Of a stretch of DNA of 64,000 bases, positions 1 to 64,000 are shown one piece after another (within the stretch, counting starts at the first letter, position 1; each line of letters begins with the position of its first letter). The stretch lies in assembly GCA_041738755.1 (NCBI GenBank), contig JBGSPE010000005.1, positions 207,872-271,871 of the forward strand, in the 5' to 3' direction. A model generated the notes under the pieces. That model made no database searches and was not told where the DNA came from. It was given only the letters and a program-made list of their open reading frames with translations. The position numbers and the translations under genes are program-made. The stretch comes from Minisyncoccia bacterium (GTDB lineage Bacteria > Patescibacteriota > Minisyncoccia > Phycocordibacterales > UBA918).

Positions 1-936
1 CGACTATTACGACGAGCTGTTCGGTATGCTGATAAACTTGCCATTCCAGCAGGAAAATTTGCAGAGCTAGCCAAAAGTGTTATCGCAACCTACCAAGCCC
101 ACTATCCAAACCTCAAAGAAAAGGAAGCTGAGATTATCGCAGCTATTAGTCTTGAAGAAGAACAATTCCGTAAAACCCTTGAAAATGGACTCAAGGAATT
201 TAAAAAAGTCTCCCTACAAATCCATCTGCAATCATCGGTGGTTGATGGTAAAAAAGTAGTCGATAAGACGCAGACTCCCGTAACCAAAAAAGCCATCAGT
301 GCTCAAAATGCCTTTAATCTCTTTACAACGTTTGGTTTTCCAATTGAATTGACTGAGGAAATCGCTGCTGAGTCTGACCTGATTGTAGACCGAATTGGTT
401 TTGAAGCTTTAATGGAAGAACACAAGGAAAAATCCCGAGCTGGAGCTGAACAAAAATTTAAAGGCGGACTGGCGGATAATTCAGAAAAAGTTATTCAACT
501 ACACACCGCTACGCACCTCATGCTCGCCGGACTTCAAAAAGAACTCGGTAGCCATATTCACCAGGCCGGTTCAAACATTACCGGTGAACGACTACGCTAT
601 GACTTTACCCACGGTGAAAAAATCACTAAAGATATTCTTGATAAAGTTGAGGAGTATGTGAACAATACTATCCAAACCGGCGGACCAGTCAGTATCGAAA
701 CCATGCCAAAAGACGCAGCTCAAAAGGACCCCACCATTGAAGCCAGCTTCTGGGATCGATATCCCGACGAGGTGAAGGTTTATACGATGAAAACATACGA
801 CGGTACCGTCGTATCACGAGAACTCTGTGGTGGGCCACACGTTGAAAAACTGGAAGATGTGCAAGGCACCTTCAAAATCATAAAAGAAGAGTCATCTTCT
901 GCCGGTGTACGTCGAATCAAAGCGATTCTTGAGTAA
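1..936 (+). CDS. alaS: alanyl-tRNA synthetase, C-terminal part (5' end outside window)
   Basis: Frame 1 is open from base 1. The translation reads ...YADKLAIPAGKFAELAKSVIATYQAHYPNLKEKEAEII.., then editing-domain motifs HxxxH (HTATHLMLAG) and CGGPHV. The 77..259 ORF in the track is a frame shadow. Confidence 0.85.
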   Translation, partial: RLLRRAVRYADKLAIPAGKFAELAKSVIATYQAHYPNLKEKEAEIIAAISLEEEQFRKTLENGLKEFKKVSLQIHLQSSVVDGKKVVDKTQTPVTKKAISAQNAFNLFTTFGFPIELTEEIAAESDLIVDRIGFEALMEEHKEKSRAGAEQKFKGGLADNSEKVIQLHTATHLMLAGLQKELGSHIHQAGSNITGERLRYDFTHGEKITKDILDKVEEYVNNTIQTGGPVSIETMPKDAAQKDPTIEASFWDRYPDEVKVYTMKTYDGTVVSRELCGGPHVEKLEDVQGTFKIIKEESSSAGVRRIKAILE

Positions 937-997
937 CTATCCCCGTAATCAAACTAATGGCGGAAGTTTGAAAACAACATAGTTGTATAATACAGCT

Positions 998-2221
998 ATG
1001 TTTTTTTCTTCTCAGCGTGAGTCCGAACGGTATGGCGTTATTGTCGACATTGGTTCAGGGAGTGTGTTGGCTGCGATTATTCATTCTGACGAGAGTAAAG
1101 CAACTCCAACTATCGTCTGGTCACACCGTGAGCACGCTCCATTGAAAACCATCGCCAGCGTTGAAGAGAGTGCCAAAGCTGTCATGACCGCACTCATGCA
1201 AGTCCTTATGTTACTTGATAGCGAAGGTCGTCGCGCGCTTAAGGAGTACAAATCAAGCGCAAAAATAGGAGAAATTCAATATTGTATTAGCGCACCGTGG
1301 GCGTACACCATTACCAAAACTATTTCCTACACCGAAGACACTGAATTCGAGATTACAAGTGAACTTTTGGAAGAGCTAGAAATGGCTGCCGAACAAAAAA
1401 CGAACGTTGAACTATCGCAAAGTGATTCGGTGAGTCAACTAGGTCTTAGTATTGTGGCCCGTACGACGATGGATTTGTCAGTCAATGGCTACCAGATAAA
1501 AGACCCGTTACATAAGAAGGCCACCACGTTGGCTTTGGCTCATGCCAGCGTCATCACACAACAGTACCTCATCAACGAAATCGATGAACTACAGTCTAAA
1601 CTGTTTCCAGAAGCTTCCAGCAAAAAGCTGTCCTATATGTTGGCACTCTATTGTATTTCGCAAGACTTTATACCAAAAATTGAAGATGTTTGTTTAGTCG
1701 ATATTACGTACGAAGCAACTGAAATAGGTATTGTTCGAGACAAAACACTTCGCTACTCAACCCACACACCATATGGAAGCTTTTCACTTGCCCGAGAAAT
1801 TGCCCACGTTACGGGCGCTCCTGTTCATGAAGCATTTGGATATTTACATGAAGAAACTGCCTTTGCGTTCATGGAGACTCTCCCAGTCAAGCACAAAGAA
1901 GAAGTGGAGCAAATATTTGAAGCATATATTGAACGTGTTACTGCACTATTCCACGAAACGGGTGATGCGCTTTCGATACCAAAACGCCTACTGGTCCATA
2001 CTTATGCCCAGTCTGAATCACTGTTTTGTGAACTTATCGAAAAGGCTGCTAAAAGAGCGGTCAAATCGAATCCAATAATAACCCTCCTTACCAGTAAGTT
2101 ACTGGCTGAGATTACGATTGCTAACAAAGATGCTTCTTGTCACTTCAATGACACCGCTATGTTGTCGTCGGCTCAGTTTTTCCACAAACGCAATCACTGC
2201 CATAGCTTTGAGTACTTATAA
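998..2221 (+). CDS. actin-like (ASKHA superfamily, FtsA/PilM-like) ATPase, hypothetical
   Basis: It has two phosphate-binding motifs about 220 aa apart, VIVDIGSGSV and VCLVDITYEATEIGIV. I place the start at ATG 998 because TGTATAAT at 984-991 sits 7 nt upstream, giving a leaderless mRNA. The track's TTG at 983 is inside that -10 box. Confidence 0.5.
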   Translation: MFFSSQRESERYGVIVDIGSGSVLAAIIHSDESKATPTIVWSHREHAPLKTIASVEESAKAVMTALMQVLMLLDSEGRRALKEYKSSAKIGEIQYCISAPWAYTITKTISYTEDTEFEITSELLEELEMAAEQKTNVELSQSDSVSQLGLSIVARTTMDLSVNGYQIKDPLHKKATTLALAHASVITQQYLINEIDELQSKLFPEASSKKLSYMLALYCISQDFIPKIEDVCLVDITYEATEIGIVRDKTLRYSTHTPYGSFSLAREIAHVTGAPVHEAFGYLHEETAFAFMETLPVKHKEEVEQIFEAYIERVTALFHETGDALSIPKRLLVHTYAQSESLFCELIEKAAKRAVKSNPIITLLTSKLLAEITIANKDASCHFNDTAMLSSAQFFHKRNHCHSFEYL

Positions 2222-2239
2222 AAGGCTATACTATACAAT

Positions 2240-3571
2240 ATGAATCAAAAATGGAATCTCCAAGATATTCGTCCAGCTGAACCGAGACGTCAACGCACTG
2301 CGGTACCCCCGACCGAACGACCGAGCATGCAGCCGCGCAGTGAACAAGCGGTACCGGTAGAACGAGAAGAAATACCAACCATCATCATTCAAGATGGCAC
2401 CAAAAAAGAATCCAAGCGAGTTATTATCTCGATAGTATTATTTGTGGTGATTGTCGGAGGCGCACTTGGTTTGAGTGCTATGTTAGGAAAAACTGAACTA
2501 ACTATCTATCCAGAGTTCAGAGAGCCAAATATCAGCAGTGAATTCACTGCCTATCCAGACAAGCGAACAGATTCCCTCAGTTACGAAATCATGACCCTCG
2601 AAGCAACGAGCGAAAGTCAGATTGCTGCCAGCGGTGAAATCGAAGTCCAAGAAAAGGCGCAAGGAACCATTGAAATTCTCAAGACCACACCAGGAGCAGA
2701 ACGATTGATTGCCAATACCCGGTTTCGTTCACCGGATGGTCTTATTTTCCGAATCCCTGAAGCAATTGTCGTCCCTGGAGCTGTAACCGACGGTTCAGGT
2801 ACCTCCGTACCAGGCTCTATTCAAGCAACGGTGGTCGCTGATGCCGTGGGGGAACAATACAACCTAGCCGCCGGAACGCGTTTTGATGTACCAGGCTTTC
2901 AAGAAAGTGGACTGGATGATTTATACAGTGCTATTTATGCACAGAATGGAGCGGCCTTCACTGGCGGGTTTGATGGTCCACAATTTAAGATTGATGAGGC
3001 AAATTTAGCGACCGCGAGACAAGGTCTCCAAGTAGCCCTACGAGATCAGTTATTGGCTCGAATTGAAAGTGAAAAACCAACAGGCTTTGTTACCTTCGAC
3101 GGTGCAGTAACGATTACCTATAACCAACTTCCAGCAGTAGAGTACGGTAATGATTTGGTAACTATCCGCGAACAAGCAGTACTGCAAATTCCGCTCTTCA
3201 ATGCCAGTGAATTTGGTAGTTTCTTGGCTAAAGAGGCAGTCGCTACCTATAGCGGTGGTCCCGTTCGTGTTGATGACATCAAGGCTCTCACCTTCGCCTA
3301 CACCTCAGCCTCTACCAGCTTCAGCGTTATCGCCAATGAACCGTCCCTCACATTCCGATTAACTGGAAAGCCACTCCTGATTTGGGAATATGACGCAGAA
3401 AAACTCCGGGGTGACTTGGCTGGACTACCAAAAACTGCTATCAATAATGCTATTACGGGATACCCAGGAATTGAAGGGGCAAAAGTCAGTGTGACACCGT
3501 TTTGGAAGCGAAGTTTCCCAAGCAATCCTGAAGATATCCGTATTATCGAGGAATTGAAAGCAGTTGAATAA
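2240..3571 (+). CDS. hypothetical single-pass membrane protein with large extracytoplasmic domain
   Basis: 443 aa. A P/R/E-rich N-terminal tail is followed by a TM segment, IISIVLFVVIVGGALGL. I recognise no catalytic motif. Confidence 0.5.
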   Translation: MNQKWNLQDIRPAEPRRQRTAVPPTERPSMQPRSEQAVPVEREEIPTIIIQDGTKKESKRVIISIVLFVVIVGGALGLSAMLGKTELTIYPEFREPNISSEFTAYPDKRTDSLSYEIMTLEATSESQIAASGEIEVQEKAQGTIEILKTTPGAERLIANTRFRSPDGLIFRIPEAIVVPGAVTDGSGTSVPGSIQATVVADAVGEQYNLAAGTRFDVPGFQESGLDDLYSAIYAQNGAAFTGGFDGPQFKIDEANLATARQGLQVALRDQLLARIESEKPTGFVTFDGAVTITYNQLPAVEYGNDLVTIREQAVLQIPLFNASEFGSFLAKEAVATYSGGPVRVDDIKALTFAYTSASTSFSVIANEPSLTFRLTGKPLLIWEYDAEKLRGDLAGLPKTAINNAITGYPGIEGAKVSVTPFWKRSFPSNPEDIRIIEELKAVE

Positions 3572-3601
3572 CTATTATCAACAGTTTTACCGCCACTTTA
3601 G

Positions 3602-3630
3602 TTGACGGTGTCTTATATATTTGATAGACT
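3602..3630 (+). promoter_or_regulatory. sigma70-like promoter for the infA/ribosomal operon (TTGACG-17-TAGACT)
   Basis: -35 at 3602-3607, a 17-nt spacer, -10 at 3625-3630. It lies 12 nt upstream of the infA ATG, so the leader is short. Confidence 0.5.
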
Positions 3631-3642
3631 CAGCCTCGTTTA

Positions 3643-3870
3643 ATGGATCAAGAGATTACAGCAGTTAAGGACGACCTTGTATATGGGATTGTGGAGGAAG
3701 CTCTACCCAATGCGCTTTTTCGTGTCAAAGTTGAGGGAGCAGATTCACTTCTGCTTGCGTACCTCTCGGGCCGAATGCGTAAGTTTCGTATTAGAGTTCT
3801 CGTAGGCGACAAAGTTGGTATGGTCACTGATCCGTACGGAGGGAAAGCCAGAATCACAAAGCGTATATAA
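3643..3870 (+). CDS. infA: translation initiation factor IF-1
   Basis: 75 aa containing GIVEEALPNALFRVKVEGADSLLLAYLSGRMRKFRIRVLVGDKV, the canonical IF-1 S1-like fold sequence. Confidence 0.95.
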   Translation: MDQEITAVKDDLVYGIVEEALPNALFRVKVEGADSLLLAYLSGRMRKFRIRVLVGDKVGMVTDPYGGKARITKRI

Positions 3871-3879
3871 CCATTATTT

Positions 3880-3996
3880 ATGAAAGTTCGATCATCAGTC
3901 AAAAAAATGAGTCCCGATGACAAAATCGTCAAACGACGTGGAGTTGTTTTCGTTATTAACAAAAAGAAGCCTCGACATAAGCAACGACAAGGATAA
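3880..3996 (+). CDS. rpmJ: ribosomal protein L36 (zinc-free C-minus form)
   Basis: A 38-aa ORF absent from the track: [38 protein letters not shown]. It aligns to L36, with the zinc ligands C11, C14 and C27 replaced by S, D and N. Its position after infA is canonical. Confidence 0.85.
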
Positions 3997-3998
3997 GT

Positions 3999-4376
3999 AT
4001 GAGAATTTCAGGTATCAATATTCCAGATGGTAAGCAACTTGCCTACGCACTGACTGCAGTATACGGAGTAGGACTTTCACGGTCTAAGAGTATTCTTGAC
4101 GAACTCTCTATCGCTCACACTAAGAAGCCGACTGATCTTACCACCGAAGAAGAGAACGCAATCCGTGAAAAGGTTGAAGCATTCCGAATCGAAGGAGAAC
4201 TTAAGCGAGAAGTTGCTGCCAATGTAAAGCGACTCAAGGACATTAGCTCATACCGTGGCTCACGTCACGCGAAGCGCCTTCCAGCTCGTGGACAACGAAC
4301 CAAAACAAATTCACGTACCTTAAAGGGTGCTAAGAAGACTATGGGTAGTGGACGACGTAAGTTAGAAAAGACTTAA
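3999..4376 (+). CDS. rpsM: ribosomal protein S13
   Basis: MRISGINIPDGKQLAYALTAVYGVG...SYRGSRHAKRLPARGQRTKTN. Confidence 0.95.
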   Translation: MRISGINIPDGKQLAYALTAVYGVGLSRSKSILDELSIAHTKKPTDLTTEEENAIREKVEAFRIEGELKREVAANVKRLKDISSYRGSRHAKRLPARGQRTKTNSRTLKGAKKTMGSGRRKLEKT

Positions 4377-4408
4377 AATTATTACTAATCATTGTATCGT
4401 AACGACAT

Positions 4409-4840
4409 ATGGGTAAGAAACGTATCATGAAGAAAAGTGGAGGGTCTGATGTGGCTGGAACGTCACGGGCTCTTAACCGTATCCCTAAGCGAAAGCTAGC
4501 GAGCGGAAAGCTAAACATCTTAGCGACTTTTAATAACACTTTGGTCACCCTCTGTGATCCAAAAGGAAACACTGTAATGGCCGCATCAAGTGGAGCATTA
4601 GGGTTTAAAGGTTCACGAAAAAGTACACCATTTGCTGCGGCAAAAGTCGGTGAAATTATCGGTGAAAAGGCTCAACAAATGGGTATGAAGGAAGCTGAAG
4701 TTGTAGTCCGAGGAGTAGGTGCTGGACGAGAGTCTGCCCTCCGAGCCTTTTCTGGGAAGGGAATTGGTATTACCAAAATCACCGACATGACACCGGTACC
4801 ATTTAATGGTCCACGGGCACCTAAGCCACGTCGAGTATAG
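4409..4840 (+). CDS. rpsK: ribosomal protein S11
   Basis: ILATFNNTLVTLCDPKGNTVMAASSGALGFKGSRKSTPFAA...; the true start may be an internal Met. Confidence 0.93.
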   Translation: MGKKRIMKKSGGSDVAGTSRALNRIPKRKLASGKLNILATFNNTLVTLCDPKGNTVMAASSGALGFKGSRKSTPFAAAKVGEIIGEKAQQMGMKEAEVVVRGVGAGRESALRAFSGKGIGITKITDMTPVPFNGPRAPKPRRV

Positions 4841-4850
4841 TAATTAGCGT

Positions 4851-5465
4851 ATGATAATCGGTCCAAAATTTAAAATTGCCAAGCGTCTTGGCGCCCCAAT
4901 CTTCGAAAAGACCCAAACTGCAAAGTTTGAGCTCTCTGTTGCACGTTCAGCCAACAAGCGAACTAACCGTCGTCCTGGTCAAGCGAGTGACTACAAGCGT
5001 CAGCTCATCGAAAAGCAAAAGATGCGGTTTACGTACGGTATTACCGAAAAGCAACTCCGACGCTACGTTGATGAATCAATTGCCAAGAAAGGTCACCAAC
5101 CAATCGCCCTTTTGATGGATCGACTTGAAACTCGACTTGATAACGTTGTGTACCGAATGGGTATCGCTAAAACCCGTCGTCTCGCTCGACAAATTGTTTC
5201 TCATGGTCACATCATTGTGAATGGGAAGCGATTGAACGTCCCTTCACACAAAGTTCGCGTAGGAGACGTTATTTCTATCCGTGAGGGTAGCAAGTCAAGT
5301 GCTCTCTTTGTCGGACTTAAAGAAACACATGAAGCTGTTGCGCTTCCAAACTGGGTTACTTTTGACCCAAAGAAACTAGAAGGGAAGGTAGCAGGAGCCC
5401 CGATTTATAACCCGTCTGAGACGCTCTTTGATCCAGAGCAGGTAATGGAATACTACAGTCGATAG
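4851..5465 (+). CDS. rpsD: ribosomal protein S4
   Basis: 204 aa; ...RLDNVVYRMGIAKTRRLARQIVSHGHIIVNGKRLNVPSHKV... Confidence 0.93.
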   Translation: MIIGPKFKIAKRLGAPIFEKTQTAKFELSVARSANKRTNRRPGQASDYKRQLIEKQKMRFTYGITEKQLRRYVDESIAKKGHQPIALLMDRLETRLDNVVYRMGIAKTRRLARQIVSHGHIIVNGKRLNVPSHKVRVGDVISIREGSKSSALFVGLKETHEAVALPNWVTFDPKKLEGKVAGAPIYNPSETLFDPEQVMEYYSR

Positions 5466-5502
5466 GAAGAGATTTATTAATTAACTACGTTCAAAAATAA
5501 GT

Positions 5503-6468
5503 ATGTTAGAAACAAATGTAACTCTACCCTCAAAGCCTCGAGTAGTACATGAAGAAGAAAACCGAGGAACCTTTGAAATCGACGGTCTTTTTCCAGGCTA
5601 CGGGCACACCCTTGGTAACTCACTCCGACGAATCATCCTTTCATCTCTTCCAGGAGCTGCTATCACCCAAGTCAAAATTGATGGTGTAGAGCACGAATTC
5701 TCAGCCATGGACGGTGTTAAAGAAGACGTTATTGTCATTCTTTTAAACCTAAGACGAGTACGGCTTGCACTTCATAGCGACGAACCAGTGACTGTCTCAA
5801 TCAAGAAGAGTGGTATTGGTGTGATTACAGCTGCAGATATCACAGCGCCGAGTCAAGTTGAAATCCTCAACCCAGACCAAATCATTGCTGAAATCACAAA
5901 CAAGAACACAAAGTTCGACATGGAGATGACTATTGAGAAAGGTCTTGGATATGTCCCACGTGAAGTACACCAAAAAGACAAGATGAGTATCGGTGCGATT
6001 GCTATGGATGCAGTGTTCACTCCAATCCGACGTGCCAACTACGAAGTTGAGAACATGCGTGTTGGTGACCGAACTGACTACAACCGACTTCGCATCACCA
6101 TCGAAACTGATGGTACCTACTCAGCCCGTGAAGCGCTTGAGAAATCAATCGAAATCATGATTCACCAATTGAAGTCAATCATTGGCTTCCAGGATGAACA
6201 GCATCACAATGCAGCCGTTCCAGCAGCAGAGTCAGCTGAAGCGCCAAAGACCGAAGAACCTAACCAAGAAGTCCTTAAAACTCGTATCGAAACACTTGAT
6301 CTTACCAGCCGAACTCTCCAAGCTTTGGAGGCTGCATCTATCCGAACTATCGGAGGGCTTGTGCGAAAGAAAAAAGATGATATTCTAGCGCTCGACGGCA
6401 TTGGACCAAAAGGGCTTGAAGAAATCGTTGAGATGCTCGCCCGAATTAACCTCCGCCTTGAAGAATAA
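5503..6468 (+). CDS. rpoA: DNA-directed RNA polymerase alpha subunit
   Basis: 321 aa with an N-terminal dimerisation domain (GHTLGNSLRRILLSSLPGAA) and the C-terminal alpha-CTD HhH (LSVRSLNCLKK-like RTLQALEAASIRTIGGLV). Confidence 0.95.
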   Translation: MLETNVTLPSKPRVVHEEENRGTFEIDGLFPGYGHTLGNSLRRIILSSLPGAAITQVKIDGVEHEFSAMDGVKEDVIVILLNLRRVRLALHSDEPVTVSIKKSGIGVITAADITAPSQVEILNPDQIIAEITNKNTKFDMEMTIEKGLGYVPREVHQKDKMSIGAIAMDAVFTPIRRANYEVENMRVGDRTDYNRLRITIETDGTYSAREALEKSIEIMIHQLKSIIGFQDEQHHNAAVPAAESAEAPKTEEPNQEVLKTRIETLDLTSRTLQALEAASIRTIGGLVRKKKDDILALDGIGPKGLEEIVEMLARINLRLEE

Positions 6469-6473
6469 TCTGT

Positions 6474-6830
6474 ATGAGACACGCAAACAAAAACCGAACC
6501 CTCAGTCGACCCCGAAGTCAACGCACTGCTTTGATCCGCGGTTTGGCTGTGTCTCTCATCCGAGATGGACAAATCAAGACAACCTTTGCTAAGGCAAAAG
6601 AACTCCAACCACGAATCGAGCGTCTCGTTACTCACGCTAAGGCTGATACTGTAGCTGCACGACGGCTCGTAGCATCACGTCTTGGTGAACCAAAAGATAA
6701 CACGATCACTAAGCTTTTTACGGATATCGCACCACGATTCAAAGAACGAAATGGTGGCTACACCCGAGTCGTAAAGCTTGGTAACACCTCTCCTGGTCGA
6801 GAAGAGGCGATTATTGCTTTTGTTGAATAG
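6474..6830 (+). CDS. rplQ: ribosomal protein L17
   Basis: MRHANKNRTLSRPRSQRTALIRGL...; canonical position after rpoA. Confidence 0.93.
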   Translation: MRHANKNRTLSRPRSQRTALIRGLAVSLIRDGQIKTTFAKAKELQPRIERLVTHAKADTVAARRLVASRLGEPKDNTITKLFTDIAPRFKERNGGYTRVVKLGNTSPGREEAIIAFVE

Positions 6831-6832
6831 AT

Positions 6833-7204
6833 TTGTATATGAAAAAAGTAAACACCATCACCTCAACCTACACAATCGATGCCGCTGGCAAGCGTCTTGG
6901 TACTATTGCAACTGAAGCCGCATCAGTCTTGATTGGTAAGAACGACCCAAACTTTGCTCGTCACATCATGAGCGAAGTTCGAGTAGAAATTAAAAACGCC
7001 AGCAAGATGGACATCCCAGAAAAGAAGAAGTCTGAGATTTACCAAAGCTACTCAGGTTGGCCAGGAGGTCGGAAGACCGAAACGCTTATCCACCTCGCAG
7101 AACGAATTAGCTACGGGGAAGTAATGCAACGAACCATCGCTGGAATGCTTCCAAACAACAAGCACAAGAAGCGTCTCCTGCACAACTTATCAATCAGCGA
7201 ATAA
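6833..7204 (+). CDS. rplM: ribosomal protein L13
   Basis: TYTIDAAGKRLGTIATEAASVLIGKNDPNF... followed by rpsI, the conserved L13-S9 pair. Confidence 0.9.
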   Translation: MYMKKVNTITSTYTIDAAGKRLGTIATEAASVLIGKNDPNFARHIMSEVRVEIKNASKMDIPEKKKSEIYQSYSGWPGGRKTETLIHLAERISYGEVMQRTIAGMLPNNKHKKRLLHNLSISE

Positions 7205-7208
7205 TCGT

Positions 7209-7619
7209 ATGTCAGCTACTAAAAAATCAGTATACGTAGAAGGAATCGGTCGTCGTAAAACTGCGACAGCTCGAGTTCGTCTTACCCCAGCAAGCGAAAC
7301 AACGATTCTCGTCAACGACAAGAAGCTCACGGACTACTTTGGTAACCTTGGTCACCAAAAGGACGTGCAGTCAGTGCTTGATACCAAAGATGCAGGAATC
7401 GAAGACTACAGCATCACGGCTCATGTTTCAGGCGGTGGTATCTCATCACAAGCTGAAGCAATCCGACTTGGTATCGCTCGAGCCCTCGTGAAGGAAAAGG
7501 CAACTCGCCGAAGCCCACTGAAGGCCGGAGGATTCCTTATGCGAGATCCGCGTTCAGTAGAACGAAAGAAGTTTGGACTTAGGAAAGCTCGAAAGCGCCC
7601 AGCCTGGAGTAAGCGCTAA
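7209..7619 (+). CDS. rpsI: ribosomal protein S9
   Basis: C-terminus ...GGGISSQAEAIRLGIARAL...KAGGFLMRDPRSVERKKFGLRKARKRPAWSKR. Confidence 0.95.
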   Translation: MSATKKSVYVEGIGRRKTATARVRLTPASETTILVNDKKLTDYFGNLGHQKDVQSVLDTKDAGIEDYSITAHVSGGGISSQAEAIRLGIARALVKEKATRRSPLKAGGFLMRDPRSVERKKFGLRKARKRPAWSKR

Positions 7620-7650
7620 ATACAGGCACATTACTTCGTTGGCCTACGAA

Positions 7651-7697
7651 AAAAGACCCTTGCTGGACACCACGTCCCACTCGGGTCTTTTTTCTTG
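7651..7697 (+). terminator. rho-independent terminator after the ribosomal operon
   Basis: AAAAGACCC...GGGTCTTTTTTCTTG, a GC stem with a nested inner stem (GGAC/GTCC) and a U tract. Confidence 0.7.
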
Positions 7698-7753
7698 TCC
7701 GCCTCGTACTGCACTCTGTATTTAGCGCTTCCTAAACACTATTATTTTCAACG

Positions 7754-8053
7754 TTAGTTAGTATCTAAAAGCTTATATAATCTTTTCTTTAACTTTTCAG
7801 GCATAGATCCTGGAGCTTTATTTTGATTTTCATATCTTTTAAGTATTTGAATTTCATCATCTTTTTTACCTTCTTTGTTATATATAATTGCGAGCTGCTC
7901 ATAATACCAAGGAGCAACACCCCAGCCTTCCCGCTCATCTTCCATTTCAGTAGCTTCCACGCATTTTAATAAAATCTCAATCGCTTCAGTGTACTTACCA
8001 TCCTTTTTTAGTTTTTTGATTGTTTCTACGTATTTTACATAATCCATGTACAT
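7754..8053 (-). CDS. hypothetical small helical protein in a low-GC islet (possibly TPR-like)
   Basis: 99 aa, K/E-rich, with GWGVAPWYYEQLAIIYNKEG. The local GC is much lower than the flanks. TATAAT lies immediately upstream, so the likely start is the third Met and the mRNA leaderless. Confidence 0.45.
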   Translation of the reverse strand: MYMDYVKYVETIKKLKKDGKYTEAIEILLKCVEATEMEDEREGWGVAPWYYEQLAIIYNKEGKKDDEIQILKRYENQNKAPGSMPEKLKKRLYKLLDTN

Positions 8054-8290
8054 TAATTATACTCGATACTTTTAAAAGTTAATCATTGGTTACCTAAAGA
8101 AAATTAAAAACCTAAACGCCCGGCAGAGCCAAACATTTTTGGTAGTCCTTGTAGTGTACACAGGGTGAACCCTGATGCGATACGAAGAGGGTAATCCCAA
8201 CCATCGATGCAAGTGACTGAAATGCACAACTACAACGTAGAGGTTTTCATCGTGCCTATTTATTATATGCCTCTCCAATTTGTCGCAAAC

Positions 8291-8319
8291 TTTACAGTAC
8301 CTCTTTTTAGATTTATAAT
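8291..8319 (+). promoter_or_regulatory. sigma70-like promoter of grpE-dnaK (TTTACA-17-TATAAT)
   Basis: -35 at 8291-8296 and -10 at 8314-8319, which predicts a TSS at or near the grpE start codon (leaderless). I saw no CIRCE element. Confidence 0.6.
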
Positions 8320-8328
8320 ACTACTTGT

Positions 8329-8922
8329 ATGGTGAATGAAATAAATGATTTTGAAGATATTGACCTTGATGTCACCAACGAAGACAACCCTGAAGACCTT
8401 GAATTATTAGATGAAGAGCAAAGCGGAGCTGATAAAATTAAAGCCCTCCGCAAAAAACTAAGCGTCTGCGAATCAGAGAAAAAATCGATTCAAGATGACG
8501 CCCAACGAAGCAAAGCGGACTTCCTCAATGCCCGAAAAAGACTCGAGGAAGAACGTATTACTGACCGATTACGAGCCAAGAAGCAACACATCGAAGAGCT
8601 TTTACCCTTATGTGACAGTTTCGAGATGGCAATGAGTAATAAAGAAGCCTGGGAGAAGGCAGATGCAGCCTGGAGAAACGGCATAGAAGGCATTTTCAGC
8701 CAATTAAAGACCTTATTGGAAGGATATGGCGTTTCCATCCATTATCCACTTCACGAGGCCTTTAACCCTCACCAGCACGAAGCACTTGGTACTGAAGTAG
8801 TCACTGATAAGAAGAATCACGACAAAGTGATGAAGGTGATCCAAAGTGGCTATACGATTACCCAAGGAGGCAAGACCGAAACCATCAGACCAGCCCGCGT
8901 AATCATTGGAACGACTGAATAA
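8329..8922 (+). CDS. grpE: nucleotide exchange factor GrpE
   Basis: An acidic N-terminus and coiled coil, then a C-terminal GrpE domain (..LLPLCDSFEMA.., ..VMKVIQSGYTITQGGKTETIRPARVIIG). Confidence 0.9.
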   Translation: MVNEINDFEDIDLDVTNEDNPEDLELLDEEQSGADKIKALRKKLSVCESEKKSIQDDAQRSKADFLNARKRLEEERITDRLRAKKQHIEELLPLCDSFEMAMSNKEAWEKADAAWRNGIEGIFSQLKTLLEGYGVSIHYPLHEAFNPHQHEALGTEVVTDKKNHDKVMKVIQSGYTITQGGKTETIRPARVIIGTTE

Positions 8923-8945
8923 TTATTATTTAAACAACTACTAGT

Positions 8946-10844
8946 ATGGCAAAGATTTTAGGAATAGACCTTGGAACCACTAACTCTGCAATTGCAGTGA
9001 TTGAAGCTGGTGAACCGACTATTATTGAAAACCAAGAAGGAAATCGAACCACACCGTCAATTGTCGCCATCTCAAAGACAAATGAACGACTGGTCGGGCA
9101 AATTGCAAAGCGACAAGCAGTCACGAACCCAACCAATACCATCTATGGTATTAAACGATTCATGGGACACCTTTTCAGCGATGATGTGGTACACAAAGAC
9201 AAAGACATCGTCCCGTACGAAATTAAAGAGGGAAGTGACGGTGGGGTGATTGTTACGATGGATGGAAAGGATTATCGTCCAGAGGAAGTATCAGCGATGA
9301 TTCTTACTAAACTTAAGAATGATGCTGAAGCAAAACTTGGCGAGAAGATTACTGAAGCAGTTATTACTGTTCCGGCCTACTTCAACGACTCACAACGAAA
9401 GGCTACCCAAGATGCTGGAAAAATTGCTGGACTCGATGTAAAGCGAATCATTAACGAACCAACCGCAGCGGCGTTAGCCTACGGGTTCAATAAAAAGAAA
9501 GATGAGAAGATTGTCGTCTATGACTTCGGAGGCGGAACCTTCGACGTGTCTGTACTTGAGGTTGGAGATGATGTTATCGAAGTACAATCGACCGATGGAG
9601 ATGCACATATGGGTGGACGAGATATCGACCAGGGGATTGTCCGCTTCTTGATTGAAGAATTCAAGAAGAGTAATGGAGTAGATCTCTCAAAGGACAAGCT
9701 TGCTCTCCAGCGACTCGATGAAGCAGCTGAAAAAGCGAAGCATGAACTTTCTTCAACGACAGAAAGTAACATCAATATTCCATTTATCTCTCAAGGGAGT
9801 GACGGGCCGCTTCATATGGACCTCAAACTCACTCGAGCCAAACTCGAAGAGCTTTCACACGAGTTTGTTGATAAGTCGATTGAAATCACCAAGCGAGCAC
9901 TTGAAGCCTCAGGTCTTAAGAAAGAAGATATCGATGAAATTATTTTGGTTGGTGGACAGACTCGTATGCCAGCCGTACAAAACGCCGTAAAAGAACTCTT
10001 TGGTAAAGAACCAAATCGTTCTATCAACCCAGACGAAGTGGTAGCTCTTGGAGCCGCCATTCAAGCTGGTATCTTCCAGGGCGATGTCCAAGACATCACA
10101 CTCGTAGATGTGATTCCATTGTCTCTCGGTATCGAAACCATGGGAGGAGTAAACACAAAACTGATTGAAAAGAACACACATATCCCAACCAAGAAATCAC
10201 AAGTGTTCTCAACCGCTTCTGACAATCAAACCTCTACCATGATTCGCGTAGCGCAAGGTGAACGACCAATGTTCAACGACAACAAGGTACTCGGTGAATT
10301 CAACCTTGACGGTATTCCACCAGCACCGCGAGGAGTCCCGCAAGTTGAAGTAACGTTTGATGTCGATAGCAACGGCGTCTTGAAAGTTACCGCTAAAGAC
10401 AAAACGACTGGCAAGGAACAATCAATCCGGATTGAAGCCAGCTCAGGTCTCACCCCAGACGATATCGAACGAATGAAAAAAGAAGCTGAGGAACACGCAG
10501 CCGAAGATGAAAAAAAGAAAGAACTCATTGAGACACGCAACCAAGCTGAACAAATTACCTATACCGCCGAGAAAGCACTGAAGGATCACGAGAAAGAAGT
10601 TCCTGCTGACGTAAAGACTGAGATTGAAGATAAAATCAAAGCTGTCCGAGAAACTGCCGGGAAGGATGACAAGGGAGTAATTGAAACAGCGGTAGCTGAA
10701 CTCTCAACATCACTCCAAAAGATTGGTGAAATTATGCAAAAAGCTGCCGAAGATGCTTCCAAAGCACCCGGAGAAGGAACAAAAGAAGCTGAACCTACCG
10801 TTCATGAAGCAGACATGAATGACGATAAAGCAGATACGAAGTAA
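8946..10844 (+). CDS. dnaK: chaperone DnaK (Hsp70)
   Basis: 632 aa with [18 protein letters not shown] and [11 protein letters not shown], all canonical Hsp70 signatures. Confidence 0.98.
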
Positions 10845-10894
10845 AAAGTGTCCAAAGTGCAAAACCCTTCAGGTTTTGCACTTCCTGACACTTT
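10845..10894 (+). terminator. nested stem-loop after dnaK (terminator-like, weak U tract)
   Basis: An outer stem AAAGTGTC/GACACTTT encloses GTGCAAAACC-cttca-GGTTTTGCAC. Confidence 0.45.
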
Positions 10895-11079
10895 GTACTA
10901 CAATCCGACAAAGCAATTAGCCACTACAACTCCCATACTATGAACAAAGACTTAAATGAAGCAACGAGCAGTAAAACTGCGACTATGCTGAATTTATCCA
11001 GGCGCTTAGCATATTTCGACTTCCAGGGGAGAAATAGGCTGCAGCGAGCTGGGAGAGAACAATCAATTCAACTAACAAT

Positions 11080-12153
11080 ATGAACAAAGACTACTACCAA
11101 ATTCTAGGTCTCGAAAAGGGAGCCTCAAAAGACGAGGTAAAGAAGGCCTTCCGAAAGATGGCTGCCAAGTATCATCCAGACAAAGCTTCTGGAGATGAGG
11201 AAAAATACAAAGAAGTTACCGAAGCCTATGCGGTATTGGGTGATGATAAGAAAAAAGCCGAATACGATAGCTACGGCCATGCCTTTAATAATGGTGGCGG
11301 GGGAGCAGGGTTTGGTGGTTTCTCTTGGGGTGACTTCGCGCAACAAGCCGGTGGTTTCAGCGGGCAAGGCTTTGAATTCGATCTCAATGACATTTTTGAA
11401 AACTTTGGTTTCGGTGGTGGAGGAGTAAAAACCCGAAGGGGTAACGATGTCTCTATCGATATCAATCTCAATTTCACTGAATCAGTGTTTGGTGTTACCC
11501 GCAAAGTGCTTTTGACCAAGAACAATACCTGTACCTTCTGTACCGGGACGGGAGCCAAAGCTGGTACCGAAAAAGTCTCTTGCAACACCTGTGGTGGCAA
11601 CGGGAAGCTTCGCGAAACCAGACAAAGCATCATGGGTAGCTTCTCAACCGTACGTGAGTGTAGTGACTGTAATGGAACCGGGAAAGTACCAAAAGAAAAG
11701 TGTACTCACTGTAATGGAGCAGGTATCAGTCGCTCACAAAATGAAATCAGTATCAAAATCCCAGCCGGCATCCAAAACGGTGAAGTCATCCGCATGACTG
11801 GACAAGGCGAAGCTGTCTCAGGCGGTCAACCAGGCGACCTCTACATCAAGATACACGTTGAATCTCACGCCACTATCAGGCGAGAGGGGAGCACGCTTTC
11901 AAGCAATCTTCCTATCAAACTTACCGACGCACTCTTAGGTAATGTTTATCGGGTTGAAACCCTCGATGGTCCCGTTGAAATCAAGATTCCAGCTGGTATC
12001 TCTCATGGTGAACTTATCCGTATCAAGGAGAAAGGTGTCCCAACCGACCGTGGCCGCGGTGACTTCATGGTAAAGATATCTATTGAAGTCCCCAAGAAAC
12101 TCTCGCGTAAAGCACAGAAGCTTGTTGAAGAATTGAAGGAAGAGGGTATTTAA
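11080..12153 (+). CDS. dnaJ: chaperone DnaJ
   Basis: A J domain ([31 protein letters not shown]), a G/F region, and four CxxCxGxG zinc-finger repeats. Confidence 0.97.
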
Positions 12154-12362
12154 ACGTTAAAAAATCTGACAAGATTTTAGTTTAAATAAGGCGGAGCTAT
12201 ATGAGAAGTGGCTTTATCCCGCCACGACGAATTGCGAGCCCGGGGAGGAAGTTCTTATGAGCGTAGCGAATTAGAAACTTGACCCTATAAACATAAAGCT
12301 AAAATTGCCAGCAACTCTAAACACACATACTCATTGTGCAGTAAGGCAAAGCACGTGATAAT

Positions 12363-12393
12363 AAAAGGACGTACATGTGGTACGTCCTTTTTT
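12363..12393 (+). terminator. rho-independent terminator ending 1 nt before the next start codon
   Basis: AAAAGGACGTAC-atgtg-GTACGTCCTTTTTT, immediately followed by ATG 12394. Confidence 0.7.
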
Positions 12394-12879
12394 ATGGACA
12401 CCAGCTTCATCCTTAATTTTCTCTCCGAAATTGCTTATCTCTTAATTGTGTTTGGGATTCTCTTTACCTTCGCGATTGTGAAAGGGAGGCAAGGAGTTAT
12501 CAATATTATTATCGGTCTCTATCTAGCACTGCTTATATCTCTTCAGTTTCCGTATTACGACCAACTCCTTGGCTCACTCACAACGTCTGAATCTATCGCC
12601 GGAGCCAAGCTCGCTATCTTCACAATCTTCACTGCTATCGCCACCTTCTTGTGTTTCCGTATCATGCCTGATGAGTTTAAAGAAAAAAAGTTTGAGAGCT
12701 TTTGGAAAAAATTCCTTCTGGCTACGATGGCTACCATTCTTGTAATGATTTACAGCTTCCAAGTTCTGCCGGTCACAGAATTCCTCACCCCAGGCACACC
12801 ACTCCAAACCCTCTTTGCTTCACCTGACTATTTCTTCTGGTGGCTTCTGGCCCCACTCGTAATTTTGTTCATTCTATAA
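12394..12879 (+). CDS. small polytopic membrane protein (CvpA-like?)
   Basis: Four predicted TM helices. I place the start at ATG 12394 because a terminator lies inside the track's longer 12334 ORF. Confidence 0.5.
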   Translation: MDTSFILNFLSEIAYLLIVFGILFTFAIVKGRQGVINIIIGLYLALLISLQFPYYDQLLGSLTTSESIAGAKLAIFTIFTAIATFLCFRIMPDEFKEKKFESFWKKFLLATMATILVMIYSFQVLPVTEFLTPGTPLQTLFASPDYFFWWLLAPLVILFIL

Positions 12880-12885
12880 ATTACT

Positions 12886-13299
12886 ATGAAAAAAATCATT
12901 ATCAAAACCATTCCTGATAGTCATCAGCGATACAATACTGTTGGTGACTATTATTTTGATGAACAAGGCAATCGAGTATTTGCCGTTTCTGACATGAACA
13001 ATTGGAAGTACGAGATGTTGGTAGTTGTTCACGAAATGATTGAGGCGGCACTCTGTGAAGATAGGGGAGTCACTGACAAAATGATTGATGACTTTGATTT
13101 TACCTTTGAAACGAAACGCCTTACTGACCCAAATATAGGTGAACCGGGAGATCAACCCGAAGCACCGTATTTCAAGGAGCACCAATTCGCCACCAAAATT
13201 GAGAAGATGCTAGCCGAAGAGCTTGGAGTTGATTGGAATTCCTATGCCTCCGTCTGTGCCAAATTAGATAGAAATACCGAAACGCTGCCACAAGTATAA
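12886..13299 (+). CDS. hypothetical protein
   Basis: 137 aa with the start 6 nt after the previous stop; an HEMIE motif; no family recognised. Confidence 0.45.
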   Translation: MKKIIIKTIPDSHQRYNTVGDYYFDEQGNRVFAVSDMNNWKYEMLVVVHEMIEAALCEDRGVTDKMIDDFDFTFETKRLTDPNIGEPGDQPEAPYFKEHQFATKIEKMLAEELGVDWNSYASVCAKLDRNTETLPQV

Positions 13300-13431
13300 C
13301 CGGGACTATACATAGGACACCAGCTTCGCTGGTACAGACCCTTTACAAAACTATATTTTTGTGCTACTGTATTAAATAGCACGCTCTTTGAAATGAGAGC
13401 AATCAATTAATCGAAACTATAGGAGGTCCGA

Positions 13432-14388
13432 TTGGACATTCTCAATTTTTTCCTCGACTTCATCTCTTCGGGATGGTTCATTGCCATCGTCGTTGCTGGT
13501 GCCATGTTTGCAGCCGGTGTAATTATCGATGAAAAACTCGTAAAAGAGCAAGCTATCGGTACGCTGGTCATAATCTCATCCCTCTTCGGGTTCGCGGTAA
13601 TGGCAGTTTTTGCCGGTATAGCGCACTACACCAATACCAGCCTCTACCTCGACCAGACAAGCCTCAAGTGGGCACTTTTGATTGGGGTTGGTGAGATTGC
13701 ATGGGTGGTACCATACCTCTATGCTCTCAAACGCCGCGGCGCAGTGGTAGCTGGTCCGATGTTCCAGCTCATTCCGGTTGCTGGTGGCGTTCTCGAAGCT
13801 ATATTCTTTGGCGTCATTCCACCTGCGATTCATGTAATTGGATCCATTCTCATCATTGGTGGAGGCTTCGTACTTTCTATCGAAGAAGAAGAGCTGGAAA
13901 ATGGTAGCACTGCTTACGTGTCTGACTGGAAAACAGTTGGTCTCATGGCGGTTTCTGCCATCATCGCATCTGCCATCTATGTCTTCTTCAAGGACACAGC
14001 AGGTGGAGAAGGTGGTTATGTTGCGGTAGGATTCTGGACTGGTCTAGGTATGGTGCTTACCGGCATCGTAATCTGGTTGGTATGGAAGCCATATCGAACT
14101 AACTTCAACGCCTTCTGCAAGAAAGCAAACGGCAAGATGGTTGCTCTGCAACTCCTCAATGAGACAGTGGATGCTGGTGGTGCGTACCTCACGCACTTCG
14201 CCAACATTCTTGGGCCGTCGGTCTTGATTGTAACAGCCTTCAATGCTGTTCAGCCAGTCTTCATCTTAATCTTTGTCGCCATACTCTTATTCTTCGGAAT
14301 TAAGGTGTGGGATATGGAATACAAGTGGAAGATTATCGTCCCATCAATCCTCACGATTGCAGGGGGGACAGTTCTGATTGCTCTCTAA
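13432..14388 (+). CDS. DMT/EamA-like 10-TM transporter
   Basis: 318 aa with two repeated five-TM halves. TTG start with an SD (GGAGG) 5 nt upstream. Confidence 0.55.
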   Translation: MDILNFFLDFISSGWFIAIVVAGAMFAAGVIIDEKLVKEQAIGTLVIISSLFGFAVMAVFAGIAHYTNTSLYLDQTSLKWALLIGVGEIAWVVPYLYALKRRGAVVAGPMFQLIPVAGGVLEAIFFGVIPPAIHVIGSILIIGGGFVLSIEEEELENGSTAYVSDWKTVGLMAVSAIIASAIYVFFKDTAGGEGGYVAVGFWTGLGMVLTGIVIWLVWKPYRTNFNAFCKKANGKMVALQLLNETVDAGGAYLTHFANILGPSVLIVTAFNAVQPVFILIFVAILLFFGIKVWDMEYKWKIIVPSILTIAGGTVLIAL

Positions 14389-14398
14389 ACTCATAAGT

Positions 14399-14436
14399 CC
14401 TTCCTGGGATAACTCGTTATCCCAGGAAGGCATTTT
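14399..14436 (+). terminator. rho-independent terminator (15-bp perfect inverted repeat + U tract)
   Basis: CCTTCCTGGGATAAC..GTTATCCCAGGAAGG followed by CATTTTCAT. Confidence 0.75.
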
Positions 14437-14455
14437 CATATAGAATAAAAAATTA

Positions 14456-15271
14456 TTGCCTATGGCAAACAATCCACCTGACGAAAATTCTCATCAAAGA
14501 CTACAAAAATTCTTCACACCACTTGATTTAGCGGTTGAAGAAATTAAGCGTCGACAATTAGATACGGCTTTATTTAAAAAAGTTGAGGATTTTCTCGATG
14601 GTGATATACCAGAACATTTTGCTCAACCTGACCCAATATTTTATCTTTCTAGACACATTGCCACACCCAATTATGAAGCTCTACGCTTCGTTGAATTAGC
14701 AAAACCATATGGGTTACCAATGGTTATTGGTCAGGACAGCAAAGGTATTTTTGTTTCAAACAATGATCTGAAACGCCCCCTGGGAAAGCTACCTGTTACC
14801 AAAGGGGTATCTAGAAACCTTGACGAAATAGTTGAATATTTTACTATCGTTGACTTCACAGAACACCAAGGAAAACCATTTGCAGAAATTAAAACGAAGT
14901 TCGATAGAGACCTTGTTTCTTATCACAATGAGTTATTCCGGCAAATTTACCCTGTTGAGATGGAAATAGTTGATGAATCTGAATGGATTGATAGAAATCA
15001 CAGGGGAGATATTGTAGCTCAGTACAAAAAGATGCTGTCCTTACTCATTGTGCACGGCATCATGCTTGAATCCTATCCACCGCATGAACATGGCTTTGTA
15101 ACCAATGTACTGGAACCTGCTTATGACGAAGTATCAGAATATTTTGGAGTTAGACCATTAATTTCAGAACACATAGATAGTGACTTAGAAGAAACCCGGG
15201 ACTGGAATGGATACCCAAGTGTCTTGTACCAATTTCTCAAAAACGATACCGAGAAAAAGAAAGGTTCGTAG
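14456..15271 (+). CDS. hypothetical protein (first gene of the low-GC island)
   Basis: 271 aa; no recognisable motifs; GC drops sharply from here onward. Confidence 0.45.
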   Translation: MPMANNPPDENSHQRLQKFFTPLDLAVEEIKRRQLDTALFKKVEDFLDGDIPEHFAQPDPIFYLSRHIATPNYEALRFVELAKPYGLPMVIGQDSKGIFVSNNDLKRPLGKLPVTKGVSRNLDEIVEYFTIVDFTEHQGKPFAEIKTKFDRDLVSYHNELFRQIYPVEMEIVDESEWIDRNHRGDIVAQYKKMLSLLIVHGIMLESYPPHEHGFVTNVLEPAYDEVSEYFGVRPLISEHIDSDLEETRDWNGYPSVLYQFLKNDTEKKKGS

Positions 15272-15321
15272 TTTGTGTATAGAACCAAGATGGTACTTTA
15301 TTAAGTGATACAATTACCGTA

Positions 15322-15639
15322 ATGAAGTTGAAAAACATTCTACTAACCAGTGCAGTTGTGCTGTTTTTGGCAATCAGTATTGGAGCAACATATTATAAAA
15401 TGGTAGTTCTTCAAGATTTTGAGACAACTGGTATCTGGCTAGAATTTGTAGAGGAAGAATCAACCTATGTTTTCTTTGTCTATGAAAACGTCGAGTATGA
15501 ACTTGAGTTAGAAACGACTGATTATAATCTTATATTACTAAGTATTTCAGATGAAGTTGGCATACCAGTAGCTGATTTAGATCCAGACTTTCTTGAATAC
15601 CTTCAAGGTTCTTACGAAGAAGCCAGTTCATCAGAATAA
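15322..15639 (+). CDS. small secreted/anchored acidic protein
   Basis: An N-terminal hydrophobic signal or anchor (LLTSAVVLFLAISIGA) and an acidic C-terminal half. Confidence 0.45.
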   Translation: MKLKNILLTSAVVLFLAISIGATYYKMVVLQDFETTGIWLEFVEEESTYVFFVYENVEYELELETTDYNLILLSISDEVGIPVADLDPDFLEYLQGSYEEASSSE

Positions 15640-15643
15640 ACAT

Positions 15644-16243
15644 ATGAAAAAACCACAAATCTACTCATGGATGAATCCATCGCTAACAATTAAACGAACT
15701 GACCGGTATGGTAGTGCAGATTTGCCGACAATTAAAAACGGAAAAAAAACATATTCCAAGAAAAAAGGTTTAGGTTTTGCGGTATTTGCAAACAAAAAGA
15801 TTAAAAAAGATGAAGTTCTGTTTGTTATGGGTGGTTATGTTTTAACAATCGAAGATGAAAACGAACTATCAGGTATCGTCGCTGATAAACCTATCGAAAT
15901 TTCTGAAAAATTTTCAATAGGGCCACGTAAACCATCCGATATAGAAAAAATGCCTCAACATTATGTTAATCATAGCTGTAACCCTAACGCTGGATTCAAC
16001 GGACAAGTGTTTATGGTGGCTATGAAAAACATAAAAGCTCATGAAGAAATTGTTTATGACTATGCAATGATTATGCACACAAACAGTAAGAGTAATAGTT
16101 TTTTCACATTTGAGTGTTTATGTGAAAGTAAGGATTGTCGTAAAAAAATTGGAGAGAACGATTGGAAAATTAAAGACTTACAAAACAAGTATGACGGTTA
16201 TTTCCAGTACTATTTACAGGAAAAAATTAATAGACTTAAATAA
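15644..16243 (+). CDS. SET-domain protein (putative protein lysine methyltransferase)
   Basis: GLGFAVFANKKIKKDEVLF; the NHSCNPN motif; EEIVYDY; a post-SET CLCESKDCRKK. The likely start is ATG 15644, in frame with the track ORF. Confidence 0.7.
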   Translation: MKKPQIYSWMNPSLTIKRTDRYGSADLPTIKNGKKTYSKKKGLGFAVFANKKIKKDEVLFVMGGYVLTIEDENELSGIVADKPIEISEKFSIGPRKPSDIEKMPQHYVNHSCNPNAGFNGQVFMVAMKNIKAHEEIVYDYAMIMHTNSKSNSFFTFECLCESKDCRKKIGENDWKIKDLQNKYDGYFQYYLQEKINRLK

Positions 16244-16245
16244 TT

Positions 16246-17901
16246 ATGGAAACCTTAACTTGTTTAGATTCTGAAGCTACCTTGTTTGGAATTTTTGACC
16301 CAAGTATCGCACCACTACTTTTATATTATGCCTACGTTCCTATATCTATCATTTCAATATTTTTGGGTATCTTAGTACTTGTAAATAGAAAAAAATTCTC
16401 ATTACCAAACGTAAGTTTCTTCGCTCTTACAATTCTATACAGTTTGTACCTTATAAATGAAATTATTCAATGGATAGCTGTTCCCGCTGGATTAGTGAAT
16501 TTTGGTTGGGAAATGATTGCATTGTACTTTACATCAATATCAATGAGCCTCTTCTACTTTGTCTATACATTTATTGAAGAGAAGGATTTGTCTAGTAAGT
16601 TGAAACTAATCATCTTTGCATTATTTGCTCCGATAATTCTATTTTTACCAACTAGTTTAAATGTTAAGGGCTTTGACCTGGCAATCTGTCAAGCTGAAAT
16701 TGGCAATGGTTACCTATATGTTTATTTTATAATTATTCTCTCAATAGTCGGAATAATTGCCGTCTGTATTAAAAATTACTTGAAGGACAAAAAAGTATCT
16801 ACTATTTTATTGATGCTTGGATCTGTTTCGATGCTTCTTGTGTTGCTATTTGCTGACTTGGTGAGTGAGTACCTAGGAACTTTTGAATTCAACCTTATTG
16901 GTCCAGTTGGTATGCTTCTTTTTATGACAATCATTACGTATATGATTGTTACGTATAAGGCCTTTGATATCAAGGTGGCCGGAGCGCAAGCACTTGTATT
17001 TGCATTAATTATTTTGATTGCCTCACAACTACTCTTCGTGCGCTCAGCGACTAGTCAGATCCTAATTACAATTACGCTTATTATTTCTATCTTAGGCGGT
17101 TATTTCTTAGTAAAAAGTGTTAAGCGTGAAATACAACAACGAGAGCAAATTGAATCGCTAGCCAAAAACCTGGCCAAAGTAAATACGCGACTTAAAGAAC
17201 TCGACAAGCAGAAGTCTGAATTCGTTTCTATTGCCTCACACCAGCTCCGCAGTCCATTAACCGCAATCCGCGGTTACGCTTCGATGGTTATCGAAGGGAG
17301 CTATGGTCAAATTCCAGAGAAAGCCAAGGAATCACTTATGAGAATTGAAGAATCGGCCAAGCTGATGGCAATGTCTGTAGAGGACTACCTCAATGTGTCT
17401 CGAATTGAGTCTGGTAACATGAAGTATGTTTACAGTGACTTTAACCTTAACGAATCAGTCAGCAAAATATGTGACGACCTTCGTCCCGAAGCTATGAAGC
17501 GAAGTCTTATCCTCCTTAACCGTAGCGATATCAAGGGTCGCGGCATTGTTTATGCAGACGTAGGTAAGACACACCAAATCATCCACAACCTCATTAATAA
17601 CTCAATTAAATACACCCAGAAGGGGAGCATTTCAGTTTTTGTCCGTGATGACCTTATCAAGAAGCGTATTTATATCGATATCACTGACACCGGTATTGGC
17701 ATGAGTGAAAAGACCCAACACACTATCTTCCAAAAGTTTGAACGGGCTGAAAACGCTAACAGTGTAAATATTTCTGGTACTGGACTCGGACTCTACGTAG
17801 CTCACAAGATGGCTGAGCAAATGGGCGGTAATATCACCGCGTTCTCTGAAGGTGACGGTAAGGGCTCTCGCTTCACCATCGAATTACCACTAGCGATGTA
17901 A
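16246..17901 (+). CDS. sensor histidine kinase with multi-TM N-terminal domain
   Basis: About 7 TM helices, then HisKA (FVSIASHQLRSPLTAIRGY) and HATPase_c (GTGLGLYVAHKMAEQMGG). No response regulator is adjacent. Confidence 0.8.
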   Translation: METLTCLDSEATLFGIFDPSIAPLLLYYAYVPISIISIFLGILVLVNRKKFSLPNVSFFALTILYSLYLINEIIQWIAVPAGLVNFGWEMIALYFTSISMSLFYFVYTFIEEKDLSSKLKLIIFALFAPIILFLPTSLNVKGFDLAICQAEIGNGYLYVYFIIILSIVGIIAVCIKNYLKDKKVSTILLMLGSVSMLLVLLFADLVSEYLGTFEFNLIGPVGMLLFMTIITYMIVTYKAFDIKVAGAQALVFALIILIASQLLFVRSATSQILITITLIISILGGYFLVKSVKREIQQREQIESLAKNLAKVNTRLKELDKQKSEFVSIASHQLRSPLTAIRGYASMVIEGSYGQIPEKAKESLMRIEESAKLMAMSVEDYLNVSRIESGNMKYVYSDFNLNESVSKICDDLRPEAMKRSLILLNRSDIKGRGIVYADVGKTHQIIHNLINNSIKYTQKGSISVFVRDDLIKKRIYIDITDTGIGMSEKTQHTIFQKFERAENANSVNISGTGLGLYVAHKMAEQMGGNITAFSEGDGKGSRFTIELPLAM

Positions 17902-17926
17902 GTATAATTTCAAATAAATATTTTTA

Positions 17927-18502
17927 ATGTTCAATCTAAACGAAAAAATTGTTTTATTTGACACAGAATATACTGCTTGGGAGGGTAGTCGAGAACGTGG
18001 CTGGAGTAAGTCGAATGAGTATAAGGAAATTGTACAAATTGGTGGGATTATTCTAGAAACGCAGAACTTCACAGAAGTTTCTTGTTTTAATGTGTATGTT
18101 AAGCCGGTTCTTAATCCAATTCTGTCTGACTATTTTATAAATCTTACGGCCATTACTCAGGAGCTTGTTCAGAGTAGAGGGATTGATTTAATGTCAGCTT
18201 ATACTCGATTTGTTGATTGGAGTGCTGGAATAGACTCGTACTCCTTCGGACATGACGAAAAAGTAATTATCGAAAATTTTGGTTTACTCAATTTAAGTGC
18301 AAATTTTGAAACTCAGAGATTTTTCAACGCTAGAAATTTGTTTGAGGAAAATAATATCGATACCTCAAATTATAATAGTGGTAATATAATTGAGTACTTT
18401 GGAAAACAAGCTACGTTACGGGCACATGATGCTCTCAATGATAGCCGTATCATTGCAGATGCTCTAAGAGAAATGGTCTTAAATTCCAATAAGTTTAGGT
18501 AA
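17927..18502 (+). CDS. DEDDh 3'-5' exonuclease (DnaQ-like)
   Basis: Exo I LFDTEYT, with H and D in Exo III (HDALNDS). Confidence 0.65.
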   Translation: MFNLNEKIVLFDTEYTAWEGSRERGWSKSNEYKEIVQIGGIILETQNFTEVSCFNVYVKPVLNPILSDYFINLTAITQELVQSRGIDLMSAYTRFVDWSAGIDSYSFGHDEKVIIENFGLLNLSANFETQRFFNARNLFEENNIDTSNYNSGNIIEYFGKQATLRAHDALNDSRIIADALREMVLNSNKFR

Positions 18503-18545
18503 TTTGTGTTAAAATAGAAACCTAGATTTAAATCTATTAAATAAC

Positions 18546-19412
18546 ATGCAATTCGGGCTGATCGGCGGGGAGGATATAGAAAAGTACAGTATTGCCGACA
18601 GAATCTGGTCTATTATCTTATCTCAACATGATACCATTTCATATTTTTCATACTACCCAACTGTCAAAAAGAGTGACGTCTGTAGATTGCTTGAAAAAGT
18701 GCGCAGCTCTGAGATTGAGGGATTTAACGTTGCTCTTCCATGGAAGTCAGCAGTTGCAGAATATTGTGATTTCAAGTCCCCGGTAGTTGAAATGACTGGT
18801 TTTGCAAATGTTGTTTACTCGGAAAGTGGTAAATTGATTGCCGATAATACTGATGGGGTGGGATTTATTGCAGGACTAAAGAAAATTCCTAAAAGCGCTT
18901 TAATTTATGGAGCTGGCGGAGCAGGAGTTGTACTTGCCTATGAACTTTCAAATCTCGGCTCAAGTGTCACAATTGTTGACGTAGATAATGAAAAAATAAT
19001 CTACTTCAATGAAAAGTGTGCAAACTGGCAAAATGCTGATCTTGTTATCGCAAGAGACTCAGATTCAATTGAATTGACTTCGTTTGAAATGGTAGTTAAT
19101 GCAACCCCGTTAGGTAAGAAAAACCATGTATCTAGTGAAAGCTCGGTATCGTATAATAATCAGTCACCGATTCCTTCAGGTCATATAAGTGCTTTTAAGA
19201 AAGGGACTTTATTTGCCGAAATGAATTACTACCCTTTAAAAACTAAATTCATTGATGATGCAGAATCTCATGGAATGGAAATTCAGTTTGGAATAGTAAT
19301 GCTATTTCATCAAGCTGCTAAAACTTACGAGTTATATTCAGGTAAAAAGACTGCGGCTCCAATAAATTTTAATAAACTTTATTTAGACATTTTTAGTTTA
19401 AATAAAGACTAA
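18546..19412 (+). CDS. shikimate/quinate dehydrogenase (AroE) family protein
   Basis: GFNVALPWKSAV and NTDGVGF with a Rossmann GAGGAG match the AroE family pattern. Confidence 0.55.
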   Translation: MQFGLIGGEDIEKYSIADRIWSIILSQHDTISYFSYYPTVKKSDVCRLLEKVRSSEIEGFNVALPWKSAVAEYCDFKSPVVEMTGFANVVYSESGKLIADNTDGVGFIAGLKKIPKSALIYGAGGAGVVLAYELSNLGSSVTIVDVDNEKIIYFNEKCANWQNADLVIARDSDSIELTSFEMVVNATPLGKKNHVSSESSVSYNNQSPIPSGHISAFKKGTLFAEMNYYPLKTKFIDDAESHGMEIQFGIVMLFHQAAKTYELYSGKKTAAPINFNKLYLDIFSLNKD

Positions 19413-19572
19413 GTTTGGTATTGAAAGACAAATAAATCAATCAGAGAATCTACAAGATACAGAAAGGGAATACAGACTCAAATATAAAGGTTCTAAAGAT
19501 TGGTTCTTTTGTCCTGAGTCAATCATCAGTGAACAAACCAACGACCTAGAAGGACAGCTTAGTCATATTGAA

Positions 19573-20541
19573 ATGCCTGCATTTGGGGTTAATGTATTCA
19601 CTGACTCAGACAGGCTTTTTGAACAGATTAATCAGTTCAATGGTTTTTATCAGTCCGAACAATCAGTGGTGGATGGTAAAAAACTTTTTTACATCACAGA
19701 CAAATCAAATGTACCACCACTGCCAAACCCATTGGGTGGTGTTGGTTTAGTAGAGATGTCCTCAGAACCGGCAGACGTACTTTGTGACCCCTTATCAGGT
19801 TCTTATGTAATTAATTGTTGGGACAGGTTTACTTCGATGGAAAGCTTAGTGCTCGGTATACGGAGTTTTGATAATTTGCGTAAGGGTAAATTAGGTATGC
19901 ACGCTGCTCTTATAGAGAAAGATGGCCAGGGGTATATATTGATAGGGAAACCAAAGACAGGCAAAACAACGATCTCGATGTCCCTGGCTGCTCAAGGGTT
20001 TAAACTAATCAGTGACGATTGGGTAGAGGTTGAGAAGAGTGACAGAGAATTTATGGCCTCTGGAACTAATCCTTCTGTTTCCTTAGATCAGCAAACGTTA
20101 TCCATGCTTCAGTCTCAGTATGAGCAATATCACGATGTAGAGTCAATGGGTTTTTCATCGTACGGTAAGCAAATCATGCCAATAAGTAATATAAATAATG
20201 TTTGGAGCCCAAAACAACAAATACCTGTTCGGAAAGTCTTTATTTTAGATAATAACAGTACTGACTCAGAGCCGGTAAATAGTGAGTATTTTTCAGACTT
20301 ACTAAAAATCACTGATCCTCATACTCCGTTTATGAATACTCCAGAAGGTTCAGGTGTGCGGACAGTAAGTGGTATTTCAGATGAGATCAGGTATGGAATA
20401 CAACATATTACTGATTCACAAAACCAAAGACAATACTTGGCTGAAGAATTTGTAAAAAGTGGTTCACATAGTGTTCAAAAATTTAGAAATAAGGACTACA
20501 CGCTAGAAGAAGCTATAGCACATATAAGAAATCAAATATGA
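19573..20541 (+). CDS. HprK C-terminal-like P-loop kinase domain protein
   Basis: GMHAALIEKDGQGYILIGKPKTGKTTISMSLAAQGFKLISDDWVEV aligns with HPr kinase ([23 protein letters not shown]...LVADDRVEI). The in-frame upstream extension has no start codon. Confidence 0.55.
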   Translation: MPAFGVNVFTDSDRLFEQINQFNGFYQSEQSVVDGKKLFYITDKSNVPPLPNPLGGVGLVEMSSEPADVLCDPLSGSYVINCWDRFTSMESLVLGIRSFDNLRKGKLGMHAALIEKDGQGYILIGKPKTGKTTISMSLAAQGFKLISDDWVEVEKSDREFMASGTNPSVSLDQQTLSMLQSQYEQYHDVESMGFSSYGKQIMPISNINNVWSPKQQIPVRKVFILDNNSTDSEPVNSEYFSDLLKITDPHTPFMNTPEGSGVRTVSGISDEIRYGIQHITDSQNQRQYLAEEFVKSGSHSVQKFRNKDYTLEEAIAHIRNQI

Positions 20542-21461
20542 AAATATTAATTACTGGCTCATCTGGTTTAATTGGTGGATTTATTTATTCGCATTTAAAC
20601 TCCAACCATTCACTTCTCGGTATTGATATTATTAATTCGGAGACTACTGATAAATTAGTTGATATTACAGATAAAGATTGCCTAAAGAATATTCTAGATG
20701 AATTTGAGCCAGATATGGTGATTCATGTTGCTGCTCAGAAAGACTTAATTCAGTGTGAAGAAAACAAGGCTGAAACATGGTGCTCTAATGTTAATCCATT
20801 GAGCATAATAACTGACTATCTCTCACAAAAAACCGGTAAATTAATATATATATCATCAGATATGGTATTTGATGGTACTAAAGGTAATTATACGGAAGAA
20901 GACCCTACGTGCCCAATCAATTGGTATGGTGCAACTAAGGTAGCTGGTGAACTTATACCGGTTATACGAATGGCGGAGAACTCGATTTCAATACTACGAA
21001 CAGCGCAAGTCTTCGGTCCGGTTACTGAAGCTTTAATTCACTATGTAAACGTAAAAATTGACTGCGATACAATGACTAATCAAAGTGCTTTGCCCTTATT
21101 TATTAAAATGAGACTTTCGAGGGGTTTGCCGGTAGTATTGCCGAATAATGTCACTTCATCGCCTACACCTGTAACGTTGATTGCTGATGTTGTGAATAAA
21201 ATAATTGAAAATGGAGTAGGCACAGGTCTCCTGCATGTTGCTGGGACAGAGTCTTACAGTAGATTTGAGCTTGGTCGACAGATTGCTGAACTATTAGAAC
21301 TCCCGAAAGACCTTATTGTTCACGGTGTAGATGCCACTACACATCTCAGGCCACATGACTTGTCTATGAATGTTAATAAGTTGGAGAAATTATTTAATAT
21401 CAAAAAAACAGAGTACGATATTTTAAAATACATTAAACAACAAATTTATTATGCACAATAA
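20538..21461 (+). CDS. NAD(P)-dependent epimerase/dehydratase or reductase (SDR, RmlD-like)
   Basis: ILITGSSGLIGG and YGATK (YxxxK). Its start overlaps the upstream stop (ATGA). Confidence 0.7.
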   Translation: MKILITGSSGLIGGFIYSHLNSNHSLLGIDIINSETTDKLVDITDKDCLKNILDEFEPDMVIHVAAQKDLIQCEENKAETWCSNVNPLSIITDYLSQKTGKLIYISSDMVFDGTKGNYTEEDPTCPINWYGATKVAGELIPVIRMAENSISILRTAQVFGPVTEALIHYVNVKIDCDTMTNQSALPLFIKMRLSRGLPVVLPNNVTSSPTPVTLIADVVNKIIENGVGTGLLHVAGTESYSRFELGRQIAELLELPKDLIVHGVDATTHLRPHDLSMNVNKLEKLFNIKKTEYDILKYIKQQIYYAQ

Positions 21462-22158
21462 GTATTTTGAACAATTGAACGCACTCTTCTTGTATCTTGA
21501 TGAAGTTTTACCTAAAAAAATTACAGCCACTTTTATCCATGGATCATTTGCATCTCGTACTGAAACCTCAGCAATTTATCAAGAACAGATGTTCTACTTT
21601 GACAATGGAACTTTTTGGTTTTCAGTCTTGCATTTACAAGATATACCTCCTGACGTCGATATAATAACTGTAACAGACTACCCTGAAGAGGTTTTGGATG
21701 TGGTGCAAGAAAGTGCAAAGAAATATCTTGATGAGACATTTTTTCTAACCCTCAACATCATAACTTCAAGCGAATATGAAAGAATTGTATCTTCCAACGA
21801 TGCTTTAGCGCCAAAAAGGTTACTTGTAAAAAAGATGCTAAATGTTCTAAAGGGCGAAGATTACATAAATAAACTGAAATCTACAGCAATTAAAAACTAC
21901 AATGATTTAGACGATACTATTCAAACTGAGTTTGATAAGAAGAAACTACTCCTTAATGAACTGGCTTCAAAAAGTGTAAGTCATCATGTGCTTACTAGAG
22001 AGTACTACACTCAGCATTATCCAAATCTTTTAGATGAAATGGATGGCGTGCGAGTCGGTGGCTTTAACGTTGATCGTGTAAAGTTAGTCTATCCACAGTC
22101 AATGAATCTAAAGTGTAGGGTGGATATTAAAGATTATTCAGTAAAGTATCTAGAATAA
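21451..22158 (+). CDS. putative nucleotidyltransferase-fold protein
   Basis: IHGSFAS ... DVDII resembles the hG[GS]...DhD motif of pol-beta-like NTases, with atypical spacing. Low confidence. Overlaps the upstream gene by 11 nt. Confidence 0.35.
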   Translation: MHNKYFEQLNALFLYLDEVLPKKITATFIHGSFASRTETSAIYQEQMFYFDNGTFWFSVLHLQDIPPDVDIITVTDYPEEVLDVVQESAKKYLDETFFLTLNIITSSEYERIVSSNDALAPKRLLVKKMLNVLKGEDYINKLKSTAIKNYNDLDDTIQTEFDKKKLLLNELASKSVSHHVLTREYYTQHYPNLLDEMDGVRVGGFNVDRVKLVYPQSMNLKCRVDIKDYSVKYLE

Positions 22159-22161
22159 GTT

Positions 22162-23340
22162 ATGCGTATAGCTGTTATTTGTAGACCTGATGTTCCGGTT
22201 CCTCCATACGAAGGGTATGGAGGTCTTCAGCGTAATATATTCGACTTCATAGAAGAATTAGGTAAACGTAATATTGAAGTTGCATTGTTTGCTTCTCTAG
22301 ATTCTAATGTCTCAAAATTAAAAAACGTCACCCTTTACGGCTCACTAAAGTCGGCATTATGGTCAGATCTCGTAGTAAACAAAGATTTTAAGTCAAAAAC
22401 TAAAGAACAAATTGCAATTCAAGCTGAGGCTAATAAAAAGCTGGAGGCCGAGTTTGTCGACTATATTGTTAATGAACTTGCTAATATTAGAGCAGATATT
22501 ATTTTTGTTGCGTACGATAATTTAGATCTACTTTCGAGGTTACAAGGTGGTATGTACAAAAATAAAATTGTTTGGTCGCTGAGAGACAACTTAAACGTAG
22601 AAAAGATCAGCTTTATAAAATCACATCCAGAAATTTTCATGACAGGTATGGCTGATCATATAGAAATTGAACTTCACTCAATTGATAATGTACATACTAT
22701 AATTTGGGGTATTAACCCTAATCTTTATGAATTTTCTCCATACTGTCTGACTAAGACTGATGAAGTACCGAGTCTTCAAATACTTAAGAGTATGCAAGCT
22801 AGGGGTCAAGATTATCTAGTAATGGTTTCAGGTATTGGTCAACACAAGGGTCAATTAACTGCTATAAAAATCGCAAAAGAAAATAACCTGGCATTAATTT
22901 TGGCGGGCACCCCGCAGGATCATCTGACTCTCAAAAAAACGGATTATTTTAAAAACGAGATTGAACCTTTGCTGACAAATGATATTATTCATTTTGGGAA
23001 TGCGAATGAGGTTCAAAAGACTGAATTATTGCGCTATGCAAAAGCTACTTTGGTGCCGTCAGGTTTTGAGTTTAAAGAGTTCAAAGAGCCTTTTGGTAGA
23101 GTAGTGGCTGAGTCCTTTGCTTGTGGGACTCCTGTAATTGCATATAGACACGGCTCACTTCAATTCATTGTGGAGGATAAAAAAGTTGGTTTTTTATTTG
23201 ATACATTCGATGATGCTGTGTATGCAACTCAAAAGATAGATTCAATTAATCGTTGGGAAGTTAGAAAATACTTAGAAAATACACTATCTATTAAGCGGGT
23301 AGTAGATGAGTATATAGTTTTGTTTAATAATATAATTTAA
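22162..23340 (+). CDS. glycosyltransferase family 4 (GT-B)
   Basis: EPFGRVVAESFACGTPVIA, the GT4 E-x7-E region. Confidence 0.7.
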   Translation: MRIAVICRPDVPVPPYEGYGGLQRNIFDFIEELGKRNIEVALFASLDSNVSKLKNVTLYGSLKSALWSDLVVNKDFKSKTKEQIAIQAEANKKLEAEFVDYIVNELANIRADIIFVAYDNLDLLSRLQGGMYKNKIVWSLRDNLNVEKISFIKSHPEIFMTGMADHIEIELHSIDNVHTIIWGINPNLYEFSPYCLTKTDEVPSLQILKSMQARGQDYLVMVSGIGQHKGQLTAIKIAKENNLALILAGTPQDHLTLKKTDYFKNEIEPLLTNDIIHFGNANEVQKTELLRYAKATLVPSGFEFKEFKEPFGRVVAESFACGTPVIAYRHGSLQFIVEDKKVGFLFDTFDDAVYATQKIDSINRWEVRKYLENTLSIKRVVDEYIVLFNNII

Positions 23341-23345
23341 TAGTT

Positions 23346-23954
23346 ATGGATTTAGAAATATTTGAACAAGTTAGAGCTGATTTAAAAGAAATTTTTCCAC
23401 CTGAAACTGATGAGCCGAGATTTCGATACGTTAAACAGACTTGGATATTTCCAAATCATTTTGATATAACTGTCCGCTTCGCAAAACAATTAGCAGAAAA
23501 ATATAACGCTGATGTTCAAGTGTGCATGCTTGCAGCTTTGCTACATGATGCAGGTCTGGCATACAAACGAGATCGAGCAGATTCTATTGGCCATGAGGAA
23601 CGTAGTGTTGAGTATGTATATGAGTTCCTACCAAAATATGGTTATGATGCTGACACAGTAAAAGCTGTCGCTGATTCTGTTATTGCTACTGAACCGAAGG
23701 CCGAAGTCACTACTATTGAAGCAAAGGTCGTACGTACTGCTGATGCTCTGGCACACATACAATCGGTACATTACCTTGCAAAAGCTGTTTTTAGCCCAAC
23801 CTGGGACGACGCCATTGCATTTGTTGAACGTAAAGTACATGCTGATTACGATAAAATATGTTTTGAGGATGAACGACTAAAGATTGCGCCAATTTACAAT
23901 TATTTTGTCTCAATTATTGAACAATACAAAGGAAATAATATAATTAATTTATAA
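23346..23954 (+). CDS. HD-domain phosphohydrolase
   Basis: H...LLHDAG...D; last gene of the tight five-gene operon. Confidence 0.6.
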   Translation: MDLEIFEQVRADLKEIFPPETDEPRFRYVKQTWIFPNHFDITVRFAKQLAEKYNADVQVCMLAALLHDAGLAYKRDRADSIGHEERSVEYVYEFLPKYGYDADTVKAVADSVIATEPKAEVTTIEAKVVRTADALAHIQSVHYLAKAVFSPTWDDAIAFVERKVHADYDKICFEDERLKIAPIYNYFVSIIEQYKGNNIINL

Positions 23955-24000
23955 GAAAAATCCTATTCTGTTTTAACTGTAATTGTAATTTTTATACAGT

Positions 24001-25041
24001 TTGGGTATGAAAACTCTTTCAAAAATTAGAGTAGGAGATACGGTAGCAATGGTCTCACCGTCTTTTGCGGCACCTGGAGTGTGGCCACACATGTATGAAC
24101 TTGGACTGCAGCGACTGAGGATAGTCTTTGAACTTGAGCCAGTATCGTATCCTGCTACAGCAAAAGTTGGTGCGAGTGGAGAAGAGCGAGCGGCCGATTT
24201 AATTGCTGCATTTTCTGACCCTGAGGTAAAGGCTGTTATTGCTTCACTTGGTGGTGATGACCAGGTGACTTATATAAAGTACTTACCATCAGAGCCGTTT
24301 ATCAATAATCCCAAACCATTCTTTGGATTTAGTGATAATTCTCATTTTTGTAACTTTCTTTTTCTTAATAACATTCCGTCCTTTTACGGAGCGTCACTCT
24401 TTACCCAGTTTGCTATGCAAGGAGCGATGGATGACTATACGGTTGAATATATTAAGCACGCATTGTTTGAAACAGGAGAAAAAGAACTTATAGCCTCTTC
24501 GATATATAACGACCAAGGACTCCCCTGGGATAATCTTGAAACTATGAAGGACCAAAGAGAACATTGGGAGAACCCTGGATTTGTGTGGTCACAAGCAGCA
24601 AAAAATGCAGAAGGTAGACTCTGGGGAGGTTGTATCGAATCAGTAGATGAGATGTTAAGGCACGATATTACCATCCCAACTCTTGAGCAATTTGAAAACA
24701 TTGTTCTCATGCTTGAGAGCTCAGAGGAACTACCGGCCGCAGAGTATGTTTTTCGTGTATTGAGAGGATTGGGCGAGCGAGGAATACTTGAACGAATACA
24801 AGGTGTGTTGGTGGGAAGAGCGAAAGCGTGGGAGTTTGATAAACCAAACTCTTTTGAAGAAAAAGAAACTTATCGAGAAAACCAAATCAAGGCTTTCGAA
24901 AAGGCTCTCTCACTATACAACCCAAATATTCCACTTGTACAAAACCTCAACTTTGGTCACACTGACCCACAAATTCCTATGCCATACGGAAACAAAGTCA
25001 GGATTGATTGTGAACATAAACGAATTTTTGCTACTTTCTAA
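24001..25041 (+). CDS. LD-carboxypeptidase (peptidase S66, LdcA/MccF-like)
   Basis: VAMVSPSFA; catalytic GFSDNS; FGHTDP. GC returns to the core level here. Confidence 0.75.
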   Translation: MGMKTLSKIRVGDTVAMVSPSFAAPGVWPHMYELGLQRLRIVFELEPVSYPATAKVGASGEERAADLIAAFSDPEVKAVIASLGGDDQVTYIKYLPSEPFINNPKPFFGFSDNSHFCNFLFLNNIPSFYGASLFTQFAMQGAMDDYTVEYIKHALFETGEKELIASSIYNDQGLPWDNLETMKDQREHWENPGFVWSQAAKNAEGRLWGGCIESVDEMLRHDITIPTLEQFENIVLMLESSEELPAAEYVFRVLRGLGERGILERIQGVLVGRAKAWEFDKPNSFEEKETYRENQIKAFEKALSLYNPNIPLVQNLNFGHTDPQIPMPYGNKVRIDCEHKRIFATF

Positions 25042-25079
25042 AATATGAATTTAAGGTCTTTTTTGCTACTATAGAAGCT

Positions 25080-26027
25080 ATGTCAGATACTAAAAAACGT
25101 TTACTTACCGGACTACAGTCTTCGGGGACACTACACATTGGGAATTACTTTGGGGCTCTGAAGCCATTCCTCGATATCTACGAACAGTATGATAGCTACC
25201 TCATGGTAGCTGATTACCATGCCCTTACCTCAATCCGAGACCCGGAAGTGATGCGAGATAATATCATCAACGTGGTCAAAGACTATTTGGCTGTCGGGGT
25301 TGACCCTGAGAAAGCAATTATCTTCCGTCAGTCTGATAATCAGGACCATATGGAGCTTGGCTGGGTATTTAACTGTCTCGTGACAGTGCCATTTTTGATG
25401 CAGGCTCATTCGTATAAAGATAAGGTCGCCAAAGGACTTGAACCAAACGCCGGACTCTTTACCTACCCAATGCTGCAAGCAGCTGATATTGCTCTCTACA
25501 ACATCGATGTAGTGCCGGTCGGGGAAGATCAACGACAACATATTGAATACGCGAGAGAAGCGGTGGGTAAGTTTAATCGAGCGTTTGGAGAGACGCTGAA
25601 AGAGCCGGAAGAAATTATTCTCGATAGTGTCGGTGTCGTACCTGGAACCGACGGACAAAAGATGAGTAAGAGCTATGGTAATACCATTCCACTGTTTGGT
25701 ACCAAAGAAGAAATTGAGAAAGCTGTTATGAGTATCGTGACCGACTCGTCAGGCGAACGACCAGAACATGTGTACGCTATTCACCGTCTCTTGAAGCCGG
25801 CCGAAGAACTTGACCCAATCTACGAAACCCACAAAGGTCGCTACGGTGACTTGAAGAAACTACTCGCGGCTGATTTAGAAACCTTTATCGCTCCGATGCG
25901 AGAAAAGCGAGCCAGTCTTACCTTTGATGATGTAGCAGCCGTGCTCACCAATGGAAACATGAAAGCGAAAGAAGTCACAAGCCAAACCCTCGACCGAGTC
26001 CGTAAAGCTATTGGAATAAGTTTATAA
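25080..26027 (+). CDS. trpS: tryptophanyl-tRNA synthetase
   Basis: HIGH-type TGLQSSGTLHIGNY and KMSKS. Confidence 0.93.
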   Translation: MSDTKKRLLTGLQSSGTLHIGNYFGALKPFLDIYEQYDSYLMVADYHALTSIRDPEVMRDNIINVVKDYLAVGVDPEKAIIFRQSDNQDHMELGWVFNCLVTVPFLMQAHSYKDKVAKGLEPNAGLFTYPMLQAADIALYNIDVVPVGEDQRQHIEYAREAVGKFNRAFGETLKEPEEIILDSVGVVPGTDGQKMSKSYGNTIPLFGTKEEIEKAVMSIVTDSSGERPEHVYAIHRLLKPAEELDPIYETHKGRYGDLKKLLAADLETFIAPMREKRASLTFDDVAAVLTNGNMKAKEVTSQTLDRVRKAIGISL

Positions 26028-26028
26028 T

Positions 26029-26358
26029 ATGTCATTTGAAGGAACGTTTGTACCACAAGAAGGCAGGGAGCGTCGCATCAGCCGAGATGAAATTGTGCGC
26101 GATCTCGAAATCCTGCTCGAGGTAGATCAAAGCTTTAACCTAACTGGTCACTCAGTAGAGGTATTCAAACACCCAACAGTAGATACTTATGTGGTAGTTC
26201 AGCTTAAGAATAATGATGCGGAACCAGAAGAAGATAATTCTGTGTACAAAGGTTTGTTAACACGAATTGAATTAGGTAACGGAACTTTTGCCACAGAACG
26301 TATGGAAGTAAGCGAGTGGGAGGGACACCCGTGCCTGATTGTGATGTTACCAAACTAG
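26029..26358 (+). CDS. hypothetical protein (possible N-terminal half of a split gene)
   Basis: 109 aa, in the same reading frame as the next ORF and separated from it by a single TAG. Confidence 0.4.
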   Translation: MSFEGTFVPQEGRERRISRDEIVRDLEILLEVDQSFNLTGHSVEVFKHPTVDTYVVVQLKNNDAEPEEDNSVYKGLLTRIELGNGTFATERMEVSEWEGHPCLIVMLPN

Positions 26359-26370
26359 ATACGTAAACTT

Positions 26371-26856
26371 ATGGATACAACATTTTTGAAACAAGAGCTG
26401 ATTCGTGACTTAAGCAGTATTGATGCTGAAGACATACTTTCAGAGTGGGAATGGCTGTTGGAAGAAAAAATGGAGCTAGTTCTTGTATCCAGTATTGGAG
26501 ATATGTTCCTAAAAAATACTAAAGGGGAAATATTTTTACTAGACACACTTGGTGGTGAACTCAAGCGTGTTGCTGACTCCGAAAATGACTTCGCAGAACT
26601 ACTTACACACAAAGAAAAGCAAGAAGAGCTTCTATCAAGGACGTTTGTAGAAACACTAATTGAAAGCGGTAAGACATTGTCTCCAACAGAGATTTATAGT
26701 TTTATGGTCTTGCCAGTTCTAGGAGGCGACTTCACACCTGAAAATATCGAGCCCACTGACATATCAGTCCATTTTTCAATGACAGGCCAAATCCATAAGC
26801 AAGTACACGATCTTCCTGACGGAACTGAAATAGATGGCGTAGTTTTGGAATCTTAA
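26371..26856 (+). CDS. hypothetical protein (possible Tdi1/DUF1851-like immunity domain)
   Basis: IGDMFLKNTKGEIFLLDTLGGELKRVADSENDF resembles the GDxF..G..hhLD motif of DUF1851. This is a recollection, not verified. Confidence 0.35.
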   Translation: MDTTFLKQELIRDLSSIDAEDILSEWEWLLEEKMELVLVSSIGDMFLKNTKGEIFLLDTLGGELKRVADSENDFAELLTHKEKQEELLSRTFVETLIESGKTLSPTEIYSFMVLPVLGGDFTPENIEPTDISVHFSMTGQIHKQVHDLPDGTEIDGVVLES

Positions 26857-26869
26857 TCCTTGACGATAA

Positions 26870-27035
26870 ACATTTTTACCATTATCTTTACAGGAACCAT
26901 TGAAGCAGCTGACAACTGCTGAGGTAACATGAAACGAGGGCCACAAGGCCGAAGTAGGGTGGCACCGCGACTAATCAAACGATTGGAATCGCCCCTACAA
27001 AAGTATTACCAGTAATATTTTTGTAGGGGCGATTT
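26870..27035 (+). promoter_or_regulatory. T-box riboswitch leader (Asp specifier) upstream of aspS
   Basis: The T-box core AGGGTGGCACCGCG sits at 26956-26969. An antiterminator can form from GTAGGG/CCCTAC and GCGA/TCGC, with a UGGC bulge that pairs with a G73 discriminator. The competing 16-bp stem is AATCGCCCCTACAAAA/TTTTGTAGGGGCGATT (26985-27033). The specifier hairpin GCAG-CTGACAA-CTGC carries GAC followed by A. Confidence 0.75.
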
Positions 27036-27057
27036 ACGTTCCTGCACAACACACACT

Positions 27058-28410
27058 ATGGAACGAACACTTATTGCAGATTTAAAAGAACATGTTGGAA
27101 GCGAAGTCTTAATTAACGGGGTCGTCAATGTTGCTCGACATCAGGGTAAGATGGCATTTTTCGACTTTAGAGACCGAACAAGCCTTATTCAAGGGGTTGT
27201 TTTTGGTAAACCTGAGGTACTTGAAGTAGCAAAAGAAATAGGTACCGAATATGCCGTAGCGGTAACCGGTATGGTAAATAAGCGCCCAGAAAAAATGGTG
27301 AACGCTGTAGCACCAAACGGTGATATTGAACTTGAAATCACTGGTATAGAAATACTCAATCAGTCTGAAGCGATGCCGTTTGATATGGACGCTGACTTCT
27401 CACTTGATGTACTCCTCGATAATCGACCACTGACCCTGAGGCGCCCACGAGAGCGAGCTATTTTTAAAATTCAACACACCATCATTACTGCCTATCGACA
27501 GTTTCTGGTGTCTGAAGGGTTTACTGAATTTCATGCCCCGAAGCTCGTAGGGGGTGACGCTGAAGGTGGGGCTGAGGTATTTAAGGTTGAGTACTTTGAT
27601 GGAAAAAGTGCCTATCTTGCAACTAGTCCACAGCTCTACAAGCAAATGATGGTAGGGGTATTTGAGCGAGTTTTCACTGCTGGTTCAATGTTCCGAGCTG
27701 AGAAAAGCGCCACCACGAGACACATGAGCGAGATTGCCATGCTCGATCTTGAAATGGGCTTTATCAAAGATCACACTGACGTCATTGCCTTGGTGACAAA
27801 ACTCATGCAATTCATCACCACAGAGGTCAGTGAACGATGCGCGGCTGAACTGAGCTACCTTGAGATGCCAGGTGCGTTAGCACCAGAAGCATTCCCCGTG
27901 ATGACCCTGCGAGAAGCACAAGAATTGATTAAAAAAGAAACGGGAGTTGATAAAACAAAAGAACCAGATCTTGAACCGGAAGATGAGCGATTCCTTTGTG
28001 AGTATGCTAATACACACTGGCAATCAGACTTTGTGTTTGTAACTCATTTCCCAACCAGCAAGCGGCCCTTCTATACCCACATTGACCCTGATCAACCTGA
28101 ATTTACCCGAAGTTTTGACCTCTTGTTCCGTGGCCTTGAAATGTGTTCAGGCGGACAGCGCGTTCACAAGTACGACGACTTAGTTGCTCGTATCAAGAGC
28201 AAAGGACTTGATCCTGATAAGTTTGAATTTTACCTCCAAGCCTTCAAGTATGGTATTCCACCACATGGAGGAATTGGAATGGGTCTAGAACGACTAACTA
28301 TGAAATACTCCGGGGTCAAAAACGTGAAAGAAGCCAGCCTCTTCCCGAGAGATATGAACCGTATTGACCTCTTATTATCAGAAGGAGAGAGTAGTGAAGC
28401 GGCCTCGTAA
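27058..28410 (+). CDS. aspS: aspartyl-tRNA synthetase, short archaeal/eukaryal-type class IIb
   Basis: 450 aa with an N-terminal OB fold, class II motifs (FRAE, GGIGMGLERL) and SPQLYKQ. The T-box specifier GAC supports the Asp assignment. Confidence 0.85.
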   Translation: MERTLIADLKEHVGSEVLINGVVNVARHQGKMAFFDFRDRTSLIQGVVFGKPEVLEVAKEIGTEYAVAVTGMVNKRPEKMVNAVAPNGDIELEITGIEILNQSEAMPFDMDADFSLDVLLDNRPLTLRRPRERAIFKIQHTIITAYRQFLVSEGFTEFHAPKLVGGDAEGGAEVFKVEYFDGKSAYLATSPQLYKQMMVGVFERVFTAGSMFRAEKSATTRHMSEIAMLDLEMGFIKDHTDVIALVTKLMQFITTEVSERCAAELSYLEMPGALAPEAFPVMTLREAQELIKKETGVDKTKEPDLEPEDERFLCEYANTHWQSDFVFVTHFPTSKRPFYTHIDPDQPEFTRSFDLLFRGLEMCSGGQRVHKYDDLVARIKSKGLDPDKFEFYLQAFKYGIPPHGGIGMGLERLTMKYSGVKNVKEASLFPRDMNRIDLLLSEGESSEAAS

Positions 28411-28423
28411 GAGAGTTGACGGT

Positions 28424-28460
28424 AAACCGGCCAAAACCCATGGGTTTTGGCCGGTTTTCG
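28424..28460 (+). terminator. rho-independent terminator after aspS
   Basis: AAACCGGCCAAAACCCA/TGGGTTTTGGCCGGTTT followed by TCG. Confidence 0.75.
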
Positions 28461-28500
28461 TAATCTGCTATACTTACGGTATTACAATAATATTAGGCTT

Positions 28501-28809
28501 ATGGGAGTTGAAGACTTTAAACAATTTGAAAATACTGAAACACTAAGCAAAGATGAAATGCTCGGTCTGTTTGACTCGCTTAAAAGTACCGATGGACCGG
28601 TTTGGAAAGAACTCTACAGAGCGTCTAATAACTTTGGTGGCCCTGACTCTATTCGGAACTTACTAGAATTCGTCGACGAAGATATGTCTAAAACCCAACA
28701 AAATCGAGTTGGAGAACTTTTAACATTACTAAACAACCCAGCTTTGACCTCAAAGGAAGATATTGAAGAAAAAGTTTACGAATTTATCTCACACTTTGAG
28801 CTTGTATAG
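28501..28809 (+). CDS. hypothetical protein
   Basis: About 102 aa starting at MGVEDFKQ. The track's longer ORF begins inside the upstream terminator. Confidence 0.4.
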   Translation: MGVEDFKQFENTETLSKDEMLGLFDSLKSTDGPVWKELYRASNNFGGPDSIRNLLEFVDEDMSKTQQNRVGELLTLLNNPALTSKEDIEEKVYEFISHFELV

Positions 28810-28812
28810 TGT

Positions 28813-30243
28813 ATGAGTACTATCACCACCACACCAAAAGCTATTTCATCTGTACCAAAAAAATATTGCACGATTGTCTTGACTGAGGACAACGCTAACT
28901 GGCACCGCTTGGTTGAAACAACTGACGGACGACTTGAGTACCGACTTGGAGCAGGGAAGCAAAAAGAGTGGACTATGCGGACATTCCGCACCCTCGTGCG
29001 AACAGTCGTACAAGCAGCCAAAAATCATCAACTAGAAACAATTGCGCTAGAGATTAATCCAACAGTCTCACCAAAACTCAAAGAAGCTGGCGAAGCGTGG
29101 TTTTACCGTACCCTAGCCGAAAACCTTTCCCTCGCACAGTACGAGTTTCGTCGCTACAAAAGTAAAACAAAAACCACCAAAGACCTGAAAGAAATTCTCG
29201 TCTGCGGAATTGAGACTAAGGTCCAAAAAGACAGTTTTGCAACTGGCCTGATTGTTGCGGAAGCCGCCAACTATACCCGTGACGTCTGTAATACTTCAGC
29301 GGAGGAAATGACCCCTGAAAAACTCGCCAAAGCAGCTGTTGATGGACTCAAAGGGACAAAAGCCATTGTCAAAGTTCTCAAGCAAACGGAGATTGCTAAA
29401 GAAAAAATGGGACTCCTTGAAGCAGTAGGCAAGGGGGCAAAGGACGGCGCGCGATTTATCATCATTGAATATTGGGGGAGCGGGAAGTCAACTGGTAAAG
29501 GGACAACAAATCAACCAATCGTTTTGATTGGTAAGGGTATTACCTACGATACCGGGGGACTTAATGTAAAACCATCTGGTTCAATGCACGAAATGCACCT
29601 TGATATGTCTGGTGGTGGTTCAGTGATTGGCGCTATGCGCGCAATTGCGAAACTTGGTCTTAAAAAGAATGTCATTGGTCTGATTCCAGCGGCGGAGAAT
29701 TCTGTGTCTGCAAGTAGTATGCGAGCGGGTGATATCGCCACCTCAATGTCCGGTCAAACGGTAGAAATCTTACACACTGACGCTGAAGGACGCCTTGTCC
29801 TCGCTGACGCAATGACCTACGCGCAAAAATACTATAAGCCGAGCGTCATGATTGATATTGCTACCCTTACCGGGGCGGCTTTGGTAGCACTTGGACAACA
29901 AGCGTCTGTCATTATGACCAAAGACGAGACACTGCAAACTACCCTCACTAAGCTCGGGGAGGAAAGTGGTGATTGGGTGTGGCCACTACCACTGTGGGAT
30001 GAGTATAAAGCAACCCTCAAAAGCACCCGAGCTGACATCTCAAACATCGCCACCAACTTCGCTCGGTGGGGCGGTACGATTGAAGGTGGCACCTTCTTGT
30101 CATTTTTTGCCGACAAAGATGTGCCGTGGGTGCATATTGATATGGCGCCACGAATGGAAAGTATTGCGAGTGACAAGCTCGCCAAGGGTGCAACCGGAGA
30201 ACCGGTACGACTCCTCGTAAAATTCGTTGAAAATGGCGTATGA
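28813..30243 (+). CDS. pepA: leucyl aminopeptidase (M17)
   Basis: The NTDAEGRL signature; VILIGKGITYDTGG. Confidence 0.9.
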   Translation: MSTITTTPKAISSVPKKYCTIVLTEDNANWHRLVETTDGRLEYRLGAGKQKEWTMRTFRTLVRTVVQAAKNHQLETIALEINPTVSPKLKEAGEAWFYRTLAENLSLAQYEFRRYKSKTKTTKDLKEILVCGIETKVQKDSFATGLIVAEAANYTRDVCNTSAEEMTPEKLAKAAVDGLKGTKAIVKVLKQTEIAKEKMGLLEAVGKGAKDGARFIIIEYWGSGKSTGKGTTNQPIVLIGKGITYDTGGLNVKPSGSMHEMHLDMSGGGSVIGAMRAIAKLGLKKNVIGLIPAAENSVSASSMRAGDIATSMSGQTVEILHTDAEGRLVLADAMTYAQKYYKPSVMIDIATLTGAALVALGQQASVIMTKDETLQTTLTKLGEESGDWVWPLPLWDEYKATLKSTRADISNIATNFARWGGTIEGGTFLSFFADKDVPWVHIDMAPRMESIASDKLAKGATGEPVRLLVKFVENGV

Positions 30244-30869
30244 CAGTAGATGAGTATACTGAAGAGAAAATCCTTGAAGACTTGGACCGTCTGTCTTATC
30301 TGTATGGACTCAAGCGTGTCATGCGATACAATCAACAACGCGAAGAGCCACTCTATACAGAGTCGGTAGCTGAACACCTATATGGTATGAACTTACTAGC
30401 TCAGTACTTTTTACCTCTTGAAGATCCGGCAGGACTATTTAACCGGGCGCGCATATACGAAATGATTACCCTCCATGATATTGATGAAATTGAAACTGGT
30501 GATGTGCTTGGGTACACCAAAACAGACGCGATTCGAGAGCAGGAAGTAGTTGCTATGCGGATAGTAGCGGAAAAATCTCCTCAGCACATACAATCATTTA
30601 TAAAAGAGCGAGTTGAAGAGTATGAAGCAAAAGAAACCATAGAGGCGAAATTTGCCCGTGCTATCGATAAAATGGAGCCACTTGTGCACATCTATCACCC
30701 CATGGTTCGTGACATTTTACACATCAATCAAACAACCATTGAACAGTCACGGAGCATCAAGGACAAATATATCGCTGACTTTCCCTTTATTACAAAGTTC
30801 AATGAAACCGTTCACCAAAAACTCGACACGGACGGATTCTTTTGGACACCAGGTGTCACACTCCATTAA
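30240..30869 (+). CDS. HD-domain hydrolase (YfbR-like 5'-deoxynucleotidase family)
   Basis: ESVAEHL...HDIDEIETGD pattern. Confidence 0.65.
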   Translation: MTVDEYTEEKILEDLDRLSYLYGLKRVMRYNQQREEPLYTESVAEHLYGMNLLAQYFLPLEDPAGLFNRARIYEMITLHDIDEIETGDVLGYTKTDAIREQEVVAMRIVAEKSPQHIQSFIKERVEEYEAKETIEAKFARAIDKMEPLVHIYHPMVRDILHINQTTIEQSRSIKDKYIADFPFITKFNETVHQKLDTDGFFWTPGVTLH

Positions 30870-30889
30870 GCGCATGCTACACTTATGTC

Positions 30890-31633
30890 ATGAGTGATGC
30901 TGTCACTAGTATTTTTTCTATCAAAACGGACACCTTTGAAGGTCCGCTTGAATTGTTAATTGAGCTCGTCGAGAAGCGAAAACTTTTGATTAATAGCATC
31001 AGCCTCGCCAGCGTAACTGATGAATACATGGCTCGAGTAAGTGCCATGCAAGAACAATCACTGCCACATACCGCGCAGTTTATTACCCTGGCTGCCACAC
31101 TCCTCCTTATTAAGAGTAAATCATTACTTCCAATCCTTGATCTCACTGATGAAGAAGAGGCAAGTATTGAAGACCTTAATGAACGACTCAAGCAGTACCA
31201 ACTGTTTCGTTCGATTGCGGTCGTTATTCAGAGCACCTACGGTCAAGCAGTGATGCATGAACCTGAGTACACACCACCAAGAGAGCCACTTTTTATCCCT
31301 GACACATTTACCACTGTCACTTCGCTAAAAGAGGCGATGGAGCGGGTGATCACCAATCTTCCAAAAGCAGCACCGGAAAAACCGACCGCTCGTGTCAGGC
31401 CGACTATCTCACTTGAAGAAATGATGGATAATTTAAAACGAAGGATTGAACAACAGATGAAGATGAGCTTTTTTGATATCAAACGGAGAGAACCAGAGCG
31501 TAAAAATGTGATTGTTGGATTCCTGGCAATCTTGGAACTTTTTAAACAAGGTGATGTATTAGTGACACAACTCACACGCTTTGCTGATATTGAAATGGAA
31601 TTAGAACGGAGCGAGATTCCTCGGTATTACTAA
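30890..31633 (+). CDS. scpA: segregation and condensation protein A
   Basis: FEGPLELLIELVEKRKLLINSISLASVTDEY. The start is at MSDAV.., an internal Met of the track ORF. Confidence 0.85.
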   Translation: MSDAVTSIFSIKTDTFEGPLELLIELVEKRKLLINSISLASVTDEYMARVSAMQEQSLPHTAQFITLAATLLLIKSKSLLPILDLTDEEEASIEDLNERLKQYQLFRSIAVVIQSTYGQAVMHEPEYTPPREPLFIPDTFTTVTSLKEAMERVITNLPKAAPEKPTARVRPTISLEEMMDNLKRRIEQQMKMSFFDIKRREPERKNVIVGFLAILELFKQGDVLVTQLTRFADIEMELERSEIPRYY

Positions 31634-31646
31634 GATATAAAAAAGA

Positions 31647-31716
31647 CCGGTTGGTCTAGAGCTATCGTCATCCTACACACGTGCAGGGATAGCTTAAGAC
31701 CAACCGGCTATAAAGT
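31647..31716 (-). terminator. 70-nt imperfect hairpin with U tract on the minus strand (terminator-like)
   Basis: GACCGGTTGGTCTAGAGCTATC...GATAGCTTAAGACCAACCGG. The minus-strand sense ends in TCTTTTTTAT. Confidence 0.45.
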
Positions 31717-31812
31717 GAGGGTACCCTTCACCAAGGAATTTGGAGAAGGCCCTTTGGGTCGCTGGACGATACTACCAGAAGATTAGTATCTGGCAAGTAA
31801 ATTTTGCTTTAA

Positions 31813-31832
31813 ACAATATATTAATATATTGT
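31813..31832. repeat. 20-bp perfect palindrome ACAATATATTAATATATTGT
   Basis: Seen directly in the sequence; candidate operator or protein-binding site. Confidence 0.8.
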
Positions 31833-31838
31833 CAAATT

Positions 31839-31900
31839 AAAAGGCCGGAGTCCCTGGGGTACACATGTAACACGTGGGGGGACTCCGGCCTTGGCTTTTT
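31839..31900 (+). terminator. strong stem-loop followed by GGCTTTTT
   Basis: AAGGCCGGAGTCCC...GGGACTCCGGCCTT, a 14-bp GC-rich stem with an inner palindrome ACATGT. Confidence 0.55.
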
Positions 31901-31979
31901 ACGAGGCTTAGCTCGGCTCACCGGTGGGGAATTGTTCCGACGAACGTACCCAATGGGAGACTAATGCGTTGGGAGGTCA

Positions 31980-32090
31980 ATGAGCTATAACGAGTACTTT
32001 ATAGCCTGTCCTGCACTGTTCACCGCTGCATGTTCTGGACTTATAATAGCACTATTTATTCAATTGGTCAACAGAAGCCCTCTTTTATAG
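31980..32090 (+). CDS. 36-aa hydrophobic peptide (small membrane peptide, type I toxin-like)
   Basis: MSYNEYFIACPALFTAACSGLIIALFIQLVNRSPLL. An SD (GGGAGG) ends 3 nt before the ATG. One predicted TM helix. Not in the ORF track because it is under 60 aa. Confidence 0.4.
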   Translation: MSYNEYFIACPALFTAACSGLIIALFIQLVNRSPLL

Positions 32091-32142
32091 CAAAGAATAC
32101 TACTTGCACCTGGACTTAAGAGAAAATATGTATAGAGAAAGT

Positions 32143-32190
32143 AAAACCCCTGCCAACTCTTGAGAGAGTGGCAGGGGTATGAAGGTTTTT
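32143..32190. terminator. bidirectional terminator shared by the convergent small ORFs
   Basis: CCCCTGCCA..TGGCAGGGG, flanked by AAAA on the left and a T run on the right. Confidence 0.6.
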
Positions 32191-32253
32191 GATACCTACA
32201 AACAGTTATCGGCGTCTTTCGCCGGGTTCAGACTTTCGGCCGACCAGGATCGA

Positions 32254-32370
32254 TCAGATCGTGGCGGCGCCGGCGATCGCGGCAGGGATCGAGGTGTTGC
32301 TGTCGAGCGTTTCATCATAGGCCGGGGCAGCGGTCGTGCCGGGCGGCTGGAAGGTGCAGATGGTCTTCAT
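32254..32370 (-). CDS. 38-aa Ala/Thr/Pro/Gly-rich peptide ORF with strongly anomalous GC
   Basis: MKTICTFQPPGTTAAPAYDETLDSNTSIPAAIAGAATI. GC3 is about 86%, against roughly 35% in neighbouring genes. SD GGGAGA lies 7 nt upstream. The overlapping 32179..32394 plus-strand track ORF is an R/G-rich frame shadow. Confidence 0.45.
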   Translation of the reverse strand: MKTICTFQPPGTTAAPAYDETLDSNTSIPAAIAGAATI

Positions 32371-32419
32371 AGGATATTCTCCCAAAGAGTCTGAGAGCGA
32401 GAATGCTTCAGACCCCTAG

Positions 32420-32448
32420 ATATTAGCATATGACACACAATATGTCAA
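32420..32448 (-). promoter_or_regulatory. strong sigma70-like promoter (TTGACA-17-TAATAT) driving the minus-strand small ORF
   Basis: Minus-strand -35 is the complement of 32443-32448 and -10 the complement of 32420-32425. A GTCAA direct repeat and a TGACA/TGTCA inverted repeat overlap it. Confidence 0.6.
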
Positions 32449-32531
32449 GCGTCAAATGATGGTTTTTTGCAGGGGAGTAACTATGCACAAAAAACACACG
32501 AATTAAAGGTTTTTCGTGCTAAACTGCCGGT

Positions 32532-33053
32532 ATGCCATTGTCGGTCCTCATTGAAGCAGTGCTGTTTTATAAAGCCAGCCCACAAAAGAAATCTGTCTTG
32601 CAGAAGCTTTTTATGGCTGACGATGTAGTGTGGCATGAAGCCATTACCGAACTTAAAAGTCGACTAGAGTCAGGAGCTACCCGCCTGGTAGAAACTGATA
32701 CTGAATTATTGCTGGCCACTGCCCCAGAACTCTCAGAACTAATAGACTCACTCCGCAAGGAAGAACTTAAGGGTGATATCGGAAAAGCAGGGGCTGAAAC
32801 TCTGGCTATCGTTCTCTATAAAGAACCGGTATCGAGAGCAGAGATAGATCGTATCCGTGGTGTAAACTCTGCGTTTATCTTACGCAACCTCATGGTCAAG
32901 GGACTTATCAAGCGTGAAGCAGTGGGGAATAGTTTTCAATTTCATATCACTCCTGAGCTCTTGCAACACCTCGGTATTACAAATAAAATCAATCTCCCGC
33001 AGTACAGTGAATTCATGACTGCTCTTGAGACATTTAACCAAACTCCCGTATGA
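32532..33053 (+). CDS. scpB: segregation and condensation protein B
   Basis: ...AEIDRIRGVNSAFILRNLMVKGLIKRE..., a ScpB winged-helix pattern. Confidence 0.85.
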   Translation: MPLSVLIEAVLFYKASPQKKSVLQKLFMADDVVWHEAITELKSRLESGATRLVETDTELLLATAPELSELIDSLRKEELKGDIGKAGAETLAIVLYKEPVSRAEIDRIRGVNSAFILRNLMVKGLIKREAVGNSFQFHITPELLQHLGITNKINLPQYSEFMTALETFNQTPV

Positions 33054-34024
33054 TCAACTACGGAGATAAAACAGTTCATGAAAGGCGAGTTATTATTGTC
33101 TTTCAGCTTGGTGTGTTAGCGGTGATTCTGGGAGGGATTTTTAGTACGGTTATTTTTAACCCGACGGTAGCAAAAGAAGAGGAGTATGTGAACTTAAGTA
33201 GCGTACCAGCCAAACCAGCTGACAGCGCGGCGCTCTATGAAAGTCTCGCTGACATACAAGTGAGAGCGGAAGCGGCCTATGTATGGGATGTTAAAGGTAA
33301 ACAAGTACTGTATAGCAAAAATGCCGATACACCATTACCGCTAGCGTCTATTACCAAGCTCATGACAGCGCTCTTAAGCTTCGAACTTCTAGACGGAGAG
33401 ACAACCGGTATTGTGACTGAATCAGCCGTCAATCAAGAGGGGAGTTACCGTCTTGCTGCCGGAGATTCACTCACGCTTGACCAACTTAACAAACTCGCTC
33501 TGATTGCTTCTTCGAATGAAGCAGCTTACGCACTTGGAGCCAGTGTCGGAAGTGTATTGGGGGAGCAAGATGCCTACACACAGTTCGTGACCGCAATGAA
33601 TATTAGAGCGGAAGAACTCGGATTAGACACCCTCTCATTTAAAAACACTACCGGGCTTGATATTTCTCCTACTGAACCAGGAGCTGTCGGATCTGCGAAA
33701 GAAACATCATTACTGTTAGAATACATTCTTCGTGAACAGCCTGAAATCTTAGAACCAACCACACGCTCGGTAGCTCGAGTCTACAATCAAGACGGGAGTT
33801 TCTATGATGTCACAAATACTAATGACGCCCTCTATGCAATTCCTAATCTCCTGGCCTCTAAAACTGGGTACACTGACTTAGCAGGAGGCAACCTCACCAT
33901 TGCCTTTGATGCTGGTTTTGATAGACCAATTATCATTACGGTACTAGGCTCAACCCGAGATGGGCGATTTTCAGATGTCCTGCGACTCATGAATGCTATC
34001 AAAACTCATAGTGATGCCTTATGA
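33050..34024 (+). CDS. D-alanyl-D-alanine carboxypeptidase (S11, PBP5/6-like)
   Basis: SxxK (SITK), SxN (SSN) and KTG (KTGYTD) motifs, plus an N-terminal TM. Confidence 0.85.
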   Translation: MINYGDKTVHERRVIIVFQLGVLAVILGGIFSTVIFNPTVAKEEEYVNLSSVPAKPADSAALYESLADIQVRAEAAYVWDVKGKQVLYSKNADTPLPLASITKLMTALLSFELLDGETTGIVTESAVNQEGSYRLAAGDSLTLDQLNKLALIASSNEAAYALGASVGSVLGEQDAYTQFVTAMNIRAEELGLDTLSFKNTTGLDISPTEPGAVGSAKETSLLLEYILREQPEILEPTTRSVARVYNQDGSFYDVTNTNDALYAIPNLLASKTGYTDLAGGNLTIAFDAGFDRPIIITVLGSTRDGRFSDVLRLMNAIKTHSDAL

Positions 34025-35079
34025 ACATCACCCTTTTAGACATTTTCTTACCGGGTATCGCCGCTTTTATTATCGGTGTTTTAATTACACCACTTCTCAC
34101 ACACTTCTTGTACAAATATAAAGTCTGGAAGAAACAAGGTGGCAAGACCGCCCTTGGTGGAAAGGTGGCAGAGACTTTCAATCTCCTCAAAGGAGAGGGT
34201 GAGACAAAAACTCCACGCATGGGTGGCATTGTTATCTGGGCTAGTACACTTATCACCTTGGTAGGGGGTTGGTTCTTAGCTATGATGTTTCCGCTCTCAA
34301 CCCTTCAGAGCTTTGATTTTCTTACCCGCTCACAAACACTTATTCCAACAACCGCACTCTTTGTTGGGGCAGTGATTGGATTTTTAAATGATTTCTACGA
34401 CGTAGCTCACGGCGGGAAAGGACTCCGACTATCAGTCCGTTTGGTTTTAATTAGTATTCTCTCCGGCGGGATTGGCTGGTGGTTTTATAACAAGCTCGGA
34501 GTAACAACCGTTGGTATTCCGTTTGATGGAGTACTCGAACTTGGTGTACTTATCATTCCGTTCTTCATCTTGCTTACTATCGCTATTTACGCCAGCGGTG
34601 TTATCGACGGTATCGACGGACTCTCAGGTGGTGTCTTTGCTGCCGTATTTGGAGCGTATGCAGGTATTGCTATCGTACAGATGCAGTATGACTTGGCCGC
34701 GTTTTGTGTAACAGTGGTCGGCGCAATTTTGGCCTTCTTGTGGTTTAACATACCGCCAGCGCGCTTCTGGATGACCGAAACCGGTTCAATGGCGCTTACA
34801 TTATCGCTTGCAACCGTAGTGTTCATGACCGACTCACTAGGGGAGGGAAATGGTATCGCACTTCTTCCGATTGTGGGGTTACCACTTATGGCTACGGTGC
34901 TTTCTAATGTAATTCAAATTGGCTACCGAAAAACTACCGGTAAGAAGTTTTTTCGAATTGCACCGCTTCACCATCACTTTGAAGCCATTGGGTGGCCGTC
35001 TTACAAAGTGACAATGCGCTACTGGATTATCAGTATCATTTGTGCCGTTATTGGCGTAACGATAGCCGCTATTGCATGA
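34021..35079 (+). CDS. mraY: phospho-N-acetylmuramoyl-pentapeptide transferase
   Basis: 10-TM protein with DGIDGLSGG and ..PLHHHFE.. motifs. Confidence 0.93.
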   Translation: MNITLLDIFLPGIAAFIIGVLITPLLTHFLYKYKVWKKQGGKTALGGKVAETFNLLKGEGETKTPRMGGIVIWASTLITLVGGWFLAMMFPLSTLQSFDFLTRSQTLIPTTALFVGAVIGFLNDFYDVAHGGKGLRLSVRLVLISILSGGIGWWFYNKLGVTTVGIPFDGVLELGVLIIPFFILLTIAIYASGVIDGIDGLSGGVFAAVFGAYAGIAIVQMQYDLAAFCVTVVGAILAFLWFNIPPARFWMTETGSMALTLSLATVVFMTDSLGEGNGIALLPIVGLPLMATVLSNVIQIGYRKTTGKKFFRIAPLHHHFEAIGWPSYKVTMRYWIISIICAVIGVTIAAIA

Positions 35080-36194
35080 GTAAAGCAGCGCCAAAATCAG
35101 TTGATACCATTCTCTTATCGATTATCGGTATTTTGGTAGGTGCTGGTTTTTTAATTTTCTCGTCTGCCTCACTCGGGCTCTTAGCTCGAGAAGGAGCGAG
35201 TTATAGCTCGGTTGCACTGAGTCAATTTTTGTTTGGGATTGTTGGTGGGGGAATTGCACTCTTTGTTACAAGTAATATCTACTATCGGCACTGGCGACGC
35301 TTTGCGTTCTATATTTTTATCGCTTCGCTCCTCGCTACCTTGGCAGTATTTATTCCTGGTCTTGGACTTACACACGCCGGAGCGACCCGCTGGATTGATA
35401 TCGGGTTTACCACGTTCCAGCCATCTGAGTTTTTAAAGATTGGGTTCGTAATTTATCTTGCGACCTGGTTTTCTGGTATGTATGGAAAAATTGAAGACTG
35501 GAGATATGGACTTGTACCGTTTGGAGTAGTCTCTGGTATTGCTGGATTTGTGATGTTGTTACAACCCGATACTGACACCTTCCTTATCATGGCTTCAGCC
35601 GGAATGGCGATGTTTTTAGCCGCTGGTGCTAAATGGCGTGATATTGGTTTTATTCTCCTGTGTGGGGTAGTTTTGCTTGCTACGGTAGCGTTTATGCGAC
35701 CATACGTAATGGACCGCCTGACAACATTTCTCGACCCGAGTGCTGACCCACTTGGAAGCGGGTACCAAATCCAGCAGTCCTTAATTGCCATTGGGTCAGG
35801 CGGGGTCTTTGGGCGAGGGTTTGGCCAGAGTGTACAAAAGTTTGATTATCTACCAGAACCAATTGGTGACTCAATCTTTGCCGTATACGCTGAAGAGTTT
35901 GGATTTCTTGGCAGCGTCATCCTCATAATTGCGCTGGTATCTTTAGCTCTGCGTGGATTCAAAACAGCCTCTCAAGCCGAAGATATTTTTGGAACACTTT
36001 TAGTGACTGGATTTATCACAATCATCATTGCACAGGCCTTTTTAAATATTGGAGCAATGATAGGTGTTGCTCCGGTTTCTGGCTTACCACTACCATTGAT
36101 TAGCCACGGGGGAACGGCACTCTTTTCCACCTTGGCCACGCTGGGGATTGTTTTAAATGTGTCAAAGTACAAAACTACGAAGCGTACTGCGTGA
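35076..36194 (+). CDS. ftsW: SEDS-family peptidoglycan glycosyltransferase FtsW/RodA
   Basis: PSEFLKIGFVIYLA, polytopic. Its ATG at 35076 overlaps the mraY stop (ATGA). Confidence 0.85.
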   Translation: MSKAAPKSVDTILLSIIGILVGAGFLIFSSASLGLLAREGASYSSVALSQFLFGIVGGGIALFVTSNIYYRHWRRFAFYIFIASLLATLAVFIPGLGLTHAGATRWIDIGFTTFQPSEFLKIGFVIYLATWFSGMYGKIEDWRYGLVPFGVVSGIAGFVMLLQPDTDTFLIMASAGMAMFLAAGAKWRDIGFILLCGVVLLATVAFMRPYVMDRLTTFLDPSADPLGSGYQIQQSLIAIGSGGVFGRGFGQSVQKFDYLPEPIGDSIFAVYAEEFGFLGSVILIIALVSLALRGFKTASQAEDIFGTLLVTGFITIIIAQAFLNIGAMIGVAPVSGLPLPLISHGGTALFSTLATLGIVLNVSKYKTTKRTA

Positions 36195-36208
36195 TACACT
36201 AAAGCGGT

Positions 36209-37327
36209 ATGAAAATTGTACTAGTTGGCGGCGGCACAGGGGGGCACTTCTATCCATTAATGGCAGTGGCTGAAGTAATGCGTACCCAGCCAAACCCTCC
36301 AGAACTCTACTATCTTGGTCCTTCGCCATATGACAAAGCTGCACTTGCAACCCATGGCATTACGTATCTGTATTGTCCGGCCGGAAAAATCCGCGTCTAC
36401 TTCTCATTGCAAAACTTTCTCGACCAATTTAGAAATTTCTTTGGTTTTTTTGTTGCTGTCTATCGACTATTTATCATCTACCCAGACGTTGTCTTCAGCA
36501 AGGGCGGGTACACCAGTGTACCGGTGGTTTTTGCGGCCGCTTTCTTGCGCATTCCGATTGTTATTCATGAATCAGATGCTGTACCGGGCCGGGCAAACAA
36601 ATTAGCAAAATCTTTAGCTACCTACATCGCAATCTCATATGACGATGTTGCACCGTTTTTTAAGGCTGAGAAAACAGCCTTAACCGGAATCCCGTTGCGT
36701 CAAGAGATCATCACCATCAATCAAAATCCTAACGAGACGCTTGGCATTCCAACCGACAAACCACTCCTGTTTGTGACTGGCGGTTCATCAGGAGCGGAGC
36801 GACTCAATAATATAATTCTTCGTTCACTCGTTGAACTATTGCCTTACTACCGAGTTTTCCACCAAGCTGGTAGTAACAACGTCAATGAACTCCGACTCTC
36901 AGCCCAAACCCTCCTAGCTGAACATCCCGAGCTCGCCGTTGACTACTATCTTGAGGGGAGTGTGTCAGGACAGATGATTGGTCTCTTGCTTGACGCTGCG
37001 GCGGTAGTCATCACGAGAGCAGGGAGCACAACCCTCTTTGAGATTGCTGCGCACGGCAAACCAACCATCATCATCCCTATCCCGGAAGATATTAGTCGTG
37101 ACCAACGGAAGAATGCGTACGCCTTTGCCGAGAATGGTGCGGCCAGTGTAATCGAAGAAAAGAATCTCACTCCACACTTGCTGATTCAAGAAATCCACTC
37201 TATTATGAACGACCCTGGACGCTACGAAGGAATGTCAGCCGCTTCTAAAGCCCGAGCCCTTCCCGGAGCAGCCGAAAAAATCGCTACCTTACTACTCCAA
37301 ATTGGCCATGAACATGAATCAAGATAA
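36209..37327 (+). CDS. murG: undecaprenyldiphospho-muramoylpentapeptide beta-N-acetylglucosaminyltransferase
   Basis: MKIVLVGGGTGGHFYPLMAV... GT28. Confidence 0.93.
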   Translation: MKIVLVGGGTGGHFYPLMAVAEVMRTQPNPPELYYLGPSPYDKAALATHGITYLYCPAGKIRVYFSLQNFLDQFRNFFGFFVAVYRLFIIYPDVVFSKGGYTSVPVVFAAAFLRIPIVIHESDAVPGRANKLAKSLATYIAISYDDVAPFFKAEKTALTGIPLRQEIITINQNPNETLGIPTDKPLLFVTGGSSGAERLNNIILRSLVELLPYYRVFHQAGSNNVNELRLSAQTLLAEHPELAVDYYLEGSVSGQMIGLLLDAAAVVITRAGSTTLFEIAAHGKPTIIIPIPEDISRDQRKNAYAFAENGAASVIEEKNLTPHLLIQEIHSIMNDPGRYEGMSAASKARALPGAAEKIATLLLQIGHEHESR

Positions 37328-38669
37328 ATCCGTCATCACGAGAATCCCACCGAGCCCAACCGGTCATCTTCACATCGGTACCGCGAGAACGGCGCTTTTT
37401 AATTACCTGTACGCCAAAAAATATGGTGGTACGATGATTTTTCGAAGTGAAGATACTGACCTAGAACGCAGTAAACCTGAATTTGAAAAAGAAATTCTTG
37501 AAGGGCTAGCGTGGCTTGGACTCACCTGGAGTAATGAGACTATCTATCGTCAATCAGAACGAACGGCCATCTATCAATCATATCTACAAAAAATGATTGC
37601 AGCCGGAACAGCCTACCTCTCACCGGAGGAGAGTAAGCGAAACCCTGGTGAAATGGTAGAGGTAGTTCGCCTCAAGAATCCCAACAAGACCATCACCTTT
37701 ACCGACGAGATTCGGGGAGAAATTACCTTTGATACCACCGAACTTGGAGACATTGTTATCGCACGCACGATTGACGAACCTCTCTACCACCTCACCGTCG
37801 TCGTTGATGACCATGAAATGGGAGTGACGCACGTCTTACGGGGCGAAGACCATATCCCAAATACACCACGCCAAATCCTTATTCAAGAAGCTATCGGAGC
37901 AGAGAGGCCAGTCTATGCTCATCTTCCACTCATATTAGCAACTGACCGTTCTAAGATGTCTAAGCGACACGGTGCTGTCTCACTTCACGAATACCAAAAG
38001 GCTGGTTTCCAAAAAGAAGCAATTATTAACTATCTTGCGTTGCTAGGCTGGAACCCTGGAACCGACCAAGAACTCTTCACACTAGATGAATTAATCAACG
38101 CGTTTGACCTATTTGGAGTACAAAAGGGTGGGGCAGTGTTCGATATCAAAAAATTCTCGTGGTTTAACGCCCAGTACTTGCAAAAATTATCCTTGGAGGA
38201 ATTTTCAACCTACCTACAAGACACTATTCCACAGACGCTCACTACTCTGCCACAATATTCAGAAGAACGGTTCAAAAAATTACTCCCACAAATAAAAGAA
38301 CGAATCTCAACCAAATACGACTTTACCGAGCTTGTCGAAGCAGGGGAGTACAATTGGGCTTTTGCTACACCCGAATTTGAAACATCACTCTTACAATGGA
38401 AAAATGATGCTGACGTATCGGTCGCACTGCCACGATTGCAAAACGTATTAGAACTCCTTAAAACAGCAGATTTCTTTAGTCCAGATACAATCAAAGCGGC
38501 TATCTGGTCGTACGCTGAAGAAGTAGGGAAGGGCGAGGTTCTGTGGCCACTCCGAACAGCCATATCAGGAAAAAAACAATCCCCAGACCCTTTTACCATC
38601 GCTTTTATACTCGGAAAAGAGGAAACGTACCTGCGGATTCAAACTGCTTGTGGTAAAATAATAGGGTAA
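37302..38669 (+). CDS. gltX: glutamyl-tRNA synthetase
   Basis: HIGH (PSPTGHLHIGTART) and KMSKR. Overlaps the murG 3' end by about 26 nt. Confidence 0.92.
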   Translation: MAMNMNQDKSVITRIPPSPTGHLHIGTARTALFNYLYAKKYGGTMIFRSEDTDLERSKPEFEKEILEGLAWLGLTWSNETIYRQSERTAIYQSYLQKMIAAGTAYLSPEESKRNPGEMVEVVRLKNPNKTITFTDEIRGEITFDTTELGDIVIARTIDEPLYHLTVVVDDHEMGVTHVLRGEDHIPNTPRQILIQEAIGAERPVYAHLPLILATDRSKMSKRHGAVSLHEYQKAGFQKEAIINYLALLGWNPGTDQELFTLDELINAFDLFGVQKGGAVFDIKKFSWFNAQYLQKLSLEEFSTYLQDTIPQTLTTLPQYSEERFKKLLPQIKERISTKYDFTELVEAGEYNWAFATPEFETSLLQWKNDADVSVALPRLQNVLELLKTADFFSPDTIKAAIWSYAEEVGKGEVLWPLRTAISGKKQSPDPFTIAFILGKEETYLRIQTACGKIIG

Positions 38670-39973
38670 TGTATGTACGTTTGTTCGTAGCCTTTATATT
38701 GGGAATTTCTTTGCCACTGCTTTTACTTGTGGCTGAACCAGTACTCGCACAATCTGAAATCGAAAAACTACAATCAGAAATTCAAGCTAGAAATGCCCGG
38801 CTTGGTGCAATTGAAGCTGAAATTGCCAAGTTCGAAGCTGAACTACAGGTAGTTGGTTCTGAGAAAAAAACTCTTCAGTCAGCTATCAACCAGCTTGATC
38901 TTGAGCGGCGCAAAGTCACCGCTGAAATATCACGAACTGAAACCCTTATTTCATCAACTGACCTTGAGATAAACAAGATTATTTTAGAAATCGCTCGAGC
39001 GGAGCGCGATATTAATACCACAGAAGAAGCAGTCGCAGCAGTTATTCGAGCGCAGTACAAAGCCAACGACGCTACCTTGATTGAACTCATGCTCCGTAAT
39101 GAGCGGTTATCAGAATTTTGGGGAGCGTTTGAAGCCCACGAGAGTGTTCGTAACACCATGTCAGCCAAAGTCGCAGAACTAAGCTCGTACCAATCTATTC
39201 TTACCGAGAAGCGGGACATGAGTGAAGAGAAGCGTAATGAACTCTCTTCACTAAAGAGCCAGTATTCATCACAAAATGAAGTACTTGAAACTAACAAAGC
39301 CGAACAAGCTGAATTACTAGAGGTTACCAAGAATGAAGAACAAAGTTACCAACAACTACTCTCATCACAAAAAGAAGCTCGTGATCAACTTCTCCGTGAA
39401 CTCCGTGACTTTGAATCAAAACTTCAATTTATTTTAGACCCCAATACTGTTCCAATTCCTGGTACCGCTGTCTTTAATTGGCCATTACAAAATATTATCG
39501 TAACGCAATACTTTGGCGGTACCGAGTTTGCAGCTAGAAACGCAGCGGTCTACGGTGGACGAGCGTATCACCCTGGTGTCGACTTTGGCGCTCCACGCGG
39601 AACCGCTATCTATGCACCACTGTCAGGCACAGTTCGGGCGACCGCAAACACGGACCTTGTTCCTGGTTGTCTCTCATGGGGTAAATGGACATTGATTGAC
39701 CACGCCAACGGCTTGTCTACACTCTACGCGCACCAAGACGCTATAAACGTCGTACCTGGCCAACGAGTAAACACTGGTGATGTGATTGGTTATGTTGGAA
39801 ACACTGGCTTTTCAACCGGACCACACCTTCACTTCACCGTGTACGCCAAAGACGGTGTGACTGTCCGTAAGTTCAATGAAATTAAGACTTCGACGAGCTG
39901 TGGACCAGCATCTACTCCAGTAGCAGCGGTTGATGCATACGTCGACCCAATGCTCTATTTACCAGCTTACTAG
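38669..39973 (+). CDS. M23 peptidase with N-terminal coiled-coil (EnvC-like murein hydrolase activator/endopeptidase)
   Basis: Signal/TM, a long coiled coil, then HPGVDFGAPRGTAIYAPLSGTV...GPHLHF. Confidence 0.85.
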   Translation: MYVRLFVAFILGISLPLLLLVAEPVLAQSEIEKLQSEIQARNARLGAIEAEIAKFEAELQVVGSEKKTLQSAINQLDLERRKVTAEISRTETLISSTDLEINKIILEIARAERDINTTEEAVAAVIRAQYKANDATLIELMLRNERLSEFWGAFEAHESVRNTMSAKVAELSSYQSILTEKRDMSEEKRNELSSLKSQYSSQNEVLETNKAEQAELLEVTKNEEQSYQQLLSSQKEARDQLLRELRDFESKLQFILDPNTVPIPGTAVFNWPLQNIIVTQYFGGTEFAARNAAVYGGRAYHPGVDFGAPRGTAIYAPLSGTVRATANTDLVPGCLSWGKWTLIDHANGLSTLYAHQDAINVVPGQRVNTGDVIGYVGNTGFSTGPHLHFTVYAKDGVTVRKFNEIKTSTSCGPASTPVAAVDAYVDPMLYLPAY

Positions 39974-40079
39974 ACTAGGGGATTACCCTGTGGAAAAGTA
40001 CTAATTTTGTGGTGGATAAAACTGTGGAGAAGGTGCTATGCTTAGGGAGCGATAGAGATATCGTAGGAACTTACCCTCA

Positions 40080-40102
40080 CGGAAACCCGCGCAAGCGGGT
40101 TT
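40080..40102 (+). other. GNRA-capped hairpin GAAACCCGC-GCAA-GCGGGTTTC followed by palindrome TAGGGCCCTA
   Basis: Seen in the sequence; possible RNA stability or terminator element after the M23 gene; no U tract. Confidence 0.35.
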
Positions 40103-40124
40103 CTAGGGCCCTACGACTACACTT

Positions 40125-40754
40125 GTGATTTGGCACAAAAAATATATAGTACCAAAAGACACGATCTTGTGTCTCAACCGAAAGGACTGTCATATGACGA
40201 CGGCACTTACAGCTGTCTTAGACGGTAAAATGAATGATGACCAACTCGGCATGCTCCACAGACGAGTGGATGAAATAAAGCGCCGGATAAACGAAGACAC
40301 TATTTCTTACTACGAGACTGTTGCGGTACTTCAGATTATCATTGAAGGTAAGACCGAACGTCTTAAGCCCTGCGCAAGACGACACCGGTCAGAACCACTA
40401 CCATTTGTCCGCCCTCCGATAGGGAAGCGTAAAAAGTCGAAAGCTCCGATGCGATTGCGTCTACCAGAATTCCTCCAGCGTTTGTACTTTAATTATCGAA
40501 CGAAAATCTTTGCTTACGAACGATGGAATAAGATGCTGACACCAGAAGATATTATGGCCCAAATGTGGGAAGCAGAAAACATTCCAGAGCCATGGCATAA
40601 CCAAGGAAGAGTTCCAGTCCAAACCATCCTTGGCAATGACACGCCGCCAGACAGGGAAGTGATGATCTTGTCTTCGACGTTACAGTGGCTTGGCACCAAC
40701 CAAGGAAGAGACTTCCTTGTTCGATTCATCAGAGCGGCAGACATAACAATCTAG
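40125..40754 (+). CDS. hypothetical basic protein
   Basis: 209 aa (or from MTTALT.. at 40194); no family recognised. Confidence 0.45.
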   Translation: MIWHKKYIVPKDTILCLNRKDCHMTTALTAVLDGKMNDDQLGMLHRRVDEIKRRINEDTISYYETVAVLQIIIEGKTERLKPCARRHRSEPLPFVRPPIGKRKKSKAPMRLRLPEFLQRLYFNYRTKIFAYERWNKMLTPEDIMAQMWEAENIPEPWHNQGRVPVQTILGNDTPPDREVMILSSTLQWLGTNQGRDFLVRFIRAADITI

Positions 40755-40776
40755 TACGTGATGGAAAGAAATAATA

Positions 40777-40809
40777 AATCGCTCGCACCAATCAGGTGCG
40801 AGCGATTTT
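40777..40809 (+). terminator. rho-independent terminator
   Basis: AAATCGCTCGCACC-aatca-GGTGCGAGCGATTTT. Confidence 0.8.
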
Positions 40810-41488
40810 CTAAAGACAATTATGAATGTCGCACAATATTTTAATATCGAGAGAAGCAGGGGAGAGGCGAGGGCAATTTTTGGATTATCGACACATTACT
40901 GGCCTTTGAACCGACTGAAATCGTGGCTGCAAGACTAGGAAAATTTTACAGGTGCAAGCAACGAAATTTGCATTCAAATATAAATTTTATTATATGAATT
41001 ATTTTGAAATTTATTTTAAATAAAATTAAGATTATTTACATTATTTTTAAATCATCCTAGAGATGACTCAAATCATGACTGAATCTACCGAGGTAAAAAT
41101 TCACTGAACTCACGACCTATTTTGAGACGACCTTACCTACGTCTCAAAATACTTCACAAGCCTTAGAATCGATTCTAGAGGCTCATATAGAAGCCTCACA
41201 AGAGCCAGCGGAAGCTGCATACGTAGGCATAGATGTAATATGAGCCTAGAGCTGAACGATTATGTAAATCAAAGCAAAATGTAAAATCTGACAAAATGTA
41301 AATACCGAAAGCCCAAGCGATGAAATAAACGGTACAATGTACCTAAACAACAAATCAGCAGATCCTACAACGCCTTATACAGCCTCAGAACAGCAGTATA
41401 GTAAGGCTTATATATACAACAGTATACTAAACTGTATGTCGCAAAAGATATATTGTGCGACATACATGAATACTATGTATATAAAGGC

Positions 41489-42277
41489 TTACTCCTCAGC
41501 AATATATGCCCCACCAAGGAACTGGGCGGCTAGCGCATCATTGTGAGCATCAAGTTTTGTTAAATGAATTTGCCGCTTCCCTGTATCAGCTATGAGAGAA
41601 GCTATTTCAAGATGCCTATCTAAATATTCACCAAGTTTCTGGGGGATGATTTCATCTTGAGAGAAAATGTGTACCAAATCGCCATATCGTTCACGCAATC
41701 GATCTTTCAGAATTGCATAGTGCGTACAGCCTAAAACCACCACCTCCCCTTCCCTTCGATTTGTATCAATGTATTGCGCGGCGACTTCAACAGCCTCATC
41801 AAGCTGTCCGTCTTCTATTAATGGTACCAGTGCTGGCGTTGCCAATCCTCGTAAGGTGACGGTACCATTTGAACGGTGCTCTAATTCAATCTGATACTTA
41901 CCCGACTCAACCGTACGCTTCGTGCCAATCAATAACCCTGAAGTATGACCCTCTGTCAGGATTGTTTCGATGGTTGGGATAATCACTCCCAAAATTTTTC
42001 TATCTGGAAATTCGTTTGGTAGGAAGGTATTTTGAAGTTTTCGTAACGTTTCAGCCGAAGCGGTATTACACGCTACGACAACTAATGCGCAGTCATGTAG
42101 GAACAAGTGTCGCATAGCGGCTACCGAATACTCATAGATTAACTCTTCTGGTTTATCACCATACGGAACATGAGCGGTATCGCCGTAATAGTAATAGTCA
42201 TACTGTGGTAACTGTTTTGCTACTGCCTTGAGTATGGTGAGTCCACCTAATCCTGAATCAAAAAAGCCGATGTTCAT
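41489..42277 (-). CDS. murI: glutamate racemase
   Basis: MNIGFFDSGLGGLTILK...; the paired catalytic Cys region (VVACNTAS; GCTHY). Confidence 0.92.
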   Translation of the reverse strand: MNIGFFDSGLGGLTILKAVAKQLPQYDYYYYGDTAHVPYGDKPEELIYEYSVAAMRHLFLHDCALVVVACNTASAETLRKLQNTFLPNEFPDRKILGVIIPTIETILTEGHTSGLLIGTKRTVESGKYQIELEHRSNGTVTLRGLATPALVPLIEDGQLDEAVEVAAQYIDTNRREGEVVVLGCTHYAILKDRLRERYGDLVHIFSQDEIIPQKLGEYLDRHLEIASLIADTGKRQIHLTKLDAHNDALAAQFLGGAYIAEE

Positions 42278-42735
42278 ATTCTTCCTCGTTTACACAATAG
42301 GTCAAAATCTTTTTTTAGTAGTGGCATGATGGATAGTCGACTACCTTTTTGCACGAGTGGTAGATGACCAAACACGGTATCTGCTTTAATTTCTGATAAG
42401 GTGACCACTCGGGAGAATTTTTCCTTAAACATTACCTGGCGAGTAACCCACGTCGGATTATCTTTTTTAGACTTTGGGTCATAATACTCACTTGCAGCAT
42501 CAAACTGAAGCCCGTCGACGACCAACTCCCCCACCACCTCCATAATCCCGACGGCTCCAGTCTCTTTTCCTGCGTTTGAGTGGTAAAACAGTGCTTTGTC
42601 GCCAGGAGAAAAATCATCCCGCAGCATATTGCGTACCTGGTAGTTACGGACGCCATCCCAGGTGGTTGTACCGTCTTTCTGGAGCTGGTCGATAGAATAT
42701 GCCTCTGGCTCACTTTTCATCAACCAATACTTCAT
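42274..42735 (-). CDS. EVE (PUA-like) domain protein
   Basis: MKYWLMKSEPE...W.GVRNYQVRNMLR hallmark. Confidence 0.8.
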   Translation of the reverse strand: MKYWLMKSEPEAYSIDQLQKDGTTTWDGVRNYQVRNMLRDDFSPGDKALFYHSNAGKETGAVGIMEVVGELVVDGLQFDAASEYYDPKSKKDNPTWVTRQVMFKEKFSRVVTLSEIKADTVFGHLPLVQKGSRLSIMPLLKKDFDLLCKRGRI

Positions 42736-42804
42736 AATCTAGCTATTATACCCTACTGGCTGATATAATTAAGGGTGAATTATCAATTCAATCAATCATA
42801 ATAT

Positions 42805-43197
42805 ATGTTATCTGAATCTAATGTGAGCATTACTCGAGATCGATTATCAGTTCTTGGACGAGTACTCATGGGACTCCTTTTCTTTGCTTCTGGTCTTTCG
42901 ATGTTGTTAGTTCAAACACCTGCTGGAGTTGGGCAGTACTTTGCCTCTCTCGGACTCCCGTTTGCTGCCTTACTCGCCTATCCCGTAATTGCCTTCAAAA
43001 TTGTAGCTGGTGGAGCGGTCATGCTAGGCAAACGAGTGACACTTGCTGCTTCAGGACTTATTATCTTCACCCTGCTTACAACCGTAATTGCTCACCGTGA
43101 CTTCACCGATCCAGGACTATTGAAAAACCTTGCTATCGTTGGGGGACTTATCTACCTTCTTTCGTTTGGACCAGGAGGGATGAATATCAAGAAGTAA
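42805..43197 (+). CDS. DoxX-family membrane protein
   Basis: 130 aa with 4 TM helices in a DoxX-like arrangement. Confidence 0.6.
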   Translation: MLSESNVSITRDRLSVLGRVLMGLLFFASGLSMLLVQTPAGVGQYFASLGLPFAALLAYPVIAFKIVAGGAVMLGKRVTLAASGLIIFTLLTTVIAHRDFTDPGLLKNLAIVGGLIYLLSFGPGGMNIKK

Positions 43198-43214
43198 TCT
43201 TCGAAAAATAATAC

Positions 43215-43250
43215 AAAAGGCCGGCCCCGTAGGGGCCGGCCTTTTGTATT
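43215..43250. terminator. bidirectional terminator AAAAGGCCGGCCCC-gta-GGGGCCGGCCTTTT
   Basis: A perfect GC stem flanked by A and T runs, between convergent genes. Confidence 0.85.
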
Positions 43251-43750
43251 TAGAAGTTTGCAGCTAGATTTCTATTCCAACAATTCGCTGATGCGTTCCA
43301 TGGTTGTGTACCTTGCGTCTCATAGAGATGTCGGGCATAGGCCATGTTGTGGTAGATATCCTCTAGGTTCAAATCCATTGCGGCGGCAGCCGCCTGGTGG
43401 TAACGCTTGTTGATTTGCATCACACCAGTATCTGCCTGATCAACTTTGCCCCGGAGGACAGAGCCGTCTTGTAGAGTATGACGGAAGGTAGATTCACAAC
43501 GAGCGATTTCAATCAATACCGGGGTATCCTTGAAGTAGTTTCGCACAATTGCTTCGGTAGTAGGTGAGGCTTGCACCTCTTCTACCATCGCTACCTGCTC
43601 CGTCATCGCAATGTGTCCATAGGCTGTTTCTGGTACAGAGACCGCCGAGGCGGTCGCTCCAGCAAACAGTGCTAGAATCACAGTCGATAAAATAAGCAAG
43701 GGTCTTAACGGACAAACATCGGAGTGGAGTTCCGATGACCGCGAAATCAT
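43250..43750 (-). CDS. secreted lytic transglycosylase-like (SLT) domain protein
   Basis: Signal peptide, then IARCESTFRH...DTGVMQI (ES...GLMQ pattern of SLT domains). Confidence 0.6.
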   Translation of the reverse strand: MISRSSELHSDVCPLRPLLILSTVILALFAGATASAVSVPETAYGHIAMTEQVAMVEEVQASPTTEAIVRNYFKDTPVLIEIARCESTFRHTLQDGSVLRGKVDQADTGVMQINKRYHQAAAAAMDLNLEDIYHNMAYARHLYETQGTQPWNASANCWNRNLAANF

Positions 43751-43773
43751 AGCACAGATTGCGGGTTTTTCTT

Positions 43774-43802
43774 ACTATACAATATTTTTGACTTACTGTC
43801 AA
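43774..43802 (-). promoter_or_regulatory. sigma70-like promoter TTGACA-17-TATAGT with overlapping TTGAC..GTCAA inverted repeat
   Basis: Minus-strand -35 is the complement of 43797-43802 and -10 the complement of 43774-43779. Confidence 0.55.
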
Positions 43803-43982
43803 TATTTTACCTCAGTTTTGGCTTAAAATATGCATTTTTTAGCATTTTAAAGATCTCTACTAAGAAAAACCCCACTTACCACTTCTTTTGTTTAAGCGCA
43901 TGAGCAGCGGTTCAGTATAAACATTTATACCGCAAAAGATAGCTTACGGTTGATACCTGTACCACCCGAACTCTAGTACCAA

Positions 43983-44819
43983 CTACGCTCGTCGCGCAAG
44001 AATCGCCAAACCACCAAACAACCCGGCCTCATCCCCCAGTTTGGCAGTCGTAATAAGTGGACTAGGTTCAAAACCACCAATAGCTTCCACTGTATACTTC
44101 CGAATAGCATCAATCGGTATCCGAGGGTCACCAATAATCATTGAGCCACCAAGTACAATAGCATCCGGTGACCAATATAGAATAGTATTTAAAAGACCTT
44201 GAGCCAAATATTCAGCCAATTCATCCCACACTACGTCACTTTGAGGAATCTCATACGCCTTCACACCAAACCGTTGCTCCAGTGCGGTACCAGAGACTAG
44301 ATTTTCCAGTGTTGGGCTAATGTCATCTCCGAGGATTGTGCGATCGATATCAAGTACTTGGTGACCAGGTTCAAACCCAAAGTGAGCACTATCTATCTCA
44401 CCATTTTCAATTTTTACTCCGCCAACACCAGTACTGACCGTATGATAGGCAATAATCTCTAGTCCCTTCCCTGCTCCAAAAACAGCTTCTCCGACACCAG
44501 CAATTGCGGCATCGTTCTCTAGATACACAGGCACGTTGAAGTGCTTTTGCAGTTCAGCTACAACGGACTTCCCTGCCCATTTACTCAAGGTTGCGTCATT
44601 CACAATGCCCGTTTTATCTTCATTGAGAATACCCCGGATTCCACCGGCAATAGCTAGCGGTTTTTTGTCAGTGAGCTTTTGAATCTCTTGCGCTATCTTT
44701 TTAATCCCTTCAGCAAAACTACTTGGAGTATTAAACTTGACTGACTTTTCAATCACTACTAAGTCAGAGCTTATAGCAACTCTCGTCTTCGTACCGCCGA
44801 TATCAAACACTACATACAT
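43983..44819 (-). CDS. ROK-family sugar kinase (glucokinase-like)
   Basis: FDIGGTKTRVA; ENDAAIAGVGE; VSTGVGG. Confidence 0.8.
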   Translation of the reverse strand: MYVVFDIGGTKTRVAISSDLVVIEKSVKFNTPSSFAEGIKKIAQEIQKLTDKKPLAIAGGIRGILNEDKTGIVNDATLSKWAGKSVVAELQKHFNVPVYLENDAAIAGVGEAVFGAGKGLEIIAYHTVSTGVGGVKIENGEIDSAHFGFEPGHQVLDIDRTILGDDISPTLENLVSGTALEQRFGVKAYEIPQSDVVWDELAEYLAQGLLNTILYWSPDAIVLGGSMIIGDPRIPIDAIRKYTVEAIGGFEPSPLITTAKLGDEAGLFGGLAILARRA

Positions 44820-44869
44820 ACGTACAGTCTAGCATTATTACGACAGTTCATTTTGAACATATTCAACAA

Positions 44870-46153
44870 CTAGACCAATCCAAGAATTGCCTTGGTTTTT
44901 TGTTTATAGAGCTCTACGTTTGGTTGATCAAACGCATTCACTTCCATGAGGGCCGCAACATACATCACCTCACGCATCCGCATAGCCATAAAGAGTCCGA
45001 GAGAATAGGCCATTTCTTCAGTGAATATGGTTGTTCGATACGGTAAATTTTGATCTTGGTAGGCACCCATCACTCCGCCGTAGATGGCAGTCGCTACTTC
45101 AAGAGCAGTAAAGCGTGCAAAGTCCTTGCTGAGTCCTGACTTTGGAATCGGCATGTCACTCTCGTCATCATCAAACGTCACAAAGTCGGTGTAGACACCT
45201 TTAGAACCGCTCAGGTACAATTGTCCAATGGAATGAAGCTCAACGGCTGTACTAATAGTCGGAAGCATGCCTTTGGTCACTGGCTGCTTTTTTATATCAG
45301 TACGCTTTCCTAAGCTTTCTGCAAACAATTGTCGGTACCAGCCACCGAGGGTGGCGAGGCGAGTTTCAAAGGCAAAGAAATTATAATGCACATAGCCTTT
45401 TGCAATGTACTGATATAGTCGAGCGGCGTTGGCAGCGGTGATATCTTCAAGATCCGTTTCATTTGCATCTAAGAGACCACTCATAAAACTGTCTACGTCG
45501 TGTCCAAGGAGAGCTAAGGGCACAAGCGAAGCTTCAGTACCAATGGAGTATCGCCCACCGACAATCACTGGCATCGGTACAAACAAAGCCTTCCATCGCT
45601 TTGCAGTAGTCTGCAGAATAGTTTTTGGATTACCAATCAGGATTGTTTGCTGGTAAACAGCTTCCCCGTACTGTTTCGTAAGTTCTTGCATCAACATACC
45701 AGCATTTACGAGCACCTCACCTGTTCCACCAGACTTACTAACAATACACACAGCGATATCTTTGACTGATTTGACTGATTTCAAGGTAGAGAGCAGCTTC
45801 TTTAATTGATGCGGCGAGATAGTATCAACCACAGTCAGGGTTTTGGTGCTTGGAAGCACTGCATGAACTGCCTCAACCCCCAAGCTTGATCCGCCAATGC
45901 CAACCAGAATCACGTGTTTTACTTTTGCATATTGTTTTTGCAAATCACCCAACAACGCTTGTAGTTCGGGGTCTTTAGCGTGCACCAAAGAATATTCTGG
46001 TCGCTTCGTATTACCCGTCTCAACCACCTTCGTAACTTCACTTCGATACGTCGCAAGTGTTTTAACGTGCTTTTTAAGAGCGGTTTCGGTAATGATGTCA
46101 GTGTCTGAGTATGAAAATTGCATATTAGTATTGTTTTGTTTTACTGGTATCAA
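44870..46153 (-). CDS. pgi: glucose-6-phosphate isomerase (short bacterial/archaeal type)
   Basis: VILVGIGGSSLG and the SIS domains. The start may be the internal Met 10 codons in. Confidence 0.8.
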   Translation of the reverse strand: MIPVKQNNTNMQFSYSDTDIITETALKKHVKTLATYRSEVTKVVETGNTKRPEYSLVHAKDPELQALLGDLQKQYAKVKHVILVGIGGSSLGVEAVHAVLPSTKTLTVVDTISPHQLKKLLSTLKSVKSVKDIAVCIVSKSGGTGEVLVNAGMLMQELTKQYGEAVYQQTILIGNPKTILQTTAKRWKALFVPMPVIVGGRYSIGTEASLVPLALLGHDVDSFMSGLLDANETDLEDITAANAARLYQYIAKGYVHYNFFAFETRLATLGGWYRQLFAESLGKRTDIKKQPVTKGMLPTISTAVELHSIGQLYLSGSKGVYTDFVTFDDDESDMPIPKSGLSKDFARFTALEVATAIYGGVMGAYQDQNLPYRTTIFTEEMAYSLGLFMAMRMREVMYVAALMEVNAFDQPNVELYKQKTKAILGLV

Positions 46154-46874
46154 CGTGTTTGATGATGTACTTGTATGCTTCTTCGACTGAGTCTACGACC
46201 TGGAACAAGGCCAAATCTTCAGGACTAATCGTGCCATATTTCTTTAACATATCTTGCTCGAAGAAACGCAACAGTGGTTCCCAGAACTCACGTCCGTATA
46301 GGAGAATTGGCAACTGTTCGATTTTTCTAGTTTGAATGAGTGTCACAATCTCAAAAAATTCATCTAAGGTCCCGAATCCTCCCGGAAAGTAGACATACAC
46401 CTCAGATGCAAAGGTCAACATCACCTTGCGAGAGAAGAAGAAGTCGAAGTTTAACGATTGAGTGGTATAGGGATTGAGCTTTTGTTCGAATGGAAGTTCA
46501 ATATTAAGTCCGATTGATTTCCCTCCCACCTTGAAAGCACCGACATTAGACGCTTCCATAATACCTGGTCCCCCACCTGAGATAATGGCAAAGCCCTTTT
46601 TAGCTAATTTAGCTGCCAATTCTTCGGCTGCCTTATAGTATTTGTTGTCGGGAGTAAGTCTCGCACTACCCCAGAAGGTGGCAGCTAGGCCATGTTCACG
46701 TAAAAGCTCAAAGCCCTGTACGAACTCCGCCATGATCCGAAAGACCCGCCACGATTGAATAGCATCACCGTCGACTCCTTTGGGGTTTAAGAGTTCGGCA
46801 TCAAGGCGGCACACATATGGGGTGGAGTTAATAGTAAATTTCTTCTTAGTGTTTTTTTTCGGTAACATGCTCAT
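46125..46874 (-). CDS. LOG-family (TIGR00730) Rossmann-fold nucleotide-binding protein
   Basis: GGGPGIMEA motif. Confidence 0.75.
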   Translation of the reverse strand: MSMLPKKNTKKKFTINSTPYVCRLDAELLNPKGVDGDAIQSWRVFRIMAEFVQGFELLREHGLAATFWGSARLTPDNKYYKAAEELAAKLAKKGFAIISGGGPGIMEASNVGAFKVGGKSIGLNIELPFEQKLNPYTTQSLNFDFFFSRKVMLTFASEVYVYFPGGFGTLDEFFEIVTLIQTRKIEQLPILLYGREFWEPLLRFFEQDMLKKYGTISPEDLALFQVVDSVEEAYKYIIKHVDTSKTKQY

Positions 46875-46930
46875 ATTGTATCACCACCGCGCTAAGGTGA
46901 CGCAGCATTGTCCGCAGTCAAAACAGTCAT

Positions 46931-47521
46931 TTACCACGGGACTGGTAGGTGCTCAAACTCTGGAAGTAGCTGCTTTCCGTAAAGCAAACGGGAAATAACT
47001 TCAGCGTGACAGAGTGCGCCAGTCAAAGCGTTGTGTGGATCTGGTTCATCTGGAATTCCGCAATAGTTGAGTACTGCGTCGAGATTCAAGGCACTCCGCC
47101 TGTGTTCAATATCAAGTGGTGGTGTAAGTCCTCGCTTCACCATATGCATCCAACACAGGCTATGGCTATCAATAGTCCGGTAGGCTAAGTTCCAATTAAC
47201 CCCTGCTCGCTCAGCGGCGGCCCTTGTCATATCACGGTCAAAAGACACATTTTGTCCTGCTAGCGTTCGGTCAGATAAGCCTTCGCTCCACGCTAAAAAT
47301 TCGGCGATCAATTCCCCTTCCATTGGCTTTGTAGCGTCAGTTATCTGCTCCATGGTGTAGCCATTGACCCTGAGGGCCCCATCCATGACATGGGATCCAT
47401 CCCAGATCTGACATTCACCATAAAAGCGATTTTCAGGATTATTAAAATCTAACGCTCCAATAGATACAATTGAATGCTTTTCATAATTAGTCCCGGAGGC
47501 TTCAATATCAAGAATTAACAT
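46931..47521 (-). CDS. DEDDh 3'-5' exonuclease (second copy in window)
   Basis: ILDIEASG (Exo I); H..L.DA (HNALTGAL, Exo III). Confidence 0.65.
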   Translation of the reverse strand: MLILDIEASGTNYEKHSIVSIGALDFNNPENRFYGECQIWDGSHVMDGALRVNGYTMEQITDATKPMEGELIAEFLAWSEGLSDRTLAGQNVSFDRDMTRAAAERAGVNWNLAYRTIDSHSLCWMHMVKRGLTPPLDIEHRRSALNLDAVLNYCGIPDEPDPHNALTGALCHAEVISRLLYGKQLLPEFEHLPVPW

Positions 47522-47621
47522 ATATTTTATATATAGAGTATACCAAAATATCCCCCACCTTTACTAATACACACCACGTTGCTATATTTCAAAAAGCTTG
47601 AACCTTCGCAGGAGATAACCA

Positions 47622-48290
47622 ATGCCCAGAAACTCTATTACATCACGCGATAAGCTGGAAGAAAAAATTAGAGAAATCTTTGCCCAAAGACCTCTTTCCG
47701 AAGACCGCATCAGGTTTATTCTTGATTCATATTCAGAACCCTGGCGGTACTACCATAATTGCGACCATATTCTTCTAGCGCTTAAGCTTGTGGAGCAGGT
47801 TCAGCCGCCGGTAAGTGCCTTGTATAAACACGCTCTTCAAATCATGATTATTTATCATGATGTGGTGTATAAACTTGGTCGTGAGAAAGGGTGGGATGAA
47901 CGCGAAAGCGGGGTGATAGCTGGAAAGCACCTGAGTTCTGCCGGATATGACCCTGAGTTTGTCGGGCTCGTTGTAGTTGGTATTGAATGCACTATCGACC
48001 ATGCAGTACCGGAATTATTATCAAACTGGGCTCCGTACATTGAACCGCTCTTGGATGTCGATTTGCTGGCCGGTTTTGGCACAAGCTGGGAAGAATTCTC
48101 AGAACGGACTCGATTGATTGGTCTGGAATACTCCCCTCTTTATACAATGGAAGAATACCAGACAGGTCGTGTAAAGTTTGCTAAAACATTTTTGGAAAGA
48201 GCAAAAATCTTCCACGACCGACGCTTGCAAGAATATGAGATTCTAGCGAGAGAAAATCTGCAGCGAACAATTTCATCGTTCTCCCGATAA
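47622..48290 (+). CDS. HD-domain protein
   Basis: YHNCDH...YHDVVY. Confidence 0.5.
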   Translation: MPRNSITSRDKLEEKIREIFAQRPLSEDRIRFILDSYSEPWRYYHNCDHILLALKLVEQVQPPVSALYKHALQIMIIYHDVVYKLGREKGWDERESGVIAGKHLSSAGYDPEFVGLVVVGIECTIDHAVPELLSNWAPYIEPLLDVDLLAGFGTSWEEFSERTRLIGLEYSPLYTMEEYQTGRVKFAKTFLERAKIFHDRRLQEYEILARENLQRTISSFSR

Positions 48291-48355
48291 CTAACGACGA
48301 CGACTGCACGCGAAGCCAATGGCTTCGCGTGCTTTTCTTATCAAACTAGCCAAGA

Positions 48356-48763
48356 CTAGAATTTACAATTGGTGGCGGGGGTGTAGCCCGCCGCTTCTGC
48401 TTCAACGATTGATGTAAATGAGATGAGGTTATCTGGTTTGATCTGCTTGGCCCCTGGGCAGGTCGGCAAGTGGTACTTGGTGCCTGATTTTGAGGCGACC
48501 ACTGCCCCACCTCCGGGTACGACCGTGCCGTCCGCTTCAAGACCTTGTGATACTCCAGTAACGGCTTCAATTGGTGCTGCAGCCTGGTTATTGGGGATAA
48601 TAGCCGGGTATTCGGCAATAACCGCCCCTATCGGAGCAGCCACTTGCCCTACCCTACCCACCGACTGCCGACCAAGGCCAAATGAGGCCACCGCAACAAG
48701 GACTAATAAAAGGCTATAAAAAACGACATCGTTGGCTAAGAGGGACTTGAGTTTTTCGAACAT
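48356..48763 (-). CDS. hypothetical signal-anchored protein with C-terminal YHxPxC..GYxP..C motif
   Basis: Truncated from the track's 48356..49045, because the longer form overlaps rpmA. Starts at MFEKLK... Confidence 0.45.
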   Translation of the reverse strand: MFEKLKSLLANDVVFYSLLLVLVAVASFGLGRQSVGRVGQVAAPIGAVIAEYPAIIPNNQAAAPIEAVTGVSQGLEADGTVVPGGGAVVASKSGTKYHLPTCPGAKQIKPDNLISFTSIVEAEAAGYTPATNCKF

Positions 48764-48812
48764 ATAACGTATACTCGCAGGCGTTAATTTGTAACCATTA
48801 TACCTTAATCTT

Positions 48813-49100
48813 ATGGCAACTAAAAAAGCTGGCGGTACCGCTAAAAACCTGCGCGATTCGCAACCAAAGTACTTGGGTGTGAAGCGCGCGGACGGACAAA
48901 AAGTGAAGACTGGCGAGATCATCGTACGACAACGTGGTACGAAGATTGAAGCTGGAAAAGGCGTGAAGGTTGGAAAAGACCACACCCTGTTTGCCATGGT
49001 TGATGGTGTGGTTTCTTTCCGAGATATGCGAAAGATCCGTTTCAACGGTAAAAAAGTAAATAAGAAAGCTGTTGATGTAGTAGCTCCAGCTACTGCGTAA
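48813..49100 (+). CDS. rpmA: ribosomal protein L27
   Basis: [38 protein letters not shown].. Confidence 0.93.
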
Positions 49101-49114
49101 GCAAGCTCTTATGT

Positions 49115-49146
49115 AAAAAAGCCGCTCCCTCGGGAGCGGCTTTTTT
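49115..49146. terminator. bidirectional terminator AAAAAAGCCGCTCCC-tc-GGGAGCGGCTTTTTT
   Basis: A perfect stem with an A tract and a T tract. Confidence 0.85.
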
Positions 49147-49163
49147 GATTTATTACTTCGTGT

Positions 49164-49880
49164 TTACGGTCGGCGAATGGTAGCGGTTTCAATCACGATA
49201 TCCTCAAGTGGAAGATTGGCGGGATTAGTTTCTACCTGAGCAATCGCATCAACGATATCCATTCCCACTACCACCTGTCCAAATACTGGATGCTTTGATG
49301 AAAGCGGTTGTTTATCAAAGTCGAGATTTACGTTATCAACCAAGTTGATAAAGAATTGGCTACCACCACTGTTTGGACCACTATTCGCCATTGAGATAGT
49401 ACCTCGTACATTTGAGAGCTTTGCTCCAGCAATATGTTCATCCGGGATACTGTAGCCAGGACCGCCGGTTCCATAACTTAGTACGTTATCAGTCTTGGTG
49501 TTTGGATCTCCTCCCTGAATCATAAAGCCATCAATCACTCGATGGAACTTGATACCGTTATAAAATCCCTCATCTACCAACTTAGCAAAGTTACCAGCAG
49601 TAATTGGCATTACATCTTCATAAAGCTCAATTTCAATCGTTCCTCGGTTCGTCTCTAGTACAGCAATCGGATTCATATTATTTGTTATTTCTACGTCATA
49701 GGCGGCTAATTGTTCGGGCACCAGCGGAGCCGGAAGTACCTCTTCCTCATCTTCTGTACTGGTGAGCTCAACTTCTGGTGCGGGGTCCCCTACCCACAAT
49801 GAAATACCTGTAATCAACACTGCACAAATCCCAAAGATGATAAGAAGCGGCAGAGATTTTTTTAATAGTTCTTGTGACAT
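49164..49880 (-). CDS. cyclophilin-type peptidyl-prolyl isomerase, membrane-anchored
   Basis: N-terminal TM, then ...FHRVIDGFMIQGGDP...SMANSGPNSGGSQFFI. Confidence 0.9.
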   Translation of the reverse strand: MSQELLKKSLPLLIIFGICAVLITGISLWVGDPAPEVELTSTEDEEEVLPAPLVPEQLAAYDVEITNNMNPIAVLETNRGTIEIELYEDVMPITAGNFAKLVDEGFYNGIKFHRVIDGFMIQGGDPNTKTDNVLSYGTGGPGYSIPDEHIAGAKLSNVRGTISMANSGPNSGGSQFFINLVDNVNLDFDKQPLSSKHPVFGQVVVGMDIVDAIAQVETNPANLPLEDIVIETATIRRP

Positions 49881-49897
49881 ATCGCAATAAACAGTTA

Positions 49898-50338
49898 CTA
49901 CTTCTTAATAATTTCAATCGTTACCTTAGCTTCACTTTGGCCATGTTTTAACATGATTTCATGTTCTCCCAGTGATTTTATAGGAGTTTCAAAATGAACC
50001 AGTTTTGTATCAAGGGTTACTCCCTTAGATGCCGCAACAGCTACCAAGTCTTTCTCACTGACTGCCTTGAAAAGGTGTGACTGTTCATTGGCATCGGCTG
50101 CAATTTGTAATGGATTTGATCGCAATGTGGTTACAAGGTCATTAAACTTTTGCATCGCCGCCGCATCACTTGAGGCGTTATCTGCATGAAGCTTATTGAT
50201 TCGCTTAAGATTTTCTGGAGTGGCTGGTTGTGCCATTTTTTTTGGAATCAATTGATTTTGAGCGTACCCATCTGGTACCTCAACAATACTAAAACGACGT
50301 CCAATTTTAGCAACATCTTGAAGAAGGATAATTTTCAT
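49898..50338 (-). CDS. rplI: ribosomal protein L9
   Basis: MKIILLQDVAKIGRRFSIVEVPDGYAQNQLIP. Confidence 0.88.
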   Translation of the reverse strand: MKIILLQDVAKIGRRFSIVEVPDGYAQNQLIPKKMAQPATPENLKRINKLHADNASSDAAAMQKFNDLVTTLRSNPLQIAADANEQSHLFKAVSEKDLVAVAASKGVTLDTKLVHFETPIKSLGEHEIMLKHGQSEAKVTIEIIKK

Positions 50339-50418
50339 ACGTTCATTTACTTACTAATACCCCATCAAGGGCTTTTTGTGACGACATAATAGCAAATTTG
50401 ACTCAGGGTCACTACTTA

Positions 50419-51732
50419 CTACTGTCCTGGCTCTGTGGTAGTATCTTCGCTCGCAACTGTCTCACCTCTCAAAAACCGTAACGCTGCCTCTCTCTGTGGA
50501 TCTTCGTCAGCCATCCGCTGCGTTGGGGTCCGTTCAATCAGAATATCTGGCGCTAGTCCACCGTCTGAAATCGAAACACCATTAGGGGTAAACCACCGAG
50601 CTACTGTCACTTTAAGCGAAGAACCATCATCAAGCTCTACCAACTCTTGAACAGAACCTTTTCCGAAGGTAGCACTACCAATTATAGTAGCAACGCCATG
50701 GTCCTTGAGCGCACCAGCTAAAATCTCTGAAGCTGAGGCTGAACCATTATCTACCAAAACCACTAAGTTTTCTTTCGTAAATTCTCGGACTTGACGGTTG
50801 TTGGTGCGGAAGATTTTTTCTTCTTCAATACCTCCAGACTGTTCCCGCACAACCACTTTGCCACTAGGCAGGAAGTAACTCGCAATCGCAACCGCACTTT
50901 GTAAATATCCACCCGGGTTACCTCGTACATCAAGAACTAATTTTTCACTATTACTAGAAGAAAACTCTTGTAGTGCATCGCGAACTTTTGCTTCGGAAAG
51001 TGCGTTGAAGCTATAAAGTGAAATGATAAAGGTGTCACCAACTTGTTCAGTTTTGACGGTTGGGATATCGATATTATCTCTCGTGACAGTTATCGTCAGG
51101 AAATCAAGTTGTCCTTCTCGAAAAATAGTGAACGTAACCTGAGTCCCCTTTTCGCCACGAATTAATCGAACCGCTTCATCAATTCCCATGTTTTCGGTTG
51201 AGGTCTCATTGATTTTTGTAATCACGTCGCCGGCCAATAGTCCTGCTTTATCAGCTGGTGTGTCTGGGAGGGGTGCAATAATAGTTACAAGGCCCTCTCG
51301 TAAACCAACCTCCATTCCAACACCGCTGAAGTTACCAGAGATATCCTCCTCAAACTGAGCTGCATCTACTGGTGGCAGGAATACGGTATAGGGATCACCA
51401 TAAGAATTAACGAGACCAGAAATTGCTCCTTGAATCCGCTCCTCAACACTAACTTGCTCAGTGGAGCTCGCGGTACTGTACTTTTCTTCAAGGAGTCCCC
51501 ACACCTTCCAAAACTCAGTCAAATCAGGTTCGGTTGAATCATTTGCTGAAGCTGGTAGTAAAAAGCTAAGGATATTGGCCTTTTGATCCGCCAAGGTTCC
51601 ATAGTGACCAAGCTGAAGGCCTGAAAAGAACGCTCCAGCAGCAAAAAGAAAAGCTAGTGTATATCCGAGGAATTTTCGCTCACCTTTGGGTGATTTCATA
51701 ACTACAGGTTCTTGATGTAATAACATTCTCAT
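50419..51732 (-). CDS. carboxyl-terminal processing protease (S41, CtpA-like)
   Basis: PDZ (PADKAGLLAGDVITKIN) and the S41 core (GNPGGYLQSAV). Confidence 0.85.
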   Translation of the reverse strand: MRMLLHQEPVVMKSPKGERKFLGYTLAFLFAAGAFFSGLQLGHYGTLADQKANILSFLLPASANDSTEPDLTEFWKVWGLLEEKYSTASSTEQVSVEERIQGAISGLVNSYGDPYTVFLPPVDAAQFEEDISGNFSGVGMEVGLREGLVTIIAPLPDTPADKAGLLAGDVITKINETSTENMGIDEAVRLIRGEKGTQVTFTIFREGQLDFLTITVTRDNIDIPTVKTEQVGDTFIISLYSFNALSEAKVRDALQEFSSSNSEKLVLDVRGNPGGYLQSAVAIASYFLPSGKVVVREQSGGIEEEKIFRTNNRQVREFTKENLVVLVDNGSASASEILAGALKDHGVATIIGSATFGKGSVQELVELDDGSSLKVTVARWFTPNGVSISDGGLAPDILIERTPTQRMADEDPQREAALRFLRGETVASEDTTTEPGQ

Positions 51733-51803
51733 ATTATCGCATAAAGTCTCTGCAAGACCAAAATGGTTTCGTGGGAGGAAAGAATTTGCTACACTAGCAC
51801 ATA

Positions 51804-53258
51804 ATGTTGTCTTCCTTCTTTAAACAAAAAAGTCCGGTAATCCTCCGTGATGTGCTCATTTTTAATACTGAAAGTGGTACGTTAGAAGCGTTCAAACCAC
51901 TTGAAGGCAATCGTGTACTTTTATATAGCTGTGGCCCAACAGTCTATGACTTCGCGCACATTGGGAATCTTCGATCGTATATCTTTGCTGATATCTTAAA
52001 GCGCGCCCTCGTTCGCAATGGCTACCTGGTTAAACACACCATCAATCTCACTGACTTTGGTCACCTGACTGACGACGGAGATGCTGGTGAAGACAAAATG
52101 TTGAAAGGCTTAGCTCGGGAAGGTCTCCCTCATACGCTTGAAGCGATGCGTCAACTTTCTGATATCTACATCAAAGCATTTCTAGATGATACTGATGAGT
52201 TGCGAATTTTACCGCCGACCACCTGGGCGCGGGCAAGTGATTACATTGCCAAACAAATCAGCTTGGTAAAAACCCTTTCAGAAAAGGGGTATACCTACGA
52301 AACAAGTGACGGAGTTTATTTTGATATCACCAAATTCCCCCGCTACGGTGTGCTCGGCAAAATAGATGTAGCTGCCTTAAAGAGTGGAGCTCGAGTTGAA
52401 GTAAATCAAGAAAAACATCACCCAGCTGACTTTGCTGTCTGGAAGAAAGGCGCTCTCGGTTGGCCAAGTCGTTTTGGAACCGGGTTCCCTGGTTGGCACA
52501 TTGAATGTTCAGCGATGGCGATGGCAACGCTCGGCAAGCAGATAGATATTCACACCGGTGGAATCGATCACATCTCTGTTCATCACAATGCTGAAATTGC
52601 TCAAAGTGAAGCAGTGACCGGTAAACCGTTTGTAAAATATTGGATGCATAATGCATTTATCACGATTGATAATGCCAAGATTGCCAAATCTATTGGGAAC
52701 ACCATTACCTTACGACATCTTCGAGATCGAGGCTTTACCGGTGATGATTATCGTTACTGGCTCCTGACAGCACACTACCGATCACCAATAAACTTCTCCT
52801 GGGAAGCTCTCAAGGGGGCCAAACAAGCGCTTTTCAGACTAAAACGCTACGTGTACGAGGAGTTTAAACAACAGGCTTCCATCCCCCACCCTGGCTATAT
52901 GGAACGGTTCGATGAACTGGTTGCCAACGACTTAGACACTCCAGCCGCCATTGCACTCTTGTGGGATATGTTGAAAGACAGTGAGCTCGACAACAAAACA
53001 AAGTGCGCCACCGTGATGGCCATGGATGACGTGCTCGATATTGGGCTCTCTGACTCACTAGCTGACGGAGTGCGCGCGCTTGGGATTGTGGGTGCAAATG
53101 ACGTTACTGAAGAAATCCAAGTGCTCCTTGATCAACGTGAAGCAGCCCGTATTGCTCAAAACTGGACAGAGGCCGATCGCTTGCGGCAAGCAATTGCCTT
53201 AAAAGGTTTTTCTATAGAAGATACTCCCTTGGGACCAAAACTATCAAAGGTACAGTAA
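51804..53258 (+). CDS. cysS: cysteinyl-tRNA synthetase
   Basis: CGPTVYDFAHIGN (HIGH) and KIAKSIGN (KMSKS-like). Confidence 0.92.
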   Translation: MLSSFFKQKSPVILRDVLIFNTESGTLEAFKPLEGNRVLLYSCGPTVYDFAHIGNLRSYIFADILKRALVRNGYLVKHTINLTDFGHLTDDGDAGEDKMLKGLAREGLPHTLEAMRQLSDIYIKAFLDDTDELRILPPTTWARASDYIAKQISLVKTLSEKGYTYETSDGVYFDITKFPRYGVLGKIDVAALKSGARVEVNQEKHHPADFAVWKKGALGWPSRFGTGFPGWHIECSAMAMATLGKQIDIHTGGIDHISVHHNAEIAQSEAVTGKPFVKYWMHNAFITIDNAKIAKSIGNTITLRHLRDRGFTGDDYRYWLLTAHYRSPINFSWEALKGAKQALFRLKRYVYEEFKQQASIPHPGYMERFDELVANDLDTPAAIALLWDMLKDSELDNKTKCATVMAMDDVLDIGLSDSLADGVRALGIVGANDVTEEIQVLLDQREAARIAQNWTEADRLRQAIALKGFSIEDTPLGPKLSKVQ

Positions 53259-53324
53259 TCCACTCTGTCCCCAGGCTGGAGTCAACAGTGACGATTCCTA
53301 TTCCGTGATAAACTGTCACCACCT

Positions 53325-54713
53325 ATGGCTGCGACAGAATATAACAAAAAACTACGTACTCCACCGCAAAACGTTGACGCCGAAAAAGCCCTTCTTGGTG
53401 CAATTATTTTAAAATCAGACGTGATGCACGATGTATCGGTGACTGTCTTCCCGGATAGTTTTTTTGCCGATAAACACCGAAATATTTTTGATGCACTCCA
53501 GCAGATTTTCTCCAAAGGCGACCCAATTGACCTCGTATCGGTCATCACCAAACTTCGTGACATGAACGCGCTTGAGCGGGTTGGTGGTGCTGCCTATATC
53601 ACAGAACTCATCGAGACAGTGCCGGCCGCTGGAAATGCGATGTACTACGCTGAACAGGTACTCAACAAGTCGACCCTTCGTAACCTCATCCACGCCGCAG
53701 ATGATATCGCTGAGATTGGATATTCTGACCCTGAAAGTGTAGATGAAGCGCTCGACCAAGCAGAAAAGAAAATCTTCCAGGCAACCCAAGCTCCTTCAGC
53801 TCAAAAATTCCGACCAATTGGTACAGCCCTCAAAGAAGCCTGGGAACGCTTTGAACACTTAAGCGAAAACCAAGACGTGCGTCGCGGCGTCCCCTCTGGC
53901 TTTACCGCTCTTGATAACCTCCTCTCTGGTTTCCAAAAATCAGACTTGATTATTTTAGCTGCTCGTCCATCCATGGGTAAGACGACCTTCGCACTTGATA
54001 TCGCCCGTAATGCCGCTCTGAAATACAACGCTTCTGTTGGTATTTTTTCACTTGAAATGAGTGACCAACAGCTGGTTGATCGTATGCTGGCAGCTGAGTC
54101 TGGTGTAGACTCATGGAAACTTCGAACGGGAAGGCTTTCAAACGATAGTGAATATGAGGCTTTGCAAGGAGCCATGACTAAGCTGCATAAGGCTCCGATT
54201 CACATTATCGATGAAGCGGCGATGAATATCGTAAAGATGCGTTCGGCAGCGCGTCGTCTCAAAAATGAGTATGGACTTGATATGTTGATTGTCGACTACC
54301 TTCAGCTTATGTCCCCTACCCTCACCAAAAATAGTGACTCGATGGTACAACAAGTGACTGAGATTTCCCGGTCACTCAAGATTCTCGCGCGTGAGCTCGA
54401 AGTACCTGTTATTGCTCTCTCACAGCTCTCTCGAGCTGTTGAACAGCGAGGTGGCAAGCCCCGCCTCTCTGACCTTCGTGACTCAGGTTCTATTGAGCAG
54501 GATGCTGACGTTGTAATGTTCATCCACCGTGAAGACAAGATGAACAAAGACAAGGAGCCAGAGCGACCAAACATTGCTGAAATTCTGGTTGAGAAGCACC
54601 GAAATGGTGCTGTTGGTTCAGCTGAACTGTACTTCGATGGTCAACATGTTCGCTTCCTTAATCTTGATACGCAGCATAGTGCGGCTGGAGGTGGCGGTGG
54701 TGATGACTTCTAG
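53325..54713 (+). CDS. dnaB: replicative DNA helicase DnaB (no intein)
   Basis: N-terminal DnaB domain; Walker A ARPSMGKTTFAL; RecA-like core. Confidence 0.93.
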   Translation: MAATEYNKKLRTPPQNVDAEKALLGAIILKSDVMHDVSVTVFPDSFFADKHRNIFDALQQIFSKGDPIDLVSVITKLRDMNALERVGGAAYITELIETVPAAGNAMYYAEQVLNKSTLRNLIHAADDIAEIGYSDPESVDEALDQAEKKIFQATQAPSAQKFRPIGTALKEAWERFEHLSENQDVRRGVPSGFTALDNLLSGFQKSDLIILAARPSMGKTTFALDIARNAALKYNASVGIFSLEMSDQQLVDRMLAAESGVDSWKLRTGRLSNDSEYEALQGAMTKLHKAPIHIIDEAAMNIVKMRSAARRLKNEYGLDMLIVDYLQLMSPTLTKNSDSMVQQVTEISRSLKILARELEVPVIALSQLSRAVEQRGGKPRLSDLRDSGSIEQDADVVMFIHREDKMNKDKEPERPNIAEILVEKHRNGAVGSAELYFDGQHVRFLNLDTQHSAAGGGGGDDF

Positions 54714-54749
54714 AAACTGTTGAAAACTATTTGGACAGATAGACCGAGT

Positions 54750-54870
54750 CTGTTATTATATGTGAGTGAGACGTCCCCAGGGGGACATCTTCACACAGTT
54801 CTTTCCGAGCTGGTTTCCAAGAAACCAGCTCACCCGCCCACAAAATGCTTCGTATTACCTTGGGGTACGA
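54750..54870 (+). other. tandem stable hairpins in dnaB-recR intergenic region
   Basis: GACGTCCCC-AG-GGGGACATC, and a perfect 11-bp stem GAGCTGGTTTC-caag-GAAACCAGCTC. Confidence 0.4.
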
Positions 54871-54934
54871 GGCATTTTTTTATTATGTACCCCGCACAGC
54901 ACGCTTTTTACATCAGTGATACAATACCCTGCAC

Positions 54935-55555
54935 ATGAGTGACTTAGACAAACTTATCACCCTCTTTGAAACCTTCCCTGGAATTGGTGGACGCCAAGCC
55001 AAGCGTTTTGCCTTTCACGTTCTGACCATGAATGAAAAGGATACCGAGGATTTATCTCGACTTATCAGTCGGATTAAATCCACGGTAGTTGAGTGTCAGA
55101 GCTGCCATCGCTTCTTTTCAACAACCCAGTCTGAAACCCTTTGCTCTATCTGTACCGCTAGTAAGCGCAATCACGCCCGGCTATTTGTCGTCGAACGTGA
55201 CACCGATATCCAGGCTATAGAACGCGCCGGAACCTACGATGGACTCTATTTTGTCCTTGGTGGCACCGTTCCTCTCCTCAATTCAACCGATACTGCCAAG
55301 CTCCGCGGAAGCCTCCTTAAAGCCACTGTAGAAACCCGCCTTAAAGATACTGATCCGCTTGAAGAAGTTATCCTAGGTTTCTCTATCAACCCTGATGGAG
55401 AAAATACCGCTCGCTTTGTTGAATCAATTTTGAATCCAGTCCTAGCCAATACCACAACCAAAATTACCCACCTCGGCCGCGGCCTCTCAACTGGTAGTGA
55501 GCTTGAGTACGCAGACGCTGAAACAATTAAAAACGCTCTCAGAAACAGAGCTTGA
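54935..55555 (+). CDS. recR: recombination protein RecR
   Basis: HhH (FPGIGGRQAKRFAFH), C4 zinc finger and Toprim. Confidence 0.92.
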   Translation: MSDLDKLITLFETFPGIGGRQAKRFAFHVLTMNEKDTEDLSRLISRIKSTVVECQSCHRFFSTTQSETLCSICTASKRNHARLFVVERDTDIQAIERAGTYDGLYFVLGGTVPLLNSTDTAKLRGSLLKATVETRLKDTDPLEEVILGFSINPDGENTARFVESILNPVLANTTTKITHLGRGLSTGSELEYADAETIKNALRNRA

Positions 55556-55602
55556 CGATTACCAAAAAAGTTATATCGTAAGGATAGAGAGGAGGCAGTC
55601 CA

Positions 55603-55821
55603 ATGGCTGACAAAGAGTTATTTATCAAAATACGTCACATTTTCAGACTCGAAGAGAAGTTGTCTGAGGCAGAAGCTCATGTCTACTATTCAGATCGACG
55701 TCTGGCCATGGCACGCGACACCGACCCGGTAACGTTTGCTTCGTGGGAAGAGCAAGTGAAAAATGTCGATATTTTTCCCGCCAGGGAAGAAACGAAAAGG
55801 CCCGCTAACATTTGCATGTAA
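55603..55821 (+). CDS. hypothetical small protein
   Basis: 72 aa; strong SD (GAGAGGAGG) upstream. Confidence 0.45.
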   Translation: MADKELFIKIRHIFRLEEKLSEAEAHVYYSDRRLAMARDTDPVTFASWEEQVKNVDIFPAREETKRPANICM

Positions 55822-55840
55822 GCGGGCCTTTAAATTTTTA
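55795..55840. terminator. bidirectional hairpin terminator GGCCCGCT...AGCGGGCC
   Basis: Overlaps the stops of both convergent genes. Confidence 0.6.
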
Positions 55841-56167
55841 GATAGACTCAATCTTTAACGATGCGTAGTGCTGTCGGTGACCGATTCGTCGGTCTCGGTT
55901 ACTCTTGGCCTTGTAGCGAACAATCGTAAGCTTTGGACCCTTTGTTTCTCCGAGATAGGTAGCCACAACTTTTGTACCAGTATGTGGGGTTCCCACCTTA
56001 GCTGTTGTACCGTTGTCGGTCATGAGAACGGTGTCGAATTCGACGTTATCGCCTTCCTTATAGTCACCAAGGAGTTCTACTTGGAGGGTGTCGCCTACGT
56101 GTACTACGTATTGCTTACCGCCGGTTGCGATTACTGCAAATGGTTTGCTAGTTGTTTCTGTTGCCAT
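55838..56167 (-). CDS. rplU: ribosomal protein L21
   Basis: FAVIATGGKQYVVHVGDTLQVE... The start is at ATG 56167 rather than the track's TTG 56206, because the promoter sits in between. Confidence 0.85.
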   Translation of the reverse strand: MATETTSKPFAVIATGGKQYVVHVGDTLQVELLGDYKEGDNVEFDTVLMTDNGTTAKVGTPHTGTKVVATYLGETKGPKLTIVRYKAKSNRDRRIGHRQHYASLKIESI

Positions 56168-56177
56168 AGTGGTCGCT

Positions 56178-56206
56178 ATAGTACGATAAAGCTCATTATT
56201 TTGCAA
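56178..56206 (-). promoter_or_regulatory. sigma70-like promoter TTGCAA-17-TACTAT for rplU (near-leaderless)
   Basis: Minus-strand -10 is the complement of 56178-56183 and -35 the complement of 56201-56206. Confidence 0.55.
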
Positions 56207-56272
56207 GTAGGGTGCAACCCTAAGAATTGGTCCCCGTTTAATAAAATCCCGAGGGTAACCCTCGGGATTTCA

Positions 56273-57349
56273 CTACTCATCGAGTGATTTCGGCTTTTCA
56301 AGCGACAGTACCTCGATTTCAGCTGAGTCTCCGGTAATCCGCATGATGTCTTTATCAATCTTACCAAGCTCCTTCCCAGCCGCATTATAGTGATTCACGG
56401 TGGTAGAAAGGGTGTTTCCAAGCTTTAGGTAGTACTCTTCATACCGCTTGAGGTGCCCCGTGAGCTTCTCGACATTCTTAATGATATCCTGAGCCTTTTC
56501 TTCAATTTCCATCGCCTTAAGGCCTTGGAGGACGGTCTGGAGATACGCCAAGAATGAGGTTGGTGAGACGATAATCACCTTGTACTTCCCTGCCGCTCTT
56601 TGGATGAGATTGTCCTCTCCTGCTCCGACTTTATTGGAAAGCAGGTCATAGTAGATACCCTCGTGCGGAATAAACATAAAGGCAAAGTCGGTTGTCTTCT
56701 CACTTGGGCGAATATACTTAGCGGTTTCAGTGATACGGTTTTTGAGATCGTTCACAAAGGCCTTTTCGTACTGGACTTTCTCTGGACCATCGGTAGCTGT
56801 TGCAAAGCGGTTGTAGTTTTCGAGTGAAAACTTTGAATCAACAGGAATTACCTTCCCTTTCACAAAGACCGCCGCGTCGACTATCTCACCATCGGAAAAT
56901 GCGTACTGCATTTCAAAGTTAGCGGGACCAAGTACATTTTGCAATACCGTCTCAAGATAGTATTCGCCGAGGACACCTCGCTGTTTTGGATTCTTTAAAA
57001 TATCTTGCAACTCTTTGAGCTGATCTGCAACCGCAAATACCTGCTTTGAGCTCTCCCCCACCTCGGTGACCCCTTTCACCACATTTCGTAGCTGTTCATT
57101 CATCTCGCGATTGATGTCTTGCATCAACTCACGACTTTCCCGAAATTGAACCCGACTCCCCTCTTGCATCGCTTTGTTAGTCTCAGATAGCTTGGCGTCC
57201 ACCGTGCGTGACAAATCCTCTAAGCGTTGCATCAGAAGGATGCTGTCGCTGGTATCTTTTTGTTCCACCTTGGGATGGAGGAGCTTATAGACCACAAACG
57301 CATTAACGAGTAACAAAATAACCACCAGAATAACTAACATGATTTCCAT
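56273..57349 (-). CDS. rmuC: DNA recombination protein RmuC
   Basis: N-terminal TM, coiled coil, and RmuC C-terminal region. Confidence 0.75.
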   Translation of the reverse strand: MEIMLVILVVILLLVNAFVVYKLLHPKVEQKDTSDSILLMQRLEDLSRTVDAKLSETNKAMQEGSRVQFRESRELMQDINREMNEQLRNVVKGVTEVGESSKQVFAVADQLKELQDILKNPKQRGVLGEYYLETVLQNVLGPANFEMQYAFSDGEIVDAAVFVKGKVIPVDSKFSLENYNRFATATDGPEKVQYEKAFVNDLKNRITETAKYIRPSEKTTDFAFMFIPHEGIYYDLLSNKVGAGEDNLIQRAAGKYKVIIVSPTSFLAYLQTVLQGLKAMEIEEKAQDIIKNVEKLTGHLKRYEEYYLKLGNTLSTTVNHYNAAGKELGKIDKDIMRITGDSAEIEVLSLEKPKSLDE

Positions 57350-57405
57350 ATCGCACCATCATACCACGGGTTTAAAATCACCTCACAGGTGCTATACTAG
57401 GTCAT

Positions 57406-57858
57406 ATGTCATTACACCAAACTATTAAAGAATCATTAAAAGAGGCCATGAAAGCCAAGGAAGAGGTCCGGTTACGCACCATTCGCAGTATGCTGACCGC
57501 CTTTACCAATGAACTGGTGGCCACCAGCCGTACCCCTCAAGACTGGCTCACTGATGAGGAAGTGCTTGCTGTCATCAAGCGACTAGCCAAACAACGCAAA
57601 GAGTCAATTCTCCAATTTGAAGCCAATGCCCGTCCTGAGTTGGCTGAACCAGAACATGCTGAACTGGCCGTCCTTGAAAGTTACCTACCGCAACTTATGA
57701 GTCAAGACGAGATTCGACCGATTGCTGAAGCCAAAAAAGCTGAGCTTGGTATCGAAGATAAAAGTAAGATGGGTATGCTCATGGGAGCCATCATCAAGGA
57801 ACTAGGTGGGAAGGCGGATGGAGCCGATGTGAAGTTTGTCGTGGAGTCACTTTTTTAA
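57406..57858 (+). CDS. GatB/YqeY domain protein
   Basis: 150 aa matching the YqeY pattern. Confidence 0.75.
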   Translation: MSLHQTIKESLKEAMKAKEEVRLRTIRSMLTAFTNELVATSRTPQDWLTDEEVLAVIKRLAKQRKESILQFEANARPELAEPEHAELAVLESYLPQLMSQDEIRPIAEAKKAELGIEDKSKMGMLMGAIIKELGGKADGADVKFVVESLF

Positions 57859-57860
57859 AT

Positions 57861-58154
57861 ATGACTGAAAAGCTTCCTCCTTTAAACAGTAAAATTGAAA
57901 ACGCTAAACGACGAGGTGATACTGCATACCTCAGTAATGCTGGTAGAAATGGAGCCGAAAAGACAAATCGAATAAAGGATATTAAAAAAACAATAGCTGA
58001 GTTAGACGTCGAGGAGCGAAAGTTACAAGCCTTAGAGGACGAACTTGCCCGTCAGCGGGCAGCAAATGAGGATCTCATTTCACCCGACGGTGAAGATTTT
58101 GGGTTATCTGAAGAAGATAGGTTTGATAAGTACCACATAGACCCACGATTGTAA
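57861..58154 (+). CDS. hypothetical coiled-coil protein
   Basis: 97 aa. Confidence 0.4.
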   Translation: MTEKLPPLNSKIENAKRRGDTAYLSNAGRNGAEKTNRIKDIKKTIAELDVEERKLQALEDELARQRAANEDLISPDGEDFGLSEEDRFDKYHIDPRL

Positions 58155-58213
58155 TTAAACCTGCACTATGGTTTAGTTTCTCCGGATAGTTATTTTATTC
58201 GGAGGGTACTACC

Positions 58214-58594
58214 GTGAGCAATCGTGGACAGGAACATTATATTATCGACAAGATTCTTGATGAGGTTCATATCGAAACTGTCCGCAAATATGGACCAACC
58301 AACAAAGACACCGCCAAAAAAATTATTTTTAAAATTTATGATTTATTGGATGGTGGGACTACATTTCGAGCTGCAAAGAGTATTGCAATCAATCGGATAA
58401 AGATTGCTCCTGCCTTCCAGAGACAATTTCATAGCTTAGTAACGAAATACTTTAAACGAGTTGCAGCCAAGCGAATTACAGATAAGCTCATTGCAGATAA
58501 GCAACAAAGCCAAAAAAGGAGAGGTTTGTATCGCTCCTCAACCGCACTAGTAACCCCAATGATGTCGACCGAGTGGGGTAAAAAGATTGAATAA
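58214..58594 (+). CDS. hypothetical basic protein
   Basis: 126 aa. Confidence 0.4.
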   Translation: MSNRGQEHYIIDKILDEVHIETVRKYGPTNKDTAKKIIFKIYDLLDGGTTFRAAKSIAINRIKIAPAFQRQFHSLVTKYFKRVAAKRITDKLIADKQQSQKRRGLYRSSTALVTPMMSTEWGKKIE

Positions 58595-58625
58595 GGGCAC
58601 GCTACGCGTGCCCTTTACCTTTATA
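58593..58625. terminator. bidirectional terminator AAGGGCACGC-tac-GCGTGCCCTT
   Basis: A perfect stem between convergent genes. Confidence 0.75.
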
Positions 58626-59559
58626 TAAACGCAGCCAACTTCACCATAAAGAAAACATAGAACAGCAAGAGCATTACCCCTTCCCAACCCATTACCTTCT
58701 TAGCTAAGCCATTTACAAACAGAATTATCGACGCTGCAATCAATACACCAAGTCCAACCTCCATAACGACAGCATCCGATGGCAGTGTCGTAAAAAGACC
58801 TGGGAGCCCCGCAACAAACAACATATTGAAGGCATTTGAACCAAAGATATTTCCAATCGCCAAATCGCTCTCACCTGCCCGCATCGCCTTTATTGAAACA
58901 AAGAGCTCTGGTAGTGACGTTCCAACTGCAATAGCTAGAATTGATACCAGACCGATTGGTACTGCAAATCCGGTTGCCAGTGCTACCGCGTACTCTACCG
59001 TAAAGTGTGCACCAACAAGTACAGCCGCAGTACCTCCCAGCACAAACAGGACCGGCTTTAACAACGCAACTTTTGGGCGGTCAGCACCAAGCTCATTTCG
59101 ATGTGTCATTGAATCCGCAAACAAATACCACAGATACGCCAAAAAGGTCCCTACCAAAAGTGCCGCTTCTACCCTATCAAGCACTCCATCATAAATCGCA
59201 GCGACAAAGTGAATGGTGGCTATCAAAAAAATAGGTAGCTCTGATTGAAGCAAGTCTTTCTTGATAATAATCGTACCTCCAAGCGCAGCTGTTAGTCCAA
59301 TGATAAGGAGAATATTAGTAATGTTTGAACCTACGACGTTGGCAATAACAATTTCTGGACTTCCTGCCAAAACACCAGCAATAGATGATGCGAGTTCAGG
59401 GAGTGACGTTCCAAACCCTACAATCACCACCCCCACCACAAAAGAACTCATACCAAGTCCAAGCCCAATTTCTTTGGCCCCATCCACAAAGTAATCGGCC
59501 CCCTTCACCAAGACGGCAATAGCAGCAAATAAGTAAACGACAAGTAATATTGTTTCCAT
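58621..59559 (-). CDS. Ca2+/cation antiporter (CaCA family, YrbG-like)
   Basis: Two alpha-repeats, GTSLPELASS and GTSLPELFVS. Confidence 0.85.
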   Translation of the reverse strand: METILLVVYLFAAIAVLVKGADYFVDGAKEIGLGLGMSSFVVGVVIVGFGTSLPELASSIAGVLAGSPEIVIANVVGSNITNILLIIGLTAALGGTIIIKKDLLQSELPIFLIATIHFVAAIYDGVLDRVEAALLVGTFLAYLWYLFADSMTHRNELGADRPKVALLKPVLFVLGGTAAVLVGAHFTVEYAVALATGFAVPIGLVSILAIAVGTSLPELFVSIKAMRAGESDLAIGNIFGSNAFNMLFVAGLPGLFTTLPSDAVVMEVGLGVLIAASIILFVNGLAKKVMGWEGVMLLLFYVFFMVKLAAFI

Positions 59560-59569
59560 AATGAGGCGA

Positions 59570-60793
59570 TTATAGCACTAAAAGACTCGGATTGAAGATG
59601 AGGATACCACCCAAAAGGAGCATAAGGACGCCTCCAATCAAAAGCGACCACTGAGCGTACTTTCCTCCGTGTGACTGGAGCTTTGAATAGCCCCAAATCG
59701 CCAATCCAAACACAACCACGTCATCAAACATATACCCGAGTGTAAACACGAGAATGTACCACTGTCGTTCCATTAGGGTCAGCAGATTAAGTTCTAGGAT
59801 TTTGGTATACGCTTGCGGGATACCAATTGAACACGCAAATTCAATCACGTTCACTGAAAAGGCAATAATGAAAATAGCTATAATCGAAGCAATCGTGACT
59901 GGCTGTTGGACGATTTGTTGGAACTTATTGATAGTTTTTGACTGAGTATCAATATCGGAAATATCACACACGAGTGCAGCGCTTTTATTTTTCCGCCAGC
60001 GGGTCAAGAAGAAGATTCCTCCACTAAGAGCGAGGATACCAACTAGTGGCGTCACGTATTGATCCAACGCCACGAAGTCCCATGTCTTGTACCAGACATT
60101 GAGAATCAAGTTATACATAATCCCTTGAGCCAGGATGAAGATGCCTGCTAGGAAAATCATTTTCTTCTTGCTTCCAGCCTGGGAGAGTAACGTTAGGAAG
60201 GTTATCAGAACCCACATCGCACAGGGATTGAACCCATCGATTACCCCCAAAATAAGTGAGAGCGAAAATAGTGAGAATGTTTGTAAGTCGACCACCCCCA
60301 AAAATGGCAACTCAAAGACAAACTGCCCTCCCCCACCCTCGCAGGAAATCCCACTACAGCCTCCACCCAACACAACATCTTGTTTTGGAGCACGCTCTAT
60401 GTGGTCTTCAATACTTCGAATTGAAGATGATTCGGTTCTCGTAATCGCCGCTTTGATAGCCTCACCGGTGGTTTGGGGTCCATTAAATCCCGCGATGACA
60501 GTCTCTCCAATCACAGTAATCGGAGTTACTTTTGATACTCCATGCTTCTCTGTTACGGCATCATACCAGACCTTAGCCTGCTGATCAGTAATGATATTAA
60601 GGTATTCATACGTAATCCCTTGCTCTTTTAGGTACGCAAACTGTTCTTTACAGAAGCCGCAGTCATCTCGACCAAACATAATTACAACCGGTGGCGTTGG
60701 TTCAGACAAGCTCTCAGTCTGTGCACTACTGACACCAGGAACACCAGAAAGTAGCATCCCCAGCAAAACCATCACTCTCCAGATATTTTTCAT
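59570..60793 (-). CDS. thioredoxin/glutaredoxin-like domain fused to CcdA/DsbD-like transmembrane domain
   Basis: Signal peptide; CxxC (CGFC) thioredoxin fold; GVIDGFNPCAMWVL resembles the CcdA SPC motif; multiple TM helices. Confidence 0.6.
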   Translation of the reverse strand: MKNIWRVMVLLGMLLSGVPGVSSAQTESLSEPTPPVVIMFGRDDCGFCKEQFAYLKEQGITYEYLNIITDQQAKVWYDAVTEKHGVSKVTPITVIGETVIAGFNGPQTTGEAIKAAITRTESSSIRSIEDHIERAPKQDVVLGGGCSGISCEGGGGQFVFELPFLGVVDLQTFSLFSLSLILGVIDGFNPCAMWVLITFLTLLSQAGSKKKMIFLAGIFILAQGIMYNLILNVWYKTWDFVALDQYVTPLVGILALSGGIFFLTRWRKNKSAALVCDISDIDTQSKTINKFQQIVQQPVTIASIIAIFIIAFSVNVIEFACSIGIPQAYTKILELNLLTLMERQWYILVFTLGYMFDDVVVFGLAIWGYSKLQSHGGKYAQWSLLIGGVLMLLLGGILIFNPSLLVL

Positions 60794-60889
60794 ATGGCTT
60801 GAAGTGTAGCATTGAAACCACAGAGACGGAAAGCGAATCAAAAACAAAAAACCACCCTGAGCCAAAGGCTCAGGGTGGTTTTTTAATTC

Positions 60890-61642
60890 TTAAAGGTATT
60901 GAAGGTAATCACCGTATCCTGATGCTTCCATTTGTGCCCGAGGGACAAATCGAAGTGATACTCCGTTCATACAGTACCGTAAACCAGTACTATCTGTTGG
61001 TCCGTCAGTGAAAACGTGACCGAGGTGATTGTCAGCAATCGCTGAGCGAATTTCGGTACGCTTAGAGAAGATTGTATTATCTTCATGCTCTGTAACTGCA
61101 CTGGGTTTGATTGGCTTTGTAAATGACGGCCAACCAGTTCCTGAGTCAAACTTGTCCTTTGACGAAAATAACGGTTCACCAGACAAAACATCTACGTATA
61201 TCCCAGACTCCCAGTTTTTATCAAGCGGACTACTACCAGGTCGTTCGGTACCATCGTCTTGTGTCACTTTAAACGTAATTGGATCTAACGTTGCTCTCAA
61301 AACTGCCTCTGTCGGCTTTTGATAGTTTAACCACATATTTTTTTGTACTACAGCTGGTGCTTGTGCGACTGGAGCGGCACCGTTACTTGACTGGACCTGT
61401 GCTGATTCAGTTGTATTAGCATCATTAGTAATAACCTCAGATTCACTAGTAATTGTTGTACCTTCTGTACCTGTTTCTTCAACCCTCACTTCTTCTGTCA
61501 CTACAGCCTCATTCACTGGTGGTTCTACTTGCGGTGACCCCCAGCCAAAGAAGCTCGTAATGAGCATGATTATATTTGTGATAAATTCCATAATGTAAAG
61601 TATACCATACATTGGTCTACATTGCATCATACGCATCCCCAA
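60890..61642 (-). CDS. msrB: methionine-R-sulfoxide reductase MsrB, membrane-anchored, Zn-free variant
   Basis: GWPSF; HLGHVF.DGP; catalytic RYCMNG. Both CxxC zinc sites are replaced (DVLSGEP; SAIADNH). Confidence 0.8.
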   Translation of the reverse strand: MGMRMMQCRPMYGILYIMEFITNIIMLITSFFGWGSPQVEPPVNEAVVTEEVRVEETGTEGTTITSESEVITNDANTTESAQVQSSNGAAPVAQAPAVVQKNMWLNYQKPTEAVLRATLDPITFKVTQDDGTERPGSSPLDKNWESGIYVDVLSGEPLFSSKDKFDSGTGWPSFTKPIKPSAVTEHEDNTIFSKRTEIRSAIADNHLGHVFTDGPTDSTGLRYCMNGVSLRFVPRAQMEASGYGDYLQYL

Positions 61643-61703
61643 CCAATCTCTTTCACTACATGAAGCGGAATAGTGCTGTAAATCCCTTCAGTAAGGTTCT
61701 TGA

Positions 61704-62141
61704 TTATATTGATGTATTTGCCTCGCTCATTTTTTGTAGTTGGGTTGCTCGTAGCCCTTGCCGATCAAGGTTTCGTAGTTCTTGGAGGCACGTCGCATAG
61801 TCAGGAACCTGTTCCGCGACTAATTCCCAAAACGTTGGTCCATGATTCATTTCACGTAAATGACAGAGTTCGTGCACAATAATGTAATCACGCAAGTGCG
61901 GTGGTAAGAAGAGAATTTTATAGTTAAAGTTTAGGTTCTTTTGTGCCGAACAACTCCCCCAGCAGCGTCTTTGATTACGAACAGCGACCCGATTCCAGGA
62001 ATAGTTATAAAACTGATTAAAGTGCTCTAAACGATTTAAAATCAATGCTCGTGATTGCTCTTTGTATATTTGATAGTGTTTGGTCACGGTCGTAGTCCTG
62101 ACACGAACTCGACGTCGCCTAAAACGGATTCCCCACGGCAT
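61704..62141 (-). CDS. YgjP-like (DUF45) metal-dependent hydrolase
   Basis: HELCHLREMNH, an HExxH motif. Confidence 0.7.
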   Translation of the reverse strand: MPWGIRFRRRRVRVRTTTVTKHYQIYKEQSRALILNRLEHFNQFYNYSWNRVAVRNQRRCWGSCSAQKNLNFNYKILFLPPHLRDYIIVHELCHLREMNHGPTFWELVAEQVPDYATCLQELRNLDRQGLRATQLQKMSEANTSI

Positions 62142-62142
62142 A

Positions 62143-62541
62143 CTACCAATTAAGATACGTCACACTGAGTTGCAACACCGTAGCGAATGATACCCAGAGT
62201 AGGTATGGGATTTGCAAGTAAGTAATAAACTGAGCGTGTGGCCAGACAGCCCACATTGCCCACACCAGGGTAAGTAGCACGAGGAGAATAACGAAAGAAG
62301 CAAGCGGGAGATTATTAAGACCAAACTGTACCGGAGTGAACGCAAAATTTGCCATCAAGTTCAATACAAATGGCACTGCCACCAACGCGGGAATGTGACC
62401 TTGCCACACTTTTAGAAATACGTACCCAAAACTAAAGGCAATAATAAGATAGAGGACACTCCACACCGGGCCAAAAATCCAAGCTGGCGGAGAGAACCAC
62501 GGTTTGATATATGAGGCGTATTGAGTAGTAGTGTTTTCCAT
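62143..62541 (-). CDS. TspO/MBR-family membrane protein
   Basis: PPAWIFGPVWSVLYL hallmark. Confidence 0.7.
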   Translation of the reverse strand: MENTTTQYASYIKPWFSPPAWIFGPVWSVLYLIIAFSFGYVFLKVWQGHIPALVAVPFVLNLMANFAFTPVQFGLNNLPLASFVILLVLLTLVWAMWAVWPHAQFITYLQIPYLLWVSFATVLQLSVTYLNW

Positions 62542-62560
62542 CCTTGTATTCTAACATAAT

Positions 62561-62590
62561 AAAAACGGCCGCTTGTGCGGCCGTTTTTAG
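62561..62590. terminator. bidirectional terminator AAAAACGGCCGC-ttgt-GCGGCCGTTTTT
   Basis: A perfect stem with A and T tracts. Confidence 0.85.
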
Positions 62591-62598
62591 ATGTTTAC

Positions 62599-63210
62599 TT
62601 AGTTGTTGTCGTCATCTTCATCGTCTTCATCCTCGACTTCATCTTCATCTTCATCTTCATCTTCGTCTTCGTCTTCATAAAGACAGACTTCTGAAGGCGC
62701 TGGCTTGTCGTCACAATCACCATCCTCACGCCATTTTCTTCTTTCCATTATCTTTTTACTAATACCTGGCGCCTTGAGCAAGCCAACCGGAATACTGCCA
62801 TTCTTACGCTCCTTTAGATATTCGTTAAACAGAGCTCGCGTCGCCTCATCCACTTCTCCCGTCAGCGGCAAGCCGTGTCTTTCTTGAAAGCGTAAAATTG
62901 CTTCTTTGGTCAATGGACCATAGTAGCCACTGACGATGCCACGTGGATAGATTGTTGGATCAGTCGCTAGTAGTTCCTGGATCTTTTTGATATCTTCATC
63001 CTCCATCCCTTCACTTAGTCCTGACTTAAGCTCCTCATTAATCTCTCCTTTCAGCGCCGCTAGCTGACTCTGCAATTCCTCCACCTGCTTTAATAGACTC
63101 TGTAGAGTTGCTAGTAGGCTAGCCGTATCAGTGGTTTGAGCTTTTGCTATAACTGGTAGGCTAGTGGCACACAACAAAACGAGTGAACAAGCGATTATAG
63201 TTTGCTTCAT
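62599..63210 (-). CDS. secreted peptidoglycan-binding (PGBD-like) protein with poly-Asp/Glu C-terminal tail
   Basis: Signal peptide; LTKEAILRFQERHGLPLTGEVDEAT; the tail DEDEDEDE... is encoded by a GAA/GAT/GAC repeat. Confidence 0.65.
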   Translation of the reverse strand: MKQTIIACSLVLLCATSLPVIAKAQTTDTASLLATLQSLLKQVEELQSQLAALKGEINEELKSGLSEGMEDEDIKKIQELLATDPTIYPRGIVSGYYGPLTKEAILRFQERHGLPLTGEVDEATRALFNEYLKERKNGSIPVGLLKAPGISKKIMERRKWREDGDCDDKPAPSEVCLYEDEDEDEDEDEDEVEDEDDEDDDNN

Positions 63211-63297
63211 AGATATTTATAAATAATTATTAATTTAATACTAAAGCTGATTTGGTTCAGCTGTCACGAGATATTATACGCCACACCTAAAGCATAA

Positions 63298-64000
63298 TCA
63301 GCCTTTATGCTCAGAGACAAACAAGGCCCGAATCAGCCGAATCAGTTCGTACTCGTATTTTTCGCCCGTTGCTTCATGGAGCGGTTTTAGCTTCTCCACG
63401 CCATGCTTATTAATAGCTTTATAGACATCGGTTTTGGCTTTTTTGCTGGCTGGGAAGGCCGCAATAAACTCATTTAGCACCTTAAGCGGTATCTGCTGCT
63501 TCTCCGCCAGATACTCTAGGTGATTAATCACCGTTGAGGTGGTGAGACCGCGGACTCGAGCTAGTTCAGCCAAAGTCTGCCCTTCAGTGAGCGCCTTACG
63601 AGTAATCTCATAAGTACTTTCCGTTGGTGCTTTTGGCACCCGCACACCACTCTCTGCTGAGGCTAGGGCGGCGGCTGTTGGTAGAGTTCCCCCCGAGGCT
63701 TTCACGAAGCGCTCATGCATCTCTTTTAACTCCTCGGCATCAAGCGCCTTAAATGTCTCCTCTGCCTCGTCGGATTCAAGCTTAAAGCGCTTATCTTGCG
63801 CAATGATTTTTGGATCAACCATCAGAGCGTTGGGATTCATGCCGAGAACCTTGAGTCCAGCGAGAGTGCGCACGCGAGAGAGAGCAACATAACCCTGCCC
63901 GTAGACAAAAGACTTGGACAGATCAACCTCAGCGGCGTCAAGTGACATCCCCTGGCTTTTGTGGACGGTAATCGCCCACGCTAGACGCAGTGGCACCTGC
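63298..64000 (-). CDS. PIF1/RecD-like helicase, C-terminal part (5' end beyond window) with HTH-like tail
   Basis: [19 protein letters not shown]...YVALSRVR; the ORF runs off the window edge. Confidence 0.6.

What the first reader, a model, noticed from the sequence alone, without database searches (positions are those of the whole stretch)
14456..23954. 9.5-kb low-GC island inserted between core genes
GC drops abruptly from about 47% to about 32% at 14.45 kb and recovers at 24.0 kb, just before the LD-carboxypeptidase and trpS. The island begins right after a strong terminator. It encodes an atypical mix: hypothetical proteins, a SET-domain protein, an orphan histidine kinase, a DEDDh exonuclease, an AroE-like dehydrogenase, and a tight five-gene kinase/epimerase/NTase/GT/HD operon. 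The composition and gene content suggest a horizontally acquired or accessory surface-modification or host-interaction locus.
Basis: partly seen in the sequence, partly recalled or inferred. Interest (0 to 1): 0.55.

Follow-up and report, generated by a model that had tools for sequence, protein, structure and literature searches.

The report
Low-GC island hides mobile sugar cassette
The low-GC stretch is real but has two parts: an old, lineage-shared low-GC block (a hypothetical protein, a SET protein and a histidine kinase) and a 6-kb, seven-gene sugar-handling cassette that moved into this candidate-phyla-radiation (CPR) bacterium from a lower-GC relative, so it is an ordinary accessory island carrying a rare gene cluster of unknown product.

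Summary
Window 14456-23954 has 36.1% GC against 44.8% elsewhere. Gene GC3 is 0.30 against 0.43, and tetranucleotide deviation is z = 4-9. A -24.5 kcal/mol hairpin sits at the left edge. The organism is a Paceibacteria (CPR) bacterium.

The island is not one insertion. The closest relative found (L098; TrpS 90% identical) has dnaJ-...-EamA-ORF1-small protein-histidine kinase-trpS in the same order, and that block is low-GC there too. So the left 3.4 kb is resident. L098 lacks the SET gene and lacks window 17906-25058.

Within that gap, 17939-23955 is a discrete cassette: exonuclease, AroE-like reductase, HprK-like P-loop kinase, RmlD-like reductase, Pol-beta-fold nucleotidyltransferase, GT4 glycosyltransferase and HD hydrolase. 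It is 88-90% identical in DNA to cassettes on unrelated 35%-GC contigs. One of those has an adjacent large serine recombinase and another has a remnant of one.

The same gene set recurs at 25-45% protein identity, sometimes in a different order or with NUDIX replacing HD. All seven genes are under purifying selection.

The most likely function is synthesis of a nucleotide-activated sugar or cyclitol and its transfer to a soluble acceptor. This is inferred, not shown.

The parts
11080..12153 (+). dnaJ, the conserved left anchor of the variable region
   Evidence: Pfam DnaJ, DnaJ_C and CXXCXGXG. grpE-dnaK-dnaJ lies upstream of trpS in many Paceibacteria loci. 89% aa identity to L098.
13432..14388 (+). 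EamA-family transporter, resident but part of the variable region
   Evidence: Pfam EamA. Collinear in L098 at 70% aa. Near trpS in only 2 of 63 loci with at least 2.5 kb of upstream sequence.
14399..14430 (+). Intrinsic-terminator-like hairpin marking the left GC edge
   Evidence: 14-bp stem and T-rich tail. -24.5 kcal/mol, z = -6.25. Absent in L098, where EamA and ORF1 are 4 bp apart.
14456..15271 (+). ORF1, a conserved CPR hypothetical protein (probable ATG start at 14462); resident
   Evidence: No Pfam, NCBIfam or PDB match. 98 homologous clusters at 37-96% identity, one named Candidatus Nomurabacteria. Same position in L098 at 75% aa, GC 35.7% there.
15322..15639 (+). Small acidic protein with a hydrophobic N-terminus; resident
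   Evidence: ORF. 104-aa homologue in the same place in L098 at 55% aa.
15593..16243 (+). SET-domain methyltransferase (gene call 15644-16243); absent from L098, present upstream of the kinase in L014 and L005
   Evidence: Pfam SET 49.2 bits, cut-off 22.4. NHSCNPN, YDY and C-x-C-x4-C motifs are readable. Window 15582-16235 has no counterpart in L098. 30% identity to the L014 SET protein, E = 2e-14.
16246..17901 (+). 7TM sensor histidine kinase with no nearby response regulator; ancestral at this spot
   Evidence: HisKA, HATPase_c and a weak HisKA_7TM match. 8 hydrophobic segments. 75% aa to the 551-aa L098 kinase, which lies 39 bp from trpS. Adjacent to trpS in 15 of 63 loci. No response regulator found.
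17939..23955 (+). Acquired 6.0-kb cassette, defined as the DNA homology block
   Evidence: blastn: 88.5% to L085 719-6738, 90.4% to L090 4306-10320, 71% to L086 973-6980. No counterpart in L098 or in 80 trpS loci. GC 35.8%.
17927..18502 (+). DEDDh 3'-5' exonuclease, first cassette gene in this sub-lineage only
   Evidence: Pfam RNase_T. Weak KapD match. ERI1/CRN-4 among PDB matches. DTE and H-x4-D motifs. Absent from the L082, L092 and L097 versions.
18546..19412 (+). AroE-family NAD(P) reductase, probably not acting on shikimate
   Evidence: TIGR00507 134 bits against a cut-off of 200. Best PDB matches are AroE 3don and 5-ketofructose reductase 7cok; the NVTxPxK motif reads NVALPWK and NTD is kept.
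19420..20541 (+). HprK-like P-loop kinase; the ancestral ATG is ATT here, and the next ATG is at 19573
   Evidence: Hpr_kinase_C 32 bits. HprK_rel_A 42 bits and ScmC 41 bits, both far below their cut-offs. The profile matches only the HprK C-domain core. Homologues are 360-376 aa. ATT against ATG is shown. The 51 upstream codons are open, with dN/dS 0.14-0.20.
20538..21461 (+). RmlD-like SDR reductase
   Evidence: RmlD_sub_bind 145 bits. TIGR01214 125 bits against a cut-off of 224. PDB: RmlD and MAT2B.
21451..22158 (+). Pol-beta-fold nucleotidyltransferase of a rare, undescribed family
   Evidence: 35 representative clusters among 1.84 billion. HGS, DVD and TxN motifs. AF2 pLDDT 96.7. Foldseek best match is ANT(4') 1kny, E = 9e-4, TM 0.36, followed by AadA, MNT and Tam41. 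Pfam Polbeta matched by 11 of 29 members.
22162..23340 (+). GT4 (GT-B) glycosyltransferase
   Evidence: Glycos_transf_1 72 bits. Best PDB match is 7fg9/8x3q at E = 6e-25, identified as glucosylsucrose synthase in PMC9909042. Next are tetrahydrobiopterin glucosyltransferase, BshA and MshA.
23346..23954 (+). HD-domain phosphohydrolase, last cassette gene
   Evidence: Pfam HD 44 bits. HDIG match. Replaced by NUDIX in distant clusters.
24001..25041 (+). LD-carboxypeptidase; absent from L098, composition nearer the host
   Evidence: Peptidase_S66 and S66C. GC 41.7%, GC3 0.337. A 56% homologue lies next to the kinase in L010.
25080..26027 (+). trpS, the conserved right anchor
   Evidence: tRNA-synt_1b. 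90% aa to L098. Used to fetch 80 related loci.

Best explanation
The window comes from a Paceibacteria (candidate phyla radiation) bacterium. Between dnaJ and trpS this lineage has a variable region. The 9.5-kb low-GC stretch inside it has two parts with different histories.

Part A is 14456-17901: ORF1, a small protein, SET and a 7TM histidine kinase. It is resident. It is collinear with the closest relative and is low-GC there as well. Only the SET gene differs between close relatives.

Part B is 17927-23954: a discrete seven-gene cassette that arrived by horizontal transfer from a lineage of about 35% GC and landed between the kinase and trpS. It probably came on an element moved by a large serine recombinase. 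This copy has since lost its own upstream control region, its terminator and the recombinase.

Inferred function: the cassette is a soluble pathway that tailors a sugar or cyclitol (AroE-like and RmlD-like reductases), phosphorylates it (HprK-like kinase), trims a phosphate (HD), activates it with a nucleotide or builds on the phosphate (Pol-beta-fold nucleotidyltransferase), and transfers a sugar to an acceptor (GT4). This is the same kinase-phosphatase-nucleotidyltransferase-epimerase-transferase logic as the ADP-heptose and phage UDP-arabinose pathways, built from different protein families. The two-part structure and the transfer are shown by the evidence. The chemistry is inferred.
For: Taxon and synteny: the trpS scan gives Paceibacteria/Parcubacteria genomes with a grpE-dnaK-dnaJ-[gap]-trpS-asnS backbone. 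The dnaJ-trpS gap is 29 bp to 8.9 kb in relatives and 12.9 kb here.

Empty site: L098 (TrpS 90%, DnaK 94% aa) is collinear through EamA-ORF1-small protein-kinase-trpS. It has 15 nt where the window has 17906-25058 and 51 nt where the window has the SET gene. Its ORF1, small protein and kinase have 35.6-37.6% GC against 45.7-48.3% for dnaK, dnaJ and trpS.

Transfer: the cassette is 88.5-90.4% identical in DNA to L085 and L090, whose flanks are unrelated and 34-35% GC. None of the 80 trpS loci has a cassette gene. L085 has an intact large serine recombinase right after the cassette, and L086 keeps a 30-aa N-terminal remnant with the YxRxST motif.

Functional unit: the order AroE-kinase-RmlD-NTase-GT4-HD is kept in four lineages down to 33-58% aa identity. 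At about 27% identity the same families recur in a different order, with NUDIX in place of HD. In L087 and L089 the NTase-kinase pair sits with SIS, FAD or GFO/IDH/MocA oxidoreductases, NUDIX and glycosyltransferases. dN/dS is 0.08-0.23 for all seven genes.

Chemistry: catalytic motifs are intact. The nucleotidyltransferase fold is confident. The L092 version sits among further GT2 and GT4 genes and a UDP-glucose/GDP-mannose dehydrogenase. GT4's nearest solved relatives are glycoside synthases acting on small molecules. Precedents for the logic are the phage arabinosyl pathway (PMC13326640) and the PsmK/PsmN pair (PMC6993621).
Against: The window has no integrase, tRNA or flanking direct repeats, so the insertion mechanism here is unseen.

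Only one close relative gives the empty site, so loss in L098 rather than gain here is not formally excluded. The hosts of L085, L086 and L090 are unidentified, so the direction of transfer rests on GC alone. dS of 0.14-0.50 shows the event is not recent.

No enzyme reaches the curated cut-off of any characterised family, and no substrate is known. Pol-beta-fold nucleotidyltransferases of the ANT type usually modify hydroxyl groups rather than make NDP-sugars. The cassette has no dehydratase to feed an RmlD-type reductase. The role of the exonuclease is unexplained. Why part A is low-GC in two relatives is also unexplained: it could be older acquisition or weaker selection.
Confidence: 0.72

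Rival explanations
1. The whole 9.5 kb (14456-23954) is a single horizontally acquired island.
For: The compositional deviation is continuous from 14.0 to 24.5 kb, with sharp edges and a terminator at the left edge.
Against: ORF1, the small protein and the kinase are collinear and equally low-GC in L098, which lacks the cassette. The kinase is adjacent to trpS in 7 of the 8 closest relatives. DNA homology to the mobile cassette starts only at 17939. The tetranucleotide signal dips over the kinase.
Confidence: 0.06
2. Nothing was acquired. The cassette was in the common ancestor at this variable site and was lost in L098 and all other sampled relatives. Low GC simply reflects weakly selected accessory DNA.
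For: Part A shows that low GC can be an inherited property of this region. The region loses and gains genes often: hicAB, SET and the LD-carboxypeptidase all differ between relatives. dS to the nearest cassettes is 0.14-0.5, so the cassette is not a fresh arrival.
Against: 0 of 80 trpS loci carry any cassette gene. The nearest cassette copies lie in unrelated flanks with 34-35% GC, and two are next to a serine recombinase or its remnant. L082 carries the cassette at a different site, between the rpmE-prfA block and rpsB-tsf. The window copy lacks the conserved upstream and downstream sequences shared by the other copies.
Confidence: 0.08
3. The kinase and nucleotidyltransferase work as PsmK and PsmN do in lasso-peptide tailoring. 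The kinase phosphorylates a Ser/Thr hydroxyl of a peptide or protein, the nucleotidyltransferase-fold enzyme and GT4 add sugars on or next to that phosphate, and the reductases supply the sugar. The cassette would then be a protein phospho-glycosylation system.
For: An HprK-family kinase paired with an aminoglycoside-NTase-like protein is the PsmK/PsmN combination, shown to add phosphate and then one or two hexoses (PMC6993621). The kinase's best NCBIfam match is HprK-related kinase A. The nucleotidyltransferase's best structural matches are aminoglycoside nucleotidyltransferases. All proteins are soluble.
Against: None of the cassettes has a precursor peptide, lasso cyclase, PqqD-like protein or transporter. 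The kinase scores 42 bits against a cut-off of 200. No family member matches Pfam NTP_transf_5. Two sugar or cyclitol reductases and a phosphohydrolase are constant partners, which suits metabolite chemistry better.
Confidence: 0.12
4. The cassette is an anti-phage defence system or a nucleic-acid glycosylation system, with the exonuclease and HD protein acting on DNA or RNA and GT4 modifying bases.
For: In L085 it lies beside a Gabija-like OLD-ATPase plus UvrD-helicase pair and a recombinase, and in L090 beside a large SF1 helicase. Phage DNA-glycosylating enzymes resemble the same solved GT4 structures (PMC13326640). The exonuclease and HD protein match generic CRISPR-associated DEDDh and HD profiles.
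Against: No PADLOC system model matches. Two scans of viral contigs found no cassette gene. The exonuclease is missing from half of the cassette lineages. The cassette has no base-modifying enzyme such as a thymidylate-synthase homologue.
Confidence: 0.06
5. The island is an assembly or binning chimera that joins DNA from a lower-GC organism into this contig.
For: The source is a metagenome assembly, and the composition changes abruptly.
Against: A second assembly (Logan, SRR28170465, 20.5-kb contig) has the same junctions on both sides of the cassette. Part A is collinear with L098. The cassette is bounded precisely by an intact 551-aa kinase and by the LD-carboxypeptidase and trpS.
Confidence: 0.02

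Closest known systems
Nucleotide-sugar pathways of the 'kinase, phosphatase, nucleotidyltransferase, epimerase, transferase' type: ADP-heptose (GmhA, HldE, GmhB, HldD; from general knowledge) and phage UDP-arabinose for arabinosyl-hydroxycytosine DNA (PMC13326640)
   Same: The same set of steps is encoded side by side. Distant versions of the cluster also carry a SIS phosphosugar isomerase (L087). GT-B transferases follow in the operon.
   Different: None of the enzymes is homologous. The kinase is HprK-like rather than a ribokinase- or APH-type kinase. The nucleotidyltransferase has a Pol-beta fold rather than the RmlA/MurU fold. The phosphatase is HD or NUDIX rather than HAD. There are two extra reductases. 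Substrate and acceptor are unknown.
PsmK/PsmN tailoring pair of the lasso peptide pseudomycoidin (PMC6993621)
   Same: An HprK-family kinase is encoded with an aminoglycoside-nucleotidyltransferase-like protein, and together they add phosphate and then hexose.
   Different: There is no precursor peptide, cyclase, B1/B2 proteins or transporter. The sequences are far below family cut-offs. The 235-aa family does not match NTP_transf_5.
Cargo cassettes moved by large serine recombinases, such as staphylococcal SCC elements (from general knowledge)
   Same: A discrete block of cargo genes is found in different chromosomal contexts with an adjacent large serine recombinase (L085) or its remnant (L086).
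   Different: The window copy has no recombinase, no attachment repeats and no conserved end sequences. The element's full extent was not defined.
GT4 glycoside synthases acting on small molecules: glucosylsucrose synthase TeGSS (7fg9), tetrahydrobiopterin glucosyltransferase, BshA, MshA
   Same: These are the best solved-structure matches to the cassette GT4: E = 6e-25 for 7fg9/8x3q, with the others weaker. They are soluble and use soluble acceptors, some followed by a phosphatase step.
   Different: The match covers only the C-terminal donor-binding half (residues 216-391). The acceptor-binding half is unmatched. All NCBIfam scores are far below cut-off.
Shikimate dehydrogenase AroE and dTDP-4-dehydrorhamnose reductase RmlD
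   Same: The folds, cofactor motifs and catalytic residues are kept: K and D in the AroE-like protein, YxxxK in the RmlD-like protein.
   Different: Both score below the equivalog cut-offs (134 against 200; 125 against 224). The AroE-like protein has A in place of the T of NVTxPxK, and its N-terminal substrate loop does not align. No other shikimate or rhamnose pathway gene is in the cassette.

Membership tests
Horizontally acquired genomic island | Composition deviates from the host genome | tested here: met
   36.1% against 44.8% GC; GC3 0.30 against 0.43 (p = 3e-6); tetranucleotide z = 4-9. Only 64 kb of host sequence was available for comparison.
Horizontally acquired genomic island | Absent from the same site in close relatives | tested here: inconclusive
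   Met for 17906-25058 and for the SET gene: absent in L098, and 0 of 80 trpS loci have cassette genes. Not met for ORF1, the small protein and the kinase, which are collinear in L098.
Horizontally acquired genomic island | Near-identical copy in unrelated genomic contexts | tested here: met
   88.5-90.4% DNA identity over 6.0 kb to L085 and L090, which have different flanks. L082 carries the cassette at a different chromosomal site.
Horizontally acquired genomic island | Integrase or recombinase, tRNA target, flanking direct repeats | tested here: not met
   None in the window. A serine recombinase is adjacent to the cassette only in L085, with a remnant in L086.
HPr kinase/phosphorylase and HprK-related kinase A | Score at or above the curated family cut-off | tested here: not met
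   TIGR00679 31 bits against 240; TIGR04352 42.5 against 200; Pfam Hpr_kinase_C 32.3 against 33.3. Only the P-loop core (about 60 residues) aligns to solved HprK.
Pol-beta-fold nucleotidyltransferase superfamily | hG[GS] and DxD motifs on the conserved fold | tested here: met
   HGS and DVD are invariant or nearly so in 29 sequences. The model has pLDDT 96.7. Foldseek gives probability 1.0 to ANT(4'), AadA and MNT, but TM is only 0.26-0.38. Pfam Polbeta is matched by 11 of 29 members, best E = 9.6e-5.
Shikimate dehydrogenase (AroE equivalog) | Curated cut-off and shikimate-binding residues | tested here: not met
   134.3 bits against 200.2. NVTxPxK reads NVALPWK, and the N-terminal substrate loop is outside every alignment.
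dTDP-rhamnose pathway (RmlD) | Curated cut-off, and rmlA, rmlB, rmlC present nearby | tested here: not met
   124.8 bits against 224. No RmlA, RmlB or RmlC domain in the island or in any cassette copy.
Two-component system | Histidine kinase with a cognate response regulator | tested here: inconclusive
   The kinase domains are complete. No receiver domain was found in the window or the trpS loci by tblastn with PhoB and CheY. The rest of the genome was not seen.
SET-domain methyltransferase | SET domain above cut-off with catalytic motifs | tested here: met
   49.2 bits against 22.4. NHSCNPN, YDY and a post-SET-like C-x-C-x4-C are readable. The substrate is unknown.
Known anti-phage defence systems (PADLOC) | Match to the system-specific protein models | tested here: not met
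   Only generic DEDDh and HD matches.
Lasso-peptide / RiPP tailoring cluster | Precursor peptide, macrolactam synthetase, PqqD-like protein | tested here: not met
   No such domains in the island or in the other cassette copies. Small precursor ORFs were not searched for exhaustively.

The most novel reading that the evidence does not exclude
The recurrent pairing of an HprK-like P-loop kinase with a 235-aa Pol-beta-fold nucleotidyltransferase defines an undescribed pathway in CPR bacteria. The pair always appears with sugar or cyclitol redox enzymes, a phosphohydrolase and glycosyltransferases. The pathway would make either a new nucleotide-activated sugar or cyclitol, or a phosphodiester-linked glycoside attached to a metabolite, protein or nucleic acid. 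It uses enzyme families not previously tied to sugar activation, and it spreads between these reduced-genome symbionts as a recombinase-borne cassette.
Probability: 0.25. Interest if true: 0.7.

Novelty: new variant of a known kind. Interest (0 to 1): 0.42.

Why it matters
As a genomic island this is ordinary. Two things are useful.

First, a GC dip can merge an inherited low-GC block with a true acquisition. Calling islands from composition alone would misplace the boundary here by 3.4 kb.

Second, the acquired part is a rare gene cluster that has been conserved over a long time. The kinase has 5 clusters in a word-indexed search of 5.8 billion, and the nucleotidyltransferase has 35 representatives in 1.84 billion. 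Two of its core enzymes have no family assignment.

CPR bacteria have very small biosynthetic repertoires. A self-contained, mobile, selectively maintained seven-gene pathway is therefore likely to matter for their physiology or for their association with hosts, and it is a tractable target for heterologous expression.

Tried and rejected
- tRNA scan of the whole window: none found.
- Direct and inverted repeats around the island: only short, chance-level pairs, none at both junctions.
- Rfam: nothing at gathering threshold in the window. Nothing credible in the conserved region upstream of the cassette in L090.
- Sequence searches of ORF1 and of the 235-aa protein (alone and as a profile) against solved structures: nothing usable.
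The kinase alignment was used instead and gave 4 metagenome loci.
- Two viral-contig scans, with the kinase profile and the HD protein: no relatives.
- PADLOC: no defence system.
- AlphaFold model of the kinase from 5 sequences had pLDDT 56.6 and was not used for fold search.
- Literature searches for this gene combination found no description of the cluster.
- The 23-nt repeat TTTTTGCTACT... at 25025 and 25060 was considered as a target-site duplication and rejected: both copies lie on the right side of the insertion, and the second is the native trpS upstream sequence also present in L098.
- Look-up of cluster members gave no organism names.

Full report
**1. The observation**

The GC dip is real and is the strongest compositional feature of the window. 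Positions 14456-23954 have 36.1% GC against 44.8% for the remaining 54.5 kb, and the lowest 9.5-kb window in the sequence starts at 14500.

Third-codon-position GC of the ten island genes averages 0.300, against 0.428 (sd 0.050) for 46 other ORFs of at least 150 aa (Mann-Whitney p = 3e-6). Strand-symmetric tetranucleotide distance from the rest of the window is z = 4.3-9.3 in every 2-kb window from 14.0 to 24.5 kb. The maximum elsewhere is 2.7. There is a relative trough (z about 4.3-5.3) over the 3' half of the histidine kinase.

The left edge follows a 14-bp-stem hairpin with a T-rich tail at 14399-14430. Its energy is -24.5 kcal/mol, z = -6.25 against shuffles.

An independent assembly of run SRR28170465 (L001) has the same gene order and 99.5-100% identical proteins from ORF1 to asnS. 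A chimera is therefore unlikely.

**2. Gene content**

- SET domain protein (49 bits).
- A sensor kinase with HisKA, HATPase_c and a weak HisKA_7TM match, and 8 hydrophobic segments.
- An RNase_T/DEDDh exonuclease.
- A shikimate-dehydrogenase-family protein.
- A kinase matching only the P-loop core of the HPr kinase C-domain.
- An RmlD-like SDR.
- A GT4 glycosyltransferase.
- An HD hydrolase.

Every cassette enzyme scores far below the curated cut-off of the characterised family it resembles: AroE 134 against 200, RmlD 125 against 224, HprK-related kinase A 42 against 200. The catalytic motifs are intact, read directly from the translations:
- GKPKTGKT and SDDW in the kinase.
- YGATK in the SDR.
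- NVALPWK and NTD in the AroE-like protein.
- DTE and H-x4-D in the exonuclease.
- E-x7-E in GT4.
- HD in the hydrolase.
- NHSCNPN, YDY and C-x-C-x4-C in SET.

The 235-aa protein called an 'NTase' has no Pfam, NCBIfam or PDB sequence match. An exhaustive HMMER search found only 35 representative clusters among 1.84 billion proteins. Their alignment has nearly invariant HGS, D-x-D and T-x-N motifs. The AlphaFold model is very confident (pLDDT 96.7). Its best PDB neighbours are kanamycin nucleotidyltransferase ANT(4'), AadA, MNT antitoxins and Tam41, with probability 1.0 but TM only 0.26-0.38. Eleven of the 29 family members weakly match Pfam Polbeta.

No response regulator was found in the 64 kb by tblastn with PhoB and CheY. 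The window has no tRNA and no Rfam family at gathering threshold.

**3. Organism and the site**

A trpS scan of one genome per species returned Paceibacteria/Parcubacteria MAGs, with 80% identity at best. The backbone grpE-dnaK-dnaJ-[gap]-trpS-asnS-... is widely conserved. The dnaJ-trpS gap varies:
- 29-57 bp in L019, L027, L030 and L031.
- 0.3-0.7 kb in L012, L024 and L054.
- 2-9 kb in many others.
- 12.9 kb in the window.

The island therefore lies in a lineage-wide variable region. Its conserved anchors are dnaJ and trpS, not EamA and the LD-carboxypeptidase.

A homologue of the 7TM kinase lies directly upstream of trpS in 15 of 63 loci with enough upstream sequence, including 7 of the 8 closest relatives. 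A SET gene precedes it in L014 and L005. ORF1 belongs to a widespread CPR hypothetical family: 98 clusters at 37-96% identity.

**4. The empty site**

A 75% homologue of ORF1 led to L098 (JGI Ga0400254_001624, 11.8 kb). This is the closest relative found. Amino-acid identities are TrpS 90%, DnaK 94%, DnaJ 89%, kinase 75%, ORF1 75% and EamA 70%.

Its gene order is grpE-dnaK-dnaJ-hicB-hicA-161 aa-132 aa-EamA-ORF1-104 aa-kinase (551 aa)-39 bp-trpS. The blastn blocks show two stretches present only in the window:
- 15582-16235, the SET gene.
- 17906-25058, running from the exonuclease through HD plus the LD-carboxypeptidase. L098 has 15 nt at this position.

In L098 the shared genes ORF1, the small protein and the kinase are also low-GC: 35.6-37.6%, GC3 0.29-0.38. 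Its dnaK, dnaJ and trpS have 45.7-48.3%. The same holds in L014, where SET is 38.3% and the kinase 40.5% against 46.3% for the flanks.

So the left 3.4 kb of the 'island' is an inherited low-GC block.

**5. The acquired cassette**

The kinase has only five 90%-identity clusters in the word-indexed search of 5.8 billion proteins. Their contigs all carry the same neighbours.

DNA homology to the window runs from 17939 (12 nt into the exonuclease ORF) to 23955 (the HD stop codon):
- 88.5% to L085.
- 90.4% to L090.
- 71% to L086.

The flanks of these loci are unrelated to the window and to each other. They have 34-35% GC, matching the cassette's 35.8-36.5%.

L085, L090 and L086 share about 200 nt upstream and about 90 nt downstream that the window lacks. 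The upstream stretch includes an invariant 27-nt block, TAAAAAGTGACAAAAGTGACACATTTT. The downstream stretch has a terminator hairpin.

Immediately after that hairpin, L085 encodes an intact large serine recombinase (Resolvase, Recombinase and Zn-ribbon domains). L086 retains a 30-aa N-terminal remnant, MLEVLQSDYKYVLYARKSTE....

None of the 80 trpS loci contains any cassette gene. Two viral-contig scans found none.

Against L090 and L085, all seven genes have dN/dS of 0.08-0.23, with dS of 0.14-0.50. The cassette is functional, and the transfer is not recent.

The LD-carboxypeptidase (GC 41.7%) is not part of the mobile unit. A 56% homologue sits next to the kinase in L010. It is therefore either an older resident lost in L098 or a separate gain.

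**6. The cassette is an old functional unit**

The order AroE-like, kinase, RmlD-like, nucleotidyltransferase, GT4, HD is kept in four lineages:
- The window group.
- L086.
- L082/L083/L084: 44-61% aa identity, GC 49%, an extra GT2, and a different chromosomal site between the rpmE-prfA block and rpsB-tsf.
- L092/L093/L094: 33-58% aa identity, with extra GT2 genes, a UDP-glucose/GDP-mannose dehydrogenase and a further GT4 nearby.

At about 27-37% identity the same families recur:
- L095: kinase, RmlD-like, nucleotidyltransferase, GT4.
- L097: a different order (nucleotidyltransferase, kinase, RmlD-like, AroE-like, NUDIX, GT2).

In L087 (Dojkabacteria) and L089 the nucleotidyltransferase-kinase pair persists; the kinase homology is E about 1e-11. 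There it sits with a SIS isomerase and an FAD oxidase, or with GFO/IDH/MocA and GMC oxidoreductases, plus NUDIX and glycosyltransferases.

The invariant core is therefore:
- a sugar or cyclitol redox enzyme,
- an HprK-like kinase,
- a Pol-beta nucleotidyltransferase,
- a phosphohydrolase (HD or NUDIX),
- usually one or more glycosyltransferases.

The exonuclease is confined to the window group and L086.

**7. Mechanism (inferred)**

The gene set reproduces the logic of nucleotide-sugar pathways in which:
- a sugar phosphate is phosphorylated at a second position,
- trimmed by a phosphatase,
- activated by a nucleotidyltransferase,
- tailored by an SDR,
- and handed to a glycosyltransferase.

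Known examples are ADP-heptose (general knowledge) and the phage UDP-arabinose route for arabinosyl-hydroxycytosine (PMC13326640). Here the steps would be carried out by non-homologous families.

A second precedent is PsmK/PsmN. There an HprK-family kinase phosphorylates a serine, and an aminoglycoside-nucleotidyltransferase-like protein is needed to add one or two hexoses on the phosphate (PMC6993621).

Three results favour a soluble acceptor over assembly of a membrane-linked polysaccharide:
- All seven proteins lack hydrophobic segments.
- No cassette copy has a priming transferase, flippase or exporter.
- GT4's best solved relatives are glucosylsucrose synthase (7fg9/8x3q, E = 6e-25; PMC9909042), tetrahydrobiopterin glucosyltransferase, BshA and MshA.

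The AroE-like protein is about as close to 5-ketofructose reductase as to AroE, and it lacks the threonine of the shikimate-binding NVTxPxK motif. This fits a ketosugar or cyclitol substrate.

My best estimate is about 0.5 that the product is a nucleotide-activated sugar or cyclitol that is then transferred to a small-molecule acceptor. I give about 0.12 to peptide or protein phospho-glycosylation and about 0.06 to a nucleic-acid or defence role. PADLOC found no system.

**8. Comparison with what is known, and verdict**

As a class this is a familiar thing: an accessory gene cassette inserted in a variable region. The window copy is stripped of its mobility gene and end sequences.

It fails the membership tests for AroE, RmlD, HPr kinase, HprK-related kinase A, lasso-peptide clusters and known defence systems. 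It passes for the Pol-beta nucleotidyltransferase superfamily, and for a horizontally acquired island only over 17939-23955.

Literature searches found no description of this gene combination.

The finding is partly right. The interpretation needs its boundary moved from 14456 to about 17906-17939, and the operon enlarged from five genes to six or seven.

Interest is moderate. The island itself is ordinary, but the cassette is a rare, conserved, mobile pathway with two unassigned enzyme families in organisms that have minimal metabolism.

Noticed in passing
window 19420-19572: The cassette kinase's start codon is ATG in L085 and L086 but ATT in the window. The 51 codons up to the next ATG (19573) stay open and are under purifying selection (dN/dS 0.14-0.20). 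The protein therefore either starts at a rare ATT or has very recently lost its N-terminus.
   Followed up: partly
window 15593-17901; L014 7399-9812; L005: A SET-domain gene directly upstream of a 7TM histidine kinase, itself directly upstream of trpS, recurs in several Paceibacteria. No response regulator is nearby. This could be an unconventional signalling pair.
   Followed up: partly
L085 500-715, L090 4083-4297, L086 770-970: About 200 nt upstream of the cassette is conserved, with an invariant 27-nt block TAAAAAGTGACAAAAGTGACACATTTT and further GTGACA/TGTCAC half-sites. It looks like an operator or a recombination site. It is absent from the window copy and has no Rfam match.
   Followed up: partly
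L085 6797-12120: Next to the cassette lie a large serine recombinase and, on the opposite strand, a UvrD-like helicase plus an OLD-family TOPRIM ATPase, which is a Gabija-like pair. This suggests the cassette travels in a defence or mobile island.
   Followed up: no
L098 4992-5439: The closest relative carries a hicB-hicA toxin-antitoxin pair right after dnaJ. The window has none, which is further turnover in the same variable region.
   Followed up: no
window 13432-14388 vs L098 6635-7591: The orthologous EamA genes (70% aa identity) differ strongly in composition: 48.5% GC and GC3 0.53 in the window, against 38.2% and 0.27 in L098. This is unexplained.
   Followed up: no
window 25025-25047 and 25060-25082: A 23-nt imperfect direct repeat (TTTTTGCTACT...) spans the end of the LD-carboxypeptidase gene and the trpS upstream region. 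The second copy matches the native trpS upstream sequence in L098.
   Followed up: partly
window 21451-23340 vs L090 7816-9708: Synonymous divergence to L090 is much lower for the nucleotidyltransferase and GT4 genes (dS 0.14-0.17) than for the other cassette genes (0.30-0.50). This hints at recombination within the cassette between lineages.
   Followed up: no
window 26371-26856: A T6SS-immunity-like Tdi1 C-terminal domain protein with low GC3 (0.327) lies two genes downstream of trpS, which is unusual in a CPR genome.
   Followed up: no
L092 1117-1937; L093 3239-3487: In the most divergent cassette lineage the kinase gene is split into two ORFs (L092) or reduced to an 83-aa match (L093), while the other genes are intact. 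This is possible decay of the kinase step, or frameshift errors in the assemblies.
   Followed up: no
window 7501-8500 and 40501-41500: Two minor GC dips (38.6-38.8% in 1-kb windows) lie outside the island and were not examined.
   Followed up: no
window 1-64000: No tRNA gene and no Rfam family at gathering threshold in the whole 64 kb.
   Followed up: yes

Follow-up and report, generated by a model that had tools for sequence, protein, structure and literature searches.

The SET-domain methyltransferase gene described here (15644..16243, plus strand) is located in a window of 64 kb, by which we mean the whole stretch of DNA that was analyzed. It belongs to a gene block that is common to Saccharibacteria-like genomes and comprises an EamA transporter, a protein of 271 aa (here named p271), a small membrane protein, SET and a histidine kinase. 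The genome itself is Saccharibacteria/CPR-like, in line with the likely episymbiont of the initial annotation: labelled genome matches were Saccharibacteria MAGs and one relative of p271 was named Nomurabacteria.

The SET gene starts with ATG, ends with TAA and specifies a protein of 199 aa. This ATG was favored over an upstream TTG at position 15593 by the N-terminal sequences of homologues (MKK..PQ[IM]FSWMNP). The Pfam model PF00856 matched with 49.3 bits (E 7.3e-13; gathering score 22.4) over profile positions 1-104 of 105. The protein carries the motifs VNHSCNPN (residues 108-115), EEIVYDY (134-140) and C158-x-C160-x4-C165. When aligned with phmmer, NHSC, YDY and the post-SET cysteines were in register with the SET/post-SET region of human MLL1, and the segments CLCESKDCRK and CNCGAKKCRK stood opposite each other. 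The initial annotation had proposed a complete SET and post-SET methyltransferase of about 200 aa, had called for the PF00856 search and had named a Pfam score below threshold or mis-aligned NHSC or Tyr residues as grounds against it; score and alignment both bore out the proposal.

Among 41 family members the residues N109, C112, Y140, C158, C160 and C165 were invariant. These include all four cysteines of the protein, so that CxCx4C and the Cys of NHSC, which together are predicted to form the post-SET zinc cluster, are complete. An AlphaFold2 model of the protein reached a mean pLDDT of 91.1 and a pTM of 0.86, and its best PDB fold matches (Foldseek, probability 1.00) were SETD2, MLL4, NSD1, MLL1, ASH1L and BurB. 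In total 313 PDB fold matches were obtained at E<=1e-3, the top 50 of which were all SET domains. The layout consists of SET-N, SET-I, SET-C, the zinc post-SET motif and a family-specific two-helix C-terminal extension of 34 aa with the conserved residues E171..W174..L179 Q180..Y183..F187. Additionally, the subclade of the window SET has a specific hairpin insertion of 21 residues (24-45). The agreement in motifs and fold is far beyond chance and confirmed, on the basis of sequence, that 15644-16243 encodes a genuine SET-domain methyltransferase.

The initial annotation had described SET proteins as rare in bacteria, which does not apply to this family. We found 261 full-length relatives and, in a cluster search (50% identity, E<=1e-30), 230 clusters; in 2014 a review already put the number of bacterial genomes with a SET gene at more than 500 (PMC3980110). 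Members occur in CPR, Proteobacteria (Porticoccaceae, Burkholderiaceae), Deinococcus, Leptospira and Streptomyces, with identities of 50-70% from CPR to Proteobacteria. No relative was present in the INPHARED phage collection and a single weak one in IMG/VR. A scan of a genome collection recovered only 3 loci, the patterns being too specific. In larger genomes some members without the kinase adjoin integrase and restriction-modification genes (L008, L009) or toxin-antitoxin genes (L010-L012). The family is a widespread, uncharacterized group of bacterial SET proteins. NCBIfam gave no family-level model and PADLOC no defence-system match for SET, p271 or the small membrane protein, and our literature search yielded no publication on SET proteins of Saccharibacteria and none that links SET to a kinase.

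The EamA/DMT-family transporter gene (13432..14388, plus strand; Pfam EamA 35.7 bits) is a conserved neighbor: in 26 related loci a homologue is found at most 3 kb from SET, in several of them on the opposite strand. It is closed by a terminator-like hairpin at 14399..14430 (plus strand; 14-bp stem with 7 G-C pairs). The EamA gene is probably a transcription unit separate from SET, and the hairpin likely marks the upstream edge of a unit of p271, SET and kinase. Promoter scans yielded fewer matches than shuffled sequence, and no RNA family was detected with Rfam in the 64-kb window.

The next gene, p271 (14456..15271, plus strand), belongs to an unnamed family. Pfam, NCBIfam and PDB sequence searches as well as a PDB profile search gave no match for it, and its 98 homologues are all hypothetical proteins. 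In spite of a model of high confidence (AlphaFold2, pLDDT 93.5), the fold search returned only faint HUP/Rossmann-like matches (best E 1e-3, TM 0.26) and no significant match in the PDB. A receiver-like domain was considered for p271 and rejected, as its invariant Asp and Lys residues are not spaced in the way of a REC domain. The gene is adjacent to or near SET in 20 loci. In the proteins P0130 and P0175 p271 is fused N-terminally to a member of the SET family (hhalign probability 99.7 and 99.9%; E 7e-27 and 5e-32, respectively). Judged from these sequences, p271 is likely a functional partner of SET.

Between p271 and SET lies the gene of p105 (15322..15639, plus strand), whose stop codon is located 4 nt ahead of the SET start. 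This small protein is predicted to span the membrane once (TM segment at residues 6-24), and its C-terminal domain is acidic. A homologous or analogous small TM protein was found in most related loci, placed either ahead of SET or in the interval between SET and kinase. Its types were p105, c16 (BLASTP E 8e-4) and the Cys-rich c4 (E 0.014).

Downstream of SET, after a gap of 2 bp, follows a sensor histidine kinase of 551 aa (16246..17901, plus strand). Pfam detected HisKA (54.8 bits), HATPase_c (89.6 bits) and HisKA_7TM, the latter with 22.2 bits and under its cut-off. The protein consists of a polytopic N-terminal region (~7-8 TM segments), a coiled coil, HisKA and HATPase_c; neither a PAS nor a HAMP domain was found. 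Compared with a classical two-component system, the intact H-box (SHQLRSPL) and the ATPase domain are present, whereas an adjacent response regulator is missing. Searched with a receiver-domain HMM and CheY/PhoB probes at a threshold as loose as E<=10, the 64-kb window gave no match, and only 2 of ~95 related loci gave one. The kinase next to SET had been called an orphan in the initial annotation, and this description holds for the entire window.

An orthologous kinase adjoins SET in 44 of the 59 informative loci, and the orthology includes the sensor region (29-55% identity over ~300 aa). Three arrangements were observed: the genes abut or overlap (-8 to +15 bp, commonly -4), a small TM gene is placed between them, or they are divergent at a distance of 19-68 bp. 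In the last case SET alone seems to have been inverted in place. Stop-start overlaps of SET and kinase recur across many lineages, and the module was kept where SET had diverged to 34-37% identity (L074, L091). Pairwise identities of SET and kinase are correlated (Mantel rho 0.36, p 5e-4). On an unrelated plasmid of Deinococcus, a SET gene of the same family overlaps the gene of a Cache/HAMP membrane sensor by 4 bp. The reverse question, whether the kinase always occurs with SET, could be addressed at one informative locus (L091), which was positive; the loci L092 and L093 are cut too near the gene. A word-indexed search with the membrane sensor region of the kinase yielded only 12 proteins, mostly fragments.

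The genes of DnaJ, EamA, p271, SET, kinase and tRNA-synt_1b are syntenic across many related genomes. For this reason part of the adjacency of SET and kinase in Saccharibacteria may be inherited gene order and not the result of selection. In the window, 8 genes with a low GC3 (0.23-0.34) are inserted between the kinase and tRNA-synt_1b (17927..25041, plus strand). At the loci L007, L023/L024 and L026 the tRNA-synt_1b orthologue (74-79% identical) comes within 0.25-1.6 kb after the kinase. By this comparison of sequences, 17927-25041 is a lineage-specific insertion downstream of the kinase and outside of the SET module.

The initial annotation had assigned SET to an acquired island of low GC. 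Its low GC3 is real (0.28 vs 0.39-0.46), lies below that of the neighbors, as does the GC3 of p271, and recurs in orthologues, being below the flanks in 21 of 30 orthologous loci. The acquired island was not supported for SET: on synteny, the reading of SET as a part of it was rejected, and the segment which was inserted is the downstream one.

With respect to sequence, KMT2/MLL is the closest solved relative of the window SET (MLL1, single-sequence E 3.6e-4). The family profile likewise has its best solved relatives in the SET domains of KMT2A-D (KMT2A E 1.6e-15), and both are closer to protein-lysine SET enzymes than to BurB, which is outside the 60 best PDB matches of the profile and was not among the single-sequence PDB matches of the window SET at E<=0.01. 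MLL1 and the window SET have NHSC, E-E-x-x-Y-D-Y and CxCx4C-R in register, and their folds are the same according to the model. At the Phe/Tyr-switch position both have a Tyr, in the window SET Tyr138, and a Tyr is found there in 98 of 120 close homologues. In contrast to MLL, the window SET is a stand-alone prokaryotic protein of 199 aa that comes with neither WRAD-type partners nor flanking chromatin-reader domains, and only the window SET has the highly conserved 34-aa two-helix extension.

Based on these findings we tentatively propose that the window SET is a cytoplasmic lysine-type N-methyltransferase with an endogenous target, which works with p271 and is co-expressed with the kinase. 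The protein would be an active SAM-dependent methyltransferase with a zinc post-SET cluster, and would reside in the cytoplasm, as a scan for TM, hydrophobic and Sec-type signal segments found none. It would transfer methyl groups to a lysine-type primary amine, most probably of a protein, and the products would probably be mono- or di-methylated because of Tyr138 at the switch position. Together with its upstream partner p271 it would act in a unit transcribed with the small single-pass membrane protein and the polytopic-membrane kinase, and in many relatives translation may be coupled as well. Since SET appears to be co-transcribed or coupled with a TM protein and a kinase without a response regulator, lysine methylation may be the output of a membrane signalling unit or its modulator.

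A small-molecule substrate is a serious competitor to the protein substrate of this proposal. BurB of Burkholderia thailandensis, a SET-domain protein of 172 aa, is a methionine S-methyltransferase (PMC12542666; PDB 9L4T, 9L4V). Like the window SET it is small, bacterial and stand-alone. It is also a Foldseek match (E 1.4e-6), and both proteins have the post-SET motif CxCGxxxCRxxIT, followed in BurB by ~30 further residues. Because BurB shares them, the active-site Tyr and CxCx4C alone are no proof of a lysine or protein substrate. It is quite possible, though less probable than our proposal, that the window SET likewise methylates a small molecule or lipid, i.e. a free or a carrier- or lipid-linked metabolite such as an amino-acid-derived amine. 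In this reading the substrate would be made or activated by p271, whose model faintly resembles a nucleotide-binding (HUP-like) fold, and in relatives also by a PurD-like ATP-grasp ligase; EamA would carry the product out of the cell, and the kinase would sense the pathway or regulate it. One distant member of the family, encoded on the pSym plasmid of Paraburkholderia (hhalign E 6e-20, C-terminal extension included), has BurB as its best PDB match and is fused to a HAD phosphatase. Its gene is part of a clear metabolic cluster, between those of an aminotransferase, an HMGL-like enzyme, SDRs and an EamA transporter. Other fusion proteins have the layouts LPG_synthase_C+SET, 2xSET+Kdo transferase and SET+MFS. 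In 25 related loci the gene of a divergent ATP-grasp enzyme of the PurD type was found no more than 3 kb away from SET; some of these loci lack the kinase, and there it immediately precedes SET. These fusions and neighbors, EamA among them, point to metabolite or envelope chemistry and thus speak against a protein substrate; every fusion type, however, is represented by one or two clusters only. As a possible metabolic or export context the window has the EamA gene, which the strong terminator-like hairpin separates from the operon; no ATP-grasp gene is present in the 64 kb. BurB itself is encoded in a DMSP/secondary-metabolite cluster, whereas the window SET lies next to a kinase, and the motif of the C-terminal extension (DDW..LQ..Y.GYF) gave no alignment to BurB. 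BurB has LHSC and MDY and the pSym protein RHSC and IDY, in contrast to the canonical NHSC and YDY of the window SET, which counts toward a protein-lysine substrate, as does the far better fit of the family profile to KMT2 SET domains. Saccharibacteria, moreover, have very limited biosynthesis.

A protein substrate may also be of a more general kind. SET could be a housekeeping lysine methyltransferase of a nucleoid, ribosomal or translation protein, with the position next to kinase and p271 inherited without functional meaning. The conserved synteny of the entire region in compact genomes, the Proteobacteria members that do without the kinase and the high identity between CPR and Proteobacteria, which fits a universal substrate, are consistent with this. 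A precedent is the archaeal Go1-SET of Methanosarcina mazei, which acts on the chromatin protein MC1-alpha (review PMC3980110). By analogy, this small prokaryotic SET with an endogenous non-histone protein substrate would follow the same logic as our proposal; in contrast, neither the window nor the related loci show a nucleoid-protein gene linked to SET. On the role as regulator of a nucleoid protein, which the initial annotation had offered beside the effector, the data speak neither for nor against. The fusions of p271 and SET argue for a specific partnership instead, and the stop-start overlaps in many lineages, the retention of the module with strongly diverged SET and the independent overlap with a sensor gene in Deinococcus make a mere housekeeping role decidedly unlikely. 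Least probable by far is the secreted effector on host proteins which the initial annotation had considered, horizontally acquired in a low-GC island by analogy with Chlamydia NUE and Legionella RomA. NUE/cpnSET, RomA/LegAS4 and Bacillus anthracis BaSET are, like the window SET, bacterial SET methyltransferases of cell-associated organisms; our organism is probably an episymbiont, the GC3 of SET and p271 is low and some relatives have the mobile contexts mentioned above. These three, however, are secreted into eukaryotic hosts and methylate histones. The check for a secretion signal that had been suggested found no hydrophobic or Sec-type segment in the SET protein, and its N-terminus is conserved, belongs to the fold of the domain and is common to free-living bacteria including Proteobacteria. 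The family is broad in such bacteria, and the gene is syntenic and co-operonic with the kinase across many genomes and located outside of the inserted island, and is thus neither host-restricted nor island-acquired in the manner of secreted SET nucleomodulins. At the level of matches the three are set apart from the window SET only by the absence of bacterial effector SET structures from the top PDB lists of sequence and fold. The host, too, is presumably a bacterium: the hosts known for Saccharibacteria belong to the Actinobacteria and have no histones. Since the family travels with a membrane sensor kinase and p271, a role of SET inside the cell is more likely than one on a host.

For the proposed methylation of an endogenous target in a membrane signalling unit, CheR/CheB offers a functional analogy only. 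In both cases a methyltransferase is genetically coupled to membrane signalling proteins, and in the SET module, as in chemotaxis, methylation may tune signalling. CheR, however, is a class I (Rossmann) methyltransferase that forms glutamyl methyl esters on MCPs, whereas the SET fold would methylate an amine, and in contrast to the chemotaxis system no MCP, CheB or CheY accompanies SET. One could go further and regard SET and p271 as a two-component enzyme that replaces the response regulator, so that the kinase and the small membrane protein would use lysine (amine) methylation for signalling or be tuned by it; or the pair might act, under control of the kinase, on an amine outside of proteins, for instance that of an aminoacyl-lipid or an exported metabolite. 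We consider this rather unlikely. If true, it would represent an undescribed methylation-based module of envelope signalling or modification, conserved in Saccharibacteria and echoed in Deinococcus (SET with a HAMP sensor) and Paraburkholderia (SET-HAD with EamA).

Bacterial SET proteins have mostly been discussed as effectors that target host histones. Here, the SET protein has conserved bacterial partners, namely p271, with which it forms fusion proteins in some lineages, and a membrane kinase without a regulator in the same operon. If these links represent inherited gene order only, the protein would be an ordinary uncharacterized SET methyltransferase. If they are functional, they would provide a concrete route to the native substrate of a large uncharacterized family of prokaryotic SET proteins, and could show that methylation of lysines or amines plays a part in signalling or in the biology of the envelope in Saccharibacteria, whose regulatory genes are very few.

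The SET methyltransferase gene of the window (15644-16243, + strand) is an ORF of 199 codons running from ATG to TAA. An alternative TTG start at 15593, giving a longer ORF, was rejected since the homologues begin at the ATG position with the N-terminus MKK..PQ[IM]FSWMNP. The encoded protein matched the Pfam SET profile PF00856 (E 7.3e-13) with 49.3 bits, above the curated cut-off of 22.4 bits, and covered profile positions 1-104 of 105. The complete SET signature reported in the initial annotation was recovered, with NHSCNPN at residues 109-115, EEIVYDY at residues 134-140 and the CxCx4C post-SET cysteines at C158-x-C160-x4-C165. A phmmer comparison with the solved MLL1 SET/post-SET region superposed NHSC on NHSC, YDY on YDY and CLCESKDCRK on CNCGAKKCRK. 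All motifs are thus in register with MLL1, and neither of the two objections raised in that annotation, a Pfam match below threshold or a mis-alignment of NHSC or the catalytic Tyr, applies. The protein contains exactly four cysteines, corresponding to the expected four zinc ligands; these as well as N109 and Y140 were invariant across a 41-sequence family alignment. With this alignment as input, AlphaFold2 produced a model with a pLDDT of 91.1 and a pTM of 0.86, for which the best 50 Foldseek matches in the PDB were all SET domains, including SETD2, MLL4, NSD1, MLL1, ASH1L, SUV39H2, SET7/9 and the bacterial BurB. Judged by every sequence feature and by its modelled fold, the protein is a genuine SET superfamily member with predicted enzymatic activity.

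The SET gene lies among closely packed genes that are all orientated on the + strand. An EamA transporter gene (13432-14388, +) is followed by a terminator-like hairpin with a 14-bp stem (14399-14430), by the gene for p271 (14456-15271, +), a 271-aa protein without known domain, and by that for p105 (15322-15639, +), a 105-aa protein with a single TM helix at its N-terminus and an acidic tail, whose stop codon is located 4 nt before the SET start. Only 2 nt separate SET from a histidine kinase gene (16246-17901, +; 551 aa) encoding approximately 7-8 TM helices, a coiled coil, HisKA and HATPase_c; a HisKA_7TM match was sub-threshold only. Receiver domains were found nowhere in the 64-kb window, neither with CheY and PhoB probes nor when a small receiver HMM was applied at a limit as loose as E<=10, in agreement with the orphan sensor kinase described initially. 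The kinase hence differs from classical two-component systems, which are defined by an adjacent response regulator. At 12334-13299, upstream of EamA, lie two more conserved hypothetical genes; their products are p181, a membrane protein with 5 TM segments, and the soluble p137, which matched no Pfam profile.

The window SET belongs to a prokaryotic family that is both large and well conserved and whose members are stand-alone proteins with a length of about 175-205 aa. A word-indexed search retrieved 261 relatives, and the 120 of them that were listed shared 52-100% identity (mostly 52-75%) over essentially the full length, with the exception of one double-SET protein at 45%; Porticoccaceae and Burkholderiaceae were named among these matches. 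When 1.84 billion cluster representatives were searched exhaustively with a profile, 230 clusters reached E<=1e-30 and 2373 reached E<=1e-10. Considering this family size, and since a review from 2014, which makes a case for a bacterial origin, already put the number of bacterial genomes with SET genes above 500 (PMC3980110), the earlier description of bacterial SET proteins as rare was wrong.

Conserved family traits are an N-terminal FSWMNP strand, the very conserved SET-I segment ADKPIEIS..FSIGP, MPQHYVNHSCNPNAGF, and a 34-residue extension behind the post-SET motif with invariant E171, W174, L179, Q180, Y183 and F187. This extension was modelled as two helices (pLDDT 94-97) and has no counterpart in MLL, which terminates directly after the post-SET motif. 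It is kept in distant members on plasmids of Leptospira, Paraburkholderia, Streptomyces and Deinococcus, labelled 'SET domain-containing protein-lysine N-methyltransferase' by PGAP. The subclade of the window SET additionally carries a 21-residue hairpin insertion (residues 24-45). Many relatives occur as tandem gene pairs (related loci L025, L032, L057 and L078) or fused double SETs of about 350 aa (e.g. cluster representative P0069), typically combining a copy whose Phe/Tyr-switch residue is Tyr with one that has Phe or Ile there, which suggests that the copies divide methylation states or substrates between them. The window carries a single copy of the Tyr type (Tyr138).

Some members were found in other settings. 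On the symbiosis plasmid pSYMBR3459 of Paraburkholderia phenoliruptrix (L094 5866-7410; WP_015004477.1) a SET of the family (RHSC, IDY) is fused to a HAD phosphatase and located near a SerC-like aminotransferase, an HMGL-like enzyme, two SDRs and an EamA/DMT transporter; this cluster looks like a small-molecule pathway. A relative with 31-34% identity is present on a 59-kb contig classed as viral (L090 3100-3744; IMG/VR UViG_3300047160_001573), and a search of the INPHARED phage genomes returned none. In larger genomes the family occurs without the kinase in mobile contexts, together with integrase and restriction-modification or with toxin-antitoxin genes.

To characterize the neighbourhood, about 95 related loci were gathered, all their ORFs were compared with the window proteins, and neighbours were clustered without prior labels. 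An orthologous kinase directly adjoined SET in 44 of the 59 informative loci, and its membrane sensor region was homologous as well (29-55% identity over about 300 residues). Where the two genes point the same way, they either meet or overlap (-8 to +15 bp, a 4-bp ATGA overlap being very frequent) or enclose the small membrane-protein gene; in the third arrangement they are divergent with a gap of 19-68 bp. A response regulator was located within 5 kb in only 2 of the approximately 95 loci. The kinase still adjoins diverged SET genes (37% in L074, 34% in L091), where p271 and a small Cys-rich membrane protein are present too. At L091 (573-3987) the kinase is 54% identical to that of the window (76% in the catalytic half) and the SET protein 34%, with Trp at the switch, which suggests SET replacement or fast SET divergence inside a conserved module. 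Pairwise identities of SET and kinase were correlated (Mantel rho 0.36, p 5e-4; 26 non-redundant loci). Furthermore, a distant SET gene of the family on a Deinococcus sp. KNUC1210 plasmid (L096 6004-7589) shares a 4-bp overlap with the gene of a Cache/HAMP membrane sensor, which independently supports a signalling link. The SET annotated there is short (158 aa) and overlapped by an upstream 'hypothetical' ORF, which may be its N-terminal half split off by a frameshift. Literature searches found nothing on SET proteins of Saccharibacteria or on a linkage of SET with a kinase.

The second partner, p271, recurred in 20 loci. It had no relatives in Pfam, NCBIfam or PDB; its 98 homologues are all labelled hypothetical, one of them from Candidatus Nomurabacteria. 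The confident model (pLDDT 93.5) resembled nucleotide-binding folds of the HUP class only faintly (Atg7 C-terminal domain, TtuA, NadD, PanC, USP, TyrRS), the best match having E 1e-3 and TM 0.26. A conserved SRHIATPNYE loop after the first strand is reminiscent of a degenerate HIGH motif. In two cluster representatives, P0130 (454 aa) and P0175 (437 aa), an N-terminal p271 domain precedes a SET of the same family (hhalign 99.7%, E 7e-27 and 99.9%, E 5e-32, respectively, over about 240 columns). Of the arguments for a joint function of p271 and SET, this fusion in some lineages, together with adjacency elsewhere, is the strongest single one.

Other recurrent neighbours were EamA (26 loci), a divergent PurD-like ATP-grasp protein (25 loci), a second SET paralogue (7 loci) and a small single-pass membrane protein; p105 matched two clusters of such proteins with E 8e-4 (c16) and 0.014 (c4). 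The ATP-grasp protein has no counterpart in the 64-kb window. Its scores against GARS_A and GARS_C were only about 35 bits, and in genomes as reduced as these it is unlikely to be a genuine PurD of purine synthesis. With about 430-470 aa it adjoins SET or EamA in L003-L006, L013, L027, L032, L056, L070, L077, L080 and others, and lies directly upstream of SET in non-kinase loci. A conserved protein of about 585 aa (no Pfam match) directly precedes the kinase-less, more distant SET genes (37-43% identity) of L075, L077, L078 and L080. The block DnaJ - p181 - EamA - p271 - SET - kinase - tRNA-synt_1b is common to the window and several relatives; p181 belongs to it in L023, L028, L066 and L074.

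The GC3 was 0.39-0.46 for most window genes, 0.31 for p271, 0.26 for p105, 0.28 for SET, 0.39 for the kinase and 0.23-0.34 for the eight genes at 17927-25041. In L007, L023/L024 and L026 (SET 68-75% identical) the tRNA-synt_1b orthologue (74-79% identical) follows the kinase after 0.25-1.6 kb, compared to 7.2 kb in the window (tRNA-synt_1b at 25080-26027). Since close relatives lack the eight genes, 17927-25041 is a lineage-specific insertion; SET is not part of it and occupies an old block of synteny. The insertion encodes a DEDDh/RNase_T exonuclease, a shikimate-dehydrogenase-like protein, an HPr-kinase-like protein (weak ScmC match), an NAD epimerase, a protein without assignment, a GT1 glycosyltransferase, an HD hydrolase and an S66 LD-carboxypeptidase, and may be a cassette for the cell envelope or for sugar modification. 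In 21 of the 30 orthologous loci compared, SET had a GC3 below that of its flanks (Wilcoxon p 0.003); for p271 this was often the case as well. Low GC is therefore a recurrent gene property or the mark of an anciently moved module, not of recent acquisition; of the proposed position inside an acquired low-GC island, the low GC holds and the island membership does not.

The proposal of a candidate effector fared poorly. We consider a secreted effector directed at the host highly improbable because the window SET has no signal or hydrophobic segment, its N-terminus belongs to the conserved fold, the family is common among free-living bacteria, the gene shares an operon with the kinase and the known hosts of Saccharibacteria are bacteria devoid of histones. 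That SET is a housekeeping protein methyltransferase whose neighbours reflect inherited gene order only appears unlikely as well. A metabolite or lipid methyltransferase tied to EamA export is a possibility we regard as real, if doubtful. BurB, a bacterial SET enzyme of 172 aa, carries the active-site Tyr and a CxCGxxxCRxxIT post-SET motif and yet S-methylates free methionine (PMC12542666). This reading is also favoured by the Paraburkholderia pSym member, with its metabolic setting and BurB as its best PDB match, and by further fusions in which a family SET is joined to an MprF-like aminoacyl-transferase domain, to a Kdo transferase or to an MFS transporter. However, BurB (LHSC, MDY) and the Paraburkholderia protein deviate from the canonical sequence at exactly those positions which the window SET keeps. 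Its membership is demonstrated neither among BurB-type enzymes nor among secreted SET effectors.

A lysine-type acceptor is indicated by the retention of all canonical residues of protein-lysine SET enzymes in the window SET and its subfamily, and by a family profile closest to the KMT2A-D SET domains (E 1.6e-15). Tyr at the switch leads to mono- or di-methylation, as in MLL1, SET7/9 and DIM-5, and the same is predicted here by analogy. We tentatively prefer, at somewhat short of an even chance for the whole, an active cytoplasmic lysine-type SET enzyme that modifies an endogenous protein together with p271 and is tied to the membrane kinase unit. Such an enzyme would add one or two methyl groups to a lysine-type amine of its endogenous target and work jointly with p271. 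It would be produced from one transcript with the small membrane protein and the regulator-less polytopic kinase, and methylation would be the output or a modulator of this membrane signalling unit. The p271 fusion and the conserved kinase operon are useful genomic leads that apparently have not been described so far. Through these conserved partners the native function of the large bacterial SET family becomes approachable by experiment.

Follow-up and report, generated by a model that had tools for sequence, protein, structure and literature searches.

Our analysis of the window, the whole 64,000-nt stretch of contig JBGSPE010000005.1 from a Minisyncoccia bacterium, revealed a conserved cassette of plus-strand genes which may activate and tailor a sugar (or a polyol or cyclitol resembling one) on a phosphate or nucleotide handle. 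We give this reading a probability of roughly 0.42. If it is true, sugar activation and tailoring would be carried out by enzyme types not known for it, since we know of no HprK-fold kinase or Pol-beta-fold nucleotidyltransferase (NTase) that acts on sugars or sugar phosphates. No published description of the cassette was found.

Gene content and distribution of the cassette

The five plus-strand open reading frames of the original prediction (19573–20541, 20538–21461, 21451–22158, 22162–23340 and 23346–23954) indeed form a tight co-directional arrangement, with junctions of −4, −11, +3 and +5 nt, and all five domain calls were upheld: HprK-like P-loop kinase, SDR, NTase-like protein, GT4 and HD. 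The quoted kinase motif GKPKTGKTT...LISDDWVEV lies in the first frame. The unit itself, however, had to be enlarged from five genes to six or seven. A shikimate dehydrogenase (SDH)-like gene upstream (18546–19412), overlooked in the original prediction, belongs to it, being conserved in every full-length context, and an RNase_T gene joins it in the closest relatives.

The same genes occur in the same order between unrelated flanks in loci L001–L005, L007, L013–L015 and L017, and Saccharimonadia contigs carry the cassette with different flanks at 42–95% amino-acid identity. The identities of the six genes fall in parallel, from 83–95% in L004 through 58–86% in L005 to 42–61% in L001; L017 keeps the order at 35–40%, whereas L018 rearranges the five core enzymes, all present at 29–36%, and lacks a glycosyltransferase. 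Because this order recurs on independent contigs whose flanks are unrelated, and because each gene is under purifying selection (dN/dS against L004 of 0.08–0.23), the arrangement is not a product of chance. Nucleotide-level homology to L004, the closest relative, spans exactly 17939–23955, RNase_T gene included, and this block is 88.5% identical. In the window, the cassette is held in a low-GC island of 9.5 kb (14456–23954; GC 0.36 versus 0.445 and 0.449 in the flanks) between housekeeping genes (DnaJ and EamA upstream; LD-carboxypeptidase, TrpRS and AspRS downstream), and L004 has a GC content of 0.34–0.37 throughout its length. The cassette appears to be horizontally mobile and has so far been seen only in a few of the ultra-small CPR (Patescibacteria) bacteria; its protein families are very rare.

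The five predicted genes co-occur in other contigs, but two of them are less firmly bound to the unit. The GT4 gene is missing from L018 and L008 and is best regarded as accessory to a five-enzyme core (kinase, NTase-like, SDH-like, RmlD-like and HD), and the HD gene is found alone in L020/L021 and may therefore not be committed to the sugar pathway proposed below. The RNase_T gene (17927–18502, plus strand; Pfam RNase_T 2e-09) encodes a DEDDh (RNase_T/KapD-like) 3′-5′ exonuclease with a dN/dS of 0.16. It lies upstream of the cassette in L004 and L005 and is missing from L001, L018 and L009; it is an accessory, co-inherited only in the closest relatives. None of the seven proteins has a hydrophobic segment.

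The kinase and its partner ORF3

All homologues of the HprK/PEPCK-fold P-loop kinase carry about 51 N-terminal residues, with the motif R-x-K-[YF]-[RK]-G-S-K-D-W-x-x-C-P, beyond the 322 aa of the mechanical frame 19573–20541. In the window this extension is encoded in frame from 19420, where L004, L005 and L007 have ATG and the window has ATT. The gene therefore probably starts at this ATT, 51 codons upstream (19420–20541, plus strand, 373 aa), leaving a gap of 7 nt to the SDH-like gene.

The kinase scores 32.3 bits against Hpr_kinase_C, 1 bit below the Pfam cut-off, and also matches HprK_rel_A, ScmC, hpr-ser and HprK_rel_B; the best curated profiles are ScmC and the HprK-related kinases A/B (E 4e-11 to 2e-06). 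Sequence searches of PDB chains matched HprK/P, which also ranked first by fold, followed by PEPCK; the two AlphaFold models made were both of poor quality. No unrelated P-loop family outscored the HprK-type profiles. Residues invariant in eight diverged homologues include H161, G176, G181, K182, D199, D200, W201, E203, F245, G249 and K250. The conserved His, Walker A and DD motifs align with HprK/P structures (TIGR00679, PF07475), but the match covers only profile positions 8–62 of 171, scores below cut-off and leaves out the HprK signature region at the C-terminus, the N-terminal half is distinct with its family-specific RGSKDWxxCP extension, and no PTS context was seen around the CPR cassette. 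ScmC (TIGR04249/PF27840) and HprK-related A/B (TIGR04352, TIGR04355) are the top-scoring curated profiles, and a weak ScmC is also the precomputed Pfam label, but the scores of 27–42 bits compare with cut-offs of 125–200, and no radical-SAM/SPASM, PqqD-like or paralogous-kinase partner occurs at any CPR locus. Only about 60 residues surrounding the P-loop resemble HprK and ScmC.

ORF3 (21451–22158, plus strand) belongs to no curated family: the window protein has no match in Pfam or NCBIfam, and its family is very rare, with 35 representatives among 1.84 billion proteins. The hGS...DxD motifs are almost invariant across the family, whose near-invariant residues are H30, G31, S32, D68, D70, T100, N102, K122, D154, K165, F205, R209 and K211. 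PF18765 (Polbeta) is matched below threshold by 12 of 29 family members (best 9.6e-05); both motifs fall within the match of P0019. The third acidic residue usual in Pol-beta NTases is not evident in ORF3, which has a conserved T-x-N in that place, and its AF2 model (pLDDT 41) was of poor quality and returned nothing in Foldseek. The sub-threshold matches and the two motifs suggest an NTase-like fold, and we describe ORF3 as a divergent Pol-beta-superfamily nucleotidyltransferase-like protein.

In all cases the kinase gene lies next to that of ORF3 or close by. L008, L009/L010 and L011 have an ORF3 homologue directly followed by a kinase homologue of about 330 aa (hhalign probability 93.5%, E 2.3e-07); both kinases share the H, P-loop, SDDWxE and SYGK motifs. 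Sister cassettes in Dojkabacteria and others keep the pair, which is then followed by a NUDIX gene instead of HD. The pair is older than the cassette.

Such a pair recalls pseudomycoidin, a lasso peptide whose C-terminal Ser receives a phosphate from the kinase and then one or two hexoses, attached to that phosphate by the NTase (PMC8498205). By analogy, the kinase could phosphorylate a protein, peptide or wall polymer at a Ser/Thr or glycan hydroxyl, ORF3 would add a sugar to the phosphate and GT4 would extend the glycan, with the oxidoreductases making a special NDP-sugar donor and HD or NUDIX clearing nucleotide by-products or reversing the mark. Both systems join an HprK-fold P-loop kinase and a protein of the NTase type in one tailoring cluster, and would perform sugar chemistry via a phosphate ester; pseudomycoidin is the sole case in which an HprK homologue and a nucleotidyltransferase have been characterised together, and the only non-PTS HprK homologues characterised so far phosphorylate serines of peptides (PMC8498205). 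The constant proximity of the two genes and the peptide-associated families among the top kinase profiles (ScmC, HprK_rel_A) also favor this alternative. However, we regard it as unlikely. The lasso/RiPP and PqqD contexts cited in the original prediction are missing at all loci: there are no lasso or RiPP genes (cyclase, leader peptidase or protease/B protein, RiPP recognition element, precursor peptide) and no conserved PqqD-like gene, small ORF or peptide gene. The kinase resembles its lasso counterpart only over about 60 residues, which run from the His past the P-loop as far as the DD motif, ORF3 matches no NTase family except weakly Polbeta, and L018 and L008 do without a glycosyltransferase. 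The GmhA of a sister cassette would have no role in such a model. Unlike the lasso pair, the CPR cassette also has two NAD(P) oxidoreductases plus a hydrolase of the HD or NUDIX type.

Oxidoreductases

The SDH-like protein, a core member, is an NAD(P) oxidoreductase of the shikimate-dehydrogenase fold (aroE TIGR00507 4.3e-39, below cut-off), whose gene adjoins the kinase in L001–L005 and L014 and is also present in L018. Its best PDB matches include AroE (3don, 1.2e-20) and a neutral keto-sugar reductase, 5-ketofructose reductase (7cok, 3.4e-18). In an alignment with E. coli AroE, residues K65, D102, N59, N86, Y215 and Q244 are retained, but K-Y-S stands in place of the S14-x-S16 motif and Ala in place of T61. 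The substrate pocket is altered, with the catalytic Lys/Asp pair retained and the carboxylate-binding motif lost.

The SDR call could be refined to an RmlD-type extended SDR (20538–21461; RmlD_sub_bind 2.7e-42; rmlD TIGR01214 3.4e-36, below cut-off), with GxxGxxG and YxxxK in the translation, RmlD (2ggs, 4.6e-26) and MAT2B as PDB relatives and orthologues in L017 (41%) and L018 (36%). RmlD-family enzymes act on nucleotide-linked keto-sugars; the protein is probably a reductase of such a sugar, and a nucleotide-linked intermediate is therefore implied. RmlD normally comes after a 4,6-dehydratase, which the cassette lacks. A dehydrogenase or oxidase alongside an RmlD-type reductase resembles two-enzyme epimerisation of activated sugars by DprE1/DprE2, the GDP-heptose C4 oxidase/reductase and RmlD systems, and one sister cassette has a DprE1-like FAD oxidase. 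In contrast to these systems, the CPR cassette has neither a 4,6-dehydratase nor a 3,5-epimerase, and its oxidising partner has the shikimate-dehydrogenase fold with a modified pocket.

Glycosyltransferase and HD hydrolase

The GT4 (GT-B) retaining-type glycosyltransferase (22162–23340, plus strand; Glycos_transf_1 7.7e-20, above threshold) has orthologues in L001, L004, L005 and L017; the GT4 of L009 is unrelated. MshA and sucrose-phosphate synthase (SPS) use a phosphorylated acceptor from which a phosphatase later removes the phosphate, which parallels the combination of kinase, GT4 and HD. Both are among the nearest solved relatives, together with glucosylsucrose synthase TeGSS (7fg9/8x3q, about 6e-25, the best; PMC9909042), the tetrahydrobiopterin glucosyltransferase BGluT and BshA. 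All of these glycosylate small soluble acceptors, but the similarity lies mainly in the donor-binding C-terminal domain (residues 216–391), and the acceptor domain is uninformative.

The HD-domain (HDIG) metal-dependent phosphohydrolase (23346–23954, plus strand; HD 2.5e-11; HDIG 28.7 bits versus a cut-off of 27.6; PDB 2pq7, 7e-06) is the most conserved member, with identities of 95, 86 and 61% in L004, L005 and L001 and an orthologue at 31% in L018. That NUDIX can take its place speaks more for nucleotide hydrolysis than for a sugar phosphatase of the GmhB kind.

Pol-beta-fold and HD proteins form classic nucleotide writer/eraser pairs, as in the CCA-adding enzyme, GlnD and RelA/SpoT. The “sugar” could accordingly be the ribose of a nucleoside, nucleotide or RNA terminus, phosphorylated, nucleotidylated and hydrolysed by the kinase, ORF3 and HD/NUDIX and modified at a hydroxyl by the oxidoreductases. 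The sister NUDIX proteins are closest, weakly, to MutT and RNA pyrophosphohydrolases, HD weakly matches RNase Y and Cas10 HD domains, and the closest relatives inherit the RNase T-like exonuclease together with the cassette. We nevertheless consider this improbable: L001, L018 and all of the sister cassettes lack that exonuclease, searches of the cassettes gave no RNA-binding or ligase domains, and free or NDP-linked sugars are what the RmlD-type, SDH-type, GFO/IDH/MocA, GMC, FAD-lactone-oxidase, GmhA and glycosyltransferase proteins all indicate.

Pol-beta NTases and kinases are also standard antibiotic-modifying enzymes, but island cargo inactivating an antibiotic in the manner of APH, ANT and GT enzymes, or an anti-phage system, is a highly improbable reading, since its support, from the low-GC island, a serine recombinase and Gabija-like OLD-TOPRIM/UvrD pair beside the cassette in L004 and an ApeA-domain protein adjoining it in L018, is countered by a PADLOC search without core-gene matches except generic HD-to-Cas10/Cas3 and DEDDh similarity, by only generic sugar-enzyme matches in PHROGs, by viral contigs without cassette homologues, by the location among ribosomal and translation genes in L001, and by two dedicated sugar oxidoreductases and GmhA, which are hard to square with it.

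Proposed pathway

For the sugar pathway that we favor, we infer the substrate, the order of steps and the role of each enzyme as follows. The kinase would phosphorylate a hydroxyl of the substrate, and ORF3 would use an NTP on that phosphate ester to give a nucleotide-linked sugar. The SDH-like dehydrogenase and RmlD-type reductase would then oxidise and keto-reduce the activated sugar, with net epimerisation or reduction. In the Saccharimonadia version, the soluble GT4 would move it to an acceptor, and HD, or NUDIX in the sister cassettes, would cleave a phosphate or nucleotide ester, either by GmhB-like dephosphorylation or for nucleotide-sugar release or turnover.

NDP-heptose pathways follow an isomerase-kinase-phosphatase-nucleotidyltransferase-GT logic. 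The steps proposed here are alike to those of this pathway (GmhA, HddA/HldE kinase, GmhB phosphatase, HddC/HldE nucleotidyltransferase) and of Leloir and AmgK/MurU-type salvage routes, but the folds differ: the kinase is HprK/PEPCK-like rather than GHMP, PfkB or APH, the NTase Pol-beta-like rather than RmlA/GlmU-like, and the hydrolase HD or NUDIX rather than HAD. The sister cassettes bring other sugar oxidoreductases, namely an FAD sugar-1,4-lactone oxidase/DprE1-like protein, a GFO_IDH_MocA protein resembling UDP-GlcNAc 3-dehydrogenase, and GMC. GmhA is restricted to the Dojkabacteria variant. There, a genuine GmhA (208.7 bits versus a cut-off of 209.45) comes first and GT2 and GT4 stand at the end, thereby reproducing the NDP-heptose logic. 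The phosphorylate, nucleotidylate, tailor and transfer route of the original prediction fits the comparative evidence, especially this GmhA-headed cassette.

Gene unit and conservation of the cassette

The cassette comprises genes for an SDH-like protein (18546-19412), an HprK-like kinase (ending at 20541), an RmlD-like SDR (20538-21461), the NTase-like protein ORF3 (21451-22158), a GT4 glycosyltransferase (22162-23340) and an HD protein (23346-23954). The original prediction described a five-gene operon at 19573-23954. Its five ORFs are present as described, joined by overlaps of 4 nt and 11 nt followed by gaps of 3 nt and 5 nt, and the P-loop string quoted for the first ORF was found there. 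Its extent was too narrow, as the unit also includes the upstream SDH-like gene. None of the seven proteins encoded from the upstream RNase_T gene (17927-18502) through HD contains a hydrophobic segment.

The kinase gene also appears to begin further upstream. All homologues are 360-376 aa long and share a conserved extension at the N-terminus, R-x-K-[YF]-[RK]-GSKDW-x-x-CP, which the window encodes in frame and free of stops from position 19420. The codon at this position is ATT in the window versus ATG in three other contigs with all or part of the cassette (L004, L005 and L007). ATT is an allowed start codon in translation table 11. Conserved and uninterrupted, the 51 codons preceding the first ATG (19573) are constrained like the remainder of the gene (dN/dS against L004 of 0.21 versus 0.16), so the kinase probably starts at the non-canonical ATT at 19420, leaving a gap of 7 nt to the SDH-like gene. 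Alternatively, the start codon or N-terminus was lost very recently.

The gene order SDH-like, kinase, RmlD-like, ORF3, GT4, HD was found in every retrievable context of the kinase family. Complete six-gene cassettes are present in L004 (83-95% amino acid identity to the window), L005 (58-86%) and L001/L006, a Candidatus Saccharimonadia MAG (42-61%), whose cassette carries an additional GT2 gene and is flanked by translation genes. Fragments in six further contigs (L002, L003, L007 and L013-L015) leave the order unchanged. More distantly, L017 encodes kinase, SDR, ORF3 and GT4 at 35-40% identity, and L018 carries a rearranged set at 29-36% identity: ORF3, kinase, RmlD-like, SDH-like and HD, with no glycosyltransferase. 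Because L018 holds the other five genes without a GT, the conserved core consists of five enzymes (kinase, ORF3, SDH-like, RmlD-like and HD), with the GT as an accessory. Convergent to this core in L018 lie genes for an ApeA_NTD1-domain protein and a family-less protein of more than 900 aa (7097-10527). The genome and metagenome contig scans yielded one locus each, and relatives of the kinase were absent from the viral contig scans. The kinase family is very rare, with 5 clusters among 5.8 billion proteins.

Distant ORF3 homologues mark a set of sister cassettes (L008, L009/L010 from Dojkabacteria, and L011/L012), in each of which ORF3 is directly followed by the gene for an unannotated, roughly 330-aa protein. 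This protein is a homologue of the kinase (hhalign probability 93.5%, E 2.3e-07) and has the TD, H, P-loop, SDDWxE and SYGK motifs in common with it. A NUDIX hydrolase gene follows it, and the accompanying oxidoreductases comprise a GMC enzyme, an FAD sugar-lactone oxidase/DprE1-like protein and a GFO_IDH_MocA protein similar to UDP-GlcNAc 3-dehydrogenase. The Dojkabacteria cassette (L009, 6125-12526) opens with GmhA, continues with the FAD sugar-lactone oxidase/DprE1-like protein, ORF3-like, kinase-like and NUDIX proteins, and ends with unrelated GT2 and GT4 genes. It is followed downstream by additional NUDIX and Ham1-like fragments.

A diverged HprK-like kinase and its putative nucleotidyltransferase partner

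A profile of the kinase family aligns the segment with the catalytic His, P-loop and DD (GMHAAL...GKPKTGKTT...LISDDW) with the HprK structures 3tqf and 1jb1, and the Walker A motif, the upstream catalytic His and the downstream DD are invariant in 8 diverged homologues. The top 24 PDB matches of Foldseek to an AF2 model were all HprK/P, followed by PEPCK; the model had a pLDDT of 47, from an alignment of 5-6 close homologues. Established families are matched below their cut-offs: PF07475 Hpr_kinase_C at 32.3 bits versus 33.3 and over profile positions 8-62 of 171 only, TIGR00679 (hpr-ser) at 31.4 versus 240 (E 1e-07), TIGR04352 (HprK_rel_A) at 42.5 versus 200 (E 4e-11), TIGR04249 (ScmC) at 40.6 versus 125 (E 2e-10) and TIGR04355 (HprK_rel_B) at 27.1 versus 200 (E 2e-06). 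Tested against the membership criteria of HprK/P proper, ScmC, HprK-related A and B and the lasso kinases, the protein fell outside each of them.

A context of RiPP or lasso peptide synthesis, which had been raised for the kinase, was not borne out: lasso cyclase and leader peptidase/RRE families were absent from every locus, and no small ORF was conserved between loci. Radical SAM/SPASM maturases, a PqqD-like protein and a paralogous kinase were likewise missing among the called genes of eleven contigs (L001-L005, L008-L011, L017 and L018). With neither maturase nor precursor present, this reading was rejected.

The ORF3 protein of the window has no match in Pfam, NCBIfam, PHROGs, PADLOC or PDB, and searches of PDB sequences with ORF3 profiles also returned nothing. 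An exhaustive profile search of 1.84 billion proteins recovered only 35 representatives of the family. In at least 90% of 29 ORF3 sequences, H30-G31-S32 and D68-x-D70 are kept, corresponding to the hG[GS] ... [DE]h[DE]h motif pair of Pol-beta enzymes; the roughly 35 residues between them make an unusually long spacer. Twelve of the 29 members match PF18765 (Polbeta) at 1e-4 to 0.1, all under the 26.9-bit cut-off, and in one member the match covers both motifs. The strand expected to supply the third carboxylate has a conserved T100-x-N102 instead, and the only other near-invariant acidic residue is D154. An AF2 model built from 5-6 close homologues reached a pLDDT of 41, and Foldseek matches to it were noise, none being significant. 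ORF3 is probably a highly diverged nucleotidyltransferase of the Pol-beta fold.

Oxidoreductases, glycosyltransferase and HD protein

The RmlD-like SDR matches PF04321 RmlD_sub_bind at 145 bits versus a cut-off of 27 (E 2.7e-42) and contains ITGSSGLIGG (GxxGxxG) and YGATK (YxxxK); its nearest structures are RmlD and MAT2B. We rejected the possibility of a true RmlD from a rhamnose operon because the cassette carries no RmlA, RmlB or RmlC gene and the protein scores 124.8 against the TIGR01214 equivalog cut-off of 224.

The SDH-like protein has a Rossmann domain for NAD(P). Its NVALPWK and DNTDG segments line up with K65 and D102 of E. coli AroE, and the equivalents of N59, N86, Y215 and Q244 are also retained. 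K-Y-S, with a 2-residue deletion, stands in place of the carboxylate-binding S14-x-S16, T61 is replaced by Ala, and the score against TIGR00507 (AroE) is 134 versus a cut-off of 200. Since the carboxylate-binding residues are replaced and 5-ketofructose reductase is among the top PDB matches, shikimate is unlikely to be the substrate, and the loss of this motif led us to reject a true shikimate-pathway AroE. Where AroE has HSKSP, the SDH-like proteins of the cassette share G-G-[ED]-x-[IL]-x-K-Y-S-[IV]-A (window 18570-18600; L018 5428-6309). This signature persists even at 36% identity, L018 included, and might be used as a marker of the cassette subfamily.

The GT4 matches PF00534 Glycos_transf_1 at 71.6 bits versus 26.4, and its EPFGRVVAES...GTPVIA region aligns with TeGSS. 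TeGSS, BGluT, SPS, BshA and MshA, the nearest solved relatives, act on small, soluble acceptors (PMC9909042). The HD protein scores 44.3 versus 22 for PF01966 and 28.7 versus 27.6 for HDIG (TIGR00277); the metal ligands H...HD...D are present, with LLHDAG in the translation. Separately from the other cassette genes, a solitary copy of the HD gene, with 89.7% nucleotide identity to window 23325-23953, occurs in L020 (8097-8725) and L021 (3474-4102), where its neighbours are tiny ORFs and a Y1 transposase of the IS200/IS605 type. For the core genes of the cassette, neither PADLOC nor PHROGs returned a specific match.

A possible nucleotide-sugar-type pathway

Across the loci, a kinase recurs together with an NTase-like protein, a hydrolase of nucleotides or phosphates and one or two sugar oxidoreductases, with glycosyltransferases in some cases and GmhA in one. 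The logic of this set is that of nucleotide-sugar pathways, among them the NDP-heptose, Leloir and AmgK/MurU routes, and the cassette is best filed as a pathway of this type assembled from non-canonical enzyme families. RmlD-type enzymes require a nucleotide handle on the sugar. In the pathway that we propose, a substrate would be phosphorylated, the phosphate ester would be nucleotidylated, and the sugar would be tailored on its nucleotide handle by oxidation and reduction, after which either GT4 would transfer the sugar or HD/NUDIX would release it. We give this sequence of predicted steps a probability of roughly 0.4. The likeness to the NDP-heptose pathway (GmhA, HddA/HldE, GmhB, HddC) is one of logic and not of membership, since its only homologue is the GmhA of the Dojkabacteria cassette.

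It is doubtful, though conceivable, that the kinase and the adjacent ORF3 form an unrecognised two-enzyme module conserved across CPR classes. To activate a sugar hydroxyl, the module would first phosphorylate it and then nucleotidylate the phosphate or transfer a group onto it. If so, it would stand in, without orthology, for anomeric sugar kinases and for pyrophosphorylases of the RmlA type. The HprK-fold kinase family is known only for serine phosphorylation on proteins and peptides; with a sugar, the HprK branch of the HprK/PEPCK fold would gain a small-molecule substrate for the first time. Only one case is characterised in which an HprK homologue is paired with an NTase: in pseudomycoidin synthesis, the kinase phosphorylates the C-terminal Ser and the NTase adds hexose to the phosphate (PMC8498205). 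The main alternative, that kinase and ORF3 act likewise, through Ser phosphorylation and hexose addition, seems improbable; the CPR loci lack RiPP machinery and a conserved peptide gene. Tailoring of nucleotides or RNA ends is less consistent with the sugar enzymes of the cassette, and we assign it little probability. A role in defence or against xenobiotics fits these enzymes poorly and found no support in the PADLOC and viral searches, making it very improbable.

Under the nucleotide-sugar reading, sugar activation by the kinase/NTase pair would add two enzyme families to carbohydrate biochemistry, of which ORF3 lacks a curated model, and would give a function to proteins now left "hypothetical" by annotation pipelines. 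In public sources, the cassette proteins are nameless or "hypothetical", and we found no paper tying HPr-kinase homologues to Patescibacteria/Saccharibacteria or to sugar pathways. The cassette also provides a concrete example of a start codon that is probably ATT, and another of HD and NUDIX displacing each other, as non-orthologues, inside one conserved module. CPR/Patescibacteria are episymbionts with minimal genomes, whose surface glycans and scavenging pathways are largely uncharted. The cassette, which they keep under purifying selection and exchange horizontally, probably matters for the cell surface or the use of host-derived sugars.

Probable horizontal acquisition and genomic surroundings

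The cassette lies within a 9.5-kb island of 0.36 GC, with housekeeping genes at 0.45 GC on either side. Nucleotide homology to L004 (88.5%) spans exactly 17939-23955, from RNase_T to HD, between unrelated flanks, and L004 itself is of low GC throughout. Together with the recombinase beside the L004 cassette, the GC contrast and the confinement of homology to this block point to a recent horizontal acquisition from a low-GC relative. Flanking repeats, direct or inverted, that would indicate att sites were not found. ARAGORN detected no tRNA gene, and Rfam no riboswitch or other RNA at gathering score, in the whole 64 kb.

Directly downstream of the L004 cassette (6797-12120), the gene for a large serine recombinase is accompanied by those for a helicase of the UvrD family and an AAA_15/TOPRIM nuclease of the OLD family, the latter two a Gabija-like pair; this composition is suggestive of a variable or defence island. 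Genes not shared with L004 or L005 occupy the upstream half of the window island (14456-17901). They encode a family-less 271-aa protein, a 105-aa acidic membrane-anchored protein, a protein with a SET domain (15593-16243) and a sensor histidine kinase of the 7TM type (16246-17901). The interval between TrpRS and AspRS, just beyond the island, encodes a 161-aa protein (26371-26856) that carries the C-terminal domain of the T6SS immunity protein Tdi1 (9e-15).
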